Assembly (NCBI GenBank): GCA_018897435.1
Contig: JAHIKI010000049.1
Span: forward strand, 1 to 60,036
Reading direction: 5' to 3'
Source of the DNA: Acidobacteriota bacterium
GTDB taxonomy: Bacteria > Acidobacteriota > Aminicenantia > UBA2199
Length of the DNA stretch: 60,036 nt
Part shown: positions 1 to 60,036 of the stretch, piece after piece
How positions within the stretch are numbered: the first letter of the stretch is position 1
Layout: every line of letters starts with the position of its first letter
The notes under the pieces: model-generated
Database searches by the model: none
What the model saw: only the letters and a program-made list of their open reading frames with translations
Told to the model about the DNA's origin: nothing
Made by a program: the position numbers and the translations under genes

Positions 1-151
1 CCAGCTCAAATGACCATTTTAAATCCCATTTTGCATGAGGTGGTCAAACAAAATTACATTTACTACGGCTTAAATAACCTAAAATTATGATGCTTTCATC
101 TATTATCCGTGTACTCTCAAAGTTGATGGGGAATTCTGGGTGCCCCTACAA

Positions 152-180
152 TTGACAGTGGTTTTCCTATCGGCTATAAT
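152..180 (+). promoter_or_regulatory. sigma70-type promoter TTGACA-17-TATAAT placed for a leaderless transcript
   Basis: TTGACA at 152-157, 17-nt spacer, TATAAT at 175-180. The ATG of the following gene is at 188, 7 nt after the -10. Confidence 0.65.
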
Positions 181-187
181 TACAAAT

Positions 188-403
188 ATGGAACATGATC
201 GGGTAACCCTGAAGATCCCGCGGCCACTCTATGAAAAATTGCAGACCGTGATCAAAGGCAGTGGTTTTCGCAGTGTAAATGAATTCGTGGTTTACGTCCT
301 GCGCGATCTTATTGCCCTGCAGCAAGGGGATCCTGACAAGGATTTGTCTAAAAGCGAGATCGATGCCATCAAACAGCGCCTGAAAAATCTCGGATATTTT
401 TAA
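188..403 (+). CDS. ribbon-helix-helix (CopG/Arc-like) DNA-binding protein
   Basis: 71 aa starting MEHDRVTLKIPRPLYEKL, a beta-strand followed by two helices as in RHH proteins. The 140-187 part of the tracked ORF is occupied by the promoter. Confidence 0.6.
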   Translation: MEHDRVTLKIPRPLYEKLQTVIKGSGFRSVNEFVVYVLRDLIALQQGDPDKDLSKSEIDAIKQRLKNLGYF

Positions 404-460
404 AACCAAAAAAAAAATAAACATATTGCTTTTTGGTTACAGTAGTAGTACAATTGGAGT

Positions 461-1372
461 ATGAGGCGTATGAAAGTTCCCATGTCTGCGAGGCGGGTGA
501 AAGACATTATGGCCAGCAAGATCATGCTGGTGCTCACCTTGGCGGCGGTGGCGCTAATTTTTTTTATGGTCGCCGGACTCTATTTCAAATCCAGGCCCAT
601 TCTGGCCAGCCAACCCCTGAGCGAATTGTTTTTTTCCAGCCGTTGGCGTCCTTTTCGCGGTGAATTCGGGTTCCTGTCGTTCATCATGGGTACGGTTTGG
701 GTCACCGGGGTGGCGGTGCTGATCGCGGTCCCCCTGTGCCTGCTGACATCCATTTATCTCTCTGAATACGCCAATTCCAAGGTCAGGGAATGGGTCAAGC
801 CCCTAATCGACATCCTGGCCGGCATCCCTTCCGTGGTATTCGGGGTCTGGGGCATGCTGGTCGTTGTTCCTTTCATCAAGGATGTGGTCGCCCCATTTGC
901 CGGGGTTTTTTCCACCGGCTACAGCATCCTGGCCGGCGGCATCGTCCTGGCCATAATGATTTTTCCGGTCATCATCCACGTTTCGCTGGAAATTTTCCGC
1001 GCCGTACCGCAGGAGGTCCGCGAAGCCTCGCTGGCCGTGGGCGCCACTCGCTGGCAAACCATCAAACACGTGGTCATGCGCAAAGCTCTGCCCGGCGTGG
1101 CTGCAGCCGTCGTCCTCGGCATTTCCAGGGCTTTCGGCGAAACCATGGCCGTTTTGATGGTCGTCGGCAACGTGGCGAAAATTCCCCATTCCGTCCTGGA
1201 CCCTGCTTACCCTCTGCCGGCGCTGATCGCCAACAATTACGGCGAGATGATGTCCATCCCGCTATACGATTCGGCCCTGATGCTGGCGGCGCTGATCCTG
1301 CTGCTGGTGGTCCTGCTTTTCAATGCCCTGTCCAAGATGATATTGATCCGGGTGCAAAGGAGCATTCGCTGA
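461..1372 (+). CDS. pstC: phosphate ABC transporter permease PstC
   Basis: 303-aa polytopic membrane protein with EAA-loop EASLAVGATRWQT. It ends 1 nt before pstA. Confidence 0.9.
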   Translation: MRRMKVPMSARRVKDIMASKIMLVLTLAAVALIFFMVAGLYFKSRPILASQPLSELFFSSRWRPFRGEFGFLSFIMGTVWVTGVAVLIAVPLCLLTSIYLSEYANSKVREWVKPLIDILAGIPSVVFGVWGMLVVVPFIKDVVAPFAGVFSTGYSILAGGIVLAIMIFPVIIHVSLEIFRAVPQEVREASLAVGATRWQTIKHVVMRKALPGVAAAVVLGISRAFGETMAVLMVVGNVAKIPHSVLDPAYPLPALIANNYGEMMSIPLYDSALMLAALILLLVVLLFNALSKMILIRVQRSIR

Positions 1373-1373
1373 C

Positions 1374-2225
1374 ATGGAACGCCGGAACATCGAAGAAAAA
1401 ATCTTCAAAGGCCTGATGCTCCTGTCCACGATGGTGATCCTCTCCAGCCTGGTGTTGATCCTGCTCACCGTTCTGGTCAAGGGGCTCCCATATCTTAGCC
1501 TGGCCATGGTCACGCAGGTTCCGCAGGGGGGGTATTACCTGGGCAAGGGCGGCGGCATCCTGAACGCCATTGTCGGTTCTCTGTATCTGGCCGGTGGTGC
1601 CACCTTCCTGGCCATCCTGCTCAGCCTGCCCGTGGCGCTGTACCTGAACGTCTATTCCAAGTCTGATTCAAAATTCGTTTCCGCCTGCCGCTTCACCTTT
1701 GACGTGCTGTGCGGCGTGCCTTCCATCGTCTATGGGGCTTTCGGATTCACCATCATGATCTTTTTCGGCATGCGGGCGTCGCTGTTGGGCGGGATCATCG
1801 CCATCGCCCTGCTGATCATGCCCATGATGATCCGTTCCATGGATGAAGTGATCCGCCTGGTGCCGCGCGAACTCATGGATGCCTCTTACGCCCTGGGCGC
1901 CAATCGTTGGGAAACCGCCTTGAAGGTGGTTGTGCGCCAGTCGCTGCCCGGCATCCTGACCTCGATCTTGATCGCTTTCGGGCGCGGCATCGGCGACGCG
2001 GCGGCCGTGATCTTCACCGCCGGATTCACCGACGCCATACCCACATCCCTGCTGCGCCCGGTGGCCACCTTGCCCCTGGCCATTTTTTTCCAGCTCGGCG
2101 TGCCGATCCCTGAAGTCCAGGGGCGGGCCTACGCCTCGGCGCTGATTCTGACCATCATGATTTTGATCATCAGTCTGGCCGCCCGGCTGCTCTCCAAAAA
2201 ACTGACCCGCCATGTCGTGAAATAG
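1374..2225 (+). CDS. pstA: phosphate ABC transporter permease PstA
   Basis: 283-aa membrane protein with EAA-loop DASYALGANRWET, lying between pstC and pstB. Confidence 0.9.
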   Translation: MERRNIEEKIFKGLMLLSTMVILSSLVLILLTVLVKGLPYLSLAMVTQVPQGGYYLGKGGGILNAIVGSLYLAGGATFLAILLSLPVALYLNVYSKSDSKFVSACRFTFDVLCGVPSIVYGAFGFTIMIFFGMRASLLGGIIAIALLIMPMMIRSMDEVIRLVPRELMDASYALGANRWETALKVVVRQSLPGILTSILIAFGRGIGDAAAVIFTAGFTDAIPTSLLRPVATLPLAIFFQLGVPIPEVQGRAYASALILTIMILIISLAARLLSKKLTRHVVK

Positions 2226-2233
2226 GAGCAAAC

Positions 2234-2995
2234 ATGGATTACCAAACCCATATCAGCGTGCAAAACCTGAATGTGCACTATGGCAACCAGCAGGTCCTGA
2301 AAAACATCACCCTGAATATCCCGGACCGCAAGATCACCGCCATCATCGGGCCTTCCGGCTGCGGCAAAACCACCCTGCTCAAATCGTTCAACCGTCTTAT
2401 CGATTCGGTCGAGGGGGTGAAGATCTCCGGCCGGGTCCTGGTCGATGACGAGAACATTTTGGACCCCAAAACCGAAGTGACGCACATCAGAAAAAAAATG
2501 GGTTTGCTGCTACAAAAGCCCTATCCGCTGCCCATGTCGATCTACGACAATGTTGCGTATGGACCCCGCATCCACGGTATCAAGAACAAAAAGCGGCTGG
2601 ATGAGATAGTGGAACGCTTTTTAAAGAAAGCCAGCCTTTGGGATGAAGTTAAGGAAAGGATCAACCAGCCGGCCTCCATGCTTTCCGTGGGGCAGCAGCA
2701 GCGTCTATGCCTGGCCCGCGGCCTGGCCGTGGAGCCGGAGATCATCCTCGGCGATGAGCCGACATCGGCCCTGGATCCCCAGTCCAGCCAGAGAATCGAA
2801 CAGACGTTCGTTGAATTGAAACAGGATTATACTATCGTCATTGTCACCCACATCCTGCGCCAGGCCAGGCGCATGGCCGACTACGTGGTCTTTCTCTACC
2901 TGGGCGAATTGATCGAACATGGTCCGGCCTGGGATATCTTCAATCATCCCAAGCAAGCCTTGACCCGTGAATACATCAAGGGGCTGATCAGCTGA
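2234..2995 (+). CDS. pstB: phosphate ABC transporter ATP-binding protein PstB
   Basis: Walker A GPSGCGKTT, signature SVGQQQRL, Walker B ILGDEPTSALD. The 253-aa size is typical of PstB. Confidence 0.95.
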   Translation: MDYQTHISVQNLNVHYGNQQVLKNITLNIPDRKITAIIGPSGCGKTTLLKSFNRLIDSVEGVKISGRVLVDDENILDPKTEVTHIRKKMGLLLQKPYPLPMSIYDNVAYGPRIHGIKNKKRLDEIVERFLKKASLWDEVKERINQPASMLSVGQQQRLCLARGLAVEPEIILGDEPTSALDPQSSQRIEQTFVELKQDYTIVIVTHILRQARRMADYVVFLYLGELIEHGPAWDIFNHPKQALTREYIKGLIS

Positions 2996-3118
2996 CCTTA
3001 GTGATGAGTGATTAGTGATAAGTGATTAGAAAAAACAATAGATCGAGCTTTTTAAAGAAATGTTTCCTCTTGCTCATTACTCATCACTTAGTGTTGGGAA
3101 GTCGTTCACTCATCACGG
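2996..3118. repeat. heptad-periodic hairpin element E1 (GTGATGA type)
   Basis: Left arm is AGTGATG AGTGATT AGTGATA AGTGATT AG (2997-3030). Right arm is CTCATTACTCATCACTTAG (3075-3093). A second right-arm copy, GTCGTTCACTCATCAC, lies at 3101-3116. Confidence 0.8.
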
Positions 3119-3173
3119 TTTGGTCGTGGACTCAGCACCAAAAACATGATAGAATTGGCCACGACCGATCAAT

Positions 3174-3246
3174 GCGCCTGTAGCTCAACGGATAGAGCGT
3201 TGGCCTCCGGAGCCAAAGGCTATGGGTTCGAATCCCGTCAGGCGCG
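3174..3246 (+). tRNA. tRNA-Arg (anticodon CCG)
   Basis: Acceptor stem GCGCCTG/CAGGCGC, D-loop AGCTCAACGGATAGAGC, anticodon loop CTCCGGA, T-arm GGGTTCGAATCCC. No CCA is encoded. Confidence 0.9.
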
Positions 3247-3265
3247 TTTTTCCGGAGGAGGGGCC

Positions 3266-3910
3266 ATGAGCTTTTTAAACCAAAAGATCAAGAACGACCT
3301 TGCTGAATCGTTCAAGAACCTGAAACAGAACGTGACATTAAAGTTTTTCACACAGGACATGGAGTGCCGTTTCTGCAAGGAGACCAGGGAACTGCTCGAG
3401 GAACTGCAGGGTGTTTCTGACAAGGTCAAAGTTGAAATTTATGATTTTGTCAAAGATGCCGCTCTGGCCAAGGAACTCGGCGTCAACCGCATCCCGGCCA
3501 TCGCTGTCACAGGTGAAAAGGACTACGGCATCCGTTTTTATGGCATCCCCTCCGGGTACGAATTCACCTCACTTGTCGAAGCCATTCGCCTGGTCGCCAA
3601 CGCCGAAGTGAAACTGTCGCCGGAAAGCAAGACCTTCCTGGACGGCTTGACGTCCGACGTTCACCTGCAGGTCTTTGTTACCCCCACCTGTCCCTACTGT
3701 CCGCCGGCCGTGATCCTGGCGCAGCAGATGGCCTTTTACAGCCCCAGGGTCAAATCCGACATGATCGAAGCGACCGAATTTCCGCAATTGGCGCAAAAAT
3801 ACAATGTCTACGGAGTGCCGCGCACCATGATCAATGAAAGTGAATTCATCGAAGGCGCGGTTCCGGAAAAGCAGCTCATCGAAAAAATCGGCTCTGTTCT
3901 GAAAAAATAG
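3266..3910 (+). CDS. protein disulfide oxidoreductase, glutaredoxin-like with two thioredoxin folds
   Basis: About 214 aa with CRFC in the N-terminal half and CPYC in the C-terminal half, as in Pyrococcus-type PDO. GGAGG lies 8 nt upstream of the ATG. The upstream part of the tracked ORF is the tRNA. Confidence 0.8.
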   Translation: MSFLNQKIKNDLAESFKNLKQNVTLKFFTQDMECRFCKETRELLEELQGVSDKVKVEIYDFVKDAALAKELGVNRIPAIAVTGEKDYGIRFYGIPSGYEFTSLVEAIRLVANAEVKLSPESKTFLDGLTSDVHLQVFVTPTCPYCPPAVILAQQMAFYSPRVKSDMIEATEFPQLAQKYNVYGVPRTMINESEFIEGAVPEKQLIEKIGSVLKK

Positions 3911-3924
3911 ACAACTCGCTGCGG

Positions 3925-5352
3925 CTATTTCTCCACCACGATGGGCGCGGATAGCGGTTCGATCGTGCCCTCTCCCGAACAGAATTTCCCGCCGCTGATG
4001 CTGACAGCCTCTTTTTTAAAGGTGTCGATCTGCCAGAAATAATTCTCCCAAAGGGCGAAACGGACCTGATAAAGGTAGGATTCCCTTCTGCAGACCCACC
4101 AGAAGGGCAAATGGAAGATCGGTTTGTCGAAGGCCGACAGGGTGAATTTCTTGCTTCCCGGCTCGAAACGCAGTTGGGTTGCGGTTAACTTGAGTGTGAA
4201 ACGGGATGGCGGGATCAAAAGGGAACCGCCTTCGACGTTGACCTTGATGCCCAGTTCACGGCCCTTGCCCCCTTTCTTGCAAAAATCGACGCCCTTGATC
4301 TCCCATACCACCCTTTCATAGGTGTCTATTTCCCAGAAAAAATCACTCCAGGAGACATGCTTGATCTGATAGACGTTGGGCTTCATCTTGCACAGTTTCC
4401 AGTCCTTGCCGTCGGAAAGGATCACGTCATGAGTAACGATCTTGAATCCATAGGTCGCCGGTTCGAAGTGCAGAACGGTCTCCGCCAGGGCCATGACGAA
4501 TGCCGTCGGCTCCGGCACTGTGATCATGATGAAGCCGCTGTGAATATTGTTCTCCTTGCTCAGCTCAACGATGCGGCCATCCGCATCGGCCAATACGGCC
4601 AGGTATTGCTTTCCCGGCACCGTATTTTCGGGAATCTTCAAGTCGCCTTTGAATTGGACCGTGATCTGCTGCCCGGCTTCCAGCATGGGAATCGTCTCCC
4701 GGCCGTTTTCCAGGGGCACATCGTTGCCGGCCGTCGCGGCTACCTCGGCGCCTCGCAACTGGATCTGGTTGTCGCGGGAAATGACGACATCCAGTTGGAT
4801 ATCCCTGGCTGCGATGCTGCCCCTGTTTTCCAATTGCACGGTCACTTCCTGGCGCAGGGACTGTCCGGGTTCAGCGTTGACCGGGTAATTCAGCTGCACG
4901 GCCAGATCGGCCATATCCCAGAACACCACCGGGATGCTTTGCATGACCGTCCCTGCCTTGCCGTCGCAGAGTGCCAGTTGAAAACCCGGCATGGCGGATC
5001 GGTTGCTAATGCCGGAGGCCAGCTGGGAGTAGTCTGCGGCCGCGAAGTTTACGGTCAGGTATCTGTCGCGAACGGTTTTATGGTCCCATTTGCACTTACC
5101 CCTGCGTATGCTGCCGAATTTGGCCAGGATCCGGTCTTGGCGGTCGAGCAGCGCAATTTCGGCGGCCGGGACCGCCGCGGCCAATTCGGAGCTTAGGGTC
5201 TGGAGCTGCCCCAGGTTGACCCACAATGTGTTTTTCCCGGGGCCCGCATCGTCGGGGATCTCCATTGCCAGAACTCTGGCGATCTCTTCTCCGGCCAGCA
5301 GTCCGGAAAGTATGACCAGTAAAACCATGCTCATATAGATCGTTTTTTTCAT
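3925..5352 (-). CDS. secreted protein with a CARDB-like domain and a duplicated C-terminal module
   Basis: Signal peptide MKKTIYMSMVLLVILSGLLAG. The central segment (VTVQLENRGSIAARDIQLDVV...LEAGQQITV) resembles CARDB. Two C-terminal repeats share the motif FW(E/Q)IDT(Y/F). Confidence 0.65.
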   Translation of the reverse strand: MKKTIYMSMVLLVILSGLLAGEEIARVLAMEIPDDAGPGKNTLWVNLGQLQTLSSELAAAVPAAEIALLDRQDRILAKFGSIRRGKCKWDHKTVRDRYLTVNFAAADYSQLASGISNRSAMPGFQLALCDGKAGTVMQSIPVVFWDMADLAVQLNYPVNAEPGQSLRQEVTVQLENRGSIAARDIQLDVVISRDNQIQLRGAEVAATAGNDVPLENGRETIPMLEAGQQITVQFKGDLKIPENTVPGKQYLAVLADADGRIVELSKENNIHSGFIMITVPEPTAFVMALAETVLHFEPATYGFKIVTHDVILSDGKDWKLCKMKPNVYQIKHVSWSDFFWEIDTYERVVWEIKGVDFCKKGGKGRELGIKVNVEGGSLLIPPSRFTLKLTATQLRFEPGSKKFTLSAFDKPIFHLPFWWVCRRESYLYQVRFALWENYFWQIDTFKKEAVSISGGKFCSGEGTIEPLSAPIVVEK

Positions 5353-5472
5353 TTTTCCCCCCCGTTTTTACTTTTGGCCCGATTATAGAACACCGCGAAT
5401 TAATTTTAAAGTCCAGGGCAAATGATAGGGTTTAATTGATTTTTGGAGCAAGGGAGTGTAAAATAACAAAAA

Positions 5473-6561
5473 ATGGCTGAAAAAGTAGCGATCATACACG
5501 ACTGGCTGAACGGCATGCGCGGTGGTGAAAAGGTTCTGGAAGAAATATTGGCCTTGTACCCCGAAGCCGATATTTTTACCCTGTTTTATGACCCTGCTGA
5601 AGTATCGCCTCTGATCCGCTCCAAAAAAGTGCACACTTCACGATTGAACCGCAACCTGTGGATCAGAAAATACTACCAGTATTTTTTGCCTTTGTTTCCG
5701 CGCCATATCGAGGCTTTTGATCTGAATGCGTATTCCCTGGTGATCAGCAGTTCGCACTGCGTGGCCAAGGGGGCCATTCCCGCCCCCGATGCCCTGCATG
5801 TCAGCTACGTGCATTCACCCATGCGCTACGCTTGGGATCGCTACCATTCCTATTTTTCACAAGCCGGTTTTTGGCGCCGCAAGATCATCCAGAGGGAAAT
5901 TTCCCGTTTGCGAACCTGGGATGTCAGCAGTTCGGCTCGGGTGGATCACTTCATGGCCAATTCCTCTTATGTCCGCCGGCGCATTGAAAAATACTACCGG
6001 CGCCAAGCGACTGTCATTCACCCACCTGTGGATACTGATTTTTTTCAGCCGGCCGCCCGGCCCAGCCGCGATTATTTCCTGCTGGTTTCGGCCCTGGTGC
6101 CTTATAAAAACGTCGAACTGGTTGTGGAAACCTTCCGGGGATCCGCTGAAAGGCTCGTGGTTGTGGGGCAGGGGATCGAACTGAAAAAACTGCTCAAGCG
6201 GGCCGGTCCGGGAATCGAATTTTTAGCGGCCGTCAGTGCTGAAAAACTCCGCGAATTGTATCAGAACGCCAGGGCGCTGGTTTTCGCGGGCATAGAAGAT
6301 TTCGGTATCGCTTTCGCCGAAAGCCAGGCCTGCGCCACTCCGGTGATCGCCTTGGACCGGGGCGGAGTGCGTGACATCGTTGTCGACCGGGTCAGCGGAG
6401 TTCTTTATTCCGAAGCGACCGTGGCCGGCTTGAAAAAAGCCGTTGCCGATTTTTCGAGCCTGGATCTTTCCGGCACTGCGATCAGGGAAAACAGCCTGCG
6501 TTTCTCAGTAGCACGATTCCGGACGGAATTTCAACAATTCATCAACTCCAGGAACCCATGA
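5473..6561 (+). CDS. glycosyltransferase, GT4 (GT-B) family
   Basis: 362 aa. The C-terminal half carries the GT1/GT4 motif region EDFGIAFAESQACATPVIALDRGGVRD. Confidence 0.85.
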   Translation: MAEKVAIIHDWLNGMRGGEKVLEEILALYPEADIFTLFYDPAEVSPLIRSKKVHTSRLNRNLWIRKYYQYFLPLFPRHIEAFDLNAYSLVISSSHCVAKGAIPAPDALHVSYVHSPMRYAWDRYHSYFSQAGFWRRKIIQREISRLRTWDVSSSARVDHFMANSSYVRRRIEKYYRRQATVIHPPVDTDFFQPAARPSRDYFLLVSALVPYKNVELVVETFRGSAERLVVVGQGIELKKLLKRAGPGIEFLAAVSAEKLRELYQNARALVFAGIEDFGIAFAESQACATPVIALDRGGVRDIVVDRVSGVLYSEATVAGLKKAVADFSSLDLSGTAIRENSLRFSVARFRTEFQQFINSRNP

Positions 6562-7952
6562 TCAGAAAACAGAGAGAATATTTGGCACGGCTGTTCGTCA
6601 CCAGCGACGTCCTGGCCATCATGGGCAGCTTTCTCGTTTCGTTCTGGCTGCGCTTTGCTTCCGGGCTGCTGGGCGTGCCCAAGGGCATCCCGCTTTTCTC
6701 CAGCTACCTGATCATCGTCCCTTTCCTATTGACCATTCATTTGATTTACTTTTCCTACCAGGGTTTCTACCGCTTCAAGCTGCGCCGCAACCGCCTGGAC
6801 GACTTGTTTTTGGTCATCCTCAACAGCGCCGCTTCGGCTTTCACCGTTTTGCTGCTATTCAGTTATTTGAAAAGTTACGGTTTTATCCGCTTCGAGATCT
6901 CTCATGTTTTTTTACTTGTCTACGCTCCGGTTTCGATCCTGTCGATTTTCATTTGCCGGGCCCTGATGTTCAAAGTGTTCCACCGTTTGGCGTTGTCCCG
7001 CAACGGGGTTTCCAAGGTGCTGATAGCCGGTTGTGGAGACCTGGCCGAGATGACTGCGGCCAATCTCGCCAAGTATGGCCATTTCGGGCTGGAGGTCAGT
7101 GGTTTTTTAGCAGCGGAGACCGGGGCCCGCGTCCTGGGAAATTATGCCGAGTTGGAGCGAGTGGTGAAAAAACACGGCATTACCGATCTTTTCGTGGCCC
7201 TGCCGCTGAGTGAATACGGCACCATCATGAAGCTGATCGAAAACGCCAACAACCTGCTGCTCGATATACGCTTGGTGCCGGACATCCTGCAGCTTGTTTC
7301 GTTGAAATCCGGATTGGAGCACATCGAGGGCTTGCCGATCATCAACCTGGGCGACATCCCCCTTGAGGGCTGGCCGGCCCTGAGCAAGCGCTTGTTCGAC
7401 CTGTTGGTCGCGCTGAGCGGACTGGTTTTTTTTCTGCCCGTATTCGCCCTGACCGCCCTGCTGCTGAAGCTGGATTCGTCGGGCCCGGTGTTTTACCGGC
7501 AGACCCGCCTCGGTCTGGACGGACGCATCTTCAAAATGATCAAATTCCGTACCATGGTTTGCAACGCCGAGAAGGAAACCGGCCCGATCTGGTCGCCGCA
7601 GAACGATACGCGCGTGACCAGGGTGGGGAGGTACTTGCGCAAACTCTCCATAGACGAACTGCCGCAACTGATCAACGTCCTGGCCGGGGACATGAGCCTG
7701 GTTGGGCCGCGCCCCGAGCGTCCCGAACTGGTCCAGAAATTCAAGCAAAGCATACCGCGCTACATGCTCCGCCACCGGGTGAAGGCAGGCATGACCGGCT
7801 GGGCCCAGGTTCACGGTTGGCGCGGCAACACTCCCCTGGATAAGCGTATTGAATTTGACATTTATTATATCCAGAACTGGACCTTCCGTCTTGATCTGGA
7901 AATCATTTTTCGCACCATTCTGAAATTCCGTTTCATCGACAGGTGCATTTGA
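6558..7952 (+). CDS. undecaprenyl-phosphate sugar phosphotransferase (WcaJ/WbaP-like initiating transferase)
   Basis: N-terminal TM helices and a C-terminal bacterial sugar transferase domain (KFRTM, LVGPRPERPE, GMTGWAQVHG). Its start overlaps the upstream stop as ATGA. Confidence 0.9.
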   Translation: MIRKQREYLARLFVTSDVLAIMGSFLVSFWLRFASGLLGVPKGIPLFSSYLIIVPFLLTIHLIYFSYQGFYRFKLRRNRLDDLFLVILNSAASAFTVLLLFSYLKSYGFIRFEISHVFLLVYAPVSILSIFICRALMFKVFHRLALSRNGVSKVLIAGCGDLAEMTAANLAKYGHFGLEVSGFLAAETGARVLGNYAELERVVKKHGITDLFVALPLSEYGTIMKLIENANNLLLDIRLVPDILQLVSLKSGLEHIEGLPIINLGDIPLEGWPALSKRLFDLLVALSGLVFFLPVFALTALLLKLDSSGPVFYRQTRLGLDGRIFKMIKFRTMVCNAEKETGPIWSPQNDTRVTRVGRYLRKLSIDELPQLINVLAGDMSLVGPRPERPELVQKFKQSIPRYMLRHRVKAGMTGWAQVHGWRGNTPLDKRIEFDIYYIQNWTFRLDLEIIFRTILKFRFIDRCI

Positions 7953-8005
7953 CATGAAGAGCGGTCAAAAAAAAATCGGTTGGCCCGCCATTGCGCTTTG
8001 AACCC

Positions 8006-9766
8006 ATGAGCCCGAAACTGGAGCAGTTGAACATCTCCCCGGAATTTCATCCCTTCATCAGCAATCTGAGCGACCTGGCCGGAGGCAAGGAGCGCATGCC
8101 TTTCATCGGCCGCGAAAATGAACTGGAAGCCCTGATGGAAACGCTGTTGCGCAAGCTGAAAAAAAACATCATTCTGGTCGGCAAGCCTGGCGTGGGCAAG
8201 ACGGCCCTGATCACCGAGCTGGCTAACCGCATCAACCGCGGCCGGGTCCCAGCCAACCTGCGGGGCAAGGTCATCCTCGAACTTTCGCTGAACCAGTTTT
8301 TTTATTCCCGGGAATCGCTCGACCTGCGGGCCAAGGATTTTGAAAAACTGTTTGCCGAGATCAGGAAAAACCGGGAGCGCATCATCCTTTTCCTGGATGA
8401 AATGAACGGCCAGTCGCTGGGCGGCGGGGAGCAGCCGGGCCGCGGCAGCCAGATCCAGGGGTTGCTGAAAATCCATATCGCCAGCCGGGAATTGCTGATC
8501 ATCGCCGCGGCCACACCCGAGGACTACTACAAATACATCAAAAGCGACGAGATCATGGCTGCCAATTTTTCGGCCATTTTGCTTAGTGAGCCCGAAAAAG
8601 ACGAAATGCTGAAGATCCTGGCCGGGGTAAAAGGCTATTTTGAAAAATATTATGGTCTGCGCATCCCCGACGGCTTATTTGCTAGCGTATTCACCCTGGC
8701 GCAGCGGTTCATTCCTACCCGCGCCTTTCCCGACAAGGCGATTGATTTGCTGGACATCGCCTGCTCCAAAGCATCATTGAAAAAGATCAGGACCCTGACC
8801 ATCCAACACATTTATCAGAGCATCAGCAGCATTTCCAAACTTCCCATTGAAATTGTTTCTCTTAATACCCATGAGCATTACCGCGGCATGCTGGCCTACC
8901 TGCAGGAAGCGGCAGTCAACCAGACCAGCGCCCTGGAGGAAATATCGCGGATCATCAAGCTGGCCAAACTGGAAACAAGGCCCAACACGCTGAAGCCGGA
9001 AGGCATTTTCCTGTTCCTGGGGCCGACCGGTGTGGGCAAGAGTTTTGTCGCCGCCCGCATCGCCGCCTACCTTTTCGGCAGCCCCGAAAAGCTACGCGTG
9101 ATCGACCTCGCCGGATTCAAGAAGGCCGAAGACGCCGAAAAGCTGATCCGCGGTGATGAAGAAGGCAATTCCGGGATACTCATCCGCGAGATCGAAAACC
9201 ATCCTTTTTCGGTGATCCTATTTGAAAATATCGAGGCGGCGCATGCGTCGGTGCTGTATTTCCTAGGCAAGGTGCTGAGCAAAGGCGAAGTCGTCGACAA
9301 TATCGGTAAAAAGCATTACCTGGCCAACATCATTTTTATATTGAGCCTAACCGGCATCGGCGAAGCGAAAAAGGATTCGGCCATCGGTTTCGTCAAGGAC
9401 GATCTTCGCTCAGGGGAGATCGTCATTTCCCCCAAGATCATGAATGTGCTGGATTGGGTCGATGAGATCATCCAGTTCACCCCCCTCAATCTCGAGCACC
9501 TGAAAAAGATAACCGCCATCCAGCTGGAGAAATTGCTCCGGGATATGCAGGATCGCTATCACTGCAAATTGAGCGTCGATGACGGCTTGCTCGATGCCCT
9601 GGCGGGCGAAGCGGAAATATCGGGTCGGTACGCCCACGCCGTAAGTGATTTCATTGAGCGCGAAATCCGTTTGCCGGCCGTTGATATTGTTACCAAGATC
9701 AACAAGAAGCTTCAATTGCGAGTCACCCTGGAAAAAAAACGGGTGCGCGTTGTGGTTGTTTCATAG
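8006..9766 (+). CDS. Clp/Hsp100-family double AAA+ ATPase, short form without N- and M-domains
   Basis: D1 has Walker A GKPGVGKT and Walker B ILFLDEM. D2 has Walker A GPTGVGKS but reads VILFENIE where ClpB has VILLDEVE. About 586 aa. Confidence 0.8.
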   Translation: MSPKLEQLNISPEFHPFISNLSDLAGGKERMPFIGRENELEALMETLLRKLKKNIILVGKPGVGKTALITELANRINRGRVPANLRGKVILELSLNQFFYSRESLDLRAKDFEKLFAEIRKNRERIILFLDEMNGQSLGGGEQPGRGSQIQGLLKIHIASRELLIIAAATPEDYYKYIKSDEIMAANFSAILLSEPEKDEMLKILAGVKGYFEKYYGLRIPDGLFASVFTLAQRFIPTRAFPDKAIDLLDIACSKASLKKIRTLTIQHIYQSISSISKLPIEIVSLNTHEHYRGMLAYLQEAAVNQTSALEEISRIIKLAKLETRPNTLKPEGIFLFLGPTGVGKSFVAARIAAYLFGSPEKLRVIDLAGFKKAEDAEKLIRGDEEGNSGILIREIENHPFSVILFENIEAAHASVLYFLGKVLSKGEVVDNIGKKHYLANIIFILSLTGIGEAKKDSAIGFVKDDLRSGEIVISPKIMNVLDWVDEIIQFTPLNLEHLKKITAIQLEKLLRDMQDRYHCKLSVDDGLLDALAGEAEISGRYAHAVSDFIEREIRLPAVDIVTKINKKLQLRVTLEKKRVRVVVVS

Positions 9767-9773
9767 GGGGAAT

Positions 9774-10868
9774 ATGCCGAGAAAATTGAAAATTGAACAT
9801 TTGTTCACCGTCAAAACCTACCCCCGGGATGTGGAGATCAATTTTTCCTTTTCCAACATGGAGTTCCTGTTGGCTGAAGACGAATTGCCCTTCCAGCGCG
9901 AATCCATCAAATTGCACGCTTTTACCGGCGACGCCCGTGTCGGCAGCCGTCACTTGCTGGAAACCCTGAGCCGCAAGGAGATGGTGCCGCAGGAAAACAT
10001 TTTTCTTTCACTGGGAAGCAGTCTGGCCAATTTCATCATTTGGGCGGCTCTGCTCAAGCGCGGTGACGAGGTCCTCATTGAATTCCCGGCCTATGAACCC
10101 ATGTTCAAGGTACCGGCTTACCTGGGTGCCAGGATTCGCTTCTTCAAGCGTGACCCCCTCGATTTTTCCTTGACTGTAGCGGCCATTGCCGCCAGCATCT
10201 CGGAAAAGACCAAAATGATCATCCTGACCGATTCGCACAACCCATCGGGAAACCAGATTCCCGGCGAAGTCCTGCAATATCTGAAAACCCTAAACCAGGA
10301 AAGGAATATCACGATCTTCATCGATGCGGTCTATGGCAAATTTTACCGGGACAAGTCACTTTTTGTCGATTACCCGGAATTCATTGTCACCGCTTCGCTT
10401 TCCAAATTCTACGGCTTGGGTTCCATGCGCATCGGCTGGGCTTTCGCCCCGGCGTACATCATTGAAAAAGCCCGTAATTTCAGTGATTACCTTACTCCGG
10501 AGATCCCGTTTATGCCTCTGTACCTGGCCCACATCCTGCTCGAACACCCGCTGTTTGCCGAACTGGAACAGCGCATACGCCAGCGCATCAAGACCAACCG
10601 CGAGATCATCAGTGCCTATTTTGACCGGACCGACTTCCTTTCCTGCTACATCCCCAAGAACGGCCTGCTTTTTTTCCCGGAAGTGAAAAGCGCAGTGGAC
10701 ATTAAAAAATTCTATGCCCAATTATACAAAAAATACCACATGGTGGTCACCGAAGGCCGGTTCTTCCAAATGCCGCGACATTTTCGCATGACCGGTGTTT
10801 GTGATCCCGAAACAGTGGCCAAGGGGTTGCAGCGGCTGGAAGAAGCACTGAAGGATTCGCGGGTCTGA
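9774..10868 (+). CDS. PLP-dependent aminotransferase, class I/II
   Basis: 364 aa from MPRKLKIEH with PLP-lysine motif SLSKFYGLGSMRIGW. The upstream part of the tracked ORF overlaps the preceding gene. Confidence 0.85.
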   Translation: MPRKLKIEHLFTVKTYPRDVEINFSFSNMEFLLAEDELPFQRESIKLHAFTGDARVGSRHLLETLSRKEMVPQENIFLSLGSSLANFIIWAALLKRGDEVLIEFPAYEPMFKVPAYLGARIRFFKRDPLDFSLTVAAIAASISEKTKMIILTDSHNPSGNQIPGEVLQYLKTLNQERNITIFIDAVYGKFYRDKSLFVDYPEFIVTASLSKFYGLGSMRIGWAFAPAYIIEKARNFSDYLTPEIPFMPLYLAHILLEHPLFAELEQRIRQRIKTNREIISAYFDRTDFLSCYIPKNGLLFFPEVKSAVDIKKFYAQLYKKYHMVVTEGRFFQMPRHFRMTGVCDPETVAKGLQRLEEALKDSRV

Positions 10869-10893
10869 TCAGCCGGGTTGTTTTAAAAGTCGT

Positions 10894-11583
10894 TTATTTC
10901 AGAAATTCCGCTAGCGCTTGCTGCTGGGCAAGGCTGATCTCCTTGAAGACGACGCCCATTCCGGGCAGGGAGAGGAAATCGTTGCCCCAGGGCTTGCTCC
11001 ACCTGATCTCTGCAGCGATGGGGGTTTTATCGTGCAGGTCGGTGAAGGTAAGGCAGATAGGGGTACCGCACGGCAGTTCATTGACGGAAATGATAAAACA
11101 GCCGTTCTGGGAAATATTTTTGGTGTTGGTCTTGAATGATTTTTCCTGGCCGCCGAATTGGGCTTGGATGTTGAAAAAAAGATTCTTGCGCATCTCGGAA
11201 CGGATGCCGCGCCGCTTCATGTTCCGGCATTGGTTCTGGATGAAATCTTCCAGGATCTTGATCTCATGCTGGCGCGCCATCAGCCAGCCGCCGGCAGGGT
11301 CCAATTGGGACGGTTTCTGTTTACTGTCGCCGATATAAAGAATTGGGAATATTTTATCAAGGGTGTAGACGAACTCTTTGTCGGCATTGGCAGAAACGAT
11401 GTGTGTCCACATATCCACGATTAATCCCGCATACACCTTTTCCCGGCAGCCTCTCTTCAGCTCATCGGTTCCGGCATAGGTTTCCAAAATGATATTTTCG
11501 CGTCTGGAAAGCATATCCTTGTAAAAGTTGCAGGTGTTTTCATGTTTTGAGATCAGGGCGATGCGCAACAGCGGTATGATCAT
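10894..11583 (-). CDS. PilZ domain protein with a divergent receiver-like N-terminus
   Basis: The C-terminus (RKNLFFNI...NISQNGCFIIS...GTPICLTF...AAEIRWS) looks like a PilZ barrel. The N-terminal 110 aa look CheY-like but lack the DD pocket. Confidence 0.6.
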   Translation of the reverse strand: MIIPLLRIALISKHENTCNFYKDMLSRRENIILETYAGTDELKRGCREKVYAGLIVDMWTHIVSANADKEFVYTLDKIFPILYIGDSKQKPSQLDPAGGWLMARQHEIKILEDFIQNQCRNMKRRGIRSEMRKNLFFNIQAQFGGQEKSFKTNTKNISQNGCFIISVNELPCGTPICLTFTDLHDKTPIAAEIRWSKPWGNDFLSLPGMGVVFKEISLAQQQALAEFLK

Positions 11584-11757
11584 GGTCGGTTCCTCATTTT
11601 GCCGGGCGGAATAGCGCCGGGCTTGCGGGTACGTCGCAGAGCGACAAATGAATCATAAGGAAACGCAGGGCTTTTGTTTTCATTGCAGTTCCTGGGATCA
11701 AGTGTAACGCAAATTTGAAAAAAAGTCAGCAATACAAAAAAGCACGCAGCCGGGAAG

Positions 11758-12660
11758 CTATCCGGGTGTGGACTTGATGAAGCGGCGCAGGGAGATGAAA
11801 GATGAGAACAAGCCGATGGCCGAGCCGGTAATGACCAGTTCCCAGAAGATCCTCAGCGGCAGCTGTCTGAAATCGATCAGCTGCTTGACGATATTGAAGA
11901 TGAATTCGGCGTAGACCGGGAAAACCTTGATGATGACCAGCAGCAGGCCGCCGGCCAGAAGCCCGCCCAGAAATCCCAGGATCAGTCCTTCGAGCAGAAA
12001 GGGGGTTTTGATATACCAGTCAGTGGCGCCGACCAAGCGCAGGATATTGATCTCGTCCCGGCGGTAAAAAATATTGATCTTCACCACATTAAAGATGATG
12101 AAAATGGATACGATGAGCAGGATGGCGCTCAGGAAAAGCCCGGCGAAAGAGGCAAATTTCTTGATTAAGGTGATCTTTCTGGCCCAGTCCAGGTTAAGTT
12201 GGACGCTTTCGATGATGCTGTTTTTCTCGATATCACGGATGAATGATTCGATCTGCACCACGTTGCGGGCATCGGCACGGAACTTGACATCGATGGACGC
12301 CGGAAAGGGAGAATTATTGAATTCGGCCAGAATGTACTGCAATTCGGGAAATTCCTGGGTGAATTTCGTCTGGGCCCTATCCTTGGAAGTAAACCCCACT
12401 TCTTTGACCAGCAGGTTGCCCTGGATCCGTTGCAGCATCTTTTCGATCTCCGCACTGTTGCCGCTGTCCCTGAGGTAAAAGATCGCTTCGATGTTTTCGC
12501 TCAGTTTGCTGATGTAACGATCCAGATTGAAGGAAATGTAATTGAATATCCCCGGTACCAGCAAGGTGAAGGCGATGATGCCCAAGCACAGGAAATTGAC
12601 CGTTTTGTTGCGCAAGATATTGTTCAGGGCCTGCTGGACCGCACGCGCCATGAATTTCAT
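11758..12660 (-). CDS. ftsX: cell division ABC transporter permease FtsX
   Basis: 300 aa with one N-terminal TM, a periplasmic loop and three C-terminal TM helices. Its start overlaps the ftsE stop (TAATG). Confidence 0.85.
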   Translation of the reverse strand: MKFMARAVQQALNNILRNKTVNFLCLGIIAFTLLVPGIFNYISFNLDRYISKLSENIEAIFYLRDSGNSAEIEKMLQRIQGNLLVKEVGFTSKDRAQTKFTQEFPELQYILAEFNNSPFPASIDVKFRADARNVVQIESFIRDIEKNSIIESVQLNLDWARKITLIKKFASFAGLFLSAILLIVSIFIIFNVVKINIFYRRDEINILRLVGATDWYIKTPFLLEGLILGFLGGLLAGGLLLVIIKVFPVYAEFIFNIVKQLIDFRQLPLRIFWELVITGSAIGLFSSFISLRRFIKSTPG

Positions 12661-13334
12661 TAAATGGCCTCGCTGGCTTTGTCCAAAACCAATTGTCCCT
12701 TGTCCAATTTGATGATGCGTTTGGGAAAGAGGTTGATCAGGTTCATATCGTGGGTGGCTATGATCGTGGTGATGCCGCTGGCATTGATCTTTTCCAATAT
12801 GCGGATGATCTCGATGGACAATTCGGTGTCCAGGTTGCCTGTCGGTTCGTCGGCGATCAGGATCTTGGGGTTGCCGATTACGGCCCGGGCGATGGCCACT
12901 CGCTGCTGTTCGCCGCCCGAAATGTGGGAGGTCAGGTAGCGCTTGCGGTGGCTCAGGCCGACCAGGGCCAGGGTGCTATTCACTTTCTTTTCCACCGCCG
13001 CCTTTTTTTCTCCTCTGACCAGTAGGGGGATGGCCACGTTCTCATGCACGGTGCGGTTCATCATCAGCTTGAAATCCTGGAACACAATTCCGATCTGCCT
13101 GCGCAGCTTATAGAGTTTTCCGGGCGGGATCAGGGTGCTGTTGATCGAATCGATCAGGATTTGTCCCTTGCTGGGCTCCTCTTCTTTGTATATCAGTTTG
13201 AGCAGGGTTGATTTTCCGGCCCCCGATGCACCTGTAAGGAAAATGAATTCCCCCCGTTCAACGGAAAGATTGATGTCGCTCAGGGCTTCATTGCTGCGGA
13301 AATACTGCTTGTAGACATGGAAAAACTGGATCAC
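12660..13334 (-). CDS. ftsE: cell division ATP-binding protein FtsE
   Basis: Walker [10 protein letters not shown], signature SGGEQQRV, Walker [13 protein letters not shown]. 224 aa. Confidence 0.9.
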
Positions 13335-14266
13335 GGCCGGGATAGGATTTCTTTGCCGGCGCCGGCGATATCAGCGGCAGTCAGCTTAAAATGTACGTAC
13401 AGGTCTTCCGGCTTGCCGGAACGGCCGAACTGGTTGTCCATGCCCATGATCTTCATGGGCACCGGGTACTGCTGGGACAAGAATTCAGCGCAGGCACTTC
13501 CCAAGCCTCCGTGGACCGAATGATCCTCGATGGTTACTAAGTGGCCGGTTTTTTTGGCGAAGCGCAGCAGGATGTCCTCGTCCAGCGGTTTCAGGCTTGA
13601 AAAGTCAATGACCGCCGCGGAGATCTGGGCTGCGGCCAGGAGTTCCGCCGCCTGCAGGGCTTTTTCGACCATGGCTCCCATAGCGATCAGGGTGATGTCC
13701 GAGCCGTCGCGAAGCAACGGCGCCCGGCCCATGATAAAACGGTGCTCTGTGCCGAATAATGTCGGCAGATTGTTGCGGGTCAAGCGGATGAAAAAAGGCC
13801 CCGGTGTAGCCGCGGCGTATTCGACGGCCAGAGAGGTTTCCACGGCGTCGGCCGGGACGATGATGCGAATCTCGGGAAGGGCGCGCGTCAGGGCGATGTC
13901 TTCCAGTGACTGGTGGGTGGCTCCGTCCTCTCCGACCCCCAGACCAGAGTGGGTGCCGACCAGCTTGACATTGGCCCGGTTGTAGCAGACCGACTGGCGG
14001 ATCTGGTCAAAAACCCGCCCGACCAGGAAAGTACAGAAAGAGCTGGCGAATACGGTCTTGCCGGTCAAGGCGATGCCGGCGGCAGTGGAAACCATGTCTT
14101 GTTCAGCCAGTCCCATGTCGATGAAACGTCCGGCAAACTCCTTGGCAAAAACCTGGGTCTGAGTGGATTTTGCCAGATCGGCATCCAGCACGACCAGGTC
14201 GGGGATTTCCCGACCCAGCTTGAGCAGGGTTTTGCCGTAGGCGCCGCGCAGGCTTTCAACGGCCAT
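13331..14266 (-). CDS. transketolase, C-terminal subunit
   Basis: 311 aa with pyrimidine-binding and C-terminal domains (GVGEDGATHQSLEDIA). It overlaps the N-terminal subunit gene. Confidence 0.9.
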   Translation of the reverse strand: MAVESLRGAYGKTLLKLGREIPDLVVLDADLAKSTQTQVFAKEFAGRFIDMGLAEQDMVSTAAGIALTGKTVFASSFCTFLVGRVFDQIRQSVCYNRANVKLVGTHSGLGVGEDGATHQSLEDIALTRALPEIRIIVPADAVETSLAVEYAAATPGPFFIRLTRNNLPTLFGTEHRFIMGRAPLLRDGSDITLIAMGAMVEKALQAAELLAAAQISAAVIDFSSLKPLDEDILLRFAKKTGHLVTIEDHSVHGGLGSACAEFLSQQYPVPMKIMGMDNQFGRSGKPEDLYVHFKLTAADIAGAGKEILSRP

Positions 14267-15083
14267 GGTTCAGTTCCGTCAGGGCGGTTGCCATTTCCTG
14301 GGCATTGGGTGCCTGGCCGTGAAAATTGACATTGTTTTCCATGAATGAGACCCCTTTGCCTTTGACGGTGCGGGCGATGATCATAGTCGGTTTTTCCTTT
14401 TCATGCCGGAACTCAGCCAGGGCGGCGGCAATTTCCCGGAAATCGTGGCCGTTGATCTCGTGCACGCGCCAGCGGAAGGATTGCCACTTGTCGCGCAGCG
14501 GTTGAATGTCCTTGATGTCGCTAACCCGGCCGTCTATCTGCAGGTCGTTATAGTCGAGAAAAACGCAGAGGTCGGTCAATTGCCGGAAACCGGCGGTCAT
14601 GGCCGCTTCCCAGATCTGGCCTTCCTGGGATTCGCCGTCCCCGATCATGGCATACACGCAGGCCGGGTTTTGTGACAGCTTTAATCCCATGGCCATGCCG
14701 GCGGCCATGGAGAGTCCCTGGCCCAGGGAACCGGTGGAAGCATCCACGCCGGGTGTGTCCAAACGGTGGGGATGGCCCTGCAGGCTGGAACCTACCTGGC
14801 GCAGGCTGGAGAGGATCTCGCTTGAGAAAAAACCGCGTTTGGCCAGGGTGGCATAAAGGACCGGCGCCGCATGCCCTTTGGACAGAACGAAACGATCACG
14901 GTCGGGGCGGCCGGGATTTTGCGGATCGATGTTCATTTCGCGGAAATACAGCCACGTCAGAATTTCAACGGCCGACAATGAACCGCCGGGGTGTCCCGAA
15001 GCGGACCGGCCGATCATCTGGATGATCATGATCCTGATCTGGCGCGCGATTTCGCTTAAGTCCGCCAATTCCTGCTCATTCAT
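14256..15083 (-). CDS. transketolase, N-terminal (TPP-binding) subunit
   Basis: 275 aa with GHPGGSLS and GDGESQEGQIWEA motifs. Confidence 0.9.
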   Translation of the reverse strand: MNEQELADLSEIARQIRIMIIQMIGRSASGHPGGSLSAVEILTWLYFREMNIDPQNPGRPDRDRFVLSKGHAAPVLYATLAKRGFFSSEILSSLRQVGSSLQGHPHRLDTPGVDASTGSLGQGLSMAAGMAMGLKLSQNPACVYAMIGDGESQEGQIWEAAMTAGFRQLTDLCVFLDYNDLQIDGRVSDIKDIQPLRDKWQSFRWRVHEINGHDFREIAAALAEFRHEKEKPTMIIARTVKGKGVSFMENNVNFHGQAPNAQEMATALTELNHGR

Positions 15084-15109
15084 CCTGGGACTCCCTGGGT
15101 GAAATAGAA

Positions 15110-15832
15110 TTATTCTTCACCCGCACCGACAATTTTTTTAAACAAAATCCGGCCGCAGCTTTCGCAGATCAGCACATCGTTGGAGATGATCATTTCACTC
15201 AGGACCTGGGGACGGATCTTGATATTGCAGACGCCGCAGAAATCGGTCTGCACATAGGAGACGACTTTCCCGGCTTTTTTAACATAAAGGTTGTCATAGG
15301 CTTTTAGAAGTTTGGCATCCACCCGGGTGCGCAACTCCATTTTGTTTTTGGTTTCCTCGGCCAGTTTGTTTTTGTGGTATTCCAGGTTGCTGTGCATATC
15401 CTTGATCTGCTGGTTGTATGTTTCGGCTATTTTATTGAATTCGCTTTCCGCCTCGCGGATCATGCCCATGATCTCGTCCGATTCGACCATTTTTTCGATT
15501 ATTTTTTCTTCCACGGTAGTTATAGTGTTTTCTTCGAATTTGATCTCATTGCTGAAACCCTGGTATTCCTTGTTGGTGGTCACTTTCTTCATCTGTTCTT
15601 TGTATTTGGCGATCTTGTCCTTGATGGCGGCGATATCCCGTTCGAGTTTTTTTCTTGCTTCGCTGTTGTGGTGAAGTTTTTTCTTGGTTTTTTCGATCAT
15701 GTCGGAGCGGGAGTCGCGCTCGTCTTCCAGTTCCTTGATCTTGAGGGGGATTTCCTTGATTATATTTTCGATTTCTTTCAGTTGGTCATCTTTTTGCTGC
15801 AACGCGTATAAAATATCGAGTCCTTCTTTCAA
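15110..15832 (-). CDS. coiled-coil protein with C-terminal C4 zinc ribbon (COG1579-like)
   Basis: 240 aa, Lys/Glu-rich coiled coil followed by CGVCNIKI...CESCGRIL. TTG start. Confidence 0.75.
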   Translation of the reverse strand: MKEGLDILYALQQKDDQLKEIENIIKEIPLKIKELEDERDSRSDMIEKTKKKLHHNSEARKKLERDIAAIKDKIAKYKEQMKKVTTNKEYQGFSNEIKFEENTITTVEEKIIEKMVESDEIMGMIREAESEFNKIAETYNQQIKDMHSNLEYHKNKLAEETKNKMELRTRVDAKLLKAYDNLYVKKAGKVVSYVQTDFCGVCNIKIRPQVLSEMIISNDVLICESCGRILFKKIVGAGEE

Positions 15833-15858
15833 GTAAACTCCTTATTGGACGCATTTAC

Positions 15859-15931
15859 TGGGCCTACCAGGATTCGAACCTGGAACCAACCGGTTATGAG
15901 CCGGTAGCTCTAGCCGTTGAGCTATAGACCC
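15859..15931 (-). tRNA. tRNA with CAT anticodon (elongator Met, or Ile2 if lysidinylated)
   Basis: The reverse complement reads GGGTCTATAGCTCAACGGCTAGAGCTACCGGCTCATAACCGGTTGGTTCCAGGTTCGAATCCTGGTAGGCCCA. The 1-72 pair is intact and the anticodon stem lacks GGG/CCC, so it is not an initiator. Confidence 0.85.
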
Positions 15932-16024
15932 ACGACAAGTTCAAGAGTAGCAAAAATGCGCTCGCGTGTCAAGCCCAATTTACGGCTTTTTTCCCACTGA
16001 TTTGCGTTTTGGAGCGCTTGGCAG

Positions 16025-16052
16025 TTGACAATTTTTGTTATTTCGTTATATT
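16025..16052 (+). promoter_or_regulatory. sigma70-type promoter TTGACA-16-TATATT
   Basis: TTGACA at 16025-16030 and TATATT at 16047-16052. The ATG at 16062 is only 9 nt downstream. Confidence 0.5.
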
Positions 16053-16061
16053 AAATGAAAA

Positions 16062-17228
16062 ATGAAAAAGATATTCTTTCTGTTCATGATCTTCGGCCTG
16101 TTTATCCCCAGCCATTCTTTTTTTCCTTTTTTTTACGGCGCGCGTTCTCTTGCGCTTGGTTATTCGTCCCTGGCTTTTAATTACGATTACAATGCCATAT
16201 ACGTTAACCCGGCCCTGCTGAATTCTTTGCTGGCAGCCCTGGGCGGATTCCAGTATCAAAGCAGTTTCCTGGATTACCAGGATGCGGCAGGCAATTGGGC
16301 CGGGATCAGTGCTTACGATCTTAAAAATTTCCAGGACCTGGATGCGGAAACCAAGTCGCTTCTGCTTGGCAAGATTGACTCTATCTTCGCGGCCCAGACC
16401 GGTATCAGCGGTTTTCAATTCAGCAATCCCGGTTTTGCCGGCAAGGGCTATGCTCTGGCCGTGGCAAAAGTCGATGCGGCCGTGATTTTTCCTCAGGCCA
16501 ATACCATTTTGGCCAAGCTGCCTGGCGACATAACCAATGCCGATATCGCTTCCCTGCAAATGCGCTTCATCGGCTTTCAATATAGCGATTACTCGCTGGC
16601 CTTCGCCTTTCCCCTTGGGCAAGGCCTGTCACTGGGAGCTACAGCCCACTACCTGAAAGGGCGCAACGCCGAATTCAACGCCTCGATCACGGAAACTCCG
16701 TTCCTGCCAGGTGCCAATGCCAAGGATTTCCTGCAATTTGCCTGGTCAGGCGCCGAAAAAGATTTTTCCAAGCTAAACTTCGATGTGGGGATCAGCGCCG
16801 ACCTGGGGCAGTATTTCAAAGCCGGGCTCATGGTCAGAAATGTCGCTAATCCGGTCATCTCCACAGCTTTCAGTGAACTGCGCCTAACCCGGCGCCTGAT
16901 CGGCGGGCTGGCCTTGCGGCCGGACAACCAGCTGGGGATTTTCCTGGATATCGACGTAGCCAAAAGCGACCTTTTTCACAACGGCCAGGATGCGCAGCCG
17001 GTGTCCCTGGGAGTTGAAAAAGGGCTTTTTCAAAACAAGTTGTTTTTGCGCGCCGGTTTCCTGAGCGACCTGTGCGACAAATATATTTTGGGCCGCAAAG
17101 CCAATGTCCTCTACGGTTTGGGATTCGGTTTCAATTCGGGAAATTTCCTGGTCGATGTCGCCCTGGGACTTGACCATATGGGCTATATGAAAAATCTGGC
17201 GATTTCCGGTTTTTATTTGATTAAATGA
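16062..17228 (+). CDS. outer-membrane beta-barrel protein (FadL/PorV-like, unassigned family)
   Basis: Signal peptide, alternating beta-strand pattern and aromatic C-terminus (SGFYLIK). Its N-terminal motif G(A)RSLALG...NPA resembles that of the ORF at 44616. Confidence 0.6.
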   Translation: MKKIFFLFMIFGLFIPSHSFFPFFYGARSLALGYSSLAFNYDYNAIYVNPALLNSLLAALGGFQYQSSFLDYQDAAGNWAGISAYDLKNFQDLDAETKSLLLGKIDSIFAAQTGISGFQFSNPGFAGKGYALAVAKVDAAVIFPQANTILAKLPGDITNADIASLQMRFIGFQYSDYSLAFAFPLGQGLSLGATAHYLKGRNAEFNASITETPFLPGANAKDFLQFAWSGAEKDFSKLNFDVGISADLGQYFKAGLMVRNVANPVISTAFSELRLTRRLIGGLALRPDNQLGIFLDIDVAKSDLFHNGQDAQPVSLGVEKGLFQNKLFLRAGFLSDLCDKYILGRKANVLYGLGFGFNSGNFLVDVALGLDHMGYMKNLAISGFYLIK

Positions 17229-17233
17229 AAAAA

Positions 17234-17262
17234 TTGACAATTGATTTTTCTTTCACTACAAT
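17234..17262 (+). promoter_or_regulatory. sigma70-type promoter TTGACA-17-TACAAT placed for leaderless pilB
   Basis: TTGACA at 17234-17239 and TACAAT at 17257-17262. The pilB ATG at 17270 follows 7 nt after the -10, with no SD. Confidence 0.6.
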
Positions 17263-17269
17263 ATAACCA

Positions 17270-18985
17270 ATGGCAATGCGTTTAGGAGATTTTTTACTTA
17301 AGGAAAAAAAGTTAACGGAAGAGAAGCTTCAGCACGCGTTGGAGGTCCAAAAAAAGGAACCGGGAAAGCTCGGCAGTGTTTTGATCCGCCTCGGGCATGT
17401 AACCGAAGAAGACATCGCCCAGGTCTTGAGCAAGCAATTCGGCTACCCGTCGATCAACCTCACCAAGTTCGAGATTGACGAAAAAGTGATCGAACTGATC
17501 AAGCCCGACATCGCCCGCAAGCACGTGGTCATCCCCATTCACCGCATCGGTTCCAACCTGACCCTGGCCATGGCCGATCCCTCCAACCTGTTTGTCCAGG
17601 AGGAGATCCGCTTTACCACCAACCTGCGCATCCAGGCGGTCATCGCCCCCGAATCATCGATCCTGGAGGCCATCGACAAATATTACGGTTCTTCCACCGG
17701 CATCGAAGCCCAGAAGTTCCTTGACGAGATCGAATTGAGCGAGGACTCCACCGTGGAGGTCTTGGAGACCAAAGAAGATGAAGGCTTCATGGATGGGGAC
17801 ATCGACGAGGATGCCCCGGCTATCAAGCTGGTCAACCTGATCTTCAACGATGCCATCATCAAGGGCGCTTCGGATATCCATTTCGAGCCCTACGAAAAAG
17901 AGTTCCGCGTCCGCCTGCGCATCGACGGGATATTGCACGAGTACATGAAACCGCCCATGAACCTGAAAAACAAGGTTTCCTCGAGGCTGAAGATCATCTC
18001 AGGAATGGACATCGCCGAACGGCGCCTGCCCCAGGATGGCCGCATCAAAACCAGGATAGACACCAACACGGTCAAAAAAGTGGTTGATATGCGTGTTTCC
18101 TCGCTGCCCACCATCCACGGCGAAAAGATCGTCATCCGCATCCTGGACAAGGACCAGTTGAAGTTGGACCTGACCCAACTCGGTTTCGAACCCCTGTCCC
18201 TGCAGAAATTCGAAAAAAACATCAAGGAGCCCTGGGGCATCATCCTGGTCACCGGTCCCACCGGTTCGGGCAAGACCAACACCCTTTATTCGGCCGTGGC
18301 CAAACTGAATGACGATGAAGTCAACATCCTGACCGCGGAAAACCCGGTGGAATTCAATATTTTCGGCATCAACCAAGTCAACATCAAGGAGCAGATCGGC
18401 CTGACCTTCCCGGCCGCCCTGCGCACCTTCCTGCGCCAGGATCCCAACATAATCCTGGTGGGCGAGATCCGTGATTTTGAAACCGCCGATATCGCCATCA
18501 AAGCCGCCCTGACCGGCCACCTTGTTCTTTCCACCCTGCATACCAATGATGCGCCGTCCACCCTGGCCCGCCTGATCAATATGGGCATCGAACCTTTCCT
18601 GGTGGCCAGCGCCCTGCGCCTGGTCCAGGCCCAGAGATTGATCCGCCGGCTCTGCAGCAGCTGCAAATCCAGCGGCAAGATCCCGGCCCAGACCCTGATC
18701 GAGATCGGTTTCACCCCAGAAGAAGCCAAGGCCGTCCAGATATTCGAACCCAAAGGCTGTGACAAATGCAGCAACACCGGGTATAAAGGCCGGATCGGCT
18801 TGTTTGAAGTCATGGAACTCGATGATGAGATACGCGAGATGATCATGATCGGGGCTTCGACTTCGGAGTTGCGGCAAAAAGCCAAGGAAAAAGGGATGAT
18901 GACCCTGCGCCAGAGCGGGCTGGAAAAGATCAAGCAGGGGATCACCTCCATCGAAGAAGTTTTAAGGGAAACGACGAGATTGTAA
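17270..18985 (+). CDS. pilB: type IV pilus assembly ATPase PilB (GspE family)
   Basis: 571 aa with an N-terminal T2SSE_N/MshEN-like domain, Walker A GPTGSGKT and tetracysteine CSSC...CDKC. Confidence 0.9.
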   Translation: MAMRLGDFLLKEKKLTEEKLQHALEVQKKEPGKLGSVLIRLGHVTEEDIAQVLSKQFGYPSINLTKFEIDEKVIELIKPDIARKHVVIPIHRIGSNLTLAMADPSNLFVQEEIRFTTNLRIQAVIAPESSILEAIDKYYGSSTGIEAQKFLDEIELSEDSTVEVLETKEDEGFMDGDIDEDAPAIKLVNLIFNDAIIKGASDIHFEPYEKEFRVRLRIDGILHEYMKPPMNLKNKVSSRLKIISGMDIAERRLPQDGRIKTRIDTNTVKKVVDMRVSSLPTIHGEKIVIRILDKDQLKLDLTQLGFEPLSLQKFEKNIKEPWGIILVTGPTGSGKTNTLYSAVAKLNDDEVNILTAENPVEFNIFGINQVNIKEQIGLTFPAALRTFLRQDPNIILVGEIRDFETADIAIKAALTGHLVLSTLHTNDAPSTLARLINMGIEPFLVASALRLVQAQRLIRRLCSSCKSSGKIPAQTLIEIGFTPEEAKAVQIFEPKGCDKCSNTGYKGRIGLFEVMELDDEIREMIMIGASTSELRQKAKEKGMMTLRQSGLEKIKQGITSIEEVLRETTRL

Positions 18986-18995
18986 GGAGAGAAGC

Positions 18996-20144
18996 ATGGC
19001 ATTGCCACTTCCGCAATTGTTGAAGATCATGGTGGACGAAGGCGGTACCGACCTGCACATCACCACCAATTCCCAACCGCTGATCCGTATCCATGGCCTC
19101 TTGAAGAGAATTGAGCATCCGGTGCTTTCTCCGGCCGAAACCAAGCAAATGATATACAGCATTCTCAATGACAACCAGAAATACAAATTCGAAGAGAACT
19201 GGGAACTCGATTTTTCCTTCGGCATCAAGGGGCTGGCTCGTTTCCGAGCCAATGTCTTCATGCAGCGCGGCGCCGTGGCCGGAGCTTTCCGCCGCATACC
19301 CTACGAGATCTGGTCATTTGAAAAACTGGGCCTGCCGTCTATTGTCCCAACCATGACCAACAAGGCCCGCGGTTTGATCCTGGTCACCGGTCCGACCGGT
19401 TCGGGAAAAACCACGACACTGGCCTCCATGATCGACAAGATCAACAAGGAGAACCCAGTGCATATAATCACCATCGAGGACCCCATCGAGTACCTGCATT
19501 CCCACCGCAAGGCCATGGTCAACCAGCGTGAATTGCACGCCGATACCAAAAGCTTTCCCCTGGCGCTGCGTTCGGTTCTGCGCGAGGACCCCGATGTGGT
19601 GCTGATTGGTGAAATGCGCGACCTGGAGACCATCCAGGCCGCCATCACCATCGCCGAGACCGGTCACTTGACCTTCGCCACTCTCCACACCAACTCGGCC
19701 GCTCAGACCATCAACCGCATCATCGACGTCTTTCCTCCTCATCAGCAGGACCAGGTTCGCACCCAGTTGTCGATGAACCTGGAAGGCATCGTCACCCAAG
19801 CCCTGCTGCCAAAAGCCGACGGCCGGGGCCGGGTGCTGGCCATTGAAGTGCTCATCCCGACGCCGGCCATCCGCCACCTGATCCGCGACAACAAGATCCA
19901 CCAGATATACGCCTCCATGCAGATGGGGCAGGAAAAATTCGGCATGATCACTTTCAATCAGTCATTGGCCAACCTGTATTTCAAGCGTGATATTTCGCTT
20001 GAACTGGCCATGAGCGTTTCCCACAATCCTGAGGAACTGCAGGAATTGATCAACCGCGGTCCCACGGCCCTGTCCAGCCAGTTCAAGACAAGCCATGCCG
20101 CCGCGGCCGCCACTTCAGGCGCAAGCAAAGGGCCTTCATTTTAG
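18996..20144 (+). CDS. pilT: twitching motility retraction ATPase PilT
   Basis: 382 aa with Walker A GPTGSGKTTT and PilT signature AIRHLIRDNKIHQI. Confidence 0.9.
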   Translation: MALPLPQLLKIMVDEGGTDLHITTNSQPLIRIHGLLKRIEHPVLSPAETKQMIYSILNDNQKYKFEENWELDFSFGIKGLARFRANVFMQRGAVAGAFRRIPYEIWSFEKLGLPSIVPTMTNKARGLILVTGPTGSGKTTTLASMIDKINKENPVHIITIEDPIEYLHSHRKAMVNQRELHADTKSFPLALRSVLREDPDVVLIGEMRDLETIQAAITIAETGHLTFATLHTNSAAQTINRIIDVFPPHQQDQVRTQLSMNLEGIVTQALLPKADGRGRVLAIEVLIPTPAIRHLIRDNKIHQIYASMQMGQEKFGMITFNQSLANLYFKRDISLELAMSVSHNPEELQELINRGPTALSSQFKTSHAAAAATSGASKGPSF

Positions 20145-20155
20145 GAGGAAAAAAT

Positions 20156-21364
20156 ATGCCAATTTTTAAATACAGAGGTAAAAACAGGATTGGAAGCATT
20201 GTGGAAGGTGAACGTCGCGGCCTGAATTCCAATGAAATCATCACTGCCCTGGAAAAAGAAATGATCCAGGTGTTAAGTATCGAGCGCAAGAAACTTAAAA
20301 TCAATATCCCCTTTGTCGGTGGACGCAAGAGTGTTTCGCTCAAGACCATTGCCGTTTTCAACCGCCAACTTTCGGTCATGTTCAACGCCGGCCTGCCCAT
20401 CACCCAGGCCATTGGCATCCTGGGTAAGCAGCAAAAGGATAAGTTTTTCCAAAGTGTACTGCTTGAGGTCCGCAAGGATGTCGAAGGCGGGGCCAACCTG
20501 TCCAACGCCATGAAAAAGCATCCCAAGGTCTTCAATGAACTGTACACCAGCATGATACAGGCCGGCGAAGCTTCCGGTAATTTGGATACTATCCTGTTGC
20601 GCCTTTCACAATATGTTGAGAACATGAACAAATTGATCGGCAAAGTGAAATCGGCCCTGGCTTACCCGATTGCCGTCCTGGTGATCGCCCTCTTACTGAC
20701 CGGTGTCATTTTATGGAAGGTCGTTCCGGTTTTCACCGACATGTTCGGGCAATTGGGAGCCGAACTTCCCCTGGCGACCCAAATCGTGGTCGGAGCCAGC
20801 AATTTCCTGGTCGGCAATTTCTTCTTTGTCATCATTATCTTCGCCGTGCTCATCTTCGCTTTCCGCTCCTATAACGCCACCTTCAAGGGACGGCGTGTGA
20901 TCGACAACATCAAGTTGAAGATATGGATTTTCGGCGAACTCTTGGTCAAGGTGGCCGTGGCCCGCGTGACCCGCACCCTGGCCACCCTGTTGACTTCGGG
21001 AGTCGAGATCATCGAAAGCATGACCATCACCGCCAAGACGTCGGGCAACTCGATCATCGAAGACGCGGTGCTGAAAAGCCGCTCCCTGGTCCAGGAAGGA
21101 AAACCGTTATGGGAGTCCTGGGAAGAGACCAAGCGTTTCCCCTATATGGTGACCCAGATGGTCGCTGTCGGCGAGCAGACCGGCTCCCTGGCCACCATGC
21201 TCGGTAAAGTGGCCGATTTTTACGATGAAGAGGTAGACCAGGCCGTGACGGCTCTCGTGTCGTTGATGGAACCGATCATGATCCTGTTTCTGGGCGGCTT
21301 AGTCGGAGGCATTATCGTAGCCATGTATCTCCCCTTGTTCGATATCATCGGCAAAGTGGGTTAA
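20156..21364 (+). CDS. pilC: type IV pilus platform protein PilC (T2SS F family)
   Basis: 402 aa with two T2SSF repeats and three TM segments. It follows pilB and pilT. Confidence 0.9.
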   Translation: MPIFKYRGKNRIGSIVEGERRGLNSNEIITALEKEMIQVLSIERKKLKINIPFVGGRKSVSLKTIAVFNRQLSVMFNAGLPITQAIGILGKQQKDKFFQSVLLEVRKDVEGGANLSNAMKKHPKVFNELYTSMIQAGEASGNLDTILLRLSQYVENMNKLIGKVKSALAYPIAVLVIALLLTGVILWKVVPVFTDMFGQLGAELPLATQIVVGASNFLVGNFFFVIIIFAVLIFAFRSYNATFKGRRVIDNIKLKIWIFGELLVKVAVARVTRTLATLLTSGVEIIESMTITAKTSGNSIIEDAVLKSRSLVQEGKPLWESWEETKRFPYMVTQMVAVGEQTGSLATMLGKVADFYDEEVDQAVTALVSLMEPIMILFLGGLVGGIIVAMYLPLFDIIGKVG

Positions 21365-21374
21365 CAAGCGAAAC

Positions 21375-22964
21375 TTGATTGCCGTTGAAGATCAGAATCT
21401 GCATAAGAAATTAATTTTTCTCAATTCCATCCGCATTGCGATTTTGTCGGCCCTGGCCTTGGTTTCGGTCATCATTCTGCTTTTTTTCAACGCCCCTTTT
21501 GCGCTGCTGAGCATCATCATCTCCTTAACCGCGGCCGTCGCGATCAGCATCCTATTTTTTCCCTTGGGAAAATTGCTCAAAACCCGGAAACTGCTTTATG
21601 TCCAGCTGACGTTCGATATCTTGATGATCACCCTACTGGTGTACCTCTCCGGGGGCATCGTCAGTCCGTTTTACTTCCTTTACATCCTGCCTATCATCGT
21701 CGCTTCCATTTTCCTTTCCCGGCGCGATACGCTCATTATCGCCACGGTGTCGTTCATTTCCTTCGGGACGCTCTCCGACTTACTCTTCCTGGAAATCATC
21801 TCTTTTTATCCGAACTTCGCCGTGGGCGATGTCTCTTTGGGAACCTTCATTTACAACCTGCTAATGAGTTTCATCGCCTTTTCCAGCGTCAGTTTTATTT
21901 CTTCCTATTATTTTGAAAGGATAAAAAAGACCGGCCAGCAGCTGAAAAACATCCAGGAAAACCTGCAGGACATGATCCTGCTGAACAATTCGGTCATGGA
22001 AAAAATGGAGAACGGCTTCATCACATCCGACCCCCAGGGGCGGATCGTTTCCTTTAACGCCAAGGCCGCCGCTTTCCTGCGCCTGAAAAAAGGAGGAAAT
22101 ATTTTTGACCTGCTGCTGGCCAAGGATGAATTGCCCCAAATACGGAAGATATGGCAGAGCAACAACTCCTATTATTTTGAAAAAACCCTGCGCGGATTTT
22201 CGCTGGGGATTTCCCTTTCTTCCATTGAAAAAGTGTCGTCTTTCGAGCGCCTGCTCGTATTTCTGATCACCGACCTGAGCGCCATTAAGGAGATTGAAAA
22301 CAAGCTTAAGGAAAAAGAGCACCTGGCCTTGATAGGGGAAATGGCGGCCGGAATCGCCCATGAAATACGCAATCCGTTGACTTCGATCTCCGGCTCGGTG
22401 CAGTTTTTACGCCAGGGACTCACACTGGAGCCCGAATTAAAGAACCTGATGGACATCATCATCAAGGAATCGGACCGCCTTTCGGCTTTCATTGAAGAAT
22501 TCCTGAATTTTTCCAGGCAGTCGCCTCTGGAAATTTCGGAATTTGACTTGGCCGGAGTGGTGGATGACGTGGTGGCCATAATATCACACAACCTGGGTAC
22601 GGTGCGCTTCATTAAAAAATACAATCCCGGGAGCATGGTCCATGCCGATTTCAAGAGGATCAAACAGCTGGTCTGGAACCTGCTGAACAATGCCGTGAAA
22701 GCGCTGCAGGAACACGGCGAGATCGAGATCAATCTGTTTCAGGATGCCAAAGCCGTTTACTTGTCCATCCACGATTTTGGCGTGGGTATGGACCGCAATG
22801 AAGTCGAGAAGATCTTTATGCCTTTCTATTCCAAATTCGCCTTCGGCATTGGCCTGGGCATGAATATCGTTAAAAGGATCGTCGAGGAACATGGGTTCAA
22901 AATGGAGATCAAGTCCGAAAAAAATCTTGGCACCGAGGTAGTGATATGCTTCAACAGGCCGTAA
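21375..22964 (+). CDS. pilS: membrane sensor histidine kinase, PilS-like
   Basis: About six N-terminal TM helices, a PAS-like region, H-box AHEIRNPLTSI and a HATPase domain. Its position matches pilS in Geobacter-type clusters. Confidence 0.7.
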   Translation: MIAVEDQNLHKKLIFLNSIRIAILSALALVSVIILLFFNAPFALLSIIISLTAAVAISILFFPLGKLLKTRKLLYVQLTFDILMITLLVYLSGGIVSPFYFLYILPIIVASIFLSRRDTLIIATVSFISFGTLSDLLFLEIISFYPNFAVGDVSLGTFIYNLLMSFIAFSSVSFISSYYFERIKKTGQQLKNIQENLQDMILLNNSVMEKMENGFITSDPQGRIVSFNAKAAAFLRLKKGGNIFDLLLAKDELPQIRKIWQSNNSYYFEKTLRGFSLGISLSSIEKVSSFERLLVFLITDLSAIKEIENKLKEKEHLALIGEMAAGIAHEIRNPLTSISGSVQFLRQGLTLEPELKNLMDIIIKESDRLSAFIEEFLNFSRQSPLEISEFDLAGVVDDVVAIISHNLGTVRFIKKYNPGSMVHADFKRIKQLVWNLLNNAVKALQEHGEIEINLFQDAKAVYLSIHDFGVGMDRNEVEKIFMPFYSKFAFGIGLGMNIVKRIVEEHGFKMEIKSEKNLGTEVVICFNRP

Positions 22965-24346
22965 ACATACTGCTGGTGGATGACGATCACAGCCTGCGCA
23001 ACATGCTGTCGTTCGTCCTGGGCAAGGAGGGGTACCAGGTGGATGAAGCGGTGAGCGGCATGGACGCGCTGAAGAAGCTGAAAACCCGGAAATACGACCT
23101 GGTCATTTCCGACATCCGCATGCCCGGTCTGAACGGCATCGACCTGCTCAAAAAGATCAAGACCCACGACCAGGAACTGCCGGTGATCATGATCACGGCA
23201 TATGCCGCCACCCACGATGCCATCGAGGCCATGAAGCTCGGCGCCGAAGATTACATCATGAAACCGTTCAACCTGGAAGAGCTGAAGATCATCATCAACA
23301 AATCGCTGCACAAGAAAAGCATCGAAAAAGAGAATATCGAGTTGAAGCAGAAGCTTTCCGACAAGGAAAACTTCGAGAACATCGTGGGTAGCGATCCCAA
23401 GATGGGCAAAATCTTCGAGCTGATCAGCACCGTAGCCCAGACCGACTCCACCGTGCTGATCAGCGGCGAGAGCGGCACGGGCAAGGAACTGATCGCCCGG
23501 GCCATTCACGCCAAGAGTAGTCGCGCCAATCAAAAATTCGTTTCCATCAACTGCGGGGCCCTTCCAGAAAATTTACTGGAAAGCGAATTGTTCGGCCACA
23601 AGAAAGGCGCTTTCACCGATGCCTACCAGGACAAGGAAGGGCTTTTCGAGGCGGCCAGTCTGGGGACGCTGTTTTTGGATGAAATTTCGGAAATGTCGCA
23701 GAAAATGCAGGTCAAGGTTCTGCGCGGAATTCAGGAAAAGGTGATCCGCCGCGTTGGCGGGAACAAAGAAATTGCCGTGGACGTGCGCATCATCACGGCG
23801 ACCAACCGAGACCTGGCGGAAAGCATCGAGAAAGGGGAATTCCGTTCCGACCTCTATTATCGGCTGAATGTGATCTCCATCAAGGTCCCGCCGTTGCGCG
23901 AGCGCAAAGAAGACATTCCCATTTTGATGCAGCATTTTCTGCAGCGCTACAACCAGAAATTCGCCAAGAACATCCAGGGCTTCGATAAAAGGGTATTTGA
24001 ATGCTTTGCCAACTACCGCTGGCCGGGGAACGTTCGTGAATTGGAGAATTTCATTGAGAGGGGCGTCGCCCTGGAGAAAGACGAAGTGATCCGCGCCAGT
24101 TCGCTGCCGGCGGAAGTGATCTACAATATGGACCCCAGCCAAAGCAGCGGAGCGGATTGGCCCATTCTGCTCGACGCCGGGGATTTTGATTTCAATCAGT
24201 ATATCGATAACTTGAGCAAGAGCATCATCATCAAGGCCTTGGAGATGAGCAACGGCAATGTAAAAAAAACAGCGCTGCGGCTGAAGGTTAACTACCGTTC
24301 GCTGCGCTACCTGATCGAGAAATACAATTTGAAGCTTCGTTCCTGA
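22946..24346 (+). CDS. pilR: sigma54-dependent response regulator, PilR-like (NtrC family)
   Basis: Receiver domain (DIRMPGLNG), AAA+ with GESGTGKE and GAFTDA loop, and a C-terminal Fis-type HTH. Confidence 0.85.
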   Translation: MLQQAVNILLVDDDHSLRNMLSFVLGKEGYQVDEAVSGMDALKKLKTRKYDLVISDIRMPGLNGIDLLKKIKTHDQELPVIMITAYAATHDAIEAMKLGAEDYIMKPFNLEELKIIINKSLHKKSIEKENIELKQKLSDKENFENIVGSDPKMGKIFELISTVAQTDSTVLISGESGTGKELIARAIHAKSSRANQKFVSINCGALPENLLESELFGHKKGAFTDAYQDKEGLFEAASLGTLFLDEISEMSQKMQVKVLRGIQEKVIRRVGGNKEIAVDVRIITATNRDLAESIEKGEFRSDLYYRLNVISIKVPPLRERKEDIPILMQHFLQRYNQKFAKNIQGFDKRVFECFANYRWPGNVRELENFIERGVALEKDEVIRASSLPAEVIYNMDPSQSSGADWPILLDAGDFDFNQYIDNLSKSIIIKALEMSNGNVKKTALRLKVNYRSLRYLIEKYNLKLRS

Positions 24347-24362
24347 CCGCTTCCGGTCCATC

Positions 24363-24391
24363 TTGACTTTTGTTGGTGATACTGTTATAAA
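24363..24391 (+). promoter_or_regulatory. sigma70-type promoter TTGACT-17-TATAAA
   Basis: TTGACT at 24363-24368 and TATAAA at 24386-24391, upstream of the OMP gene at 24413. Confidence 0.45.
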
Positions 24392-24412
24392 CAGCCCTTT
24401 TACGGGGTATTG

Positions 24413-24988
24413 ATGAAAAAAATATTTTTATTTTTGCTTGTTTTTTTGCAATTGCTGGTCCTGCCTGCCATTGCAAGCGGTAAACAAACAGCCGCCGCCC
24501 CCAGTTTTTCCCTGACGGCTTTGGCCGGTCGGCGCGACTTCTCGAGCGCTGATTTTAGGAAAATTTATGACGGCAGCCAGTTGGCATTCGGCCTTGACCT
24601 GGGCTACCGCCTGGGTAAAAAATTCGCTATTTTTATTTCTGGCCAGCACCTTTCCGCCACCGGGGAATTATCCTACAGCAAGGAGACGACAAGTTTTCGC
24701 TTGATCAGCCTGGAAGGTGGTGCCAGGTTGGCATTGCCCATGGGGCGTTTTGTCCCCTATGCGGGAGCCGGGGCGGGGTATTATTTGATAAGGGAAGAGA
24801 ATGTCATCGCCACCATGGATGAAAAAAAAGCGGGATTTTTTGCATTGGGCGGCCTGCGCTTCCATTTTTCGAAGGCGTTTTTCGCCGCCGCGCAGGTGAA
24901 GTTCGTTTCCCTTGAACTCAAACCTCTCAGCAAGTCGGTCGATCTGGGCGGCTGGTTTGCCGGCGGCGGGATCGGCGTGATGTTTTAA
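24413..24988 (+). CDS. small outer-membrane beta-barrel protein (OmpA-beta-barrel/OmpW-like)
   Basis: Signal peptide ending AIASG, about 8 amphipathic strands and terminal F (GGIGVMF). Confidence 0.7.
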   Translation: MKKIFLFLLVFLQLLVLPAIASGKQTAAAPSFSLTALAGRRDFSSADFRKIYDGSQLAFGLDLGYRLGKKFAIFISGQHLSATGELSYSKETTSFRLISLEGGARLALPMGRFVPYAGAGAGYYLIREENVIATMDEKKAGFFALGGLRFHFSKAFFAAAQVKFVSLELKPLSKSVDLGGWFAGGGIGVMF

Positions 24989-24995
24989 TTTTTCT

Positions 24996-25406
24996 TTACC
25001 GGTGCAGCAATAAAAAATTAAAATGGCGCGCTATTCCAGTGCCGCTTTTTTTGCTTAGCCGTTTTCCCAGGATGCGAAAGGCCGCCAGTCCGGCCAGCGA
25101 CCCGAGAATATCGTAAAGCCAGTCCAGCAGGGAGAAAACCCGGCCGGGAACCGTCAACTGGTGCCACTCGTCGAGAATGCCCAGAAAGGTCAGTGCCAAA
25201 AGGGCCGCGGCCAGGCAAGACCAGCGCCCGGGCCTTGGGAATACCTGGATGAAAAAGAAAGCCAGGGCGAAATATTCCAGGAAGTGGGGAATAAAATCGG
25301 GGACATGCGATGGCAGTGAACTGGCCGGCAGGGAAGAGAGCAGAAAAATGGACAGGTAGATCAGCAGTGAAATTCCCCCGGCAGTGAACCTGGCCCGGGA
25401 ATTCAT
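24996..25406 (-). CDS. VanZ-like family membrane protein
   Basis: 136 aa with 4 TM. Motifs HFLEYFALAFF and DEWHQ...GR...DWLYD are typical of VanZ. Confidence 0.7.
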   Translation of the reverse strand: MNSRARFTAGGISLLIYLSIFLLSSLPASSLPSHVPDFIPHFLEYFALAFFFIQVFPRPGRWSCLAAALLALTFLGILDEWHQLTVPGRVFSLLDWLYDILGSLAGLAAFRILGKRLSKKSGTGIARHFNFLLLHR

Positions 25407-25418
25407 GGGACTTTTGCT

Positions 25419-25592
25419 TTAAATAAAATACATGAGCCAGCTGAAGAGAAAGACGCCGCCGGCCATGTATAAGAAGAGTTTCAGGGCATAGCGGAAAATG
25501 TGGCGCCCATCGTTGTACTTGATAAAAGCCAGCAGGGTGGAAACGATCAGGGCGAAGATCAGCATGGAGAGGACATGACTTTTAAAGATCAC
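25419..25592 (-). CDS. possible 57-aa two-TM membrane peptide (below the ORF-track cut-off)
   Basis: The GTG start overlaps the upstream stop as GTGA. It translates to VIFKSHVLSMLIFALIVSTLLAFIKYNDGRHIFRYALKLFLYMAGGVFLFSWLMYFI. Confidence 0.35.
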   Translation of the reverse strand: MIFKSHVLSMLIFALIVSTLLAFIKYNDGRHIFRYALKLFLYMAGGVFLFSWLMYFI

Positions 25593-25951
25593 GTTTTCCT
25601 CCCTTTGGCGATGTCGAAAGCGTTCAGGGCCACCAGGTAATTGAGCAATCCGGCCGCTGCCAGGTAGGCGGTGCCGTAATGATACGTTACGGCTTTGATG
25701 TCCCCGGCAGCCAGGTGGGTCATGCGAATGATGATGTAAAGCAGGCCGTTACCCAGATCGCCGAGAAAGCCCAGCAGCAGCAGGGGGTGCAGGACGGAGG
25801 TGTCGTAGAAACGGCCTTTCATAAGCAGGCCCATGACCAGCAGGGAGACGATGCCGCAAAAAAAGACCAGGGCTTTCAGCTTTTTTTTCTGCAGCAGATG
25901 CCCAAGCCCCGGAACCAGCCAGGCGAGTATGAAAATTGCGTATGGATTCAT
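25589..25951 (-). CDS. small integral membrane protein, unknown function
   Basis: 120 aa with 4 predicted TM. The N-terminus WLVPGLGHLLQKK resembles TM2/DUF-type membrane proteins. Confidence 0.55.
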   Translation of the reverse strand: MNPYAIFILAWLVPGLGHLLQKKKLKALVFFCGIVSLLVMGLLMKGRFYDTSVLHPLLLLGFLGDLGNGLLYIIIRMTHLAAGDIKAVTYHYGTAYLAAAGLLNYLVALNAFDIAKGRKT

Positions 25952-25984
25952 TGAACACAGTATACCGCAGGACTGCGGGAATTA

Positions 25985-26212
25985 CAAGTTCGATGTTTGA
26001 ACTTGAATGAAAAAAATAGCAATTAAATTCCAAATAACAAATCCCAAATAAATTCCAAGTTCCAAATTCCAATGTCCCAAACGAAGACACTTTCAGGTTA
26101 TCTTTTCTTTGTTTTGGTCATTTGGTTATTGGAATTTGGTGCTTGTTTGTAATTTGGTGCTTGGGATTTGGAATTTTCTTTCTCGTCACGCGTCACTTGT
26201 CACGGAGCTCGC
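25985..26212. repeat. heptad-periodic hairpin element E2 (CCAAATT type plus flanking arms)
   Basis: Left arm AAATTCCAAATAACAAATCCCAAATAAATTCCAAGTTCCAAATTCCAATGTCCCAAAC lies at 26025-26082. Right arm TTTGTTTTGGTCATTTGGTTATTGGAATTTGGTGCTTG...GGGATTTGGAATTTT lies at 26108-26178. The tail is CTCGTCACGCGTCACTTGTCACGGAGCTCG. Confidence 0.8.
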
Positions 26213-26264
26213 TTCATTTTCGGCCTTTCTTTCCCGCCTGTTTTTAGGTATAATAAGGACGAAA

Positions 26265-27602
26265 ATGAAGAAAATACTGATTGTTGACGACGAAAAGAAC
26301 ATCCAGGTTTCGCTGGCCACAGTGCTCGAAGATGAAGGTTACCAGGTCTATTTCGCCAAGGATGGAAAAGAAGGGATCGAAAAATTCAAGAACATCAAGC
26401 CCGACGCGATCTTTCTGGATATCTGGATGCCCGGCATGGATGGTCTGGAGGTCATCAACCGCATCCTGGCTATCGATCCGCTGCAGATCATCATCATGAT
26501 CTCCGGGCATGGTTCGGTGTCGGCGGCGGTTTCGGCCCTGAAGGCCGGCGCCTACGATTTTCTGGAAAAGCCGCTCAGTTTGGACAAGGTGATCTTCGTG
26601 CTTAAGCGCGGCCTGGAATTCCGTCAGGTCCGCGACGAGAACATCAAGCTGAAGACCATACTCGACCAGGAAGACGAATTGGCCGGCAACGATGAAAAAA
26701 AGAGGCTGCTGCGCGAAAGCACGGCCACCCTTGATTTTGAAGCCGCCGACCCGCAGTATCTCCGTAAGCAGCGCACCGTGGCCCTGAGCAATATCATCTA
26801 CGGCATCGGCCTGCATTCGGGCGAGAAAACCGGTATGGTCATCAAGCCTCTGCCGCCGAACAAGGGCATCCGTTTTGAAAACATATCCAAAAAAAACTAC
26901 ATTCCTGCCCGTATCGAATACCTCAATACTACCGGCTACGCTACTTCGATCAAGAAAGACGATCTGGAAGCCCGGACCATCGAACATCTCCTGGCCGTGC
27001 TGCACGCTTTCGGCATCACCAACCTGGCCGTCAAGATCAACAAGGAAGTCCCCATTGATGACGGTTCGGCCATCAATTTCTGCGATTTCATCAAGGAGTG
27101 CGGCATTGTCGACCAGGCCGAAGAAATTCCCGAGATCGTCATTACCCGGCCCCTGCTCATTGGCGAGGAGACCCACGACGGGAAATTCATCAAGATCGAG
27201 CCGGCCGATGTCTTTTCGGTCCGTTATACCTGCATTTACCCCGAACCTCTGGGCCGCCAGAGTTATGAATTCGTCATGCATTCGAGCGAAGATTTTCAGC
27301 GCGAGATCGCCCCGGCCCGCACCTACGGTTTCGTGGACGATTTCAACAAGCTCAGCGACATGGGGCTGGCTGAAGGCGGCCGCATGAACAATTTTATACT
27401 GATCGACAGGGACAGGATCATCAACACCACCCTGCGTTTCCCCGAAGAATTGGCCCGCCACAAGATCCTGGACATCATCGGTGATTTTTACATGTTGGGC
27501 CGGCCGATCCGCGGCAAGATCACCGCCCAGAAAACCGGACATACCGACAACGCCAAGATGGTCAACATGGTCAAGGACACGTTCCTGAAGACCAAGTCCT
27601 AA
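26265..27602 (+). CDS. lpxC: response-regulator receiver domain fused to UDP-3-O-acyl-GlcNAc deacetylase (LpxC)
   Basis: The N-terminal REC has VDDE, IFLDIWMPGMDG, MISGH and EKP. The C-terminal 280 aa are LpxC with GLHSGEK, TIEHLLA (E78/H79), HKILDIIGD (H238/D242/D246) and KTGHTDN (H265). Confidence 0.85.
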   Translation: MKKILIVDDEKNIQVSLATVLEDEGYQVYFAKDGKEGIEKFKNIKPDAIFLDIWMPGMDGLEVINRILAIDPLQIIIMISGHGSVSAAVSALKAGAYDFLEKPLSLDKVIFVLKRGLEFRQVRDENIKLKTILDQEDELAGNDEKKRLLRESTATLDFEAADPQYLRKQRTVALSNIIYGIGLHSGEKTGMVIKPLPPNKGIRFENISKKNYIPARIEYLNTTGYATSIKKDDLEARTIEHLLAVLHAFGITNLAVKINKEVPIDDGSAINFCDFIKECGIVDQAEEIPEIVITRPLLIGEETHDGKFIKIEPADVFSVRYTCIYPEPLGRQSYEFVMHSSEDFQREIAPARTYGFVDDFNKLSDMGLAEGGRMNNFILIDRDRIINTTLRFPEELARHKILDIIGDFYMLGRPIRGKITAQKTGHTDNAKMVNMVKDTFLKTKS

Positions 27603-27933
27603 AGGCAAAAGTAAAAAGGCAAAAGTTAGGAAAAGAGGCACTTTTAAGAATTATTCAATTCCAATTGATTTGGTTTTTTAACCCCCTTTATTAAGGGGGG
27701 TGGCGCAGCCGGGGGGATCCGGATTTTGATGAAATATTTCTTTATGACGATATTTAGATCCCCCCTGTTTCCCCCCTTCGGTAAGGGGGGAGTGAAATGG
27801 GGAATGTATTGATTTTCTGTATAATATTCGCCGTAAGCCGTTCGCGGATTTCTATTCTTAAATTTTTACTTTTGCCTTTTGCCTTTGTCTTTCTCTTCCC
27901 CGTCACGCGTTACGTAGTTTTGTCACTTCCGAC
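27599..27933. repeat. heptad-periodic hairpin element E3 (AAAGGCA type) with a structured insert in its loop
   Basis: Left arm AAAGGCA AAAGTAA AAAGGCA AAAGTTA GGAAAAG starts on the lpxC stop codon. Right arm TTTTTACTTTTGCCTTTTGCCTTTGTCTTTCTC lies at about 27862-27896. The tail GTCACGCGTTACG..TTGTCAC lies in the nth 3' end. Confidence 0.8.
27680..27791. other. G6/C6-run stem-loop cluster inside the E3 loop
   Basis: Hairpin CCCCCTTTATTAAGGGGGG (27682-27700). A perfect 9-bp inverted repeat GGGGGGATC (27711-27719) / GATCCCCCC (27757-27765). Hairpin CCCCCCTTCGGTAAGGGGGG (27771-27790). Confidence 0.6.
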
Positions 27934-28589
27934 GAAGGGCATGTCTTTTTCAATAGGCATTCCGTGCATTTCGGATTCACCGGTCTGCATATGGTCTGCC
28001 CGAATCCCACCAGCGTCTGGTTGACCTGGGTCCAAAAGCGGCGGGGGAACCGTTCCATCAATTCCCTTTCCACGGCGGCAGCCGTGCGGCCGCCGGCCCA
28101 GTGCAGGCGGCGCGCGATGCGGAACACATGAGTATCCACGGCGATGGCCGGATGGGAAAAAGCCAAGGCCAGCACCAGGTTGGCCGACTTGCGGCCGATG
28201 CCCGGAAGCGCCAGCAGTTCCTCGAGAGTAGAAGGGAATTTCGCGTCCTGCTGCAGGGTCCTGCAGATCGCGAGGATGTTCCTGGCCTTGGTGCGGTAAA
28301 AGCCGACCGGGTAGATCAGGCGGCTCACCTGCGCGAGGGACAGCCGCACCATTATTTCCGGGGTGGCCGCTGCTTCAAATAGCCTGGCCGCGGCCTTTTC
28401 GGTTACCGGATCCTGGGTGCGCGAACTCAACAGCACTGAAATGAGTATCCTGAAAGGGGTGGCGCGGATGCTTTTTTCCATGGCAAAGACCGGCGGTGCC
28501 ATGGGCATGATGAATTTCTTGATGGCGTTCAGGGTGCGGACGGCGTGGATTTCAGCTGGGAACTTTTTGGCCGTTAAGGAAGATCTCAT
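27903..28589 (-). CDS. nth: endonuclease III (DNA glycosylase/AP lyase)
   Basis: HhH-GPD motif LPGIGRKSANLVL and a 4Fe-4S loop C-x6-C-x2-C-x5-C (CRPVNPKCTECLLKKTC). Start taken at MRSSLTAKK. Confidence 0.9.
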   Translation of the reverse strand: MRSSLTAKKFPAEIHAVRTLNAIKKFIMPMAPPVFAMEKSIRATPFRILISVLLSSRTQDPVTEKAAARLFEAAATPEIMVRLSLAQVSRLIYPVGFYRTKARNILAICRTLQQDAKFPSTLEELLALPGIGRKSANLVLALAFSHPAIAVDTHVFRIARRLHWAGGRTAAAVERELMERFPRRFWTQVNQTLVGFGQTICRPVNPKCTECLLKKTCPSSEVTKLRNA

Positions 28590-28676
28590 GGCTGATGTCG
28601 ACCGCGGGCGCGGAAAGCAAGGCCTTGCTGCCAGTCGATCTTTGCTTCTAGTTTCATCATAGTTCTCCTCGAATAA

Positions 28677-28806
28677 CTCGTGATGCGTGAATGAACTTTC
28701 AGGACTTAGTGATGCGTAATGAGAAAGTAAAAGAAACCTCAAAAATTTTCAAGATATTGCTGTTTCTCATCACTCATTACATATTACTCATCACGAGAGC
28801 TCGCTG
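28677..28806. repeat. heptad-periodic hairpin element E4 (GTGATGC/GTGATGA type)
   Basis: Left arm is CTCGTGATGCGTGAATG...TTAGTGATGCGTAATGAGAAAG. Right arm is TTTCTCATCACTCATTACATATTACTCATCACGAGAGCTCG. Confidence 0.8.
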
Positions 28807-28824
28807 CCTGCCTTTGAGCTCGGT

Positions 28825-29115
28825 CTAGTCCCACACCCCGCCCAGCTTGTTTAATTCCTCGCCGGTGTATTTCCGGAACAGGATCTCCCATTCGCGCGAA
28901 CCTTCGGGAATATTTTTTTTCTGGGAAATGATCTTTTCTCGGGCCCGGGTTTCGATGTCCTCGAACATTTTCAGTTCGTCCAATATGAAATGGTAGATTT
29001 TAAAGCGGATATTGCCCAGATCATCCGTATAATCTATGTCATCGGTGTTTTGGATGGAATCGACGATCAGCTTGGTCAGGAAATTCACCCGGTTTTTCGA
29101 CAGTTTCAGGCTCAT
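28825..29115 (-). CDS. DUF507 family protein
   Basis: 96 aa, acidic and helical. It is paired in tandem with a second DUF507-like ORF and overlaps it as ATGA. Confidence 0.65.
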   Translation of the reverse strand: MSLKLSKNRVNFLTKLIVDSIQNTDDIDYTDDLGNIRFKIYHFILDELKMFEDIETRAREKIISQKKNIPEGSREWEILFRKYTGEELNKLGGVWD

Positions 29116-29390
29116 AGGACTATGTTCTCCTGCTCGGCCAGCTTGCTTTTGATCAAGCGGAACATTTCATAGTAATCGATGTTGGAGTTGCGGATCTCGG
29201 TCAGCTTTTCTTTAAGGATATCCTTGACTTTTTCGTCAAGCAAATCTTCTTTTTCCAACTCCTTGGTGATGATATTTTGCACATCACAGACGGTTTTTTC
29301 CCGGCTTTCGACCATGAGCAGGTTTTCGCTGAGCAGTCCCTTGACAATTCGGAATGCCAAGTGCTCGATTTGCTGCTTATTTAATCTCAT
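29112..29390 (-). CDS. DUF507 family protein (paralog)
   Basis: 92 aa from MRLNKQQIEHLAFRIVKGL. Same size and composition class as the downstream gene. Confidence 0.65.
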   Translation of the reverse strand: MRLNKQQIEHLAFRIVKGLLSENLLMVESREKTVCDVQNIITKELEKEDLLDEKVKDILKEKLTEIRNSNIDYYEMFRLIKSKLAEQENIVL

Positions 29391-29552
29391 TGATAAATAA
29401 TATAACAAATTTTGTCATTTAAATCAACCCTTGTTTCAGGGCGAACACGGCGTTTCGGGAAAATTCACTCCGTGACTGCCGGGGTTTTCGCCTCCGCCAG
29501 GCGTTATCTGTGGCAAAAATTTGTTTTCAGCACAGTTTTTTTCTTAAAAATC

Positions 29553-29581
29553 TTGACAAGAAGGCAAAAATAAGATAAATT
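29553..29581 (+). promoter_or_regulatory. candidate sigma70 promoter for the rplM-rpsI operon
   Basis: TTGACA at about 29553-29558 and TAAATT 17 nt downstream. SD GAGG precedes the ATG at 29606. Confidence 0.4.
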
Positions 29582-29605
29582 ATAACCTTGCCAACGAGGT
29601 TGAAA

Positions 29606-30067
29606 ATGAAATTGAACAAAAGCAACATCACGTATTTGCCTGAAAAAAAAGGCATTGAAAAAAAGTGGTGGCTGATCGACGCCAGCGATCTTGTGCTTGG
29701 CCGTTTGGCCACCCAGGTTTCCCATATTTTGCGAGGCAAGGACCATGCGCATTACACTCCGTTTTTTGATTGCGGCGATTACGTCATTATCATCAACGCC
29801 AGAAAAGTGAAATTGACCGGGGGCAAGGAAGAGCAAAAGGTTTATTACCGGCATTCGGGATACCGCGGCGGCCTCAAAGAGATATCCTACCAGCGCATGC
29901 GGGCCACCCACCCGGAACGGATCATCATGAATGCGGTCAAAGGCATGCTGCCCAAAAACAAACTGAGCTACAAGCTGCTGACCAAATTAAAAGTATACGC
30001 GGACGCCGACCATGGCCATGCCGCCCAGAAACCTGAAATATTAAAAGTAACAGGAGGAAGAAGTTGA
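29606..30067 (+). CDS. rplM: 50S ribosomal protein L13
   Basis: KKWWLIDASDLVLGRLATQVSHILRGK and YYRHSGYRGGLK are L13 signatures. Confidence 0.9.
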   Translation: MKLNKSNITYLPEKKGIEKKWWLIDASDLVLGRLATQVSHILRGKDHAHYTPFFDCGDYVIIINARKVKLTGGKEEQKVYYRHSGYRGGLKEISYQRMRATHPERIIMNAVKGMLPKNKLSYKLLTKLKVYADADHGHAAQKPEILKVTGGRS

Positions 30068-30468
30068 GTATTGTGCAATATTACGGAACCGGAAGACGAA
30101 AAACCAGTATCGCCAGGGTCTACCTGCGCCCGGGCAACGGCAATTTTACCCTGACTGTCAACAAACGCAACCGTGTTTTTGAGGATTATTTCCCTTTGAA
30201 GATCCACAAGCTCACCATCTTCAAACCGTTGACTGTGACCAATACAGTGAGCAACTTTGATTTTTTTATGGATATTGAGGGCGGCAGTGTCTCGGCGCAG
30301 GCCGGGGCCATACGCCTGGGAATCGCCCGTGCCCTGTTGGAATTCAATTCGGAACTAAGGCCGGCCTTAAAGAAATCAGGATTATTGACCAGAGATGCTA
30401 GGGAAAAAGAGCGCCGGAAATACGGCCTGCTTAAAGCCAGAAAGGCTCCCCAGTATCACAAGCGCTAG
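30064..30468 (+). CDS. rpsI: 30S ribosomal protein S9
   Basis: GTGRRKTSIARVYLRPG at the start and C-terminal RRKYGLLKARKAPQYHKR. TTG start overlaps the rplM stop. Confidence 0.9.
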   Translation: MSIVQYYGTGRRKTSIARVYLRPGNGNFTLTVNKRNRVFEDYFPLKIHKLTIFKPLTVTNTVSNFDFFMDIEGGSVSAQAGAIRLGIARALLEFNSELRPALKKSGLLTRDAREKERRKYGLLKARKAPQYHKR

Positions 30469-30477
30469 GAGGCGGTT

Positions 30478-31278
30478 ATGGTTCAGATCAACATGAGAGA
30501 AATGCTTGAAGCCGGCGTCCATTTCGGCCACCAGGTCAGACGCTGGAACCCCAAGATGAAGCCTTATATTTTCGGTAAGAAGAACGGCATCTATATTATA
30601 GATCTGCAGACGTCGATCGAGATGTTCAAAGCTGCGCTGCAGTTCATATCTGACCAGGTTGTGGCCGGCAAGGACGCCCTGATCGTCGGCACCAAGAAGC
30701 AGGCGCAATCGATAATCGAGGAGATCGCCGAAGAGACAGGCATGCATTACGTGAACAAACGCTGGCTGGGCGGATTGCTGACCAATTTTTCCATGATCAA
30801 AAAAAGCATCGACCGCCTGTTGGAACTCGATGAAATGAAAAAAGACGGCCGCTGGGAAGTCAAATCCAAGAAAGAGCAGTCGCGGCTGGAAAAAGTGTAT
30901 AAAAAATTGTACCGCAGCCTGTGGGGCATCCGCAAAATGACCAGTTTGCCAGGCGTGGTTATCGTCATCGACTCCACTTTCGAGGACATAGCCATTAACG
31001 AGGCCAAGCGCATGAATATCTCTATCGTGGCCGTGGTCGATACCAACGCCAATCCTGAGGACGTGCACTTTCCGGTTCCGGGCAACGATGACGCCATCCG
31101 CTCGATCCGGCTCTTTATCGGCAAATTCGGTGAAGCGGTAATGGAAGGCCGCAACCGTAAATTGGAAGAAAGCGCCAACGCCCAGCAATTGGCAGCCGAG
31201 AAAGCGGCCGCCGACGCGGCAGCAGCCGCGGCTGCTGCCGAGTCAGCTGTCGCCGCCGAAGCAGAAAAGGAGAATTGA
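30478..31278 (+). CDS. rpsB: 30S ribosomal protein S2
   Basis: MLEAGVHFGHQVRRWNPKMKPYIFGKKNGIYIIDL. It has an Ala-rich C-terminal tail. Confidence 0.95.
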   Translation: MVQINMREMLEAGVHFGHQVRRWNPKMKPYIFGKKNGIYIIDLQTSIEMFKAALQFISDQVVAGKDALIVGTKKQAQSIIEEIAEETGMHYVNKRWLGGLLTNFSMIKKSIDRLLELDEMKKDGRWEVKSKKEQSRLEKVYKKLYRSLWGIRKMTSLPGVVIVIDSTFEDIAINEAKRMNISIVAVVDTNANPEDVHFPVPGNDDAIRSIRLFIGKFGEAVMEGRNRKLEESANAQQLAAEKAAADAAAAAAAAESAVAAEAEKEN

Positions 31279-31279
31279 C

Positions 31280-31879
31280 ATGGCCCTGGACATGGAATTA
31301 GTGAAAAAACTGCGTGAACAGACCGGAATCAGTATCCTGGAATGCAAGAAGGCCATCGAGGAAGCCAAGGGTGACCTGACCAAAGCCTCCGAGATCCTGC
31401 GCAAAAAGGGTTTCGAAAAAGCCAAAGCAAAATCCTCGCGAGTGACCAACCAGGGCGCCGTGGGTTCATACATCCATATGAAGGGCAAGATCGGTGTACT
31501 GGTCGAATTGGGCTGCGAAACCGATTTCGTGGCCAAGAATGAAGATTTTTTGCAGCTGATCAAGGATATCGCCATGCAGATTGCGGCCCTGAATCCCCGC
31601 TATATCTCTGAAAACGATATCCCGGCCGAGACCCTGGAAAAAGAAAAGGAAATCTACCACGAACAGTTGAAAAGCAGCGGCAAACCCGCCAATATCATCG
31701 AGAAGATCGTTGAGGGCAAGTTGAGCAAGTTTTACGCCGAAGCTTGCCTGTTGCACCAGAACTTTTTCAAAGACGACAAAATGACCATCGAAAAGCTTAT
31801 TGCCGAAAAAATACACAAAACAGGTGAAAACATCATAGTGAAAAGATTCGTCCGTTATCAGGTGGGCGAAGAAAGTTAA
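31280..31879 (+). CDS. tsf: translation elongation factor Ts (short form)
   Basis: UBA-like N-terminus [26 protein letters not shown]. 199 aa, directly after rpsB. Confidence 0.9.
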
Positions 31880-31880
31880 A

Positions 31881-32621
31881 ATGGCTGCCGCCAAGGCCAA
31901 GTACAAGCGGATTCTTTTAAAGCTGAGCGGTGAAGCCCTTCAGGGCGGAGATTCCTTCGGCATCAGCCATGATGTCATCAGTATTATCGCCGCCGAGATC
32001 AAGGAAATTCATGACCTGGGGGTGGAGATCGCCATCGTAACCGGCGGCGGAAATTTTTTCCGCGGCGGCAAAGCGGGCGAGTTGGGCATTGACCGTGCCT
32101 CCGCCGATTACATGGGCATGTTGGCCACCATGATCAACGGTGTCGCCCTGCAGAACGCCCTGGAAAAAAAAGGGGTCCATTGCCGCTTGATATCGGCCCT
32201 GGCCGTCCAGGAGATCGCTGAACCTTTTATTCCCCGCCGGGCCATCCGCCATTTGGAAAAAGGCCGGGTAGTGATATTTGCCGCCGGCACCGGCAACCCC
32301 TTCTTCACCACCGACACCGCTGCTGCCCTGCGCGCCATTGAGATCAAGGCCGATATCCTGCTCAAAGCCACCAAGGTTGAAGGTGTATTTTCCGCTGATC
32401 CTAAAAAAGTCAGGAACGCAACCCAGTTCCGCCATATTTCCTACTCCGAAGTTCTGGCCAAGGAACTGAAGGTAATGGACAGCACGGCCATCTCGCTGAG
32501 CAAAGACAACGGGCTGTGCATCAAGATCTTCAACATCAGCGGCCGGGGCAATATCAAGAAAGCCATTACCGGCTGCGATATCGGAACGCTGATCAATTTG
32601 AAAGGAGAAGGCGATGATTAA
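31881..32621 (+). CDS. pyrH: UMP kinase
   Basis: [23 protein letters not shown] and [17 protein letters not shown]. Confidence 0.95.
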
Positions 32622-33171
32622 AGAGATCCTGGACCAAGCCAGGGGCGATATGCGGAAAATGGAAGAGGATTTCAAGAAACAGTTGTCTAAATTCCGTACC
32701 GGACGGGCTTCGGTATCGATCCTGGACGGTATCCTGATCGATTATTACGGCGTGCCCACGCCGATCAACCAGCTGGCCACCCTGGGTGTCCCCGAGGCCA
32801 ACCTGATCATCATCCAGCCCTGGGACAGCAAGATCATCAATGATGTCGACAAGGCCATCCGGGCCGCCAACCTCAACATCAACCCCGTCTCCGACGGCAA
32901 GGTCATCAAACTGCCGATCCCGCCCCTGGACCAGCAGCGCCGCCTGGACATAATCAAGACCTTGAAAAAATACACCGAAGAGCGCAAGACCCATGTCCGC
33001 AACGTTCGCCGCGATTACCGCGACACGATCAAGGCCATGAAAGAGGAAAAAGAGATCAGCGAAGATGACGAAAAACGCGCTCATGACGAATTACAGAAAA
33101 TAATCGATGCCATCAACGAAAGGATCGACAGCATCGTAAAGGAAAAAGAAAAACACATCATGGAAGATTAG
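32614..33171 (+). CDS. frr: ribosome recycling factor
   Basis: 185 aa with [12 protein letters not shown] and [20 protein letters not shown]. Confidence 0.95.
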
Positions 33172-33184
33172 GCATTCCTGGACT

Positions 33185-33520
33185 CGGTATAAGGTTTACG
33201 GTAGACGGTTTACGGTAAGAAAAGGCAAAGCACCAAGCTCCAAGCACCAAATAACAACTAAATTCCAAGCTCCAAATTCCAATGTCCTAAACAAAGAAGT
33301 GAATGGGTAGAAGGGTTAATGAGTTGAAGGGTTAAGAAAACCGAAATCGTTTGCTGTCATTGCCGTTGTCCCATCAACTCATCAACATTTGATTGCTCTC
33401 TTTGTTTTGGTCATTTGGATATTGGAATTTTGTGCTTGTTTTTGATTTGATGCTTGGGATATGGAATTTTTCTTTAGTTAACCGTCAAACGTACACCGTC
33501 AACCGTCTGCCGAGCTCGTT
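33185..33520. repeat. compound hairpin element E5: three heptad-periodic hairpins nested in one another
   Basis: Outer arms are GGTTTAC GGTAGAC GGTTTAC GG (33196-33218) and CCGTCAAACGTACACCGTCAACCGTC. Middle arms are CCAAGCT/CCAAATT type (33226-33296 and 33397-33468). Inner arms are GGGTAGA AGGGTTA ATGAGTT GAAGGGT (33306-33336) and CCCATCAACTCATCAAC. It ends with GAGCTCG. Confidence 0.8.
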
Positions 33521-33527
33521 TCTGCGC

Positions 33528-34403
33528 CTACGCCCCTGACTTGCGGCGGCGCAGGATAAAACTCACGCCGCTGCCGATGGCAAAGAAATCCATAACGATC
33601 AGCAGCAGGGCGGCCGGAAAGGGCAGGAATTTGAGCAGGGTGTAAATGGCGATGCCCATAACGATAAAAAGCGGGGCGCTGACTTTCAGTTTCATGGCCG
33701 CGGCGATCCTGCCGCCAACAAAATAAAAAATCACGGCGCGGCCAAAGATCAGCAGCAAAAAATAGGCGGCGATCAGCATGATCAGCAAAGGGATGCCGAT
33801 CAGCACCATGCTCATGAGCAGGAAGCTGAGCAGCAGCAGCGTGAAAGCCAACAACGTGACCAGGCCGCGCAGCAGATGGCGCAGCGGAGTTTCCCCCAGC
33901 ATGATGGCCGCCCGGCCGACCGCTGCGGGCAGGATCAGCAGCGTCAGCAGCGTCAGGATAAGCCAGAAAAATATTTTACTGATCTTGAAAAAGGTCAGCC
34001 CCCCCGATTCGGGCAGAAAAGGCAGCAGGGAACGGGCGATCTTTTTCAGGTCTTTTTGGGTGCGGACATGATACAACTGGCCGCCGATCTTACAGCGCTC
34101 CGCTTTTTCGAGGCGGCCGCCGATCACGATCAGGTCCAGGCCGATCACGGCCTTTTCGCCGATCGCCACCTGGGAAGCGATGCAGATGACATCGCCGCTG
34201 ACCTCTCCGTCCAGGATAAGTGATCCACCCACAAGGAAAATCGATTCGTCAACCTTACCATTGATGCGCAACGAGGTATTGAAGGCGTTGATGGCCGTAG
34301 TGCGGATTTCGCCCGCGGCCACCTTGATCTCTTTGCCGTCTGCGGCGGTCAATAGCAATCCGGCCGCAACCAGAAAGAAAAGCAGGAAATGGATTTTTTT
34401 CAT
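33528..34403 (-). CDS. membrane protein with periplasmic bactofilin-like (polymer-forming) beta-helix domain
   Basis: Signal peptide, a repetitive G-x-V/I beta-helix segment (GKVDESIFLVGGSLILDGEVSGDVICIA) and about 5 TM helices. It lies in an operon with the anti-sigma and ECF sigma genes. Confidence 0.6.
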   Translation of the reverse strand: MKKIHFLLFFLVAAGLLLTAADGKEIKVAAGEIRTTAINAFNTSLRINGKVDESIFLVGGSLILDGEVSGDVICIASQVAIGEKAVIGLDLIVIGGRLEKAERCKIGGQLYHVRTQKDLKKIARSLLPFLPESGGLTFFKISKIFFWLILTLLTLLILPAAVGRAAIMLGETPLRHLLRGLVTLLAFTLLLLSFLLMSMVLIGIPLLIMLIAAYFLLLIFGRAVIFYFVGGRIAAAMKLKVSAPLFIVMGIAIYTLLKFLPFPAALLLIVMDFFAIGSGVSFILRRRKSGA

Positions 34404-34960
34404 GATTTTTTAGCATGCACTTTTTTGCGCATGGAACCAATGAACAGGAATACCAGCAGGCCGGAGAAAACCAGGAGGGAGCCGGCGATAACGACTGTTG
34501 CCAAGGGGGCGGGGAGAAGCATGTTCAACAGAGCGTTGCCGGCTTTGAAGGCGGCCTGGGCCGCATTGTATACCGCGGAGATGGCCTTGATGATGTTGAC
34601 CAGCCAGCTCGAGGTGCCGTCGGCCGTAAGCCGCAGCGCCTGGATCAGGCTGCTGCTGGAGAAATCGAAATACACGTATATCCAGGTGATCAAAAAGACC
34701 AAACTGGCTGCGATGGCGGCGATGACGGATGTGTAGCGGGGTAGGGCGGGATAAAGATGCTGCAGGACATGGGGGATCATGTCGGCTGGAGGTTCACTGA
34801 ACATAGGCCGGGACAGCGATTGGTTCAGGTCCCGGTAACGGTCGGCCGCCAGCCGGCAGGCCGGGCAGACCAGCAGGTGGTCGCGGCTGCGCGACGCTTC
34901 GATGGCGTTCAGGTCGCCTTCGCCCAAAGCTATAATTTTTTCATCAGACAAGCATGCCAT
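34400..34960 (-). CDS. anti-sigma factor (zf-HC2 type), membrane anchored
   Basis: N-terminal H-x3-C-x2-C (HLLVCPACR), followed by TM segments. It overlaps the sigma gene. Confidence 0.7.
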   Translation of the reverse strand: MACLSDEKIIALGEGDLNAIEASRSRDHLLVCPACRLAADRYRDLNQSLSRPMFSEPPADMIPHVLQHLYPALPRYTSVIAAIAASLVFLITWIYVYFDFSSSSLIQALRLTADGTSSWLVNIIKAISAVYNAAQAAFKAGNALLNMLLPAPLATVVIAGSLLVFSGLLVFLFIGSMRKKVHAKKS

Positions 34961-35519
34961 CTTTTTCCATCTCCTGTTTCAGTATTTCCTTGGCTTTGAA
35001 TATGCGGTTCTTGACGGTGCCGACCGGCAGGGAGGTGATCGCGGCGATCTCATCGTACTTGAGGTCTTGGATATAGCGCAGCAGGATCAATTCCCTGAAT
35101 TTCAGGGGGATCTGGTCCACGACCCGCCAGACGTAGTCCCTGGTCTCTTCCCGGGCCAGGTTCTTGAAGCCGTCTTCCCTGCTGACGTTTTCCGAAGCAA
35201 AGAGGTCGCGGGGCGAAATGCTGTCGTCGTCGAGCGAATCGACCTGGGACTGGTTCTTGCGGATATGGTCTATGACCAGGTTGTAGCAGATGCGGTAGGC
35301 CCAGGTAGAAAACTTGTACTCGAAATTATATTTGTCCATTACGGTATAGATCTTGAAGAAAAAATCCTGGGTCAGGTCCACGGCCACGTCTTCATTGCGC
35401 ACCATGCGGATCACGAAACTGAAAATTTTTTTTTCGTACTTGCGCATCAATTCCTCGTAGGCACTCCTTTCGCCTCGCAGCGTTTTTTTGATCAGTACCT
35501 GATCTTCATCCAGTATCAT
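34944..35519 (-). CDS. ECF-type RNA polymerase sigma-70 factor
   Basis: 191 aa with region 2 (DLTQDFFFKIY, FSTWAYRICYNLVIDHIRK) and region 4 (EIAAITSLPVGTVKNRIFKAKE). Confidence 0.9.
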   Translation of the reverse strand: MILDEDQVLIKKTLRGERSAYEELMRKYEKKIFSFVIRMVRNEDVAVDLTQDFFFKIYTVMDKYNFEYKFSTWAYRICYNLVIDHIRKNQSQVDSLDDDSISPRDLFASENVSREDGFKNLAREETRDYVWRVVDQIPLKFRELILLRYIQDLKYDEIAAITSLPVGTVKNRIFKAKEILKQEMEKDGMLV

Positions 35520-35553
35520 TTACGTATATTCTTTCGGAAAGTTTTCATGGTGA

Positions 35554-36156
35554 TCACTCTTCGATGATCTCTACGTCAACGGGAAGGGCAAGATCGAATT
35601 CGCCCGGGTTGAGAGTGATGCGGTTGCGGTAATTACTGAATAGATAGACGGTGGTGACTTCGTTTACCGCTGTCTGCTCCACCCGTTCCGGCAGGTAGTC
35701 GGTTCCGACCTTGATTTTCAGCTCTTGAACACCGCCTTCCCCGTCCAGGCGCAGCCGGATGGTACGCTGCTGCGCGTCCCAGCTGCTGGCATTGCCCGGC
35801 CGGTCGGAGAAAAGCAGTTCCCAGATCAACTGCTCGCTGCGCGCCCCGATGCGGCCCCTCATGAGCTGATTGTTTTCCCTGTCATAGAAGTTGTAATTGC
35901 CGTCTTTAAGGATAAATATCTTGGCTTCGGGGTTCAGGTATTGCCATTTCACGCGGGAACGGTCAGCGAAAATGATAATGCCGCTTTCTTCGAGGATTTT
36001 TTCCTCATCGATGAAAACCTGTTGGATGAAATCGGTTTTAAATGGCTGGCTATGGAGGATCTTATCACGCACCCGCTGCAGGAAATCGTCAGCGGCCGAC
36101 GCCTGCAGCAGCGAAGCCAGCAGCCAAAAAGCAATGAACGTGCCGCGTTGTTTCAT
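35554..36156 (-). CDS. LolA-like outer-membrane lipoprotein carrier protein
   Basis: 200 aa with a signal peptide, F.Q motif (FKTDFIQQVF) and the LolA size and fold class. Confidence 0.65.
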   Translation of the reverse strand: MKQRGTFIAFWLLASLLQASAADDFLQRVRDKILHSQPFKTDFIQQVFIDEEKILEESGIIIFADRSRVKWQYLNPEAKIFILKDGNYNFYDRENNQLMRGRIGARSEQLIWELLFSDRPGNASSWDAQQRTIRLRLDGEGGVQELKIKVGTDYLPERVEQTAVNEVTTVYLFSNYRNRITLNPGEFDLALPVDVEIIEE

Positions 36157-36186
36157 TTTTTAAGAGAGGGCACCGGGCCTCACGCC

Positions 36187-37095
36187 TCAGGACGCGGCGC
36201 TAAGCACACCCAGGGCCAGGGAATGGAATTTGTCGGTGTCGCTTTCATTGCGCGATGGGATCAGGATGGGCAATTGGGCGCCCATGACCACATGGGCCAC
36301 TGTAAGTTTCAGGTAGTAGGTGAAGGCCTTGCCCAGCAGGTTACCGGATTCGATGTTGGGAACGATCATGATCTGCGTGTGCCCGGCCACGTCGTTGACG
36401 ACTCCCTTGTGTTCGGCTGCCTGCGGGGAAACGGCGATGTCCAGGGCCAGCGGGCCGTAGACCCGGCAGCCGCCAATCTCGCCACGCTGGTTCATCTCGG
36501 TCAGGGCGCGGGCATCGAGGGTGGCCGGCATGGAATCCTTGACCGTTTCGATGGCGGCCATGACCCCCACCTTGGGCTCGGCGTATCCCAGGCAGTGAAA
36601 CACGGCGACCGCATTTTCCAGGATCTGCTTTTTCTGGGACAGGTCGGGCAGGATGTTCAAACCGCCGTCGCTCATGCCCAGCAGACCATCGGCCCCTGAA
36701 GCCGGGTTTTCCACTACCAGGATGTCGGAAAGCAAATTGGGGCCGCGCAGCCCTTTTTCCTTGTCCAGGATCGGCTTCATCAGCGCGGCGGTCGGCAGGA
36801 AACCTTTCAGGATAAGCTGCAGTTTTTTCTCCCGGCCCAGGGCCACGATCCGGGCCACGGCCGCTTCGGCCCCCGGGCAGTCGAAAATTTCGAAATCGGC
36901 GGGACTGGCCCCATGCTGCCGCAGCAGTTCCTTTATTCTGGCTGCGGCGCCGCATAAAATAAAATCGGCCAGGTTTTGCTGTTTGGCCTGGATCACGGAC
37001 AGGATGGTGCTGTCGTCCTCGGGGCAGGGCACACCGGCCGTGATGTTTTTTATGCTCCTGGCCTTACTGACCAATTGCTCAAGATTGGTGATCAT
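36187..37095 (-). CDS. ptb: phosphate butyryl/acyl-transferase (PTA_PTB family)
   Basis: 302 aa, Ptb-like in length and motifs (GMSDGGLN, IVPNIESGN). Adjacent to iorBA. Confidence 0.75.
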   Translation of the reverse strand: MITNLEQLVSKARSIKNITAGVPCPEDDSTILSVIQAKQQNLADFILCGAAARIKELLRQHGASPADFEIFDCPGAEAAVARIVALGREKKLQLILKGFLPTAALMKPILDKEKGLRGPNLLSDILVVENPASGADGLLGMSDGGLNILPDLSQKKQILENAVAVFHCLGYAEPKVGVMAAIETVKDSMPATLDARALTEMNQRGEIGGCRVYGPLALDIAVSPQAAEHKGVVNDVAGHTQIMIVPNIESGNLLGKAFTYYLKLTVAHVVMGAQLPILIPSRNESDTDKFHSLALGVLSAAS

Positions 37096-37128
37096 GACGG
37101 TTCTCCTTGCTTGCCGGATAGGGCATGC

Positions 37129-37707
37129 TCAGGGTTTGAAATTGTAGCCGCATTCGAACGCCTTCAGGTTCAGGTCGATGAAACGGGGCGGCACTTTTTT
37201 GCCGATGACCTCCAGCCAAAGCTTCTTGTCGATCTCCATGCGTGAAGCCAGCAGGCCGATGAGGATGACATTGGACACCTTTTCGTTGCCCAGTTCGACG
37301 GCCAGGCGCGTGGCCGGGATCAGGACCAGCTCGGCAGCGAGTTTTTGTAATTGCTCGACCGTATCGGTGGGATATTTTTCCAGTCCGGCGGCCACGGGCA
37401 GCGGCTGCCATTCGAAATCGTTGACCAGGATGATACCGTTTTCGCTCAAATAATTGATGTTGCGCAGGGCTTCGAGCTTCTCGAAGGCCAGGACGTAATC
37501 GGTCTCCTTCAGTGCCGGCAGGGGGGAAAAGACCTGGTCGCCGTAGCGCACGGTGGAGATCACGTCGCCGCCGCGCTGGCTCATGCCGTGCACCTCGCTC
37601 TTTTTCACTTCAAAGCCGGCCAGAAGCAGCACATCGGACAGCAGGTCGCTGGCGGTCAATATGCCCTGGCCGCCCACGCCGCAGATCAGGATCGATTTGG
37701 TTTTCAT
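37129..37707 (-). CDS. iorB: indolepyruvate:ferredoxin oxidoreductase subunit beta
   Basis: 192 aa with GVGGQGILTASD and GMSQRGGDV (2-oxoacid:Fd oxidoreductase gamma-like domain). It overlaps iorA. Confidence 0.85.
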   Translation of the reverse strand: MKTKSILICGVGGQGILTASDLLSDVLLLAGFEVKKSEVHGMSQRGGDVISTVRYGDQVFSPLPALKETDYVLAFEKLEALRNINYLSENGIILVNDFEWQPLPVAAGLEKYPTDTVEQLQKLAAELVLIPATRLAVELGNEKVSNVILIGLLASRMEIDKKLWLEVIGKKVPPRFIDLNLKAFECGYNFKP

Positions 37708-39539
37708 TGTTGGCCTCCCATAAGGAATGATTCCAGGCTGACGGAATTGATGTGCGGGCCCTTGTCATCGGCGAAGGCGATGGCCTTGAAGGCGCAGACC
37801 TGGGCGCAGACGCCGCAGCCGGTGCACAGTGCTTCGTTGATCAGGGACTTGTCGTCGGCGTCACTGCTGATGGCCGGGCAGCCCAAACGCAGGCACACCT
37901 TGCAACTGGTGCATTTTTCTTTGTCCACCAGCATGGACGACCACTTGGCCTTGCGGTAGAGCAGCACGCAGGGGCGGCGGATAACGATCACCGACGGTTC
38001 TTCACGCAGCATCTCTTGTTTGAGCCGTTCGCGGATGGCTTTGACATCGTAGCCGTCCACCTCGTAGGTGTGTTCCAGGCCCAAACCCTCGCGCACCAGC
38101 TTGGCGATATCGATGCGCCTGGCTTCCTGGCCCATCAGGGTCTTGCCCGAACCGGGATTCTCCTGGTGGCCGGTCATGGCCGTTATGGAATTGTCCAGTA
38201 TGACCACGGTGGATTTGCCCTGGTTGTAGATGACGTCGACCAGGCCGGTGATGCCGGAATGGAAGAAGGTGGAATCGCCGATCACTGCCACCTGCTTGAT
38301 GGTCTTGCCGGCCTTTTCCAGTGCTTTTTCGATGCCTAGCAGAACCGTGATGCTGGCCCCCATGTCTACGCAGGTATCCATGGCGCTTAAAGGGCGCAGC
38401 GCGCCCAGGGTGTAGCAGCCGATGTCGCCGCGCGACTGGACCTTCAGCACGCCCAGGTTGTAGAAAAAAGCCGTGTGCGGACAGCCGGCGCAAAGTGAAG
38501 GCGGCCGTCCGGGAACCTTGGCGCCGTCATGGCGCGGCGTCATGTCCTTCAGGCCCAGGCTGGCCCGAATCGTGTCCTGCGACATTTCTCCTAAAAGAGG
38601 AAAAACGTCCTTGCCGATGATCTCTTTTTGCGGAGTCGTCCCCTCGGCGGGGATCTTCAGGGCCAAGCGGGCGAAAGTTTCGATGATGGGATCGTTTTCC
38701 TCGAGTACGTATATCTTATCAACCAGGTCGGCAAAACGCCGGAACAGGTTGATCGGGAAAGGATAGGGCAGGGCCAGCTTCAAAAACCAGGCATCGGGAA
38801 AGACCTCACGGCCGTATTGGTAGGAGACTCCCGAGGCCAGCACGCCGATCCTCTCCTTGCCTTTGCTGATGATGTTGTGGCTAAAACTGTCGCTGAAAAG
38901 GGCCAGTTTTTTCAGGCGTTCCTCGACTGCCACGTGGCGCTTGCGAGCGTTGCCCGGCAGCAGGTTGCGCTTGAGAAAATCGCTCTTGTATTCTGGTTCG
39001 GGCGGGGTTTGCCGTTCGCCCAGTTCCACGGCCGAGCGTGAATGGCAAGTGCGGGTGGTCATGCGGATCAGCACCGGCGTGTCGAATGTTTCGCTGATCT
39101 TAACCGCTTCCAGCACCATGTCCCTGGCTTCCTGGGAATCGGCTGGTTCCAGCACCGGCATTTTGGCGGCCACGGCGTAATGGCGGTTGTCCTGTTCGTT
39201 CTGGGAACTGTGCAGGCCGGGGTCGTCGGCCGAGATAATAACCAGGGCGCCGGTGGCGCCGATGTAACTTGCGGAAAACAGGGGGTCGGCGGCCACGTTC
39301 AGGCCCACGTGCTTCATGGCCACCAAGGCGCGGGCGCCGGTGAAACTGGCTCCTAAAGCCTCTTCCATGGCCGTCTTCTCGTTGGCTCCCCACTGGGCAT
39401 GGATAACGTCCTTGTAACGGATGATGTTTTCCAGGATCTCGGTACTGGGCGTTCCGGGGTATGCCGAAGCGAAGGTGATGCCCGCTTCGTAGGCGCCGCG
39501 GGCGATGGCTTCGTTGCCTGAGAGTAGTTCTTTGGCCAT
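37704..39539 (-). CDS. iorA: indolepyruvate:ferredoxin oxidoreductase subunit alpha
   Basis: 611 aa from MAKELLSGNEAIARGAYEAG. TPP motif GDSTFFHSG and two C-terminal 4Fe-4S CxxCxxCxxxC motifs. AGGAGG RBS. Confidence 0.9.
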   Translation of the reverse strand: MAKELLSGNEAIARGAYEAGITFASAYPGTPSTEILENIIRYKDVIHAQWGANEKTAMEEALGASFTGARALVAMKHVGLNVAADPLFSASYIGATGALVIISADDPGLHSSQNEQDNRHYAVAAKMPVLEPADSQEARDMVLEAVKISETFDTPVLIRMTTRTCHSRSAVELGERQTPPEPEYKSDFLKRNLLPGNARKRHVAVEERLKKLALFSDSFSHNIISKGKERIGVLASGVSYQYGREVFPDAWFLKLALPYPFPINLFRRFADLVDKIYVLEENDPIIETFARLALKIPAEGTTPQKEIIGKDVFPLLGEMSQDTIRASLGLKDMTPRHDGAKVPGRPPSLCAGCPHTAFFYNLGVLKVQSRGDIGCYTLGALRPLSAMDTCVDMGASITVLLGIEKALEKAGKTIKQVAVIGDSTFFHSGITGLVDVIYNQGKSTVVILDNSITAMTGHQENPGSGKTLMGQEARRIDIAKLVREGLGLEHTYEVDGYDVKAIRERLKQEMLREEPSVIVIRRPCVLLYRKAKWSSMLVDKEKCTSCKVCLRLGCPAISSDADDKSLINEALCTGCGVCAQVCAFKAIAFADDKGPHINSVSLESFLMGGQQ

Positions 39540-39610
39540 TGGACCTCCTAGTGATGTTAGAAGGTTAACTTTAAAATATTTTGGCCTTTTAGTCAACCCT
39601 AAAAAAGACA

Positions 39611-39758
39611 CTTGTTGAAGGGTGAATGGGTTGAAGGGTTAAAGAGTTAGGAAAAAGCAATAGTTGAACTTTTTGCCTTAACACGTTAACTCTTGAACCC
39701 TTGAACTCTTCAACATTTCCGTTCTCTACTACGTCGAACCTCGAACATCGAACTTTTG
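39611..39758. repeat. heptad-periodic hairpin element E6 (GTTGAAG/GGGTTAA type)
   Basis: Left arm is GTTGAAG GGTGAAT GGGTTGA AGGGTTA AAGAGTT AGG. Right arm is CCTTAACACGTTAACTCTTGAACCCTTGAACTCTTCAAC. The tail is CGTCGAACCTCGAACATCGAAC. Confidence 0.8.
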
Positions 39759-39766
39759 ATTCTGCC

Positions 39767-39795
39767 TTGATATTTTATTTTCTTTTTGTTATAAA
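39767..39795 (+). promoter_or_regulatory. candidate sigma70 promoter TTGATA-17-TATAAA
   Basis: TTGATA at 39767-39772 and TATAAA at 39790-39795. SD GAGGTG precedes the small zinc-ribbon gene. Confidence 0.45.
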
Positions 39796-39817
39796 CGATT
39801 TCTAAGAGGTGAGCCTG

Positions 39818-40027
39818 ATGAAAAATAATAAAAAATGTCCGAAATGTGACTCCAGTGCCCTCGGCCGCAAGCGCGGTTCCCCGGTGCTCAACAGCTGGAG
39901 CCGAATCTCCGTAAACCTGACCAGCCTCGATGTTTGGGTGACCCGCTTCGTCTGTACCGAATGCGGCTTTATAGAGGAATGGATCGAGAATCCGAACGAC
40001 CTGAAGAGGTTCAAGACCCAGGAGTAG
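39818..40027 (+). CDS. small zinc-ribbon protein
   Basis: 69 aa with CPKC...CTEC pairs, preceded by an SD and a promoter. An alternative GTG start lies at 39809. Confidence 0.5.
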   Translation: MKNNKKCPKCDSSALGRKRGSPVLNSWSRISVNLTSLDVWVTRFVCTECGFIEEWIENPNDLKRFKTQE

Positions 40028-40040
40028 TTCGATATTCCAG

Positions 40041-40183
40041 AACTTAGTGATTAGTAAATAGTGATTAGTGAGTAGTTAAGAAAAGAGATTTAAATTATTA
40101 ATTGCTATAAATATGAATTTTGTTAAGTGTTGTTACCAATTACTAATCACCAATCACTTATTTCGTATCTCGCCAGTTCGCTT
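40041..40183. repeat. heptad-periodic hairpin element E7 (TTAGTGA type)
   Basis: Left arm is TTAGTGA TTAGTAA ATAGTGA TTAGTGA GTAGTTA AGAAAAG. Right arm is TTACCAATTACTAATCACCAATCACTTA. Confidence 0.75.
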
Positions 40184-40203
40184 TCATGATATTATAAGCC
40201 CTA

Positions 40204-42690
40204 ATGTCCTACCTCGAAATCATAGACGCTCACAAGCATAACCTGAAGCACCTGCACCTGCGCCTGCCCAAAAAACAATTGATCGTGATCAGCGGCGTTT
40301 CGGGATCGGGCAAATCCACCCTGGCTTACGACACGATCTTCCAGGAAGGGCAGCGCAAGTACCTGGAGTCACTTTCCGCCTATGCCCGCCAATTCATCAA
40401 GTCCCTGGAGCGGCCCGAAGTCCAATCAATCAAGGGCATCGCCCCCACCATCTCCATCGACCAGAAGCACTCTTCCTTTCACTTCAACTCCACGGTGGGC
40501 ACGATCTCCGAGATCGCCCCCTACCTGCGGCTGCTTTTTGCCAGGCTGGCCGAGGCCCATTGCCCGCAGTGCGGCGACAGAATCAGCCGCTACTCGGTTG
40601 AAAAAATCGGCCAGGCCATTTTTAGCCGGTTTTCAGGAAAGCTGGTCCAACTCTTCAGCCCGGTGGTGCGCGGCCGCCGCGGCCATTACCAGGCATTATT
40701 CGAAAAATACCGCAAGCGCGGCTTCCTCAAAACACTGGTCAACGGCAAGGTGCATTATCTGGACGATGTTCCGCTTCTGGACCGCAATAGCCGCCACCAT
40801 ATCGCGGTGCAGATCGATGCCGTTGATGTCGAGTCCGCCAACCGTGAGCGCGTCGCCGCCAGCGTCACCCTGGCACTGAACGAAGGCAACGGTGAGCTCT
40901 TGGTCCGCTGCCAGGGCCAGGATACGTTTTTTTCCAACCGCCTGCACTGCCCCCGCTGCGATATTTCCTTAAGCGAACCCCAACCCGGGACCTTTTCCAG
41001 CAATTCTCCCGAAGGGGCCTGTCCTGATTGCCTGGGCACCGGCCAGAGCGGCGAAGACCGCTTGTGCCCGGTATGCACCGGGGCCAGCCTGAAGCGCGAA
41101 AGCCTGGCTTTTTATTTTCGCGGCAAAAACATTTATGAATTGGGAGAAATGGAGATCGCCGACCTGCTCGATTTTTTCAAAGCAGTGCGCCTCTCCCTAA
41201 GCGAAAGCGGGGTCGGCCGGCCGCTGCTGCCGCACATCATCCAGCGTTTGCAATCCTTTGTCACCTTGAACCTGGGTTACATTTCACTGAACCGCAGGAT
41301 CAACACCATTTCCGGTGGAGAACTGCAGCGCGCCCGCCTGGTTTCCCAGCTGGGTTTCAGTTTGAGCGGCATCATTTACATTCTGGATGAGCCCTCCATC
41401 GGCATGCACTTTTCCGAACAGCTCAACCTGCTCGGTATCCTGCGTCAACTGCGCGAAAAAGGCAACACCCTGATCGTGGTCGAACATGATGAGGAGACCA
41501 TCCTCGCCGCCGATACCATCGTGGATATCGGCCCCGGGGCCGGTGAGTGGGGCGGTGAGATCATGTATGCCGGCCCCCTGGGCGGTTTTGCTGCCGCTGA
41601 AAACTCCCTGACCTCAGCCTATGTGTACGGCCGCCGTCGCATCGCGCCGTCCCAAATACGTAGAACCGCGGCCGCCGCTTTCCTCAACATCGCCGGAATT
41701 ACCCTGAACAACCTGAAAAACGTTCACTTGAAAATTCCCTTGAACCGCCTGACCGTGGTCAGCGGAGTTTCCGGGTCAGGGAAAAGCTCCCTGATCATCG
41801 ATGCCCTGGTGCCGATCCTGCGCCGGGAATTGGCAGGCCTGCCCCTGGCCGATTCCAGGCTGGCCTGCGGAGCGTTAGCCGACCTAAACGGCATCAAGCG
41901 GGTGCTGATGGTCAACCAGTCGGCCATCGGCAAGAATTCGCGCTCCTGCCCGGCCACATATATCGGCGTCATGGCCATGGTGCGTGACCTTTTCGCCGCC
42001 CTGCCCGAAGCCAGGGTCAGGGGTTATGCCTCGGGACGCTTCAGCTACAACGTGCGCGGCGGCCGCTGCGAGGCCTGCCAGGGTATGGGGGTGCAAAAAC
42101 TGCAGATGAGCTTCCTGCCGCTGCTGGAGATCACCTGCCCGGTCTGCGAAGGACGGCGCTACAATTCCGAAACGTCCCAGGTCAAGTTCAAGGGCAGCTC
42201 CATCGCCGATGTGCTCGACCTGACGGCCAGCGCAGCGTTCGAACTTTTCGCCAATATCCCGCCGCTGGCCCGCAAGATTCGCATCCTGCTCGATGTCGGA
42301 CTGGGCTACCTGCGCTTGGGCCAGAGTTCGCAAACCCTTTCCGGCGGCGAATCGCAGCGCATCAAGCTGACCAAGGAACTGGCCCGCCTGTCGGGTTCTC
42401 CCACTGTTTATGTGCTGGACGAACCCACGGTCGGGCTGCATTTTGATGACGTGCGCAAGCTGATCGATGTGTTCCAGGCCCTGATCGGGCGCGGCCACAC
42501 CGTGGTGGTCATCGAGCACAACCAGGAAATGATCAGGGTGGCCGATCACCTGGTCGACCTGGGGCCGGGGGGCGGCAAGAACGGCGGCAAGATCGTTTAC
42601 CAGGGGGATGTCCAGGGCATTGTCAAGTGCAAGGGGTCAATTACGGGGAAGTATCTGAAGAAAAAGCTAATGAAGCCTGAGCTGTCGTGA
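40204..42690 (+). CDS. uvrA: UvrA-family excinuclease ATPase, short form lacking the insertion domain
   Basis: Two ABC modules (GVSGSGKSTL twice, LSGGELQR and LSGGESQR) and zinc modules CPQC, CPRC..CPDC, CPVC and CEAC..CPVC. It is 828 aa against about 940 for canonical UvrA. Confidence 0.85.
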   Translation: MSYLEIIDAHKHNLKHLHLRLPKKQLIVISGVSGSGKSTLAYDTIFQEGQRKYLESLSAYARQFIKSLERPEVQSIKGIAPTISIDQKHSSFHFNSTVGTISEIAPYLRLLFARLAEAHCPQCGDRISRYSVEKIGQAIFSRFSGKLVQLFSPVVRGRRGHYQALFEKYRKRGFLKTLVNGKVHYLDDVPLLDRNSRHHIAVQIDAVDVESANRERVAASVTLALNEGNGELLVRCQGQDTFFSNRLHCPRCDISLSEPQPGTFSSNSPEGACPDCLGTGQSGEDRLCPVCTGASLKRESLAFYFRGKNIYELGEMEIADLLDFFKAVRLSLSESGVGRPLLPHIIQRLQSFVTLNLGYISLNRRINTISGGELQRARLVSQLGFSLSGIIYILDEPSIGMHFSEQLNLLGILRQLREKGNTLIVVEHDEETILAADTIVDIGPGAGEWGGEIMYAGPLGGFAAAENSLTSAYVYGRRRIAPSQIRRTAAAAFLNIAGITLNNLKNVHLKIPLNRLTVVSGVSGSGKSSLIIDALVPILRRELAGLPLADSRLACGALADLNGIKRVLMVNQSAIGKNSRSCPATYIGVMAMVRDLFAALPEARVRGYASGRFSYNVRGGRCEACQGMGVQKLQMSFLPLLEITCPVCEGRRYNSETSQVKFKGSSIADVLDLTASAAFELFANIPPLARKIRILLDVGLGYLRLGQSSQTLSGGESQRIKLTKELARLSGSPTVYVLDEPTVGLHFDDVRKLIDVFQALIGRGHTVVVIEHNQEMIRVADHLVDLGPGGGKNGGKIVYQGDVQGIVKCKGSITGKYLKKKLMKPELS

Positions 42691-42812
42691 TGAGTAATGA
42701 GTGATAAGTGATGAGAAACTGCATTGGAACGAAATATCCGCAAGATTCTTTTCTTTCTCATAACTCATCACTAAAGATCGCTGAGTTCGTTCACTCATCA
42801 CTCAGCCGAGTC
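42685..42812. repeat. heptad-periodic hairpin element E8 (GTGATGA type)
   Basis: Left arm CGTGATG AGTAATG AGTGATA AGTGATG AGAAAC contains the uvrA stop codon. Right arm is TTCTTTTCTTTCTCATAACTCATCAC. A linker TAAAGATCGCTGAGTTCGT is followed by TCACTCATCAC. Confidence 0.85.
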
Positions 42813-42887
42813 TTCACCTTACCCTGATTTTGTGCTAACATGTTACTTGAATTTCACGCGTGACAACGCATTGCGGAGCGAAATTAT

Positions 42888-43910
42888 ATGTCATTGACCG
42901 AACTCATAGGCAACACCCGCGTCAAGGCGACGCTGACCAGCTACCTGCGCAACGAACGCGTCCCCTCCAGCTTAATCTTCACGGGCTCCGACCCTTACCA
43001 CCAGCTGCTTTTCGCCCTGAATTTCGCCAAAGCCGTCCTCTGCTTGAACAAAATTAACGACGCCTGCGACCGCTGCCGCTACTGCCTGGCCATTGACCGC
43101 GGCTTGTTCCCCGACGTCCAGGTCCTGGAACCGGACGGGCAGTTCTACCGGAAGAACCAGTTGGACGAGCTGATTGCCGGCGCCTGCCAGCGGCCGCTGC
43201 GGGCCGAAAAGAGATTTTTCATCATGAAGGATGCCCAGCGCCTGAATGAAAATTCGGCCAACTCTTTTTTGAAGACACTCGAGGAACCTTTGCCCACGAA
43301 CGTGTTCATCCTGCTCACCGCCAACCTCGCCCAGATCCTGCCCACCATTCAGTCGCGCTGCCAGATCCTGAAATTCCTTCCCCTTTCCAACCAAGAAGTC
43401 AAACTGGAATTGCAAAGTCGGGGAGTGGACCCGGAAAAAGCGCGCCTGCTGGCTTTTTTCAACGCCGACGACATGGAGGACGTGGCCGCCGTGGACTGGC
43501 AGGAGTTGGAAGAAAAGCGTCAGGCCATGCTATCTATCCTTGATTGCCTGATCCGCCAGAGCCAGGTCGAAGACATCTTGCTCGACCTCTACGACCGCAG
43601 CCGCAGCCGCGAAAGCTTCATCGCCTATTTTCGTGAGATGGTCAATTTGATTTCCGTGCTGTTACGGGATATAATGGTGCTGATGGTGGATGCCGAAAAC
43701 GGCACGCTCATCAATTCGGATTACAAGGAAAAGTTAATGGAACTGGCCGCTTTGACGAATATTGAAAAAATATTCTTTCTGATCCGTAAGATGGAATACT
43801 TGCTGCGCGATATCCAACGCAACCTGAACGCCCGGGTGCTTATCCTGGAATTCATCAACAGTTATACCCCTACGGCGGTGTTTCCCCCGCAGGGGGCGCG
43901 CCATGGATAA
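42888..43910 (+). CDS. holB: DNA polymerase III subunit delta'
   Basis: 340 aa with a degenerate Walker A region (SSLIFTGSDP), zinc-module-like CDRCRYC and SRCQILKF (sensor motif SRC). Confidence 0.8.
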   Translation: MSLTELIGNTRVKATLTSYLRNERVPSSLIFTGSDPYHQLLFALNFAKAVLCLNKINDACDRCRYCLAIDRGLFPDVQVLEPDGQFYRKNQLDELIAGACQRPLRAEKRFFIMKDAQRLNENSANSFLKTLEEPLPTNVFILLTANLAQILPTIQSRCQILKFLPLSNQEVKLELQSRGVDPEKARLLAFFNADDMEDVAAVDWQELEEKRQAMLSILDCLIRQSQVEDILLDLYDRSRSRESFIAYFREMVNLISVLLRDIMVLMVDAENGTLINSDYKEKLMELAALTNIEKIFFLIRKMEYLLRDIQRNLNARVLILEFINSYTPTAVFPPQGARHG

Positions 43911-44619
43911 GGTGATCCTGGTCAAGATCGAAAGCCACAAGGACCTGCTGCACTTCCGCACCAGCGAAGCCGATATCAAGCCCGAAGATTGTGTCATCAT
44001 CCAGTCCATCACCGGCGAGGAGCTGGGCAAAGTGGTCAAGCATTTCGGTGAAACCTTCAACTGCACCAAGGGCATCCCTGCCATTCCCGAAATCCTGCGC
44101 AAAGCCGACAACCGGGATATCGAGAATTTTTCCAAGAAGGAACGCGAGGAACGGCGCGCCCATGAATATTGCCAGAACCGCATCAAGGATCGGGAGATCC
44201 CCATCAAGCTCGTGCGTGTGACCTTCTTTACAACTGAGAAAAAGGCCATTTTCTATTTCACCTCGGAAGGGCGCATCGATTTCCGCGACCTGGTCAAGGA
44301 CCTGGCCAGGAAGTTCCGCATGCGCATCGAAATGCGCCAGATCGGCATCCGCGACGAAGCCAAGATGATCGGCGGAGTCGGCATATGCGGCCGCCAACTC
44401 TGCTGCAAGACCTTCCTGAACAACCTGGAGCCCATCACCCTGCAGATGGCCAAAAAACAAAACCTGAACTTGAATCCCGTCAAGATATCGGGAATGTGCG
44501 GCCGCCTGATGTGCTGCCTTTCCTACGAAGAGGACGAAGGCGGCAGGATCGTCATCGAGGACCAGGATGAGCGGGTCGGCTATGACGAGGAAGAGGACCT
44601 GGCTGAAGACAAAAAATGA
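43903..44619 (+). CDS. PSP1 domain protein (RicT/YaaT-like)
   Basis: The PSP1 C-terminal domain signature IRDEAKMIGGVGICGRQLCC...CGRLMCCL is present. It follows holB, as it does in many genomes. Confidence 0.85.
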   Translation: MDKVILVKIESHKDLLHFRTSEADIKPEDCVIIQSITGEELGKVVKHFGETFNCTKGIPAIPEILRKADNRDIENFSKKEREERRAHEYCQNRIKDREIPIKLVRVTFFTTEKKAIFYFTSEGRIDFRDLVKDLARKFRMRIEMRQIGIRDEAKMIGGVGICGRQLCCKTFLNNLEPITLQMAKKQNLNLNPVKISGMCGRLMCCLSYEEDEGGRIVIEDQDERVGYDEEEDLAEDKK

Positions 44620-45926
44620 AAGCCCGCGCCCTCACGCTCATGCTGCTGTTCATCTCTCCGCTCCTTTTTTCCCAATACAAGCCCTGGCTCAACTTCTATA
44701 ATTTCAACTATGGTGCCAAGGCCCGGGCCATGGGCAACGCTTTTGTGGCCGTGGCCGACGACCTGACCGCGGCTTTCTGGAACCCGGCCGGCTTGGCCGC
44801 CAAGCGCAGCCCCGAATTCTACCTCAGCTACAAATCCCTTTCCCAGAAACATGATTACGACCTGCAGGACCGCATCCTGCTTAAAGAAACCAAGCTTTAC
44901 AATTACAATTTCAGCAGCCAGCTCAACCAGATCGATTTTTTTTCCGTGTCGGCCCCTGCCATTATTTGGAAGCGGAATTGGACTTTCGCCCTGAGCTATT
45001 ACCGCTATATCCCCTATGGTTTGAAGGGATCGGCCCGGGAAGTGATCACCTACCTGCATGACCGCTTGCATCCCCAGAAAAACGTCGTAGCCTTCACCGG
45101 CAGCGAAGGCATCGATGTGCTGGCCTTTTCGGTGTCAGCGGCCCTGACCGACCATTTCGCCCTGGGCGCCACCCTGCAGCAATTTTTCGATTCGGGCAGC
45201 CAGCACCTGAGCACGGAGATCTCCAACCGGGAATACCACAGCCAATTCAGCGAAAAGCTGCAGGGACGCAACTTTATTACCGGTTTGCTCTTCTCCCCCT
45301 TTGATTTCCTGTGCCTGGGCTTCACCTGGCACAGCGGTCTGCAAAACAACTTCGATTCCACGTTGCTGACCTGGGAGGTCAACAGCAAAGGCGAAAAGAT
45401 CAACCAGCTCGAAGAAAGCTGCCGGGCCCGGGTGGTGATCCCGGAACAATATGCCCTGGGCGTCCTGCTGAGACCGGCCGCCTGGCTGGACCTCAGCGCC
45501 GAGTATTCTCGCCTGGACTGGGAAAAAGGAACCATCGAAAATTATTATGACTTCGGCGTGGTTTTGCCTTATCCGCAAAAAAACAACTGGGATCAAAAAC
45601 AGAAAAACATAAGCAACCTGCGTTTCGGGGCCGAGGTCCGCCTGCCGTTGTATCATTGGCAGCTGCTCCTGCGCGGCGGTTGGTCGGCTGATCGCCAGCT
45701 CTTTGCCGACGTTGATGACCAGGCCGTCGTGGTCAAGGGCTATGCTGCCGGCCTGGGCTGCGAATTTTTCCGGAACCTGCTGCTGGAGATCGCCTACCAG
45801 AGGCAACAAGCCGATTGGCCTGAAAAAGGTTTTTTCATCAAGGGGCCGGATGTGGCCACCCATTTCCGCGCCAGCGTGTTCAACCTCTCCCTGACCTACC
45901 GTTTCGGGCATATATTCAAAGATTAA
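44616..45926 (+). CDS. outer-membrane beta-barrel protein (FadL/PorV-like, unassigned)
   Basis: Signal peptide, N-terminal GAKARAMGNAFVAVADDLTAAFWNPAGLA and a C-terminal aromatic strand (LTYRFGHIFKD). Confidence 0.6.
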   Translation: MKARALTLMLLFISPLLFSQYKPWLNFYNFNYGAKARAMGNAFVAVADDLTAAFWNPAGLAAKRSPEFYLSYKSLSQKHDYDLQDRILLKETKLYNYNFSSQLNQIDFFSVSAPAIIWKRNWTFALSYYRYIPYGLKGSAREVITYLHDRLHPQKNVVAFTGSEGIDVLAFSVSAALTDHFALGATLQQFFDSGSQHLSTEISNREYHSQFSEKLQGRNFITGLLFSPFDFLCLGFTWHSGLQNNFDSTLLTWEVNSKGEKINQLEESCRARVVIPEQYALGVLLRPAAWLDLSAEYSRLDWEKGTIENYYDFGVVLPYPQKNNWDQKQKNISNLRFGAEVRLPLYHWQLLLRGGWSADRQLFADVDDQAVVVKGYAAGLGCEFFRNLLLEIAYQRQQADWPEKGFFIKGPDVATHFRASVFNLSLTYRFGHIFKD

Positions 45927-45930
45927 CTTC

Positions 45931-46671
45931 ATGGCTGCCGGTATCTTCCAGGCGGCGCGACTGCTGGCAGGCGCCGGCCATGTCACCGTGTTCAGCGGTG
46001 CCGGCATTTCGGTCGAAAGCGGCATTCCGCCTTTTCGAGGGGCCGGCGGCCTGTGGAGCATGGTGGATCCCGGTTTTATGGAGATCGACTATTTTCGCCG
46101 CCAGCCGGAACAATCCTGGTTGAGGATCAAGGAGATTTTTTACGATTATTTCGGCCGGGCCCTGCCCAACGATGCCCATTTCGGCGTGGCCGCCATGGAA
46201 AAAGCCGGGCTGGTCAAGGCGATCATCACCCAGAATATCGACAACCTGCACCAGCGCGCCGGCAGCCGTGAGGTTATCGAGTTCCACGGCAATTCACAAT
46301 GGCTGGTCTGCCTGGACTGCCTCGAGCGCGAGGCGGTGAGCCTCGGGCGGCTGGCTGTCCTGCCGCCGCGCTGCCCCTCCTGTGGGGGCCTGCTTAAGCC
46401 CGATTTTATTTTTTTCGGCGAGGGCATTCCGGAAAAGGCGCTGCAGCGTTCCTACCAGGAGGTTTCCCGGGCCGACGTTTTCCTGGTCATCGGCTCAAGC
46501 GGCGAGGTCATGCCGGCTTGCCAGATCCCGCCCCTGGCCAAGGCCCGCGGCGCCAAAATGATCGAGATCAACACCGTGGAGTCACATTTCACGCCTATCA
46601 GTGACATTTTCCTGAAGGGACCGGCGACGGAGACGGTTGGGGCTTTAGTCAAGGAACTTGGTATACGGTAG
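45931..46671 (+). CDS. cobB: NAD-dependent protein deacylase (Sir2 family)
   Basis: GAGISVESGIPPFRG, TQNIDNLHQRAG, zinc ribbon C..C...C..C (CLDC, CPSC) and catalytic H in EFHGN. Confidence 0.9.
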   Translation: MAAGIFQAARLLAGAGHVTVFSGAGISVESGIPPFRGAGGLWSMVDPGFMEIDYFRRQPEQSWLRIKEIFYDYFGRALPNDAHFGVAAMEKAGLVKAIITQNIDNLHQRAGSREVIEFHGNSQWLVCLDCLEREAVSLGRLAVLPPRCPSCGGLLKPDFIFFGEGIPEKALQRSYQEVSRADVFLVIGSSGEVMPACQIPPLAKARGAKMIEINTVESHFTPISDIFLKGPATETVGALVKELGIR

Positions 46672-46822
46672 ACGGTATACGGTTGACGGAAGAAAAAGAT
46701 TCAAATCCAAAGCTGCAAATCAGTGATAGTGATAGTGGTAGCGGAAATACATATTGATCGAATTTATATTTCGGATTTTTTGTTTTCCTAACACTAACAC
46801 TAACACTAACACTAACACAGTT
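46660..46822. repeat. hairpin element E9: unpaired GGTATAC-type left arm plus a hexamer-periodic inner hairpin
   Basis: GGTATAC GGTAGAC GGTATAC GGTTGAC GG spans the cobB stop codon. The inner arms are GTGATA GTGATA GTGGTA and (TAACAC)x5. Confidence 0.75.
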
Positions 46823-46833
46823 AGCTATAGTTC

Positions 46834-46863
46834 TTGCAATATCGCTCCCAATCGATATATAAT
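46834..46863 (+). promoter_or_regulatory. sigma70-type promoter TTGCAA-18-TATAAT placed for a leaderless transcript
   Basis: TTGCAA at 46834-46839 and TATAAT at 46858-46863. The ATG at 46870 follows 6 nt after the -10. Confidence 0.6.
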
Positions 46864-46869
46864 CTCCCT

Positions 46870-48915
46870 ATGCTAAAAAAGCTTCACAAACTCAACCTGG
46901 CCATTATCCTGTCGGCAGTAGCCGCCATTCTGGCTTACTTCTTTTTTCAGCCTGGCACTTTCCAGTTCTTCCTGTTGCTGACCATAATTCTCGCCTTTGT
47001 CCGCCTGCTGGGCATCATCCGCCGCCGCCTGCTCTGGAAGATCCGCAACCGGCTGATCATCTCTTCGCTGTTTTTCATCGTCACCCCCATCGTACTGATC
47101 ACGGTCTTTTTCTACCTGATCATCAACCTCATCATCACCCAGTACAACACGGCCATCTTCGAAAACCTGATGGTCAACGAGATCCGCTCCTTTGAAGAAA
47201 GCAGCGGCTATTACCTCGGCCTAGCCGACGATGTAAGGATCAAGCTCGAGGTGCAGCGTTTCAAAAACCGCAAGCCGCGTTTCCTGAACCTGGCTTTTTT
47301 CAAGGAGACGGACGGGCGCTACCAGGCGTTTTTTACCTATCCCGGGGACTTGCCCCTCGAGACATTCGATGCCAACGGCCCGCTGGCCAAGTTCCAAGCC
47401 GGCTATTTCAAGGTTGGCGGCGTTCTCTATCACGGCGTACATCAGCAGCGCGGCGGCTACGCGGCGCTGATTTTCGAGACCCTGAACCAGGAGTTTTTCG
47501 ACGCCATGCCGCCCATCGGCGACTTCAAGGTGCTGTTCATGGGTGCAGGCGGCAATACGCTCTCCGCCTCCTCGCAGGAGATGTCGGAGCGCCTCAACGA
47601 CAAGGATTTCGTCGGTTTCGAAAAATACCATTTCCCTTTTCCCTTCACCTTCCGCTTCTGGGATTTCGATGATCTGAAGAACGGGCAGCCCACCCTCAAG
47701 TTCAACATGTTCCTGCTGATCAACGACTATTCGAAGATCATGCAGAAACTGAAAACCTCTGACCGCGCCGCCATGCTGCAGGACCAGGCAAAGGTACTGG
47801 AAAAGGAGATCAGCCGCGGCGGCGACCAGGCTGCGCTCATGAGCAAAAGCCAGCAGTTGGACGAATTGAAAAAAGAACTTCAGGTGCTGCAAAAACGCGA
47901 CAGCCAGAGCTCGGTCTTTCCCATCTCGGTGCTGGTGCGTTTCATGCTCGGCCTGTTCGGCTTTTTCATTGTTATCTCCTTTTTCATCGGCTTGCGCATG
48001 GTGCGCGTCATCACCCGCGCCGTCAACGAGCTGACCAAGGGCACCGAAAAGATCCGCCGCGGTGATTTTTCCTACCGCATCCGCATCAAGTCGCAAGAGC
48101 AGATGCATTTCCTGGCCGAATCGTTCAATGACATGGCCTCCGGCATCGGCCGCCTGCTGAGCGAGGAAAAGGAAAAGCAGCGCTTGCAAGAGGAGCTGCG
48201 CATCGCCCGCGGTATCCAGCTGAAGCTGCTGCCCGCCGACCATTTCGCATGCCCGGAGTTTAACATCGCCGCGGTCAACATCCCGGCCACGGAGATCGCC
48301 GGCGATTATTTCGATTACTTTCACCGCCCCGGTAAATTCCTTTCGGTCCTGGTGGCCGACGTCTCGGGCAAGGGTGCCCAGGCTGCATTCTACATGGCCG
48401 AGCTGAAGGGCATCATGAACTGCCTGCAGAAGACCGGCCAGGAGCCGGCGGCCATCCTCAGCGAATGCAACGTCATCCTGCAGAGTTCTTTTGAGAAGGT
48501 CACCTTCATCACCATCAACCTGGTCCGTTTTGACCTGCAGAACAAGAACCTGATCTTTTCCCGGTCCGGCCACACGCCGGCCCTGTTTTACCAGAGCGAC
48601 AAGCAGGCCTGCCTGGAGCTGTCGCCGCACGGCATGGCCCTGGGGCTGAACAATTTCAGCCAGGAGGGCATCGAAGAGCTGCGTCTGCCATATCAAAGAG
48701 GCGATATCCTGTTCTTCTTTTCCGACGGTCTTTCCGAGATCATGAACCAGGAAGAGCAAATACTGGGCGTCGCCGAGTTGAAAAACATGCTGGTCGGCTA
48801 CGCCGCCCTTTCGGCGCTGGAGATCAAGGAGAAGATCCTGGCCCGGGCCATCGCTTTCGCCGCCGGCCAGGCCAACGCCGACGACCTGACCTTCGTGGTG
48901 ATGAAGGTTCGTTGA
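46870..48915 (+). CDS. membrane-bound PP2C-type phosphatase (HAMP + SpoIIE domains)
   Basis: N-terminal TM helices, a large extracytoplasmic region and a HAMP domain (LRMVRVITRAVNELTKGTEKIRRGD). The SpoIIE/PP2C domain has GDYFDY, DVSGKG and DGLSE. Confidence 0.85.
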   Translation: MLKKLHKLNLAIILSAVAAILAYFFFQPGTFQFFLLLTIILAFVRLLGIIRRRLLWKIRNRLIISSLFFIVTPIVLITVFFYLIINLIITQYNTAIFENLMVNEIRSFEESSGYYLGLADDVRIKLEVQRFKNRKPRFLNLAFFKETDGRYQAFFTYPGDLPLETFDANGPLAKFQAGYFKVGGVLYHGVHQQRGGYAALIFETLNQEFFDAMPPIGDFKVLFMGAGGNTLSASSQEMSERLNDKDFVGFEKYHFPFPFTFRFWDFDDLKNGQPTLKFNMFLLINDYSKIMQKLKTSDRAAMLQDQAKVLEKEISRGGDQAALMSKSQQLDELKKELQVLQKRDSQSSVFPISVLVRFMLGLFGFFIVISFFIGLRMVRVITRAVNELTKGTEKIRRGDFSYRIRIKSQEQMHFLAESFNDMASGIGRLLSEEKEKQRLQEELRIARGIQLKLLPADHFACPEFNIAAVNIPATEIAGDYFDYFHRPGKFLSVLVADVSGKGAQAAFYMAELKGIMNCLQKTGQEPAAILSECNVILQSSFEKVTFITINLVRFDLQNKNLIFSRSGHTPALFYQSDKQACLELSPHGMALGLNNFSQEGIEELRLPYQRGDILFFFSDGLSEIMNQEEQILGVAELKNMLVGYAALSALEIKEKILARAIAFAAGQANADDLTFVVMKVR

Positions 48916-49652
48916 TGGAAGAACTGGAAAAAAAACTGGGCTATCGTTTTAAGGATCGTGATCTGCTGCGCTCCGCTCTGACCCACAAATCGTTCAACGA
49001 AGGCGGCAAGAACCACGGCCTCGACAACGAGCGGCTGGAGTTCCTGGGCGATTCGGTTATCGGCCTGGTCATCACCGACTACCTGTACCGGCGCTGCCGG
49101 GACAACCGCGAGGGCGATCTGGCCAAGCTGCGCGCCCACCTGGTTTCGAGCAACCTGCTGTTCAAAGTGGCCAAGACCATCGGTTTGGGCGGCCACATCC
49201 TGCTCGGTCGCGGCGAGGAAAAGAACCAGGGCCGGCGCAATAGCAAGATCGTCTCCTCGTGCTTCGAAGGCCTGATCGGCGCCCTTTACCTGGATTCCGA
49301 CTTCGCTACCGCAACCGCGGTCATTGTCGAACGCTTCCGTGAATTCCTGGAGCAGCTGCTCAACAGCGAAATGCGCATCAACGACTACAAATCGGAGCTG
49401 CAGGAACTGATCCAGAAACACAAGAACATCCTGCCCGTTTACAAGGTGACGGCCGAGATCGGCAAGCCGCCCGACATGACGTTCCGTGTGGCCGTGTACC
49501 TGGAAAACAGCGAGATCGGCAGCGGTAGCGGCCGCAACCGCCGCGAAGCCGAGCAGGAAGCGGCATTGATCGCCCTGAAGAACATCGGCAATTTCATGAA
49601 TTTCGAAAAGCTGTCGGAAACGTTCTTCGCCGAAAAGCCCAAAGGCTCGTAG
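48912..49652 (+). CDS. rnc: ribonuclease III
   Basis: Signature NERLEFLGDSV, plus a C-terminal dsRBD (YKSELQELIQK...GSGSGRNRREAEQEAA). Confidence 0.95.
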   Translation: MMEELEKKLGYRFKDRDLLRSALTHKSFNEGGKNHGLDNERLEFLGDSVIGLVITDYLYRRCRDNREGDLAKLRAHLVSSNLLFKVAKTIGLGGHILLGRGEEKNQGRRNSKIVSSCFEGLIGALYLDSDFATATAVIVERFREFLEQLLNSEMRINDYKSELQELIQKHKNILPVYKVTAEIGKPPDMTFRVAVYLENSEIGSGSGRNRREAEQEAALIALKNIGNFMNFEKLSETFFAEKPKGS

Positions 49653-49750
49653 GAGCTCAGTGATTAGTAATTAGTGATGAGTGATTAGTTAAGAAATTAA
49701 ACGGAATTTACTGACTCTTTCTCTTTCCAGTCACTAATCATTTATTAAAG
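49653..49750. repeat. heptad-periodic hairpin element E10 (GTGATTA type)
   Basis: GAGCTC is followed by AGTGATT AGTAATT AGTGATG AGTGATT AGTTAAG AAA. The right arm TCTTTCTCTTTCCAGTCACTAATCA is short. Confidence 0.75.
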
Positions 49751-49752
49751 TC

Positions 49753-49781
49753 TTGCGAAATTTTTCCATTTTATTTAAAAT
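49753..49781 (+). promoter_or_regulatory. sigma70-type promoter TTGCGA-17-TAAAAT
   Basis: TTGCGA at 49753-49758 and TAAAAT at 49776-49781. SD GGAGG precedes the ATG at 49812. Confidence 0.5.
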
Positions 49782-49795
49782 AGAATAAATTTCGC
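49755..49795. promoter_or_regulatory. perfect 9-bp inverted repeat bracketing the -10 (candidate operator)
   Basis: GCGAAATTT (49755-49763) and AAATTTCGC (49787-49795), separated by 23 nt that contain the -10. Confidence 0.45.
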
Positions 49796-49811
49796 AATAT
49801 GGAGGTACTGA

Positions 49812-50033
49812 ATGGCAACGAAGAAAGTAGTAAAAAAAGTGAAAAAAGCCGTGAAGCCGGTCTTGAAAAAGAAAGTGAACCCCGTGCTCAAGAAAAAAGC
49901 CAAACCTGTGGCCAAGAAAATCGAACGCTACGCCTGCGGGGTCTGCGGCCTAGTGGTGGCGGTGGACCAGGCCTGCGGCTGCGCTCATGTCCACAGGCTG
50001 ATTTGCTGCGCTAAGGTTATGAAGAAGAAATAA
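49812..50033 (+). CDS. Lys-rich tail fused to a desulforedoxin-like Cys4 domain
   Basis: The N-terminal 37 aa are about 45 percent Lys (KKVVKKVKKAVKPVLKKK). The C-terminus YACGVCGLVVAVD...LICCAKVM parallels desulforedoxin YKCELCGQVVKV...LVCCGEDM. Confidence 0.6.
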   Translation: MATKKVVKKVKKAVKPVLKKKVNPVLKKKAKPVAKKIERYACGVCGLVVAVDQACGCAHVHRLICCAKVMKKK

Positions 50034-50038
50034 AACGA

Positions 50039-50205
50039 ATTAGTCGTGATGCGTTATGCGTAATGCGTGATGAGCATGAAAATTAACAGATCTAATCGTG
50101 ATGCGTTATGAGAAACAGCATGCTTCGATATACTCAGAAAAATTCTTTTCTTTCACATCACGTATTACGAAGTTCTGGCAGTTCGTTCACGCATCACGTA
50201 ATATG
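50039..50205. repeat. heptad-periodic hairpin element E11 (GTGATGC type, bipartite)
   Basis: Left arm is CGTGATG CGTTATG CGTAATG CGTGATG plus CGTGATGCGTTATGAGAAAC. Right arm is ATTCTTTTCTTTCACATCACGTATTACG. A linker AGTTCTGGCAGTTCGT is followed by TCACGCATCACG. Confidence 0.85.
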
Positions 50206-50233
50206 AATAATTTCATCTATGGAGGCACCAACA

Positions 50234-50557
50234 ATGACTTATACTCACGCTGAACTAAAGAAAAAAACCGTAGCCGAACTGCGCGAGATCGCCAAAGGGA
50301 TCGAGCATGAAGCGGTGCAGGGGTACTCGCAGTTGAACAAGGAGCACCTCCTGGTCGCGCTATGTAAAGCATTGAACATCGATATGCACGAGCACCGCCA
50401 GGTGGTGGGACTGAACAAGGCCCAAGTCAAGACCAACATCCGCCACATCAAGGAAAAGCTCGCCGCGGCCATCGCCGCCCACGATCGCAAGCAGATCAAG
50501 TTCTGCCACCGCCAGATCCACAAACAAAAAAGGCAGATACACAAAGCCATGGTTTAG
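50234..50557 (+). CDS. small basic protein with Rho-N/SAP-like N-terminal motif
   Basis: 107 aa. LKKKTVAELREIAKGI resembles the Rho termination factor N-terminal helix-extended-helix. GGAGG lies 8 nt upstream of the ATG. Confidence 0.5.
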   Translation: MTYTHAELKKKTVAELREIAKGIEHEAVQGYSQLNKEHLLVALCKALNIDMHEHRQVVGLNKAQVKTNIRHIKEKLAAAIAAHDRKQIKFCHRQIHKQKRQIHKAMV

Positions 50558-50566
50558 AAGCGCGAA

Positions 50567-50785
50567 CGATTGTAATTAGTAATGAGTAATGAGTGATAAG
50601 TGATGAGTGATGAGTGATGAGAAACCGCTTTAAAACGAAATATCAACAAGATTCTTTTTCTTTCTCATTACTCATCACTAAAGATCGTTGATTTCGTTCA
50701 CTCATCACTATAGTTCGTAAGGTCTTCTTTCTCATCACTCATCACTGAAGATCGCTGAGTTCGTTCACTCATCACTGATCTGCGA
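50567..50785. repeat. heptad-periodic hairpin element E12 (GTGATGA type, right module duplicated)
   Basis: The left arm has 8 heptads, GTAATTA..GTGATGA GTGATGA GAAAC. The right module TTCTTTCTCAT(T)ACTCATCACT(A/G)AAGATCG(T/C)TGA(T/G)TTCGTTCACTCATCACT occurs twice in tandem. Confidence 0.85.
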
Positions 50786-50831
50786 ACTTTTGACTAGGTT
50801 TCTGCGTTTATAGATCTTAAGGAGGTTGCCC

Positions 50832-51566
50832 ATGAAACAGAAAGTGAAATATGTCTTTTTTATCATACTGCTGATGGTTTCTTTCCTGGCCGCCGAGGAA
50901 TACCAACAGAAGAGCGCCCGCAGCTTCACTTTGACCGCCTCCGGCAGCGTGGATCTGGCCAACATCAACGGCGAGATCGAAATCACCACCACCTCCGGCC
51001 GGACCGTGAACATCAAGGTCGTGAAAAAGTCCGACTACAAGGGCGAGATCGAGAACGTGGAAATCATCTTTGAGGCCGACAAAGACACCCTGAAGGTCAA
51101 TACCAAGTACAACAAGAAAAATACCAAGGCCAAGGTCGATTTCACCGTCTCCATCCCGGAAAAGCTCGCCCAGGCCGGGTTCAAATCGGTCAACGGCGAG
51201 ATCGACTGTTCTGGTCAATTCGCGGACCTGACGCTGAAGACCGTCAACGGCAAGATCGATTTCCAGGGTGAATTCCAGACCGGGACTTTCAAAACGGTCA
51301 ACGGCACCATCGAGATTGTCCAGGAGCCGCTGCTCAGCGGCGACCTGCGCGTCTCCACGGTCAACGGCACCATCGACATCGAACTCAACCGCAAGTCGGC
51401 TTTCGAGGTAGAAGGTCAGACGGTCAACGGCAGCATCGACAACGATTTCGGCCTGCAGGTCAGCCGCCACTTTATCGGCAGCTCTTTCAGCGGCAAGGTC
51501 AACGGCGGCGGCCACAAAGTCAAGCTGGAAACGGTCAACGGCAGGATCAAGCTCTCTAAGATCTAG
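50832..51566 (+). CDS. DUF4097-like beta-repeat protein (putative adhesin/LiaG-like)
   Basis: Signal/anchor peptide followed by repeated VNG(E/K/T/S)I(D/E) strands. AAGGAGG lies 7 nt upstream of the ATG. Confidence 0.7.
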   Translation: MKQKVKYVFFIILLMVSFLAAEEYQQKSARSFTLTASGSVDLANINGEIEITTTSGRTVNIKVVKKSDYKGEIENVEIIFEADKDTLKVNTKYNKKNTKAKVDFTVSIPEKLAQAGFKSVNGEIDCSGQFADLTLKTVNGKIDFQGEFQTGTFKTVNGTIEIVQEPLLSGDLRVSTVNGTIDIELNRKSAFEVEGQTVNGSIDNDFGLQVSRHFIGSSFSGKVNGGGHKVKLETVNGRIKLSKI

Positions 51567-51573
51567 TCGAAGT

Positions 51574-51730
51574 ATTCGTGATGAGTAATAAGTGATAAGT
51601 GATGAGCAGCGGCCAAGGATCGATCGAATGTAGTAACTCGCCACTTATCATGAAATTTCGATAACTTCAATTCATTGTTCACGTTAGATCGTTTATTATT
51701 CTTTCTCATTACTCATCACTCATCACGTAG
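51574..51730. repeat. heptad-periodic hairpin element E13 (GTGATGA type, long loop)
   Basis: Left arm is CGTGATG AGTAATA AGTGATA AGTGATG AG. The loop is about 88 nt. Right arm is ATTCTTTCTCATTACTCATCACTCATCACG. Confidence 0.8.
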
Positions 51731-51743
51731 TTTCTGCTTGCTT

Positions 51744-51772
51744 TTGAAAAATTAATTTCCTTTTGCTATAAT
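51744..51772 (+). promoter_or_regulatory. sigma70-type promoter TTGAAA-17-TATAAT
   Basis: TTGAAA at 51744-51749 and TATAAT at 51767-51772. GTG at 51783 and ATG at 51789 follow. Confidence 0.6.
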
Positions 51773-51788
51773 CGCCCCAGAGGTGACC

Positions 51789-52919
51789 ATGAGCATAACG
51801 GTCAAAGAAGTGCTGAACAAAAAAGACCTGAAAGCATTCGTCAAGCTGCCTTTTGCCATGTACAAGGACGACCCCATGTGGGTGCCGCAACTCATCCGCG
51901 ACGACATGGAGGTCTTCAACCGCGCCAAGAATCCGGCTTTCGACAATGCCGACGCCCGGCAGTTCCTGGCATACAAGGACGGTAAGGCGGTCGGGCGCAT
52001 CGCCGCCATCTTGAGCAGTGTTGCCAACCAGAAATACAACACCAGGAACCTGCGCTTCGGCTGGTTCGATGCTCCCAACGATCCCGCAGTGGCCGCCGCC
52101 CTGTTCAGGACCGTCGAGGCTTGGGCCAAAGAGTTGGGCATGGAGACGCTCACCGGCCCGCACGGCTTCTGCGACCTCGACCCCCAGGGCATGCTGGTCG
52201 AGGGTTTCGACCAACTTCCCACCATCGCCGGCTACTACAATTTTCCCTACTACCAGAAGCTGGTCGAAGATCTTGGCTTCCAGAAGGAGGTCGATTATGT
52301 CGAATTCCGCACCCATGTGCCGGAAATGTCGGCTTTTCCCGAAAAGCTGCTGCGCCTGGCCGAGCGCATCAAGGAGCGCGGCGGCCTGCGTGTGCTGAAG
52401 TTCGCCGCCAAAAAAGAGCTCCTGGGCCGCGCCGAGGAGCTGTTCCACCTGCTGGACGAGACCTTCGAGGAAATTTACGGCGCCGTGCCCCTGACCGAAA
52501 GGCAGATCCATTATTTCATCAAAAAATATTTTTCCTTCGTGGACAAGGACCTGATCCAGGCCGTGGTCAACGAGAAGGACGAGATGGTCGGCTTCATGAT
52601 CGCCATGCCCAACTTTTCGCGCGCCTTCCAGAAAGCCAGGGGCCGCCTGCTGCCCCTGGGCTGGTGGCACCTGCTGCGGGCCATAAAGAAGAACGACGTC
52701 CTGGATTTCTACCTGGCCGGCATCAAGAAAAACTACCGCGGCCAGGGGGTGGACCTGCTGATGGTGGTGGAAATGGCCCACAAGGCCATAGCCAAGGGCT
52801 TCCGCTACACCGAGAGCAACCAGGAGCTGGAGACCAACACCAAGATCCAGGCGCAGTGGAAATATTTCAATCCGGTCCAGCACAAAAGGAAAAGGATATT
52901 TAAAAAAGTGCTTAAATAA
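51789..52919 (+). CDS. GNAT-family N-acetyltransferase (long form)
   Basis: 376 aa. The C-terminal acetyl-CoA motif region is YLAGIKKNYRGQGVDLLMVVEMAHKA. The N-terminal family region is FVKLPFAMYKDDPMWVPQL. Confidence 0.7.
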   Translation: MSITVKEVLNKKDLKAFVKLPFAMYKDDPMWVPQLIRDDMEVFNRAKNPAFDNADARQFLAYKDGKAVGRIAAILSSVANQKYNTRNLRFGWFDAPNDPAVAAALFRTVEAWAKELGMETLTGPHGFCDLDPQGMLVEGFDQLPTIAGYYNFPYYQKLVEDLGFQKEVDYVEFRTHVPEMSAFPEKLLRLAERIKERGGLRVLKFAAKKELLGRAEELFHLLDETFEEIYGAVPLTERQIHYFIKKYFSFVDKDLIQAVVNEKDEMVGFMIAMPNFSRAFQKARGRLLPLGWWHLLRAIKKNDVLDFYLAGIKKNYRGQGVDLLMVVEMAHKAIAKGFRYTESNQELETNTKIQAQWKYFNPVQHKRKRIFKKVLK

Positions 52920-53054
52920 GGGAAGAGAGAGGGAAGAATTAGGGAAGAAAAAGGGAAGAGAGAGTAAGAAAGAAGAAGTTAATTGAAATTTTATCTTATT
53001 CTTACTTTGTCTTCCCTCATTTTTCCTTCTGCATTTCCCTCCTTCTTCCCTAAG
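52917..53054. repeat. heptad-periodic hairpin element E14a (GGGAAGA type), complete hairpin upstream of a 4HB gene
   Basis: Left arm GGGAAGA GAGAGGG AAGAATT AGGGAAG AAAAAGG GAAGAGA GAGTAAG AAAGAAG starts on the GNAT stop codon. Right arm is CTTACTTTGTCTTCCCTCATTTTTCCTTCTGCATTTCCCTCCTTCTTCCCTAAGG. Confidence 0.85.
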
Positions 53055-53065
53055 GAAAGGTTTCT

Positions 53066-53455
53066 ATGAATTGGAGAGATTTGCAAGTTTGGAAAAAGTC
53101 ACATTTATTGACCAAGCAAATTTATCAAATTACAAGGGGTTTTCCGAAAGAAGAAAGGTATGGATTGACCTCACAGATTCAAAGAGCTGCCTATTCTGTT
53201 CCACTCAATATCGTTGAAGGGCATAGCAGGAAAACTGCAAGGGAGTTTTTGCAGTATTTAAATATTGCACGTGGTTCCTTAGAAGAGTTACGGTATTTAT
53301 TGATGCTTGGATGTGAAATAGATTACATTTCGATTCCTGACAGGGAGAATTTGGAGAGTGCGGCCGCTGAGGTCTGTATCATGCTCGATGCCTTGATCAA
53401 ATCCTTGCAAAGAGGGAAAGCAAATCGAAGGAAAGTAGAGATATCGAAAAGTTAA
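53066..53455 (+). CDS. four-helix-bundle protein (23S rRNA intervening-sequence protein / Avd family), copy 1
   Basis: Family motifs L.VW, FPKEERYGLTSQIQRAAYSVPLNIVEG, EF..YL.IARGSLEEL. 129 aa. Confidence 0.9.
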   Translation: MNWRDLQVWKKSHLLTKQIYQITRGFPKEERYGLTSQIQRAAYSVPLNIVEGHSRKTAREFLQYLNIARGSLEELRYLLMLGCEIDYISIPDRENLESAAAEVCIMLDALIKSLQRGKANRRKVEISKS

Positions 53456-53463
53456 TGTATTCG

Positions 53464-53523
53464 CTTTTTCCTACTACTTCTTCCCTCATTCTTCCCTCCG
53501 GCTTTCCCTTTCTCTTCCCTTAA
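53464..53523. repeat. E14b: second GGGAAGA-type right arm downstream of 4HB copy 1
   Basis: CTTTTTCCTACTACTTCTTCCCTCATTCTTCCCTCCGGCTTTCCCTTTCTCTTCCCTTAA is about three-quarters identical by eye to the right arm at 52995-53054. Confidence 0.8.
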
Positions 53524-53537
53524 TTTATAATATTCAA

Positions 53538-53810
53538 ATGAGGACTTTTCACTACATCATATCCGGAAGGGTGCAGGGCGTATGCTTCCGTCACTACACG
53601 ATAAAAGAGGCTGAAAAATGGGGCATTTCCGGCACTGTCCGGAACCTGTCCAGCGGCGATGTCGAGGTTTTTGCCCAGGGAGACGATCCGGCTATTGCCC
53701 AATTTGAGTCATTTATACACATCGGCCCCAGGTCGGCTAATGTAGAAAAAGTGGAACGGGAAGTTCTGGATATCCAGGAAATTTTCAGGGGATTCGACAT
53801 AAGTTGGTAG
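53538..53810 (+). CDS. acyP: acylphosphatase
   Basis: 90 aa with the signature GRVQGVCFRHYT...GTVRN. TATAAT at 53526-53531 lies 6 nt before the ATG. Confidence 0.9.
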   Translation: MRTFHYIISGRVQGVCFRHYTIKEAEKWGISGTVRNLSSGDVEVFAQGDDPAIAQFESFIHIGPRSANVEKVEREVLDIQEIFRGFDISW

Positions 53811-54033
53811 AGCTTGGCAGTGGATTTCTCCCTTTTTCAGCATGATTTTTGTAAAAGGTGTGTAAAATGACGAAAATTGGCTATTGCATTGACAATCCCG
53901 GTTGGGTATGTTATTGAAATAAGTGTTTTTTGGAGGTTGCAAAGGGACTATACTCATTTTGAACACCATCTTACCTCCAACCGCTTTTTCGCCTGCCTCG
54001 CTGGAAGCCCGCAAGGGTCAGCGGCGGCAGCTT

Positions 54034-54114
54034 AGTTTGAAGAAAGTAATTAGTTAAGAAAATAAAATGCTACGAAGAAAGTGATTAGTGATTAGTGATG
54101 AGTGATTAGAAAAG
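54034..54114. repeat. E15a: AGTAATT-type arm plus GTGATTA-type left arm upstream of 4HB copy 2
   Basis: AGTTTGAAGAAAGTAATTAGTTAAGAAAA is followed by AGTGATT AGTGATT AGTGATG AGTGATT AGAAAAG (54080-54114). Confidence 0.8.
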
Positions 54115-54115
54115 A

Positions 54116-54568
54116 ATAAACCGATCAATAATGATACAAGGCCACCGAGATCTGAATGTTTGGAAAAGAAGTATGGAACTGGTTGAGGATCTCTATCAAT
54201 GTACTAAGGACTTTCCGAAAGAGGAAATTTATTCCCTGACTTCCCAAATTCGCCGTTCTGTCGTTTCGATACCCAGTAATATTGCTGAAGGAGCTGCCCG
54301 AAATTCAAAAAAGGAATTTATCCAGTTTCTCCACATTGCCCTCGGGTCCACCTCAGAACTTGAAACTCAATTGATCATCTCGGGTCGACTGGGATATCTG
54401 AAAGAAACTTCTGGGCATCTGAACAAATTGGATGAAATCAAAAAAATGCTGCTGGGCCTCTTGTCATTTGTCAAAAAGAACAAATAAAAAATTGTCATAT
54501 GCATTTTCTCTTCACTCAGCACTCTTTCTCATCACTAATCACTCATCACGCATCACTTATAACCGATC
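54116..54568 (+). mobile_element. candidate insertion cassette (4HB gene plus one right arm) bounded by the direct repeat ATAA(A)CCGATC inside a hairpin loop
   Basis: ATAAACCGATC lies at 54116-54126 and ATAACCGATC at 54559-54568. Removing the interval leaves a canonical left arm-loop-right arm element. Confidence 0.35.
54131..54487 (+). CDS. four-helix-bundle protein (23S rRNA IVS protein / Avd family), copy 2
   Basis: DLNVWKRS, FPKEEIYSLTSQIRRSVVSIPSNIAEGAAR, EFIQFLHIALGSTSELETQL. 118 aa. Confidence 0.9.
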   Translation: MIQGHRDLNVWKRSMELVEDLYQCTKDFPKEEIYSLTSQIRRSVVSIPSNIAEGAARNSKKEFIQFLHIALGSTSELETQLIISGRLGYLKETSGHLNKLDEIKKMLLGLLSFVKKNK

Positions 54569-54620
54569 GAGGACTTATGTATTTTCTCATCACTCATCAC
54601 TCATCACTTATCACTTATAA
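54504..54620. repeat. E15b: two GTGATGA-type right arms downstream of 4HB copy 2
   Basis: CTTTCTCATCACTAATCACTCATCACGCATCACTT, then the linker ATAACCGATCGAGGACTTATGT, then ATTTTCTCATCACTCATCACTCATCACTTATCACTTATAAT. Confidence 0.85.
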
Positions 54621-54632
54621 TGGAGTGCACTA

Positions 54633-56261
54633 ATGTCCAAACTAATCTCGACCTCCCCCAACGGTACCGAATACTCGCTGCCGCAACCCTCAGACTACGA
54701 CCGCGAGTTTCAGCGTGTGAAAGCGCTGGTCGACGAATCTCGTGCCAAAGGCATGGAAATCGTAATAGTCCTGGGCGTGGGTTTCGTCGGCGCCGTCATG
54801 GCCGCCATTGTTGCCGATGTAACGGACAAGAAGGGCAAACCGACGAAATTCGTCATCGGCGTGCAGCGTCCCTCTACGCGCAGCTTCTGGAAGATCCCCA
54901 CCTTGAACCGGGGCATCTCGCCGGTCAAGGCCGAGGACCCCGAGGTCGACCCGCTGATCCGCCGCACCGTGCTGGAGAAGAAGACTCTGCTGGCCACCTA
55001 CAACGACGAGGTCCTCACCCTGGCCGACGTGGTGGTGGTCGACGTCCAGCTCGATTTCCAGAAAAGCGAGCTGGGCAACTGCCGCACGGGTGAGGTAGAG
55101 ATGGCCGCCCTGGAAGAGTCGTTCGAGACCATCGCCAGACGCGTGCCGGCTGAGTGCCTGGTGCTGATCGAAACCACGGTGGCGCCCGGCACGACCGAAC
55201 AAATAGCCCTGCCCGTCATGCGCAAGATCTTCCGCCAGCGCGGCATCCAATCCGACCCGCTGCTGGCCCACTCCTACGAGCGCGTCATGCCCGGCCGTCA
55301 GTACGTGGCCTCGATCCGCGACTTCTGGCGCGTCTGCAGCGGCGTCAGCCCCGAGGCCCGCGCCCGCGTGGAAAAGTTCCTCAACGAAGTCATTCATACC
55401 GACGAATTTCCCCTGACCGTGCTCGACCGCCCCATCGAGTCTGAGACGGCCAAGATCGTGGAAAACTCCTACCGCGCCACCATCCTGGCCTTCCTGGACG
55501 AATGGTCGCTCTTTGCCGAGCGCAACGGCGTGGACATCGGCAAGGTCATCAAGGCCATCAAGGTGCGGCCGACCCACAGCAACATGATCTTCCCCGGCCC
55601 GGGCATCGGAGGTTACTGCCTGCCCAAGGACGGCGGCCTGGGCGTCTGGGCCTATAAACATGTTTTCGGCTTCGAGGACGACATTTTCAAGATCACGCCC
55701 CGGGCCATCGACATCAACGATACCCGCGCCTTGCACGCCGCCCAATTGGTGCGCGACGCCCTGCGCAACATGAGCATCCCCGTGGCCGGCGCCGAAGTCC
55801 TGGTCTGCGGCGCTTCCTATCGCGAGGACGTCGGGGACACCCGCTATTCCGGCTCAGAAGTATTGGTGCGCCGCCTTTCTGAAATAGGAGCCGAGATCCG
55901 CGTCCACGACCCCTATGTCGAGCGTTGGTGGGAGTTCGAAAAACAGGACGAGTATCCTGTGCAAGGCAAGGAGAAATTCTTCCGCAACCAAAAGAAACTC
56001 AAATCTCTGCAGGTGCAGAAGGACCTGGCCAAGGCTCTTCCCGGCTGCGACGCCCTGGTGCTCGCCGTCCGCCACGAAGAATATCTCGATTTAGTGCCCG
56101 CTGATATCGTCAAGCTCGCGGGAAAGCCTATTGCTGTTATTGATTGCTTCCTGATCTTAAGCGACGAAAAGATCAAGGAATACCTTGCCCTTGGCTGCGA
56201 GGTCAAAGGGCTGGGTAGGGGACATATAAAGAGATTGAAAGAGGAGTTGAAGAATAAATAG
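54633..56261 (+). CDS. nucleotide-sugar dehydrogenase (UDP-glucose/GDP-mannose dehydrogenase family, WbpA/WecC-like, long form)
   Basis: Rossmann GVGFVGAVMA, catalytic Cys region GGYCLPKD and a C-terminal UDP-binding domain. It is 542 aa with N- and C-terminal extensions. Confidence 0.85.
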   Translation: MSKLISTSPNGTEYSLPQPSDYDREFQRVKALVDESRAKGMEIVIVLGVGFVGAVMAAIVADVTDKKGKPTKFVIGVQRPSTRSFWKIPTLNRGISPVKAEDPEVDPLIRRTVLEKKTLLATYNDEVLTLADVVVVDVQLDFQKSELGNCRTGEVEMAALEESFETIARRVPAECLVLIETTVAPGTTEQIALPVMRKIFRQRGIQSDPLLAHSYERVMPGRQYVASIRDFWRVCSGVSPEARARVEKFLNEVIHTDEFPLTVLDRPIESETAKIVENSYRATILAFLDEWSLFAERNGVDIGKVIKAIKVRPTHSNMIFPGPGIGGYCLPKDGGLGVWAYKHVFGFEDDIFKITPRAIDINDTRALHAAQLVRDALRNMSIPVAGAEVLVCGASYREDVGDTRYSGSEVLVRRLSEIGAEIRVHDPYVERWWEFEKQDEYPVQGKEKFFRNQKKLKSLQVQKDLAKALPGCDALVLAVRHEEYLDLVPADIVKLAGKPIAVIDCFLILSDEKIKEYLALGCEVKGLGRGHIKRLKEELKNK

Positions 56262-56347
56262 CTCGATGTTCAACGTTAAAGAAAAGACAAAACCAATTGT
56301 AGGTACGTTTGGCATACGCATAGCAGTTCGATTCTTAAACTAATTTC

Positions 56348-56376
56348 TTGCATAAAATGTGGAAATGAACTATAAT
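56348..56376 (+). promoter_or_regulatory. sigma70-type promoter TTGCAT-17-TATAAT
   Basis: TTGCAT at 56348-56353 and TATAAT at 56371-56376, upstream of the ATG at 56394. Confidence 0.55.
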
Positions 56377-56393
56377 AAATCATAATTTGAAGA

Positions 56394-56663
56394 ATGCACA
56401 ATCCTGAAATAACCAAATTCATCCACGAACACAGCCAGTATTTCTGGTATACCCCGGAGACTGAAAAGGAAAACATCAGCCCGGAATTGCTGCTGGAAAC
56501 CATATTGAATGATGGCGACATGGATGCCGTTCGCGAACTTTTCAAGGTCATGGGCATAAAAAACGCGGCCAGCGTGTTTTTCAGTGCTGCCGGCAGAAAA
56601 AAAATGAATTACTATCCCGAAATTTATCATTTCTTTTCACTGCTTTTCAAACGCCATGCATAA
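56394..56663 (+). CDS. small protein, putative partner (antitoxin?) of the downstream nucleotidyltransferase
   Basis: 89 aa. It overlaps the downstream AbiEii-like gene by 8 nt and has its own consensus promoter. I recognise no family. Confidence 0.5.
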   Translation: MHNPEITKFIHEHSQYFWYTPETEKENISPELLLETILNDGDMDAVRELFKVMGIKNAASVFFSAAGRKKMNYYPEIYHFFSLLFKRHA

Positions 56664-57270
56664 GGAAATCCTCAACACCGATCAGCTTGAGCTACTGGCG
56701 CTGGTGAGGAATTTTAAGCCCGAATTTTTCCTGGTGGGCGGCACGGCCATAGCCCTTCATATCGGTCACCGCCGTTCCAATGATTTCGATCTTTTTAAAA
56801 ACGGCGAATTGCGCCACAAAAAAATACTCGATACCGTAAAAACACACGGATTTCCGGTTCAGGTCACCCGCCGGGTAAGCGAACAGTTGAACCTGACAAT
56901 TAGTGGAGTGAAATTCACGTTTTTCGATTATCCTTTTCCCATAAAACCTGTTTGCGTGTTTGAAAACGTGATCGAACTTCCCGATATTTTGACTTTGGCG
57001 GCGATGAAGGCCTATGCTTTGAGCCGGCGTTCCAAGTGGAAGGATTACGTCGATCTGTATTTTATCATCAGGCACCATCATTCAATCGCAGAGATTTCCG
57101 CCAAAGCCGGCGCTATTTTCGGCGAACTTTTCTCGGAAAAAATGTTCCGGGCCCAATTGAGCTTTTTCGAAGACATCGACTTTACCGAGCCTTTGGAATA
57201 TTTGCCGCCCGCTGTTCCGGAAACTGTAATAAGGGAGTTCCTTGTCGAAAGGGCCACGGCGGTGATTTAG
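56656..57270 (+). CDS. nucleotidyltransferase, AbiEii/AbiGii toxin family (type IV TA-like)
   Basis: 204 aa. GGTAIALHIGHRRSNDFDLF matches the family's G-G-T-A...R.S.D.D nucleotidyltransferase core. Confidence 0.7.
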   Translation: MHKEILNTDQLELLALVRNFKPEFFLVGGTAIALHIGHRRSNDFDLFKNGELRHKKILDTVKTHGFPVQVTRRVSEQLNLTISGVKFTFFDYPFPIKPVCVFENVIELPDILTLAAMKAYALSRRSKWKDYVDLYFIIRHHHSIAEISAKAGAIFGELFSEKMFRAQLSFFEDIDFTEPLEYLPPAVPETVIREFLVERATAVI

Positions 57271-57302
57271 CCGGGATGAAAAGTAATTGAGAGAAAAAGT
57301 TA

Positions 57303-57491
57303 ATGCGCAATTCAAAACTAATTGCTAAAAAAAAAGAAAGGGAGATCCTGAAGTTGAGCAGGCTGACGCCGGAGGAACGGCTGAAAGAACAGGTAAAACT
57401 TAATGTCCGCATCAAAGAACTATTCTTTGCCGGCTTGAGCAGCAAGGGATTTTCCCGGACTGAGATCATCCGCTTGTGGAAGACAAAATGA
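57303..57491 (+). CDS. small basic protein, putative partner of the downstream nucleotidyltransferase
   Basis: 62 aa. Its stop overlaps the ATG at 57488 (ATGA). Confidence 0.4.
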   Translation: MRNSKLIAKKKEREILKLSRLTPEERLKEQVKLNVRIKELFFAGLSSKGFSRTEIIRLWKTK

Positions 57492-58024
57492 ACAAAACCA
57501 ATTTAGCGAAGATACTCAAGGCCTTTCACCTACTGAAGATCCCCTTTGCCTTGGCCGGCGGCCATGCTGTCGCGGCCTGGGGAGTTGTGCGCGCCACCCG
57601 GGATATCGACTTCCTGGCCGATGCCGCAGGCGAGCTGGCGGCCAAACTGGTCCTTGAGTTGAAAAAAGCCGGTTTTAGCCTCGTTTTCCGTAAGGGTGAC
57701 GAAGCAGATCCTCTGCGGGGAGTGATCCATGTGGAAATGAAAGGTTCTGCTGACGATGAGCTTGTGGACATCGTCCTGGGCATCCGGAACATGCCTCAGG
57801 GTATTTTCGAGCGATCTCTTGCGCTTGATTTTCTAGGCCTTGAGATCCCCACCGTTGCTCCCGAAGACATGATTATTCTCAAGTGCCTGGCCGGCGGTCC
57901 AATCGACCTGGAGGATGCGCGATCAATCCTTTTCATAATGAAGAAGCGTCTGGACATGAAATACTTAGAGCGAGAGTTGAAGCGCTGCCGGATTTCGCTG
58001 CAAAAGCTGGAACAAGGAAGATGA
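57488..58024 (+). CDS. nucleotidyltransferase-fold protein (MNT/DUF6036-like)
   Basis: FALAGGHAVAAWGVVRATRDIDFL is a minimal nucleotidyltransferase motif. An alternative start lies at 57476. Confidence 0.6.
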   Translation: MNKTNLAKILKAFHLLKIPFALAGGHAVAAWGVVRATRDIDFLADAAGELAAKLVLELKKAGFSLVFRKGDEADPLRGVIHVEMKGSADDELVDIVLGIRNMPQGIFERSLALDFLGLEIPTVAPEDMIILKCLAGGPIDLEDARSILFIMKKRLDMKYLERELKRCRISLQKLEQGR

Positions 58025-58164
58025 GAAAATGAGTAAATGTGGCAATCGCAATAGAATAGAACTATTGCTGTTCTCTTTTTTCATTTACCCTTCTACCCAT
58101 CTACCCTTTTACCCATTTACTTCTTTTCTCATCAACTCATCTACCCATTTACCCATCTACAAGG
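58020..58164. repeat. heptad-periodic hairpin element E16 (GGGTAGA type, short left arm and long right arm)
   Basis: The left arm GATGAGAAAATGAGTAAATGTGG covers the stop codon. The loop contains the hairpin GCAATAGAATAGAACTATTGC. The right arm has 11 heptads, TCATTTA CCCTTCT ACCCATC TACCCTT TTACCCA ... Confidence 0.8.
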
Positions 58165-58174
58165 ATAAATTTTT

Positions 58175-59140
58175 ATGACAAAAACTGCTAAAAACTTCGC
58201 TCTCACCGGCGCTGCAGGCTATGTTGCTCCCCGCCATCTCCAGGCGATCCATGATACCGGTAACACTTTGGTCGCCGCTCTCGACCGTTCTGATTCGGTC
58301 GGCATTTTAGACCGTTTCTTTCCTAAAGCCAACTTTTTTACGGAGTTTGAGCGGTTCGACAGGCATATCGAGAAGTTGAGACGGCTGGGAGAGGGGAATC
58401 GCATCGACTATGTGTCGATTTGTGCTCCCAACTACCTTCATGACGCCCACATCCGCTTTGCCCTGCGTGTGGGAGCGGACGCGATTTGTGAAAAGCCGCT
58501 GGTGCTCAATCCCTGGAATATTGACGCATTACGGGAAATGGAGGAGGAGACGGGGCGCAGGGTGTGGACTGTTCTGCAATTGCGGCTCCATCCCGCCTTG
58601 AGAGAACTCAAGAAACAGGTTGAGCAAGCTCCTGACGGGAAAAAGCATGAAATCGACCTGACCTATATCACCTCCCGGGGGAGTTGGTATGCTGTCTCCT
58701 GGAAGGGAGATATCGAAAAATCCGGAGGGATCGCCACCAATATAGGCGTCCACTTTTTCGACATGTTGCTCTGGATATTCGGGCCATTAATCCGACTGGA
58801 GGTCCATCTGTCCACCCCGGAGAAGGCTGCCGGATTCATGGAATTGTCCAAAGCTCGGGTGCGTTGGTTTCTGTCGCTTGCTGCGGACGATCTCCCCGTC
58901 GGGTTCCTGGAGGCTAAGAAGTGCACCTATCGCAGCTTGACCGTAAATGGAAAGGAGACGGAATTCTCTGAAGGCTTCACAGACCTGCATACCGCTGTCT
59001 ATCGGGAGACATTGGGCGGCCGGGGCTTCGGCCTTGAAGATTCCCGCCCATCGATCCAGGTCGTCCACGATATCCGCCATGCAGTGCCAGTTGGTCTGAA
59101 AGGGGAGTATCATCCAATGGCGAAGATCGTGAAAGGGTAG
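58175..59140 (+). CDS. wbpB: UDP-N-acetyl-2-amino-2-deoxy-D-glucuronate oxidase (WbpB-like, Gfo/Idh/MocA family)
   Basis: Long collinear matches to P. aeruginosa WbpB as I recall it: NFALTGAAGYVAPRH, YVSICAPNYLH, DLTYITSRGSWY, TNIGVHFFDML, EFSEGFTDLHT. Confidence 0.8.
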   Translation: MTKTAKNFALTGAAGYVAPRHLQAIHDTGNTLVAALDRSDSVGILDRFFPKANFFTEFERFDRHIEKLRRLGEGNRIDYVSICAPNYLHDAHIRFALRVGADAICEKPLVLNPWNIDALREMEEETGRRVWTVLQLRLHPALRELKKQVEQAPDGKKHEIDLTYITSRGSWYAVSWKGDIEKSGGIATNIGVHFFDMLLWIFGPLIRLEVHLSTPEKAAGFMELSKARVRWFLSLAADDLPVGFLEAKKCTYRSLTVNGKETEFSEGFTDLHTAVYRETLGGRGFGLEDSRPSIQVVHDIRHAVPVGLKGEYHPMAKIVKG

Positions 59141-59305
59141 ATGGGTAGAAGGGTAGACGAGTAGACGGGAAAACGAGTAGACGAGTAGACGAGAAAACGA
59201 GAAGACGGGGAGCCGCAAAGTTCGATCTATTGAATTTTTCTCTTCTCTCATTCACTCGTACACTCGTTCACCGTTCCACCCTTCCACTCATTTACTCTAT
59301 TACCT
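59135..59305. repeat. heptad-periodic hairpin element E17 (GGGTAGA/GAGTAGA type) upstream of 4HB copy 3
   Basis: Left arm GGGTAGA TGGGTAG AAGGGTA GACGAGT AGACGGG AAAACGA GTAGACG AGTAGAC GAGAAAA CGAGAAG ACGGGGA covers the wbpB stop codon. The loop is CCGCAAAGTTCGATCTATTG. The right arm is TTCTCTTCTCTCATTCACTCGTACACTCGTTCACCGTTCCACCCTTCCACTC. Confidence 0.85.
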
Positions 59306-59309
59306 TAAA

Positions 59310-59672
59310 ATGATCGAACAAGTAAAAACCCACAAAGACCTAGACGTTTGGAAATTAGGTCTGGCATTTGTAAAAGATATCTATGTGGCTACCAAGAAAT
59401 TTCCACCTGAAGAAATGTATGGATTGACTTCGCAATTACGACGAGCAGCAGTTTCCGTCCCTACAAATATTGCCGAAGGTGCTGCAAAAAATACGAGGAA
59501 AGATTTCGTCAAATTTTTATATATCTCTTTGGGATCTCTCGCAGAGATCGAGACTTTACTATATATTTCTGAGTCGCTTAATTATTGTGAAATATCTTCA
59601 TTGATGGATTCAAGCACTCGAATTAGAATGAAGTTATTGAATTTGATTAAGTATCAAAAAAGTAAAATATGA
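59310..59672 (+). CDS. four-helix-bundle protein (23S rRNA IVS protein / Avd family), copy 3
   Basis: DLDVWKLG, FPPEEMYGLTSQLRRAAVSVPTNIAEGAAK, DFVKFLYISLGSLAEIETLL. 120 aa. Confidence 0.9.
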   Translation: MIEQVKTHKDLDVWKLGLAFVKDIYVATKKFPPEEMYGLTSQLRRAAVSVPTNIAEGAAKNTRKDFVKFLYISLGSLAEIETLLYISESLNYCEISSLMDSSTRIRMKLLNLIKYQKSKI

Positions 59673-60036
59673 AAATGAGTAAACGAGTTGACGAGTATAC
59701 GGGAAGACGAGAAAATGAGTAAACGAGTATACGAGAAGACGAGAAAATGAGTAAACGAGTATACGAGAAGACGAGAAAATGAGTAAACGAGTAGACGAGT
59801 ATACGGGTAAACGGGAAGCAGCAAAAGTTCGATCTATTGCGGTTTTCTCTTCCCTCGTCCACCCTTCCACTCGTACACCCGTTTACAAGCAAGCGTTTTC
59901 TCTTCCCTCGTCCACCCTTCCACTCGTACACCCGTTTACAAGCAAGCGGTTTCTCTTCCCTCGTCCACCCTTCCACTCGTACACCCGTTTACAAGCAAGC
60001 GGTTTCTCTTCCCTCGTCCACCCTTCCACTCGTACA
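59671..60036. repeat. hairpin element E18 with tandemly amplified arms, truncated by the window end
   Basis: The left side has about 4 tandem units of GAAAATGAGTAAACGAGTATACGAGAAGACGA (32-nt period in the middle copies). The loop CAGCAAAAGTTCGATCTATTGCGG is near-identical to the E17 loop. The right side repeats a 53-bp unit TTCTCTTCCCTCGTCCACCCTTCCACTCGTACACCCGTTTACAAGCAAGCG(G)T starting at 59845, 59898, 59951 and 60004. Confidence 0.85.

Follow-up and report, generated by a model that had tools for sequence, protein, structure and literature searches.

E11, an intergenic hairpin with matching runs of 7-base repeats in both arms, and a phylum-spanning class that looks closest in anatomy to the S23p-type intervening sequences of 23S rRNA

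The element which we call E11 has no ORF and is one copy of a widespread type of intergenic hairpin, the two arms of which are matching runs of 7-base repeats. It was found in a stretch of 60,036 nucleotides from an Acidobacteriota bacterium (contig JAHIKI010000049.1), and this whole stretch is called the window in the following. The class to which E11 belongs spans phyla, and judged by its anatomy it looks most like the S23p-type intervening sequences (IVSs) of 23S rRNA. Taken together the observations incline us, by a modest preference, to a joint reading in which the elements are dispersed IVS-like palindromes acting as mobile "stop-and-fold" modules, the arms of which are matched mainly by processes at the DNA level. 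On its own E11 is an ordinary member of its family, and the interest is in the class behind it. Its sequence is identical in three other assemblies.

E11 is an imperfect palindrome with the homologs E8, E12, E1 and E4, and all sequence details that a preliminary description had listed for it are present (Table 1). The outer stem is formed by 50045-50053 with 50190-50198 and the inner stem by about 50096-50115 with 50150-50172; the element has terminal inverted repeats of the IVS type, for which the stem is at least about 20 bp long. The predicted RNA fold contains the outer and the inner stem as expected. For the + strand the energy is -46 kcal/mol and the z-score -1.8, for the - strand -42.3 kcal/mol and -2.4; these z-scores are modest and were counted against the best explanation. 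The 5' arm is duplicated, 50028-50063 and 50080-50115 being 78% identical. The run ATTCTTTTCTTTC is complementary at its 3' end to GAGAAA, and the spacer adjoining GAGAAA is uncompensated (A.A). The 5' arrays (50045-50072 and 50097-50116) contain 9 stop codons which cover three frames, and the 3' arm contains none.

Table 1. Positions in the window of E11 and its parts, of neighbouring genes, of related ORF-less elements and of the cassettes with a PF05635 ORF.
Feature	Position	Strand	Remarks
RNase III gene (rnc)	48915-49652	+	the genome encodes the enzyme presumed to cut such stems
Promoter-like site	49753-49781		ahead of the 73-aa ORF
73-aa Lys/Cys-rich ORF	49812-50033	+	upstream of E11
E11, whole palindrome	50045-50198
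E11, distal 5' array	50045-50072	+	CGTGATG CGTTATG CGTAATG CGTGATG; heptad 1 pairs with 50190-50198
E11, spacer	50073-50096	+	24 nt, separates the two 5'-arm copies
E11, proximal 5' array	50097-50116	+	CGTGATG CGTTATG and purine terminus AGAAAC; pairs with 50150-50169
E11, loop	50117-50141	+	25 nt, no ORF
E11, pyrimidine run ATTCTTTTCTTTC	50142-50154	+	common to E8 and E12
E11, proximal 3' array	50155-50169	+	ACATCAC GTATTAC G, G-type spacers; zero stop codons on the + strand
E11, linker AAGTTCTGGCAGTTCGTTCA	50170-50189	+	20 nt, ending CAGTTCGTTCA
E11, distal 3' heptad CGCATCACG	50190-50198	+	closes the outer stem
Rho_N-domain ORF	50234-50557	+	downstream of E11; RBS GGAGG at 50221-50225
E1	2997-3121	+	family member, 110 bits, directly upstream of tRNA-Arg
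E4	28675-28800	-	hybrid: A-type 5' arm, G-type 3' arm, 121 bits
UvrA-like ORF	40204-42690		TGA stop (42688-42690) inside the first heptad of E8
E8	42683-42806	+	A-type member, covariance model 120 bits
E12	50562-50782	+	A-type, seven 5' heptads, triplicated 3' arm, 122 bits
E13	51574-51731	+	more distant member, 41 bits, longer loop
IVP cassette	52915-53520	+	AGGGAAGAAAG arms, PF05635 ORF 53066-53455
IVP cassette	54076-54618	+	AGTGATT/AGTGATG array, PF05635 ORF 54131-54487, two CTCATCA arrays
IVP cassette	59240-59890	+	8-nt units, PF05635 ORF 59310-59672

E11 is flanked by two protein-coding ORFs and is not within helix 25 or 45 of 23S rRNA. No promoter-like site was found between E11 and the Rho_N-domain ORF, and for this reason the element is probably intercistronic, inside what from the sequence would be a two-gene operon. 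An exact look-up gave no record of a longer form of the Rho_N ORF, the called gene having the shorter start at 50234. A search for intrinsic terminators, that is a GC-rich stem followed by a T-run, gave no terminator-like site at any element in the region 49600-51900. No Rfam family matches E11 at the gathering score, and since the only matches of this kind in the window are two tRNAs it contains no rRNA. The Rfam models of miRNA precursors gave sub-threshold look-alikes only, as is the case for generic long hairpins. The gene order of the window includes pilB-T-C-S-R, which at first suggested a relative of Geobacter; this origin was rejected, as close homologs carry the labels Candidatus Aminicenantes or Acidobacteriota.

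The motif GTGATGMG is found 36 times in the window where 3.6 occurrences are expected, and the maximum in 100 shuffles was 10. Alignments demonstrate that the homology between E11, E8, E12, E1 and E4 extends outside the arms, and the earlier observation that the non-arm parts of E11 are common to E8 and E12 was borne out by them. In E8, E12, E1, the proximal portion of E11 and E4 when reverse-complemented the parts come in a fixed order; the 5' half has four xGTGATG heptads followed by GAGAAAC and a loop of about 45 nt, and the 3' half has TTCTTTTCTTTC, two heptads, a 21-nt linker ending GTTCGTTCAC and one last heptad. The arms of E8 and E12 are GTGATGAGT / ACTCATCAC. Where the other members have A in the heptads of the 5' arm and T in those of the 3' arm, E11 has C and G, respectively, so it is correct, as was first described, that both arms differ together from those of E8 and E12 (A to C on the left, T to G on the right). 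A strict regular expression for family members caught E8 and E12 only, and a covariance model was used instead. It gives 89 bits for E11, which is itself among the sequences from which the model was built. Six ORF-less copies with 41-122 bits are present in the window and more were found in the related loci L204, L206, L207, L211 and L212. The repeat units are of at least eight different kinds within the 60 kb, and paired arrays of 3-5 hepta- or octanucleotide units on opposite strands make up E11 and about 18 other elements of the window.

The window also has three cassettes in which an ORF is enclosed by arms of this kind, each ORF being flanked by tandem arrays and their reverse complements. 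By sequence comparison these ORFs can be assigned to the four-helix-bundle family PF05635/TIGR02436, the "23S rRNA intervening-sequence protein" S23p, with E-values of 6e-40, 1e-36 and 1e-33 against PF05635 and 112-132 bits against TIGR02436, the cut-off of which is 24. The closest solved structure is PDB 2GSC (4.6e-27), which holds five chains. The PF05635/TIGR02436 family is uncharacterised and numbers several thousand members at the least. The cassette at 54076-54618 has AGTGATK heptads as in the E family; an ortholog with the same arms and 87% identity is present in L212, and the cassette is absent from L204 and L208. The left junction GATGAGAAACAGCA is common to the ORF-less copies and to the L212 ortholog, and this shared junction suggests that the ORF-less and the ORF-bearing forms derive from one another. 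The contig ends within the repeated 3' arm of the cassette at 59240-59890.

A metagenome scan for homologs of PF05635 gave 80 loci. Complementarity of the flanks was scored over 220 nt upstream and downstream of the ORF with a score of 16 or more as the limit, and by this measure the flanks are complementary for 57% of 75 PF05635 genes and for 4.6% of 130 other genes in the same loci. A tandem array is found at a distance of at most 200 nt upstream of 64% and downstream of 67% of the PF05635 genes, the values for control genes being 15% and 26%. The period of these arrays is 7 in 76 of 104 cases and 8 in another 21, and only 7 arrays have a period that is a multiple of three. The arm units differ from one PF05635 locus to the next (AGGGGCC, GGTGATG, CGTGACT, AGTGAAC and AGGTAAC are examples) and amount to dozens across loci. 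PF05635 genes inside such hairpins are found also at loci of Planctomycetota and Verrucomicrobiota, and an IVP gene runs in the direction of both its neighbours in 42 cases and against both in 4. Because the same architecture usually encloses S23p genes, the class looks like 23S rRNA IVS elements situated between protein-coding genes. A PF05635 gene is present at 2 of 120 GTGAT-array loci among the matches listed, in both cases inside the hairpin, which means that most hairpins exist without such a gene.

The likeness to the IVSs can be followed in some detail. The terminal inverted repeats of the Coxiella burnetii IVS form a 28-bp stem whose loop contains the S23p ORF; the IVS is excised by RNase III, which cuts within the stem, and a purine run is followed by GACAGAT heptamers in a number that varies between strains (PMC4990558). 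With the S23p-type IVSs of 23S rRNA (Leptospira, Coxiella burnetii) the present elements share the long terminal-repeat stem, the purine-rich run with tandem heptamers of variable copy number ahead of the ORF and, in the cassettes, the PF05635/S23p ORF in the loop. They are unlike them in being located between protein-coding genes and not in helix 25 or 45, and in having multi-unit arrays in both arms; furthermore E11 has no ORF, and cutting by RNase III is presumed here. Short ORF-less forms of IVSs exist in rRNA. E11 itself does not pass the tests which define an IVS, since it lies outside rRNA and lacks an ORF, and it does not pass those for REP/RAYT elements or intrinsic terminators either.

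The two arms differ in their content of stop codons. Where arrays are paired within 200 nt, GTGAT comes first and ATCAC second 35 times to 0. In 47 IVP cassettes the upstream arms have 203 stop triplets and 77 reverse complements of stop triplets, with all frames closed in 28 of the 47, and the downstream arms have 65 and 197, with all frames closed in 3 of the 47; a sign test on this polarity gives p = 2.8e-6. When the composition is held constant, units with a stop number 38 of 51 upstream, where 26.3 are expected, and 15 of 53 downstream, where 13.5 are expected. The excess of stop codons may in part be due to the 5' arms being purine-rich. In most elements of the window, E11 included, the 5' arm closes three frames on either strand, and the 3' arm has few or no stops. 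Every frame is closed most simply when each unit has one stop and the period is 7 or 8. The pattern suggests that the 5' arm would halt ribosomes before they reach the stem whichever way the element is inserted, and this is the main argument for an action in mRNA. The preliminary description contained neither this polarity nor the link to cassettes with PF05635 genes; our search of the literature, incomplete and thus leaving novelty unproven, turned up neither a paper connecting PF05635 genes with heptad arrays at their flanks nor one that notes the stop-codon polarity of the arms.

That the arms covary had been proposed from E11, E8 and E12 together with a structure-aware test for it. In an alignment of nine copies the column pair of the spacer is AU four times and CG four times with one unpaired case (E4), and the covariation is not significant, the overall score being reached by 227 of 500 shuffles. 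The covariance model was also searched against the window and seven syntenic loci of relatives, which gave 15 distinct copies for alignment. With the larger alignment the test is significant, and it should be noted that the copies are related and that the alignment, being fitted to the model, favours its own structure: paired cells are 88.7% against 81.8 +/- 1.2% in shuffled alignments (0 of 500 shuffles reach the value), 13 pairs are changed on both sides against 9.7 (9 of 500), 34 cells are changed on both sides against 15.3 (0 of 500), and the covariation score is 0.280 against 0.170 (0 of 500, slid controls 0.03-0.13). The swaps are A:U to C:G in the spacer and U:A to C:G in heptad position 5.

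A scan of many phyla for four GTGAT-type heptads, with one genome per species, gave at least 120 loci. Those among the matches listed are from Acidobacteriota, Planctomycetota, Verrucomicrobiota, Cyanobacteria, Chloroflexota, Bacteroidota, Xanthomonadales, Streptomyces and others, and many of the listed loci are hairpins of the form (GTGATNN)n - loop - (N'N'ATCAC)n in which NN varies by locus. The spacer dinucleotides of the two arms are exactly complementary at 20 of 37 listed loci (permutation mean 4.8, maximum 14 in 10,000 permutations), and at 33 of these 37 they are transition-compatible where 11.8 are expected. Of 180 array pairs drawn from many phyla, 68 agree at the three variable positions, with 8.8 expected and a maximum of 20 in 5,000 permutations. 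The covariation between the arms is real, both in the E11 family and across phyla.

As to its cause two possibilities had been named, selection for pairing and copying of one arm from the other; the covariation has stood up, and on the cause the evidence leans to copying. It had been suggested that an asymmetry between G:U and C:A mismatches would decide between selection on an RNA of one polarity and selection on DNA cruciforms. The arms of 43 PF05635 cassettes, for which the transcribed strand is known, have 1330 Watson-Crick pairs, 64 G.U, 61 A.C and 129 other mismatches, and ORF-less hairpins inside co-directional gene clusters have 85 G.U and 69 A.C, so neither the cassettes nor the ORF-less hairpins have a strand bias of these mismatches. 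A count of 29 G.U and 16 A.C on the covariance-model alignment is biased by the model and was set aside. With no excess of G.U over A.C on the sense strand, selection on an RNA of one polarity is not demonstrated; the elements are young, as seen from the turnover in the slots described below, and the missing excess therefore leaves room for a role of the RNA. A folding advantage of the sense strand was not found among 47 hairpins, for which the ORF calls were crude.

C-type copies are present in three related genomes (L207:4546-4656, L204:66-175, L211:4338-4448). E11 and the L207 copy have the linker signature ..CTGGCAGTTCGT.. in common, and the variant ..CCTGAAAGTTC.. is found in the L204 copy and in E4 of the window. 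By these sequences the C/G form is a subfamily with its own linker signature which was inherited whole, and not a result of independent compensatory substitutions. E4, which had been taken as an intermediate, is in the opposite orientation and combines its two types of arm as an uncompensated hybrid. The near-identical genomes L204 and L206 differ by one-sided transitions, and those of L206 and L207 by one TCGTCAC heptad in one arm only, which points to slippage. One-sided changes, an indel in one arm and the subfamily fit slippage, templated copying and inheritance of whole elements, and they fit stepwise compensation poorly. The subfamily state, the uncompensated E4 and the lack of a mismatch strand bias are the reasons why we think that copying, through slippage, template switching and replacement of elements, probably does more than selection at the RNA level to keep the arms matched. 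Template-switch mutagenesis, in which one arm of an imperfect inverted repeat is copied onto the other, is an established mechanism at the DNA level. It gives apparent compensatory changes without RNA selection; it is a mechanism rather than an element, and for these loci it is a candidate. Work on it under the name of "quasi-palindrome correction" is reportedly due to Ripley in 1982, to the Lovett laboratory, and to Monttinen and Loytynoja in 2022.

The syntenic loci of relatives, in which the Rho_N-domain protein is 75-89% identical, show how quickly elements are replaced. In the slot of E11 the window has the arms CGTGATG / CATCACG, L206 and L207 have AGTGACA / TGTCACT, L204 has AGTGACA with an AAATTCC-type element nested in the loop, L208 has AGTGATT and AGTGAAT, and L212 has a PF05635 gene with CGTGACG / CGTCACG arms. 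The slot between a gene for a protein of 376 aa and the acylphosphatase gene holds five different elements in five genomes. These are an IVP cassette with AGGGAAG-type arms in the window, an IVP of 35% identity with GTTCGAA arms in L212, a hexad hairpin GTGTTA / CTAACA in L204, an E8-type copy at a non-orthologous site in L207, and GGTAAAAG / CTTTTACC in L208. L210 has almost no elements; its gaps are 82-105 nt and give zero matches to the covariance model. The gap which the elements occupy is bounded upstream by a stop codon and downstream by the conserved promoter or RBS block of the following gene, and the orientation of the elements' asymmetric parts, linker and loop, relative to the direction of the genes is not fixed in the relatives.

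The joint reading can be put as a sequence of steps. The element would be transcribed together with its neighbours. Its 5' arm, with about one stop codon per unit, would stop ribosomes whatever their reading frame, since the period cannot be divided by three, and the arms could fold into a stem of 20-40 bp to be processed by RNase III, by analogy with the rRNA IVSs. Since the element is palindromic, this way of working would hold in either orientation. The arms may be maintained by slippage among units, templated copying between arms, recombination between copies and replacement of the whole element. We thus see the elements as probable mobile substrates of RNase III, the processing, stop role and spread of which we infer. 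A wider proposal is more tentative, and we hold it with less than even confidence. It is that the PF05635/TIGR02436 genes might be the cargo or a maintenance factor of an unrecognised class of palindromic cassettes which spans phyla, with arms of tandem 7/8-nt units that would put stop codons into every frame of either strand and fold as stems of the RNase III type; the IVS of rRNA would be a special case, and ORF-less derivatives would fill the slots with fast replacement. The nature and spread of 23S rRNA IVSs and the function of S23p have been open questions for about thirty years. If the proposal is true, IVSs are one landing site of a far larger class of hairpin cassettes in the mRNA spacers of many phyla, hundreds of natural variants can be used for experiments, and the 7-nt repeats, such as cyanobacterial STRRs and the Geobacter sites, obtain a testable rationale in a non-triplet period, a single stop in each unit and a stem that comes after. 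There is also a warning for annotation, namely that covariation of the arms in such repeats need not imply a structured regulatory RNA.

Several other explanations were weighed against the joint reading. The arms are simple repeats, and E11 could on this ground resemble E8 and E12 by low-complexity chance similarity; the excess of the motif, the shared non-arm parts and covariance-model scores of 89-122 bits have refuted this, so that its probability is practically nil and the kinship proposed earlier is upheld. E11 could instead be a cis-regulatory RNA hairpin of the host (a stabiliser, a processing site or a terminator) which arose in place and was maintained by compensatory substitution, being non-mobile and unrelated to IVSs. 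The location inside a probable two-gene operon, the hairpins that occupy the same slots directly after stop codons in most relatives, and the significant covariation of the 15-copy alignment are what such a hairpin would lead one to expect. It would not explain why near-identical copies with the same loop and linker are found at unrelated sites and in other genomes, why unrelated elements sit in the same slot of close relatives with L210 having none, or why the hybrid E4 is left uncompensated; there is no asymmetry between G.U and A.C mismatches, a terminator-like U-tract is lacking, and we consider a host hairpin unlikely. About as unlikely in our opinion are purely selfish or accidental palindromes, made by slippage and template switching with no role of the RNA, for which the bias in stop codons would be a by-product of a purine-rich 5' arm. 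The symmetric types of mismatch, the rapid turnover and the polymorphic copy number of the heptads in relatives, and also in Coxiella, agree well with this explanation, which leaves aside that stop-containing units exceed the composition-matched expectation in the 5' arms only, that periods are almost never multiples of three, that IVP genes are co-oriented with their neighbours, and that the elements are placed precisely between a stop codon and the next promoter or RBS.

The arrays might also be DNA-binding sites, either for regulators of the IHF/HU type or for a pentameric PF05635 protein, both arms then fitting the same protein. In Geobacter metallireducens intergenic pairs of 3-5 tandem hepta- or octanucleotides are present on opposite strands at variable distance and belong to several families (Aklujkar et al. 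2009, PMC2700814). These paired sites, for example Gmet_I301A/B, were annotated as "predicted global regulator binding sites" of classes 1-3 and read as putative sites for IHF/HU (PMC2700814). E11 agrees with their descriptive definition; for the G. metallireducens sites, which are from a different phylum, no link to PF05635, no covariation of arms and no stop codons were reported. Arrays of 4-5 units would suit a pentamer such as that indicated by the chains of 2GSC, and divergent PF05635 proteins are indeed found in cassettes with different units. A protein would on the other hand have to recognise at least eight units in 60 kb and dozens across loci, with complementarity as the sole constant; most hairpins are without a nearby PF05635 gene, and the strict order of the arms and their bias in stop codons are not explained by binding to DNA. 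We therefore regard binding sites as rather improbable.

Among the known dispersed repeats, Correia/NEMIS elements of Neisseria and other MITEs are short ORF-less inverted-repeat elements which are co-transcribed with their neighbours (PMC3184786). The present ORF-less elements are like Correia/NEMIS in being short, dispersed inverted-repeat elements that fold as hairpins; they are unlike them in that Correia elements have fixed terminal repeats of 26 bp and a TA duplication, neither of which was found here. Correia hairpins are cut by RNase III. Compared with the definition of a MITE, E11 agrees on most points other than target duplication and transposase. Dispersed ORF-less copies with inverted-repeat ends are present, and orthologous sites differ in occupancy, L210 being empty and the other relatives having different elements. 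Flanking direct repeats were not consistent at E8 and E11 and were seen as GCGAAC at E12 only, the orthologous sites being occupied except in L210. Within the window no transposase was found, and the one larger element there that has these arms encloses a gene of PF05635.

REP/BIME and REPIN-RAYT systems are dispersed extragenic palindromes, and in the latter a protein gene is flanked by inverted copies of the repeat. Both features are seen here as well, the dispersed palindromes and the gene between inverted copies; the differences are that there is no Y1 transposase, the flanked gene being TIGR02436 (132 bits), and that the arms are variable short tandem units whose sequence is not conserved. 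We know of no enzyme activity ascribed to PF05635. The STRRs of cyanobacteria are direct tandem arrays of heptamers which have been described without a function. Neither the pairing of complementary arrays nor a link to PF05635 is part of their description, and what they share with the present elements is the intergenic tandem heptamers; cyanobacterial loci are among the matches listed from the GTGAT scan.

Complementary 8-nt arrays bracket a GFO/IDH/MocA oxidoreductase gene (321 aa), and long-range pairing therefore extends beyond the PF05635 genes, which code for the intervening-sequence protein (IVP). The arrays form 73-nt arms that show 73% complementarity and are separated by 976 nt. In the polysaccharide locus, two toxin-antitoxin-like nucleotidyltransferase genes (AbiEii/DUF6036 type) are interspersed among the IVP cassettes, i.e., IVP genes inside tandem-arm hairpins.

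Features of the window and their counterparts in syntenic loci of relatives (L204, L208)
Feature	Window	Relative	Sequence
Type IV pilus gene cluster	17270-24346		
GC-rich repeat family	27680-27800	L208 3447-3600, 5400-5520	CCCCCTTTA..AAGGGGGGTGGCGCAGCCGGGGGGATC ... GATCCCCCCTG..CCCCCCTTCGGTAAGGGGGG
Three-level composite hairpin	33185-33507	L204 5226-5648	
UvrA-like ORF	40204-42690		
TGA stop of UvrA-like ORF	42688-42690		
6-nt-unit hairpins	46722-46818	L204 6783-6951	AGTGAT / CTAACA; GTGTTA / CTAACA
Inverted repeat	49753-49797		TTGCGAAATTT...AAATTTCGCAA
UDP-sugar dehydrogenase leader	53811-54045		
Nucleotidyltransferase genes	56656-58024		
8-nt arrays	58078-58160 and 59129-59209		CATCTACC x10, GGGTAGAC x9
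Oxidoreductase gene	58175-59140		
53-nt tandem repeat	59839-60036		

The IVP cassette downstream of the UDP-sugar dehydrogenase leader is inserted immediately 3' of this leader, which covers about 230 nt 5' of the gene and is partially conserved in three relatives (L204, L208 and L212). Within the leader there is a TTGACA that resembles a promoter, together with a hairpin, GGAGGT...ACCTCC, and its final bases, GGCGGCAGCTTAGTT, are similar to the ops/JUMPstart element of polysaccharide operons, GGCGGTAG. The 73-aa Lys/Cys-rich ORF upstream of the ORF-less hairpin E11 has a promoter-like site that is overlapped by a perfect 11-nt inverted repeat; this repeat, kept in L206 and L207, resembles an operator.

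The first heptad of another ORF-less hairpin, E8, forms the TGA stop of an 828-aa UvrA-like ORF, so that E8 either overlaps the original 3' end of this gene or has replaced it.

The composite hairpin has CGGTAGA heptads on the outer level, AAGCACC/AAATTCC units on the middle level and GGGTAGA-type units on the inner one. It is found again as one unit, in a different intergenic position, in L204, and it represents either nested insertions into loops or one complex element. A separate GC-rich repeat family is located in the loops of tandem-arm hairpins, both in the window and in one relative. In other hairpins, built from 6-nt units that each carry a single mismatch, the period is a multiple of three, which is rare, and stops occur in a single frame only.

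The window ends within a tandem repeat (3.7 copies, 97% matches) which is the multiplied 3' arm of its last hairpin. Many PF05635 homologs are carried on very short contigs, which suggests that hairpin-arm repeats break assemblies.

Close homologs of window proteins other than those of the pilus cluster carry Aminicenantes or Acidobacteriota labels. The order of the type IV pilus genes, pilB, pilT, pilC, pilS, pilR, is that of Geobacter, with these names putatively assigned from ORF order and sizes only.

Follow-up and report, generated by a model that had tools for sequence, protein, structure and literature searches.

The window, by which is meant the whole stretch of 60,036 nt that was analysed, carries three genes for four-helix-bundle proteins, all on the + strand: copy 1 at 53066–53455 (129 aa, GC3 0.40), copy 2 at 54131–54487 (118 aa, GC3 0.43) and copy 3 at 59310–59672 (120 aa, GC3 0.31). 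These ORFs match PF05635 with E-values of 1.4e-36, 6e-40 and 1.1e-33, respectively, all three are above the cutoff for TIGR02436 (copy 1 at 1.9e-34), and PDB 2GSC is matched at 5e-27. They therefore belong to the same family as the protein of the 23S rRNA intervening sequences (IVS), and both the positions and the family membership proposed in the first-pass annotation are borne out. A six-frame HMM scan found no fourth PF05635 copy in the window. Pairwise identity among the three paralogs is only ~40%, and their GC3 of 0.31–0.43, against 0.7–0.8 in the host genes, is a foreign composition. The near-invariant polar residues are W11, Y22, Q39, R42, S46, N50, E53, S73 and E76, and the predicted pI of the proteins is basic, at ~9.1–9.5. 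The window also encodes RNase III (48912–49652); no rRNA is present on the contig.

Copy 1 is preceded by a complete local hairpin and followed by a second right arm. The purine-rich left arm (52917–52978, +), found by TRF as ~5 copies of the 11-nt unit AGGGAAGAAAG, begins at the stop codon of the preceding gene. It is closed by the proximal right arm R1 (52995–53054, +), with 53 predicted pairs and matching stretches of 28 nt at 82% and 26 nt at 85%. The distal right arm R2 (53464–53525, +) repeats R1 in direct orientation (77%) and is complementary to the left arm over 30 nt at 83% and 22 nt at 91%. In the MFE fold R2 pairs with the outer left arm, so that the predicted closing stem encloses the gene (z = −6.2).

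Copy 2 lies in the loop between its arms. The left arm (54079–54113, +; 4.3 copies of the heptad AGTGATT) can pair with 54525–54558 (34 nt, 85%) in the proximal right arm R1 (54504–54558, +) and with 54582–54616 (35 nt, 91%) in the distal right arm R2 (54582–54618, +), which a gap of 15 nt separates from the start of a sugar dehydrogenase gene. A closing stem around the gene is predicted here as well, the left arm and R2 being paired in the MFE fold, but the module as a whole is only marginally more stable than its shuffles (z = −1.75). An identical L-gene-R-R arrangement is found in relative L082.

Copy 3 is placed between two hairpins with arms built of an 8-nt unit, GAGTAGAC. The upstream hairpin (59129–59300, +) is complete, with an octad left arm at 59129–59212, whose first octad includes the stop codon of the preceding gene, and a right arm at 59241–59300; its loop carries AAGTTCGATCTATTG at 59218–59232. 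In near-identical strains the left arm differs by a 23-nt indel, or ~3 octads. The downstream hairpin (59671–60036, +) has an octad left arm at 59671–59818, the loop motif at 59825–59839 and a right arm made of 3.7 copies of a 53-nt unit, cut by the end of the window and contig. Both loops contain AAGTTCGATCTATTG without a mismatch, and none of 100 shuffles gave as many matches as were observed. The three arm configurations and the near-identical loops had been described correctly at first pass; the description of the arms as heptads holds for copy 2 and fails for copy 1, with its 11-nt units, and for copy 3, with its octads.

Hairpins with no ORF, recognised by their inverted repeats and in several cases by TRF, are present throughout the window. 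An AGTGATG type at 42685–42802 (+), whose first heptad contains the upstream stop codon, belongs to a dispersed family recognised by direct as well as inverted repeats, with further copies at 50593–50709, 28706–28796 (− strand) and 3001–3088 and four in L082. The hairpin at 50563–50783 (+), also of AGTGATG type, is 86–94% identical to it and has duplicated right arms, while the AGTGATK type at 2998–3120 (+) contains within its loop the copy 3 motif reversed, with one mismatch. A GGAATTT type at 26018–26183 (−) shares 87% identity with a hairpin at a non-orthologous site of relative L001. Three nested hairpins at 33185–33510 (+; repeats at 85–92% identity) comprise an outer CGGTAGA type in + orientation, a middle one (33228–33470) that is a copy of 26018–26183 in reverse orientation, and an inner one (33298–33395) placed exactly at the apex of the middle hairpin, in its loop. 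Relatives L084 and L085 have a divergent PF05635 gene flanked by arms of the same type as those of the AAGGCAAA hairpin at 27601–27886 (+; 214-nt loop), and in relative L081 a hairpin resembling that at 58011–58160 (+), which is of the copy 3 arm family (GGTAGATG type), comes after the dehydrogenase gene. The others are at 39614–39714 (+; GTTGAAGG octads), 40044–40161 (+; TTAGTGA heptads), 49659–49745 (+; AGTGATT heptads, immediately 3' of the RNase III gene), 50045–50200 (+; CGTGATG heptads) and 51577–51727 (+; GTGATAA/CTCATCA heptads, 105-nt loop), together with an orphan CGGTAGA left arm at 46660–46693 (+) that contains the upstream stop codon and has a hexamer-unit hairpin 3' of it (46722–46818, +). 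Between 39.6 and 60 kb most co-directional intergenic gaps are filled by such hairpins in sense orientation. The loops of the ORF-less hairpins hold no coding remnants and no target-site duplication was seen, so that a MITE-like origin by internal deletion is not supported. Nor was a clean empty site found.

Since hairpins fill most intergenic gaps, adjacency to the three genes is not significant within the window: arrays occupy 5 of the 6 gaps next to them and 12 of 22 at other window genes (Fisher p = 0.21). It is the matching of the arms around each gene, rather than adjacency in itself, that exceeds chance here: the arms of the three genes score ~55 or more, whereas non-cognate pairs of upstream and downstream flanks score at most 23. 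Across genomes the association is strong. Among 76 PF05635 loci from many phyla, the inverted similarity of the flanks exceeds that of every non-cognate pair in 71%, compared with 3% for displaced controls; with true gene boundaries, matched inverted flanks are seen in 69%, compared with 10% of other genes. The proposal that hairpins are commoner beside these genes therefore holds between genomes but falls short of significance in the window alone. Tandem arrays cover 25–39% of the first 50 nt from the gene and ~1.5% beyond 500 nt, with periods of 7 nt in 101 arrays and 8 nt in 32. L-gene-R is the dominant layout, and ~30% of family members are without detectable matched arms.

The same association is found in an independent sample of 80 loci, for which a host gene rather than the PF05635 gene served as the basis of selection. 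All 14 PF05635 genes in this sample have an array within 200 nt, and 0.7% of the bases contain 30 of the 246 arrays (p = 3e-27). ORF-less arrays reach a density of 0.41 per kb in loci with a PF05635 gene and 0.045 per kb in those without, a nine-fold difference, as expected from the earlier suggestion that they accompany the genes. Of eight complete plasmids from cultured isolates, seven have the gene-plus-arms layout. Plasmid matches of the family are dominated by Nostocales, and the family gene of Anabaena sp. 90 directly adjoins a heptad array of ~330 nt. The association spans at least ten phylum-level groups, so that the stem-ORF-stem layout outside rRNA, first noted in this window, is real and general. 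The arm unit differs at almost every locus, arms being matched within a locus and different between loci. Except among near-orthologs, similar proteins do not go with similar heptad units, which argues against simple sequence-specific recognition.

It is hardly credible that the adjacency is a by-product of a hairpin-saturated genome or that the genes are remnants of DGR (Avd) systems. The former fits the window-only comparison of gaps; it is contradicted by the cross-genome statistics and by arms that match within, and differ between, loci. The latter draws on weak matches to Avd models, and Avd is indeed a distant homologue: a basic, pentameric four-helix bundle that works with nucleic acid. 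However, Avd adjoins a reverse transcriptase and TR/VR repeats, neither of which was found in the window (reverse transcriptase judged from Pfam tables for ~7.3–60 kb), and the Avd equivalog model gives 44 bits for copy 1 and 29 bits for copy 2, below its cutoff of 80, and no match for copy 3. The one genuine DGR Avd inspected, beside the reverse transcriptase of Pseudomonas phage Bise (n = 1), is without tandem-repeat arms. Membership in DGR Avd proper is thus not supported for these genes.

The cassettes have a consistent polarity. The upstream arm is G/purine-rich (G>C) in 44 of 47 loci, and in the window the G-rich arm comes first in all 12 hairpins between co-directional + genes. Neighbours are co-oriented with the gene in 65 of 75 loci upstream and 60 of 75 downstream; some family genes are antisense to their neighbours. 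No σ70 promoter was found on the gene strand of the cassettes, the sole promoter-like site being antisense within copy 2, and no terminator-like site in arms or spacers, the only one lying inside the copy 1 ORF. Arm mismatches are not enriched in G.U-compatible relative to A.C types (83 and 78 across loci; 29 and 35 in the window), and the sequence does not therefore favour sense-strand RNA pairing over pairing at the DNA level. One compensatory arm change was seen.

This lack of bias would suit hairpins acting as DNA, in single-stranded or cruciform form, that are moved by a trans-acting enzyme of IS200/IS605 or RAYT type (HUH) or by host recombination, with the genes as passengers. So would the insertion of hairpins at the apices of others, the right-arm direct repeats flanking copy 1, where the divergence described below stops at the arms, and the want of any mobility enzyme linked to the cassettes. 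Such a mechanism is nevertheless quite unlikely, as strict polarity with respect to both the ORF and host transcription would not be expected of it, unless this reflects replication direction, and a passenger should vary, whereas one protein family is tied to the arms across at least ten phylum-level groups. In addition, the Pfam tables, which cover ~7.3–60 kb of the window, contain no HUH-type or other transposase, recombinase or reverse transcriptase.

Comparison with relatives, of which the five closest are non-independent samples, shows turnover. Copy 1 is missing in L082, the copy 2 site of L001 holds a different paralog with different arms, and the site after the stop codon of the dehydrogenase gene shows at least six different states among the window and seven relatives. 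At orthologous sites of 80–90% nucleotide identity the cassette or the arm type differs, or is missing. Identity to L001 is 71–78% over 53060–53530 and 92–97% in the flanks, a divergence valley comprising the ORF and distal arm; R1 of copy 1 is 92–94% identical and R2 lies inside the valley. Third-codon identity is 0.55 in the four-helix-bundle gene, compared with 0.85 and 0.71 in its neighbours, while second positions are at 0.87–0.96; the protein is under purifying selection. The multi-copy, loop-nested hairpins at non-orthologous sites support some form of mobility or exchange. Cassettes are inserted in unrelated operons (cas, nrd and polysaccharide; rRNA in other species).

These data also bear on the possibility that the hairpins serve the host as regulatory or structural RNA, in the form of REP/BIME-like processing, stabilising or insulating stems with the protein as their cognate RNA-binding factor; the pair would then be a domesticated system and not a selfish or mobile cassette. 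A role for the protein might then be, for example, to modulate RNase III access. A host function of this kind would account for sense-oriented hairpins in most co-directional gaps from 39.6 to 60 kb, for a basic protein under purifying selection, for a copy 1 upstream hairpin that is better conserved than the gene itself, and for the co-occurrence of genes and ORF-less arrays. It is unlikely, given the foreign GC3, paralogs of only ~40% identity, the differing contents of orthologous sites, hairpins nested within hairpin loops and insertion into unrelated operons. Arms that change at nearly every locus are a poor fit to one regulator with one operator.

The location of the family gene within cyanobacterial cas operons, tandem repeats directly 5' of a small gene and two AbiEii toxin-antitoxin pairs in the neighbourhood could indicate a unit for toxin-antitoxin control or anti-phage defence, in which a repeat RNA would control the helical protein in the style of type III toxin-antitoxin systems. 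From its Pfam clan assignment the four-helix-bundle protein is presumably HEPN-clan-like. This is nonetheless very improbable: the Rx4-6H motif is not present in the alignment of the three proteins, PADLOC gives no match, and inverted arms lie to either side of the gene in place of a single direct array with a terminator. Furthermore, the Coxiella homologue caused no growth defect in E. coli (PMC4990558).

Several known repeat systems share part of this organisation. Integron cassettes, consisting of an ORF and an attC hairpin, are likewise small ORFs without a promoter, set between imperfect repeats that can form hairpins; they too run in the direction of read-through transcription, and one cassette takes the place of another at a fixed site when related genomes are compared. 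In the window, however, there is no integrase (Pfam tables for ~7.3–60 kb), attI or array, the arms are tandem short repeats, and the cassettes are scattered singly among housekeeping genes. REPIN-RAYT systems, reportedly described by Bertels and Rainey in 2011 as REP doublets with REP-associated tyrosine transposases, also have a single-copy-type gene between inverted hairpin-forming repeats and many ORF-less intergenic copies in the genome. They differ in that the window gene encodes a ~120-aa four-helix bundle without HUH/Y1 motifs, that its arms are tandem arrays of a locus-specific unit where a REPIN has one conserved REP per genome, and that several diverged gene copies occur per genome. 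The cyanobacterial STRR, said to have been described by Mazel et al. in 1990, are intergenic tandem heptamer repeats. Similar TAACTGA repeats occur in Beggiatoaceae, Cyanobacteria and Bacteroidetes (PMC4679880). Both resemble the arms in their tandem 7-nt intergenic units, orientation relative to the downstream gene and phyla, but the literature treats them as direct arrays with possible translational roles; the latter report has one inverted-repeat set only and no mention of 'four helix', 'S23' or 'intervening' (PMC4679880).

The closest likeness proposed at first pass, to bona fide IVS, extends to the repeats. In the 23S rRNA IVS of Leptospira, Coxiella burnetii, Xanthomonas and Brucella (helix 45), an ORF for the PF05635 'S23p' protein, sense to the host transcript and of lower GC than the host, lies between terminal inverted repeats, which pair as a stem. 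In Coxiella the IVS carries three tandem purine-rich GACAGAT heptamers 5' of the ORF, strain-variable in copy number, and a 28-bp stem that RNase III cuts at the first heptamer, and IVS distribution is sporadic, suggesting horizontal transfer (PMC4990558). The window cassettes differ in lying in the spacers and leaders of protein-coding operons, often beginning at the upstream stop codon, in their several diverged copies per locus, often-duplicated right arms and many ORF-less hairpins, and in that RNase III cleavage, demonstrated for the IVS, is for them only inferred.

On balance, and by a narrow measure, it is probable that the three loci are copies of one IVS-type module established in operon spacers and leaders outside rRNA. 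Overall the first-pass interpretation is partly supported. Weighing against the module are the unbiased arm mismatches, the marginal fold of copy 2, the missing target-site duplications and clean empty sites, the want of a recombinase, transposase or reverse transcriptase in ~7.3–60 kb of the window, the heptad units that vary independently of the protein, and the family members that have no matched arms or are antisense to their neighbours. The cassette would be transcribed by read-through from host genes, no promoter or terminator of its own having been detected, and the transcript arms would pair into a 30–60 bp stem around the ORF. Pairing of the tandem units in several registers would let the stem survive gains and losses of units. 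The RNase III encoded in the window would cut this stem, as in rRNA IVS, and release the insert from the host RNA on either side, the ends of which would not be rejoined, so that insertion would be nearly neutral wherever RNA continuity is dispensable. The cassette (ORF and distal arm) and the ORF-less hairpins may be exchanged or dispersed among hairpin sites, with hairpin loops and the very 3' ends of host ORFs as preferred targets. The basic, probably pentameric protein may bind nucleic acid at the arms. That the gene-plus-arms unit recurs in many phyla suggests a selfish cassette of wide distribution, for the most part undescribed. The Coxiella ORF is apparently untranslated and decaying (PMC4990558), and the protein may therefore be dispensable in some settings.

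The first-pass annotation had proposed three four-helix-bundle (4HB) genes, and these were confirmed at 53066–53455 (copy 1), 54131–54487 (copy 2) and 59310–59672 (copy 3), all on the + strand. All three ORFs match PF05635 (E 1e-34 to 6e-40, 116–136 bits, cutoff 33.8) and TIGR02436 (112–132 bits, cutoff 24), and a six-frame HMM scan identified no further family member in the 60-kb window. The proteins share only about 40% pairwise identity. The GC3 of the three genes is 0.31–0.43, as against 0.7–0.8 in the surrounding genes.

The arms that flank these genes are inverted tandem repeats of short units, here called left (L, upstream) and right (R, with R1 proximal and R2 distal). The three configurations described from the sequence are borne out, copy 1 being L-R-gene-R, copy 2 L-gene-R-R, and copy 3 lying between two complete hairpins. 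At each gene the arms on both sides belong to a single type (GGGAAGA, AGTGATT or GAGTAGAC). The stem of copy 1 pairs the left arm with R2 (30 nt at 83%), the left arm of copy 2 is complementary to the distal right arm (35 nt at 91%), and the inverted repeats of copy 3 extend over 33 nt at 76%; MFE folds close the stem around the ORF for copies 1 and 2. The description of the arms as heptads is true of copy 2, but the unit is 11 nt at copy 1 and 8 nt at copy 3, therefore 'heptad' can only be used as a loose term. The loops of the two copy 3 hairpins are indeed alike, with an exact AAGTTCGATCTATTG in each. The loop motif TTCGATCWATTG marks only a local sub-family, and was present in 0 of the 80 loci searched across genomes.

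Approximately 15 hairpins of the same build without a 4HB gene (ORF-less hairpins) fill most of the intergenic gaps longer than 150 nt, especially at 39.6–60 kb. Because they occupy most of the longer gaps, hairpins are not significantly commoner beside 4HB genes within the window alone (5 of 6 gaps by 4HB genes, 12 of 22 by others, p = 0.21), an enrichment on which the first-pass annotation had made its proposal depend. The window is a MAG contig that ends inside the last arm repeat. This is a 53-nt right-arm tandem repeat at 59839–60036, with 3.7 copies that are 97–99% identical, and suggests an assembly break at the repeat. The gene on the copy 3 side of the contig end is carried by four independent assemblies.

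In other genomes the association of 4HB genes with arms is present across phyla. A scan with the three paralogs, using one genome per species, gave 80 loci, 76 of them usable, from Bacteroidota, Desulfobacterota, Acidobacteriota, Planctomycetota, Campylobacterota, Bacillota, Patescibacteria and others. When 200 nt upstream of the gene were aligned to the reverse complement of 200 nt downstream, cognate flank pairs of the 76 loci had a median score of 31 (maximum 96) and non-cognate pairs 16 (maximum 23), with 71% of loci beating every non-cognate pair versus 3% of same-locus displaced controls. At real gene boundaries matched flanks were found in 69%, compared with 10% for other genes and 13% for other small genes. 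Arrays of period 5–12 take up 25–39% of the sequence within 50 nt of the gene on either side, and about 1.5% at distances above 500 nt; 101 arrays have a period of 7, 32 of 8 and 3 of 11, and periods of 6 or 9 hardly occur. Arrays occur in 63 of 81 gene-adjacent gaps and in 57 of 146 other gaps (p = 2e-8). A second sample, of 80 metagenomic loci, was picked through the neighbouring sugar dehydrogenase rather than the 4HB gene. The three-paralog HMM found 14 family members there, all 14 with an array within 200 nt, and the bases flanking 4HB genes, 0.7% of the total, hold 30 of the 246 arrays (p = 3e-27).

The third sample consisted of complete plasmids of cultured isolates. The module layout is present on plasmids of Nostoc, Stanieria, Geminocystis, Picosynechococcus, Gemmatirosa and Riemerella, and weakly in Calothrix, the Gemmatirosa locus having the L-R-gene-R form of copy 1. 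This recurrence on complete plasmids rules out an assembly artefact as the source of the layout. Plasmids gamma and alpha of Nostoc sp. PCC 7120 encode an identical 4HB protein (WP_010994075.1) with CTCTGCC heptads downstream; on both, the gene is immediately preceded by the conserved 3'-terminal part of a transposase-like ORF, which on gamma is assigned to the ISL3 family, and neither plasmid shows a left arm at that position.

Several rules hold for the module. L-gene-R is the dominant layout and the reverse is rare. Of 47 loci, 44 have more G than C in the upstream arm on the coding strand, and in 45 that arm is rich in purines. Almost every locus has a unit sequence of its own, and its two arms agree with each other: rotational Hamming distances between units are mostly 0–2 within a locus and average 3.4 between loci. 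Arms have a median of 4.4–4.6 units. A protein-to-heptad 'code' was rejected, the unit distance dropping only for pairs with more than 70% protein identity. Polarity extends to the ORF-less copies in the window. All 12 hairpins between co-directional + genes have the G-rich arm first, and the family copy at 28706–28796, which lies between − genes, is inverted. Stop codons of host ORFs lie inside the first arm units at 27600–27602, 42688–42690, 46669–46671 and 59138–59140, therefore the insertions reach into the 3' ends of ORFs; the stop-codon content of arm units is only mildly above that of shuffled units. In the relatives L001, L081 and L083–L085, the C-terminal tail of the sugar dehydrogenase encoded downstream of copy 2 is specified by whichever arm has inserted.

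The anatomy and polarity of the window module are the same as those of the Coxiella burnetii 23S rRNA intervening sequence (IVS). That IVS lies in helix 45, encodes a protein of the same 4HB family and has terminal inverted repeats that form a closing 28-bp stem (PMC4990558). Upstream of its ORF are an SD-like sequence and then three tandem GACAGAT heptamers, their number varies among strains, and RNase III cuts at the start of the first heptamer (PMC4990558). The window ORFs likewise encode 23S_rRNA_IVP / four-helix-bundle proteins (PF05635, TIGR02436), inverted repeats able to form an ORF-enclosing stem are present at copies 1–3, and tandem units of 7, 8 or 11 nt stand upstream of the ORFs in place of the Coxiella heptamers. 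Unit number varies here too: assemblies that are otherwise identical differ by a 23-nt (three-octad) indel in the copy 3 left arm, which parallels the strain-variable heptamer number. Among the defining IVS features, the one missing from the window copies is the rRNA location, as they are not inserted in helix 9, 25 or 45 of 23S rRNA. Their flanks are protein-coding genes, which upholds the claim of a stem-ORF-stem layout outside rRNA. An approximate conserved 23S probe from near helix 45 matched 0 of 164 loci, and for IVS arms the comparison therefore relies on published descriptions.

The evidence best supports an IVS-type cassette, a 4HB ORF with its arms, that resides in operon spacers. 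The neighbouring genes are co-oriented with the 4HB gene in 65 of 75 loci upstream and 60 of 75 downstream. The arms and spacers showed no gene-strand sigma-70 promoter and no terminator-like site; inside the ORFs there are one antisense promoter-like and one terminator-like site. The cassette would be transcribed by read-through, its arms would pair around the ORF in the transcript, and RNase III would then sever the insert from the host RNA. RNase III cleavage has been shown experimentally for rRNA IVSs (PMC4990558), and by analogy the window cassettes may be cleaved in the same way; from the predicted folds, a stem would form around the ORF in vivo. The prerequisites for such excision are present as long predicted stems and an RNase III gene at 48912–49652. 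This gene, with Ribonuclease_3 and dsrm domains, is directly followed by a heptad hairpin at 49659–49745.

Alternatively, the arms may pair at the DNA level instead of the RNA level. Arm mismatches of the G.U and A.C types, compared to separate the two levels, show no asymmetry across 49 loci (83 and 78) or in the window (29 and 35 in 22 arm pairs, these being 19 hairpins and 3 long-range pairs around copies 1 and 2), and this absence of a preference for G.U-compatible changes fits pairing as DNA. The strict polarity of the arms relative to the ORF and to transcription, however, argues for some strand-specific constraint.

Turnover of the cassettes can be followed in seven relative loci of about 80–90% nucleotide identity (L001, L002 and L081–L085). 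The copy 1 cassette is kept in L001, and in its place L082 has an ORF-less AGTGATG-type hairpin. At the copy 2 site L001 carries a different PF05635 paralog with different arms (CGGTAGA). The site just past the dehydrogenase stop codon has at least 6 different states among the window and the seven relatives. Nothing is inserted there in the window. In relatives it holds an ORF-less hairpin of either of two kinds, an orphan left arm, a copy-1-like gene, a divergent PF05635 gene with AAGGCAAA arms (L084), or a gene of the L084 kind with AAAGTAT arms; L085 has the left arm and gene of L084, its contig ending before the downstream arm. Between the window and L001, the flanks of copy 1 including the upstream complete hairpin are 92–97% identical, identity is 71–78% exactly over 53060–53530, which comprises the ORF and the distal right arm, and then returns to 91–93%. 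Third-codon identity of the copy 1 ORF is 0.55, versus 0.85 and 0.71 in the neighbouring genes, and second-position identity stays at 0.87. From these alignments, the divergence valley probably reflects a diverged allele having taken the place of an 'ORF + distal arm' unit, the protein being under purifying selection.

The ORF-less hairpins form families of their own. The hairpin at 42685–42802 resembles that at 50593–50709 at 86–94%, and 26029–26177 resembles 33239–33470 at 85–92%. Exactly at the apical loop of 33239–33470 sits another hairpin, and 33239–33470 itself lies within the loop of a third; the hairpin at 26025–26177 is 87% identical to one at a non-orthologous site in L001. At one arm position, two family copies show a compensatory A-U to C-G change. 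The 214-nt loop (27637–27850) of a AAGGCAAA-type hairpin carries three stem-loops on C6/G6 runs, which are a different kind of repeat.

Gene order also differs among the relatives. In L002 (5940–6032) an octad left arm directly abuts a copy-3-like gene, and at window 58011–59300 the same arm family is split around a Gfo/Idh/MocA oxidoreductase gene; this suggests a gene-order change by recombination at hairpins. In polysaccharide loci the arms coincide with hot spots of changing gene order. The window has two AbiEii/nucleotidyltransferase-type toxin-antitoxin pairs (56394–57270 and 57303–58024) between its dehydrogenase and oxidoreductase genes. The first has no nucleotide match in L083 or L002; in L083 the dehydrogenase is followed directly by the 57303 homologue, and L002 has a different gene order.

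The module differs from the known systems that it resembles. The link to the DGR accessory variability determinant (Avd) drawn in the first-pass annotation does not apply to copies 1–3 as Avd proper. The Avd equivalog NF033474 gives 44.4 and 28.6 bits for copies 1 and 2 (cutoff 80) and no match to copy 3, the Pfam tables contain no RVT family for about 7.3–60 kb of the window, and no long direct repeat pair of the template/variable (TR/VR) type is present in the window. In the one example considered, a real DGR Avd beside the reverse transcriptase of Pseudomonas phage Bise has no such arms. In REPIN-RAYT systems the flanked gene is an HUH/Y1 (IS200-like) transposase, whereas the sole Pfam matches of the window ORFs are PF05635 and, below cutoff for copies 1 and 2, bAvd-like (PF22296). 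These systems also have one conserved repeat per genome, scattered in inverted doublets, in contrast to at least 6 arm-unit types in this window alone, where hairpin sub-families with conserved loops do exist. Integrons differ in that the Pfam tables for about 7.3–60 kb list no integrase or recombinase family, and an IntI/attI array is absent; nor do these tables list a transposase. No defence-system model matches in the window.

As to the suggestion that gene-bearing and ORF-less copies relate as autonomous and miniature elements, the two kinds do co-occur. ORF-less arrays more than 400 nt from any 4HB gene are nine-fold denser in loci with the gene (0.41 versus 0.045 per kb, p = 1.5e-7), several of these loci being relatives of this genome and not all independent. 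Against it, tblastn with 79 family members found no coding remnants of the 4HB gene in ORF-less loops (best off-target E = 0.035), and an origin of these hairpins by deletion is thus unsupported. No target-site duplication was recognised at the junctions compared among relatives, which include no clean empty site.

It is conceivable, though rather doubtful, that PF05635 proteins and tandem-heptad hairpins together make up one widespread, previously unrecognised class of mobile cassette, with the protein as mobility factor and with rRNA IVSs and ORF-less hairpins included. The protein would then be an element-encoded factor in a mechanism without transposase, integrase or reverse transcriptase, with hairpin loops and the 3' ends of ORFs as the targets of exchange. 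The 23S rRNA IVSs would be just those copies that landed in rRNA, and ORF-less heptamer hairpins, including the STRR-type repeats of cyanobacteria, would be non-autonomous partners. Should all of this be a single element class, rRNA IVSs would represent one particular case of a cassette able to reside in any transcript with dispensable continuity.

The closest solved structure to the 4HB protein is Xanthomonas XCC0516 (PDB 2GSC, E 5e-27, five chains), whose four-helix bundles form a homopentameric toroid according to the literature. With a pI of about 9.1–9.5 the 4HB protein is basic, and it has a near-invariant polar constellation of Q39, R42, S46, N50, E53, S73 and E76. It is hypothesised that it binds to the arms; the match of five subunits to about 4.5 units per arm may be coincidence. 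The family comprises 35,583 clusters at 50% identity (E <= 1e-3). Many database members are 150–170 aa long with a domain start at residue 30–50, and the start codons of these 'extended' members have probably been mis-called inside the upstream arm.

The rRNA IVS, its ORF and the Coxiella heptamers are already published, and intergenic heptamer repeats are known in cyanobacteria, Beggiatoaceae and Bacteroidetes (PMC4679880). In the literature, of which coverage was incomplete so that an earlier description is possible, none was found of a PF05635 gene with inverted tandem arms outside rRNA and across phyla, of the polarity rule, of cassette-like replacement, or of the co-occurrence of 4HB genes and ORF-less hairpins. 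The module bears on the nature and origin of ORF-bearing rRNA IVSs, a question dating from about 1990–93, on the nature of the tandem heptamer repeats in those three groups, and on the role of the very large PF05635 family, for which there are two structural-genomics structures.

Among other features of the window, a conserved non-coding leader at 53811–54040 is 89–96% identical to L001. Within it are a promoter-like site, TTGACA-17-TATGTT, and, immediately ahead of the copy 2 left arm, the motif GGCGGCAGC; the sugar-dehydrogenase operon probably has its promoter and leader here. Neither this leader nor the hairpins match any Rfam family, the only Rfam matches in the window being two tRNA genes at 3174–3246 (+) and 15859–15931 (−). 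The first of these starts about 50 nt past the hairpin at 2998–3120.

Tandem-unit arrays may be mistaken for CRISPR or yield apparent CRISPR associations. On cyanobacterial plasmids, 4HB genes are found inside cas operons (cas6-4HB-cas4 and cmr2-4HB-cmr3), at loci from Anabaena sp. 90 pANA02 (L167, 1125–1863), Pseudanabaena (L174) and Picosynechococcus (L176). Such positions may underlie the CRISPR association of '23S rRNA IVP' that PMC10910872 gives in a figure legend. The Anabaena sp. 90 gene is accompanied by a GGTGACA/GGGAACA array of about 330 nt.

Follow-up and report, generated by a model that had tools for sequence, protein, structure and literature searches.

A short direct repeat within a putative IVS-like 4HB cassette in an mRNA leader of an Acidobacteriota bacterium

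The hairpin element E15, found in a stretch of 60,036 nucleotides of an Acidobacteriota bacterium (the whole of which is referred to here as the window), is best read as an IVS-type cassette, i.e., a 4HB gene (PF05635, 'S23p'/Avd-like) enclosed in a stem of roughly 35 bp that is built of tandem heptamers. A preliminary description of this DNA had drawn attention to a direct repeat of 10-11 bp on either side of the gene and had likened it to a target-site duplication. We lean instead, with about an even chance of being right, towards a composite origin of this repeat, in which a conserved loop motif, the end of an arm and palindromic pairing come together over a background of arm-unit slippage, and which leaves no insertion footprint to be explained.

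The window is a piece of ordinary chromosome, with genes for ABC transporters, type IV pili, transketolase, uvrA, POR, holB and rnc, and with no rRNA. E15 has a conserved leader on its left and, on its right, the RBS of a nucleotide-sugar dehydrogenase gene, whose closest named homologue is labelled Candidatus Aminicenantes. The intergenic spacers of the window are full of hairpins with arms made of short tandem repeats, the units of which include AGTGATK, GGGTAGAC, AGGGAAGAAAG, AAATTCC, and CGGTAKA. A 4HB gene is present in three of these hairpins, each with its own layout and a different arm repeat (Table 1); that of E15 is L - 4HB - R0 R1 - R2.

Table 1. Features of the E15 locus and of related elements in the window
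Feature	Position	Strand	Remarks
RNase III gene rnc	48912..49652	+	Ribonuclease_3 and dsrm domains
Paralogous 4HB cassette E14, layout L ((AGGGAAGAAAG)n), loop, R1, 4HB, R2	53066..53455	+	D3 57 nt at 77%
Promoter-like site TTGACA-17-TATTGA (53889-53917) and 5' leader of about 110 nt	53889..54035	+	conserved in 10 related loci, content downstream variable
ops/JUMPStart-like leader end GGCGGCAGCTTAG	54023-54035	+	left boundary of the variable site
Degenerate repeat of left arm plus post-arm motif, upstream of L, GAAGAAAGTAATTAGTTAAGAAAATAAAATGCTAC	54039..54073	+	54039-54054 versus 54074-54089, 94%
Left arm L, tandem heptamers (AGTGATK)n ending AGAAAA	54079..54113	+	period 7, 4.3 copies at 54080-54109
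Left repeat copy ATAAACCGATC	54116..54126	+	case of the family-wide post-arm loop motif AAAAG-AATAAAC-CGATC
4HB gene, 118 aa, intact	54131..54487	+	23S rRNA-intervening-sequence protein / TIGR02436 family
Pre-arm motif TATGCA and degenerate right arm R0 TTTTCTCTTCACTCAGCACTC (R0 54504-54524)	54498..54524	+	89% to 54576-54602; conserved in L087
Right arm R1, (MATCACT)n, ending CACTTATAA	54525..54562	+	95% complementary to 54081-54102
Right repeat copy ATAACCGATC	54559..54568	+	last 4 nt of R1 and CCGATC (6 nt) of the inter-arm spacer
Inter-arm spacer CCGATCGAGGACTTATGTA	54563..54581	+	3' part like the pre-arm / RBS-start motif before every right arm in relatives
Right arm R2	54582..54620	+	predicted to pair with L; abuts RBS GGAG 54622-54625
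Nucleotide-sugar dehydrogenase gene (UDP-GlcNAc/UDP-glucose type)	54633..56261	+	right boundary of the variable site
Paralogous 4HB cassette E16, between two complete hairpin elements	59310..59672	+	tandem-repeat and domain searches

Both repeat strings lie exactly where they had been reported, and the order given for the parts (left arm, motif, 4HB gene, right arm, motif, right arm) is correct. The left copy begins three bases past the left arm L. The right copy had been said to follow just after the first right arm; its position holds, but its ATAA (54559-54562) is made of the last four bases of R1, i.e., 4 of its 10 bases are arm sequence and only CCGATC is unique to the 'repeat'. Likewise, the interval had been credited with one right arm and the element with two, but there are three right-arm copies: R0 and R1 sit between the two repeat copies together with the 118-aa PF05635 gene, and R2 comes after them. 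R1 and R2 form a 38-nt repeat (92% identity) and each terminates in CACTTATAA, as does the single right arm of the related loci L085/L175. The repeat is thus found inside the hairpin, overlapping an arm by 4 nt, and not immediately outside terminal inverted repeats. In relatives, every right arm comes after a C(T)TAATG-like motif similar to the RBS-start region of the gene downstream, and the E15 spacer, which ends in ...GAGGACTTATGTA, fits this pattern.

Upstream of E15, the first part of the degenerate arm-plus-motif copy is orthologous to the armless site of the related locus L170. The leader end is likened here to ops, whose E. coli consensus we take to be GGCGGTAGnnTG. Promoter and terminator scanning returned nothing useful, and the consensus promoter scan misses the site at 53889-53917, the second hexamer of which ends in A. 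No Rfam family was found for the hairpins or the leader at gathering and E-value thresholds, and a quick RNAalifold run gave no consensus structure for the leader.

L and R2 form an inverted repeat (35 nt at 91%; L 54079-54113, R2 54582-54616), and they are each other's partners in the MFE fold, where the helix is predicted to continue through AGAAAA:UUUUCU, AUAA:UUAU, and CGAUC:GAUCG; the whole 611-nt fold is no better than those of shuffled sequences (z -1.3). The two repeat copies are thereby predicted to pair with each other, extending the L:R2 stem. Because the core common to both copies, CGATCG, is palindromic, identity and complementarity coincide here, and mutual pairing in this stem extension may help to keep the copies alike.

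In the composite reading, the left copy would be the conserved post-arm loop motif of the family, and the right copy would consist of the R1 end ATAA followed by the spacer sequence CCGATC. Of note, the left copy had been taken for an insertion mark; it proved instead to be an internal motif of ordinary elements. Similar motifs recur beside the arms of 4HB-less elements, as in rc(51670-51706), where AAAGAATAATAAACGATC resembles the left copy with a P of 0.025, in E1, and in the related loci L168 (AAAAGCCAATAAACC) and L167 (AATAAACGAAC), these last two sharing the form CAATAAAC(C/G)A. The motif is also present in L170 (AAAATAATTGACGATCAA), a site with neither hairpin nor 4HB gene. More generally, AATA[AG]N0-3YGA is found 11 times in elements versus 3.4 +/- 1.9 expected, and the arm-plus-motif module recurs within the window, with substitutions and an indel (51670-51732). 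Homology calls among such short AT-rich motifs are soft. Enrichment of GATC in the elements was also considered and set aside (16 observed versus 11.8 expected), the whole window being GATC-rich with 501 sites.

The match between the two copies is marginally above chance, with P ranging from 0.002 to 0.1 according to the search space, which is suggestive and not compelling. Unweighted local-alignment shuffles gave a P of about 0.10 with short flanks and 0.23 with flanks of 120-145 nt, while information-weighted scoring, in which matches count by base rarity, gave 0.002-0.005 with short flanks and about 0.1 with wide flanks; the repeat had been chosen post hoc, after about 16 elements had been viewed. 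The exact 10-mer has no further occurrence within the window, and across 735 kb of related loci AACCGATC has the frequency expected by chance, with none of its occurrences at an arm border. Several points weigh against a composite origin. The narrow search leaves chance a P of only 0.002-0.005, and a second collinear block after the repeat (TATGYA plus arm, 89%) hints at common descent of the units. In addition, CCGATC has no counterpart in L087, L086, or L085, the position of the right copy in L087 reading ATCACTGAGC in an alignment without indels, and the pairing that extends the stem is a prediction. A spacer reading ...TATCACTGAG... beside an unchanged left motif would mean that the right copy arose by point changes.

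The extra right arms of E15 would result from duplication and deletion of arm units, probably by replication slippage or unequal recombination. Such events are rampant in the element family: right arms number 0-4 and left arms 0-2 among orthologous alleles, and right-arm arrays are also seen in 4HB-less elements of the window, at 50670-50776 (3.3 copies) and at 59839-60036, where the hairpin downstream of E16 has an array of at least 3.7 copies of a 53-nt right-arm unit with 99% identity. E15 would be co-transcribed with the host operon, and RNase III may cut or excise its stem, as it does in 23S rRNA intervening sequences. By the same analogy, the self-closing stem, with possible excision, would rejoin the leader and the RBS so that the insert is tolerated in the leader; inserts may be tolerated in structured or regulatory RNA more broadly because stem closure or excision would reunite the parts on either side.

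The product of the E15 gene is a clear member of the S23p family (PF05635, 6.2e-40; TIGR02436, 8.9e-39) and a homologue of PDB 2GSC (4.6e-27). Its matches to Avd models fall far short of the respective cut-offs, with 1.3e-5 and 26 bits versus 40 for Pfam bAvd, and 1.4e-6 and 28.6 bits versus 80 for the NCBIfam Avd model (DivGenRetAVD). The gene is under purifying selection: compared with its orthologues in L175/L086, this type A 4HB protein shows 83-84% aa identity, a dN of 0.09-0.10 and a saturated dS, with dN/dS well below 1. In an identical-protein lookup, the identical 4HB protein was encoded at this locus only; searching in this way with both the dehydrogenase and the 4HB protein returned the same strain and the same allele only, and the short-read contigs break inside the right arm. 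PADLOC gave no match for the three 4HB proteins of the window. The cassette codes for the 4HB protein only, and no transposase, integrase or RT was found among the approximately 40 ORFs of the window.

The gene-in-hairpin design is general across many phyla. Flanking inverted repeats with z >= 5 were detected in 50 of 78 PF05635 loci from many phyla, and the loci among these 78 that were inspected by eye have locus-specific arms of tandem 7-9-mers, a minority of them showing the same arm duplications. In L016 (Betaproteobacteria), AACTAA plus an arm is present on each side of the gene. In literature searches, we came across no account of a PF05635 gene lying in a tandem-repeat hairpin outside rRNA.

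Orthologous alleles of the E15 site were collected from related metagenomic genomes with the dehydrogenase as anchor, the variable spacer being bounded by the conserved leader ending in GGCGG(C/T)AGCTTAG and by the RBS. Distant dehydrogenase homologues (about 70% identity) show no synteny and were uninformative. The 12 distinct alleles fall into five states: bare, hairpin without 4HB gene, and three types of 4HB gene, each with its private arm repeats. Bare alleles have spacers of 10 nt (L178), 29 nt, including a mini-stem and the remnant of an arm (L176), and 31 nt consisting of an A-run, AATAATTGACGATCAAAT and a T-run (L170). L167 has a hairpin without 4HB gene, with CGTGACG arms and a 170-nt loop that contains a decayed AGTGATG element. 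The window allele is of type A, with AGTGATK-like arms, three of them on the right. The same type is present in L085/L175 (flanking gene 92-95% identical, one right arm) and in L086, which has the same sequence as L169 (91%, two right arms); L087 has type A arms (89%, three right arms) on a contig that starts just upstream of R0, so that any 4HB gene would lie outside it. The R0-R1-spacer-R2 layout of the window is collinear with that of L087. Type B, whose 4HB protein has 57% aa identity to that of E15, is found with CGTGATT arms in L171/172 (flanking gene 96%) and with four right arms in L088 (87%). Lastly, type C has GGCGTAA arms in L173/174 (94%) and is represented in L168 (92%) by a pseudogene with two left arms.

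The site has thus been gained, lost or exchanged among relatives. Because L171, the closest relative (dS 0.25), carries a different 4HB gene (57% aa) and different arms, cassettes are exchanged on short time scales. Strictly vertical inheritance of the 4HB gene at this site was considered and dropped, as type B and type C cassettes are present in the closest relatives. The bare alleles are entirely armless, so what is gained or lost is a complete hairpin together with its private arms, and not a 4HB gene plus one arm entering a resident hairpin. Both flanks of the site are conserved, so homologous recombination suffices to account for the interleaved distribution of alleles.

The preliminary description had also spoken of a recombination scar, and in the sense of a duplication followed by deletion this survives as a live rival of the composite reading, albeit a rather doubtful one. 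In this scenario, a segment made of post-arm motif, 4HB gene, pre-arm motif and right arm was tandemly duplicated and the second 4HB gene was then deleted, leaving the motif (10 nt), GAGGACT, TATGTA, and R2, with a 4-nt microhomology, ATAA, at the junction (GA-ATAA-ACCGATC on the left, CACTT-ATAA on the right). The repeat would then be true paralogy, produced by slippage and illegitimate recombination without any transposase. This would explain why the start of the right copy coincides with the arm end, ATAA being common to both, and why the second block is collinear (TATGCA+R0 versus TATGTA+R2, 24/27). Near-identical arrays of right-arm units indicate that such duplications are ongoing, and similar relics exist in L016 and in E14, where the loop contains a remnant of a 4HB 3' end (GAAGAAGTTAAT, 52971-52982, versus GAAAAGTTAAT; P 0.04) that precedes R1. 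At least two events are required, however, one duplication and one or two deletions, and L087 has the R0-R1-spacer-R2 layout without the right copy. A duplication that predates the split from L087 would leave the 10/11 identity maintained for no obvious reason, unless L087 was homogenised later, and L175 and L086 have a diverged left motif, which reads CAATAACGGGA and GGCGATAATT, respectively. The AGGACTT of the spacer was considered as a relic of the deleted gene, being also present in the ORF at 54207-54213, and was rejected, such a 7-mer being expected by chance in about 15% of cases by our own estimate.

In its other sense, that of an insertion with target duplication, the scar finds little in its favour, and we consider it quite improbable. 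Here, a 4HB gene plus right arm, or a circle thereof, would have integrated into the loop of an empty hairpin, with a 10-11-bp target-site duplication or through CGATCG cores. The removal of 54127-54568 does restore an ordinary-looking loop: as previously proposed, the reconstituted AAAAGAATAA(A)CCGATCGAGG resembles ordinary loops such as that of E1 (AAAAAACAATAGATCGAGC), and it also resembles the armless L170 site (GAGAAAAATAATTGACGATCAAATCG). Hairpins nested in hairpin loops do occur (33185-33507; L167), and at least three unrelated cassette types plus bare states occupy the site beside a flanking gene that is 87-96% identical. Nevertheless, the predicted empty allele had no exact match in metagenome contigs and is absent from the 12 orthologous alleles, the real empty alleles (L170, L176, L178) being without arms and L167 having other arms. 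Equivalent repeats had been anticipated at other 4HB cassettes, but none comparable is present in L086 (P 0.39), L088 (P 0.90), or L171 (P 0.34), nor in E14 and E16, which are flanked by arm-length or whole-element repeats; AACCGATC does not recur at cassette borders elsewhere. A single fixed integration site would not produce the arm-then-gene order of E14, the cassette brings no transposase, integrase or RT of its own, and homologous recombination in the conserved flanks would suffice for the exchange of alleles. Furthermore, the gene is older than the repeat: because L175 and L086 share the type A 4HB gene but differ in the left motif and have no right copy, the 10/11 match must be younger than the residence of the gene at the site. 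If insertion or excision did take place, one would expect reads in which 54126/54127 is joined to 54569, or junctions of circles with the form CACTTATAA|ACCGATCAATAATG.

Among known systems, the closest to E15 are the intervening sequences of 23S rRNA genes, present in Coxiella burnetii, Leptospira, and others. That of Coxiella contains an S23p ORF and a terminal stem of 28 bp that is cleaved by RNase III, with tandem GACAGAT heptamers at its 5' end whose number varies between strains (PMC4990558). The origin and spread of these sequences have been open questions since the early 1990s, mobility having been proposed and never shown (PMC4990558). E15 shares with them a PF05635 ORF enclosed by long terminal inverted repeats and tandem heptamers of variable copy number, and its genome encodes an RNase III that may play the same cutting role. 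It departs from membership in this class by location only: 23S intervening sequences reside in helix 25 or 45 of the 23S gene, whereas E15 lies in the 5' leader of a protein operon and its sisters in other intergenic spacers. There are also differences of build, in that the arms of E15 are wholly locus-specific tandem repeats with the right arm multiplied (three copies), and that the same genome contains many 'empty' hairpins of this build without 4HB gene.

Other classes lack a match to E15 in their defining features; this applies to IS/MITE-type elements, integron cassettes and DGR Avd. Avd, a DGR accessory protein, belongs to a homologous four-helix-bundle fold family (PMC10053308), but the E15 protein scores far below Avd cut-offs and no RT was found in the approximately 40 ORFs of the window. 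As for IS or MITE-type elements, near-identical copies at unrelated sites were not seen, the identical 4HB protein being encoded at one locus, nor was a transposase or recombinase among the approximately 40 window ORFs, a fixed-length repeat outside the element, or an empty allele with a single target. IS1397 and ISKpn1 insert into the loops of REP/BIME palindromes with a 3-4-bp target duplication and in this respect set a precedent for an element that enters an intergenic hairpin at its apex and leaves a short duplication behind. However, they have a transposase, their own terminal inverted repeats and a duplication outside the element, none of which E15 has. Integron cassettes resemble E15 as small promoterless ORFs with an imperfect hairpin, transcribed from the host, and with site content that varies between strains, but E15 has no integrase, attI or conserved core site, and its hairpin encloses the ORF instead of following it. 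Cyanobacteria have STRR, which are intergenic tandem heptamers with hairpin potential, and small dispersed repeats nested within one another; we know of no described association of these with 4HB genes. The E15 family likewise combines tandem heptamers and nesting, but in a different phylum. Nesting reaches three levels at 33185-33507 in the window, and is also seen in L167.

A much bolder possibility, to which we give very little weight, is that 4HB-in-hairpin cassettes are a widespread, self-propagating IVS-like class that uses recombination at a palindromic loop core (CGATCG in E15) to colonise mRNA leaders and hairpin loops as well as rRNA, with the E15 repeat as its first visible integration footprint; if true, this would offer a clue to the way in which 23S intervening sequences spread and would give the 4HB protein a part in it.

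Altogether, by analogy with the 23S elements, E15 is best regarded as an IVS-like 4HB cassette that resides outside rRNA, in an mRNA leader. The short repeat is probably not the key to its mechanism, the element family being of greater interest than the repeat, which nonetheless points to a tractable locus. The window and its relatives show the S23p gene-in-hairpin design outside rRNA, each locus having private tandem-repeat arms, and the alleles at this one leader site, with at least five states among close relatives, provide a natural series for the gain, loss and arm growth of such cassettes.

Among related metagenomic loci carrying orthologous alleles of the spacer upstream of the nucleotide-sugar dehydrogenase gene, L171 and L172 have the dehydrogenase most similar to that of the window (flanking gene dS 0.25). 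Their 4HB (four-helix-bundle) type and hairpin arms nonetheless differ from those of the window, their leader is divergent, and high similarity sets in only at the dehydrogenase start, which together suggests a recombination breakpoint at the right border of the cassette. Insertions also vary at a second site, which separates the dehydrogenase gene from that of the GFO_IDH_MocA oxidoreductase: it is occupied here by two toxin-like modules, each with a small ORF upstream, while in two related loci (L170 and L176) the two genes directly adjoin.

The promoter-like site and leader are also found in L086, L088, L167, L168, L170, L171, L173, L175, L176, and L178. The structured leader, of about 110 nt, lies downstream of the promoter-like site and ends in GGCGG(C/T)AGCTTAG, a sequence similar to ops/JUMPStart, the motif known from polysaccharide operons. 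The leader region had no match in Rfam, and a quick alifold run yielded no consensus structure for it.

Features of the window discussed here
Feature	Position	Remarks
Hairpin	27601-27886	AAAGGCAAAAG-type arms, 214-nt loop
Nested hairpins	33185-33507	three elements
Small ORF	39809-40027	zinc-ribbon-like
rnc (RNase III gene)	48912-49745	gene plus the hairpin after it
AGTGATT-type hairpin	49659-49745	directly after rnc
Small ORF	49812-50033	Lys/Cys-rich
112-aa ORF	50219-50557	Rho_N domain
Promoter-like site and leader	53889-54035	conserved, TTGACA-17-TATTGA/TATTCA
Two AbiEii/DUF6036 nucleotidyltransferase modules	56394-58024	between dehydrogenase and oxidoreductase genes
Right-arm array	59839-60036	53-nt units

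Hairpin elements also occur inside one another: the nested group is stacked loop within loop, its three members differ in their arm repeats (CGGTAKA, AAATTCC/AAGCACC, and GGGTTGAA), and comparable nesting is seen in L167. The long loop of another hairpin contains C5-6/G6 palindromes (AACCCCCTTTATTAAGGGGGG ... CCCCCCTTCGGTAAGGGGGG). At the window end, right-arm units are arrayed in at least 3.7 copies, a lower bound as the array extends past the window end, with 99% identity and without any 4HB gene; here the arm unit has been amplified in tandem very recently. GATC sites number 501 in the 60 kb, about twice the random-sequence expectation.

Since three small ORFs, encoding the zinc-ribbon-like, Lys/Cys-rich, and Rho_N products, have hairpin elements on both sides, genes other than 4HB may also sit between such hairpins.
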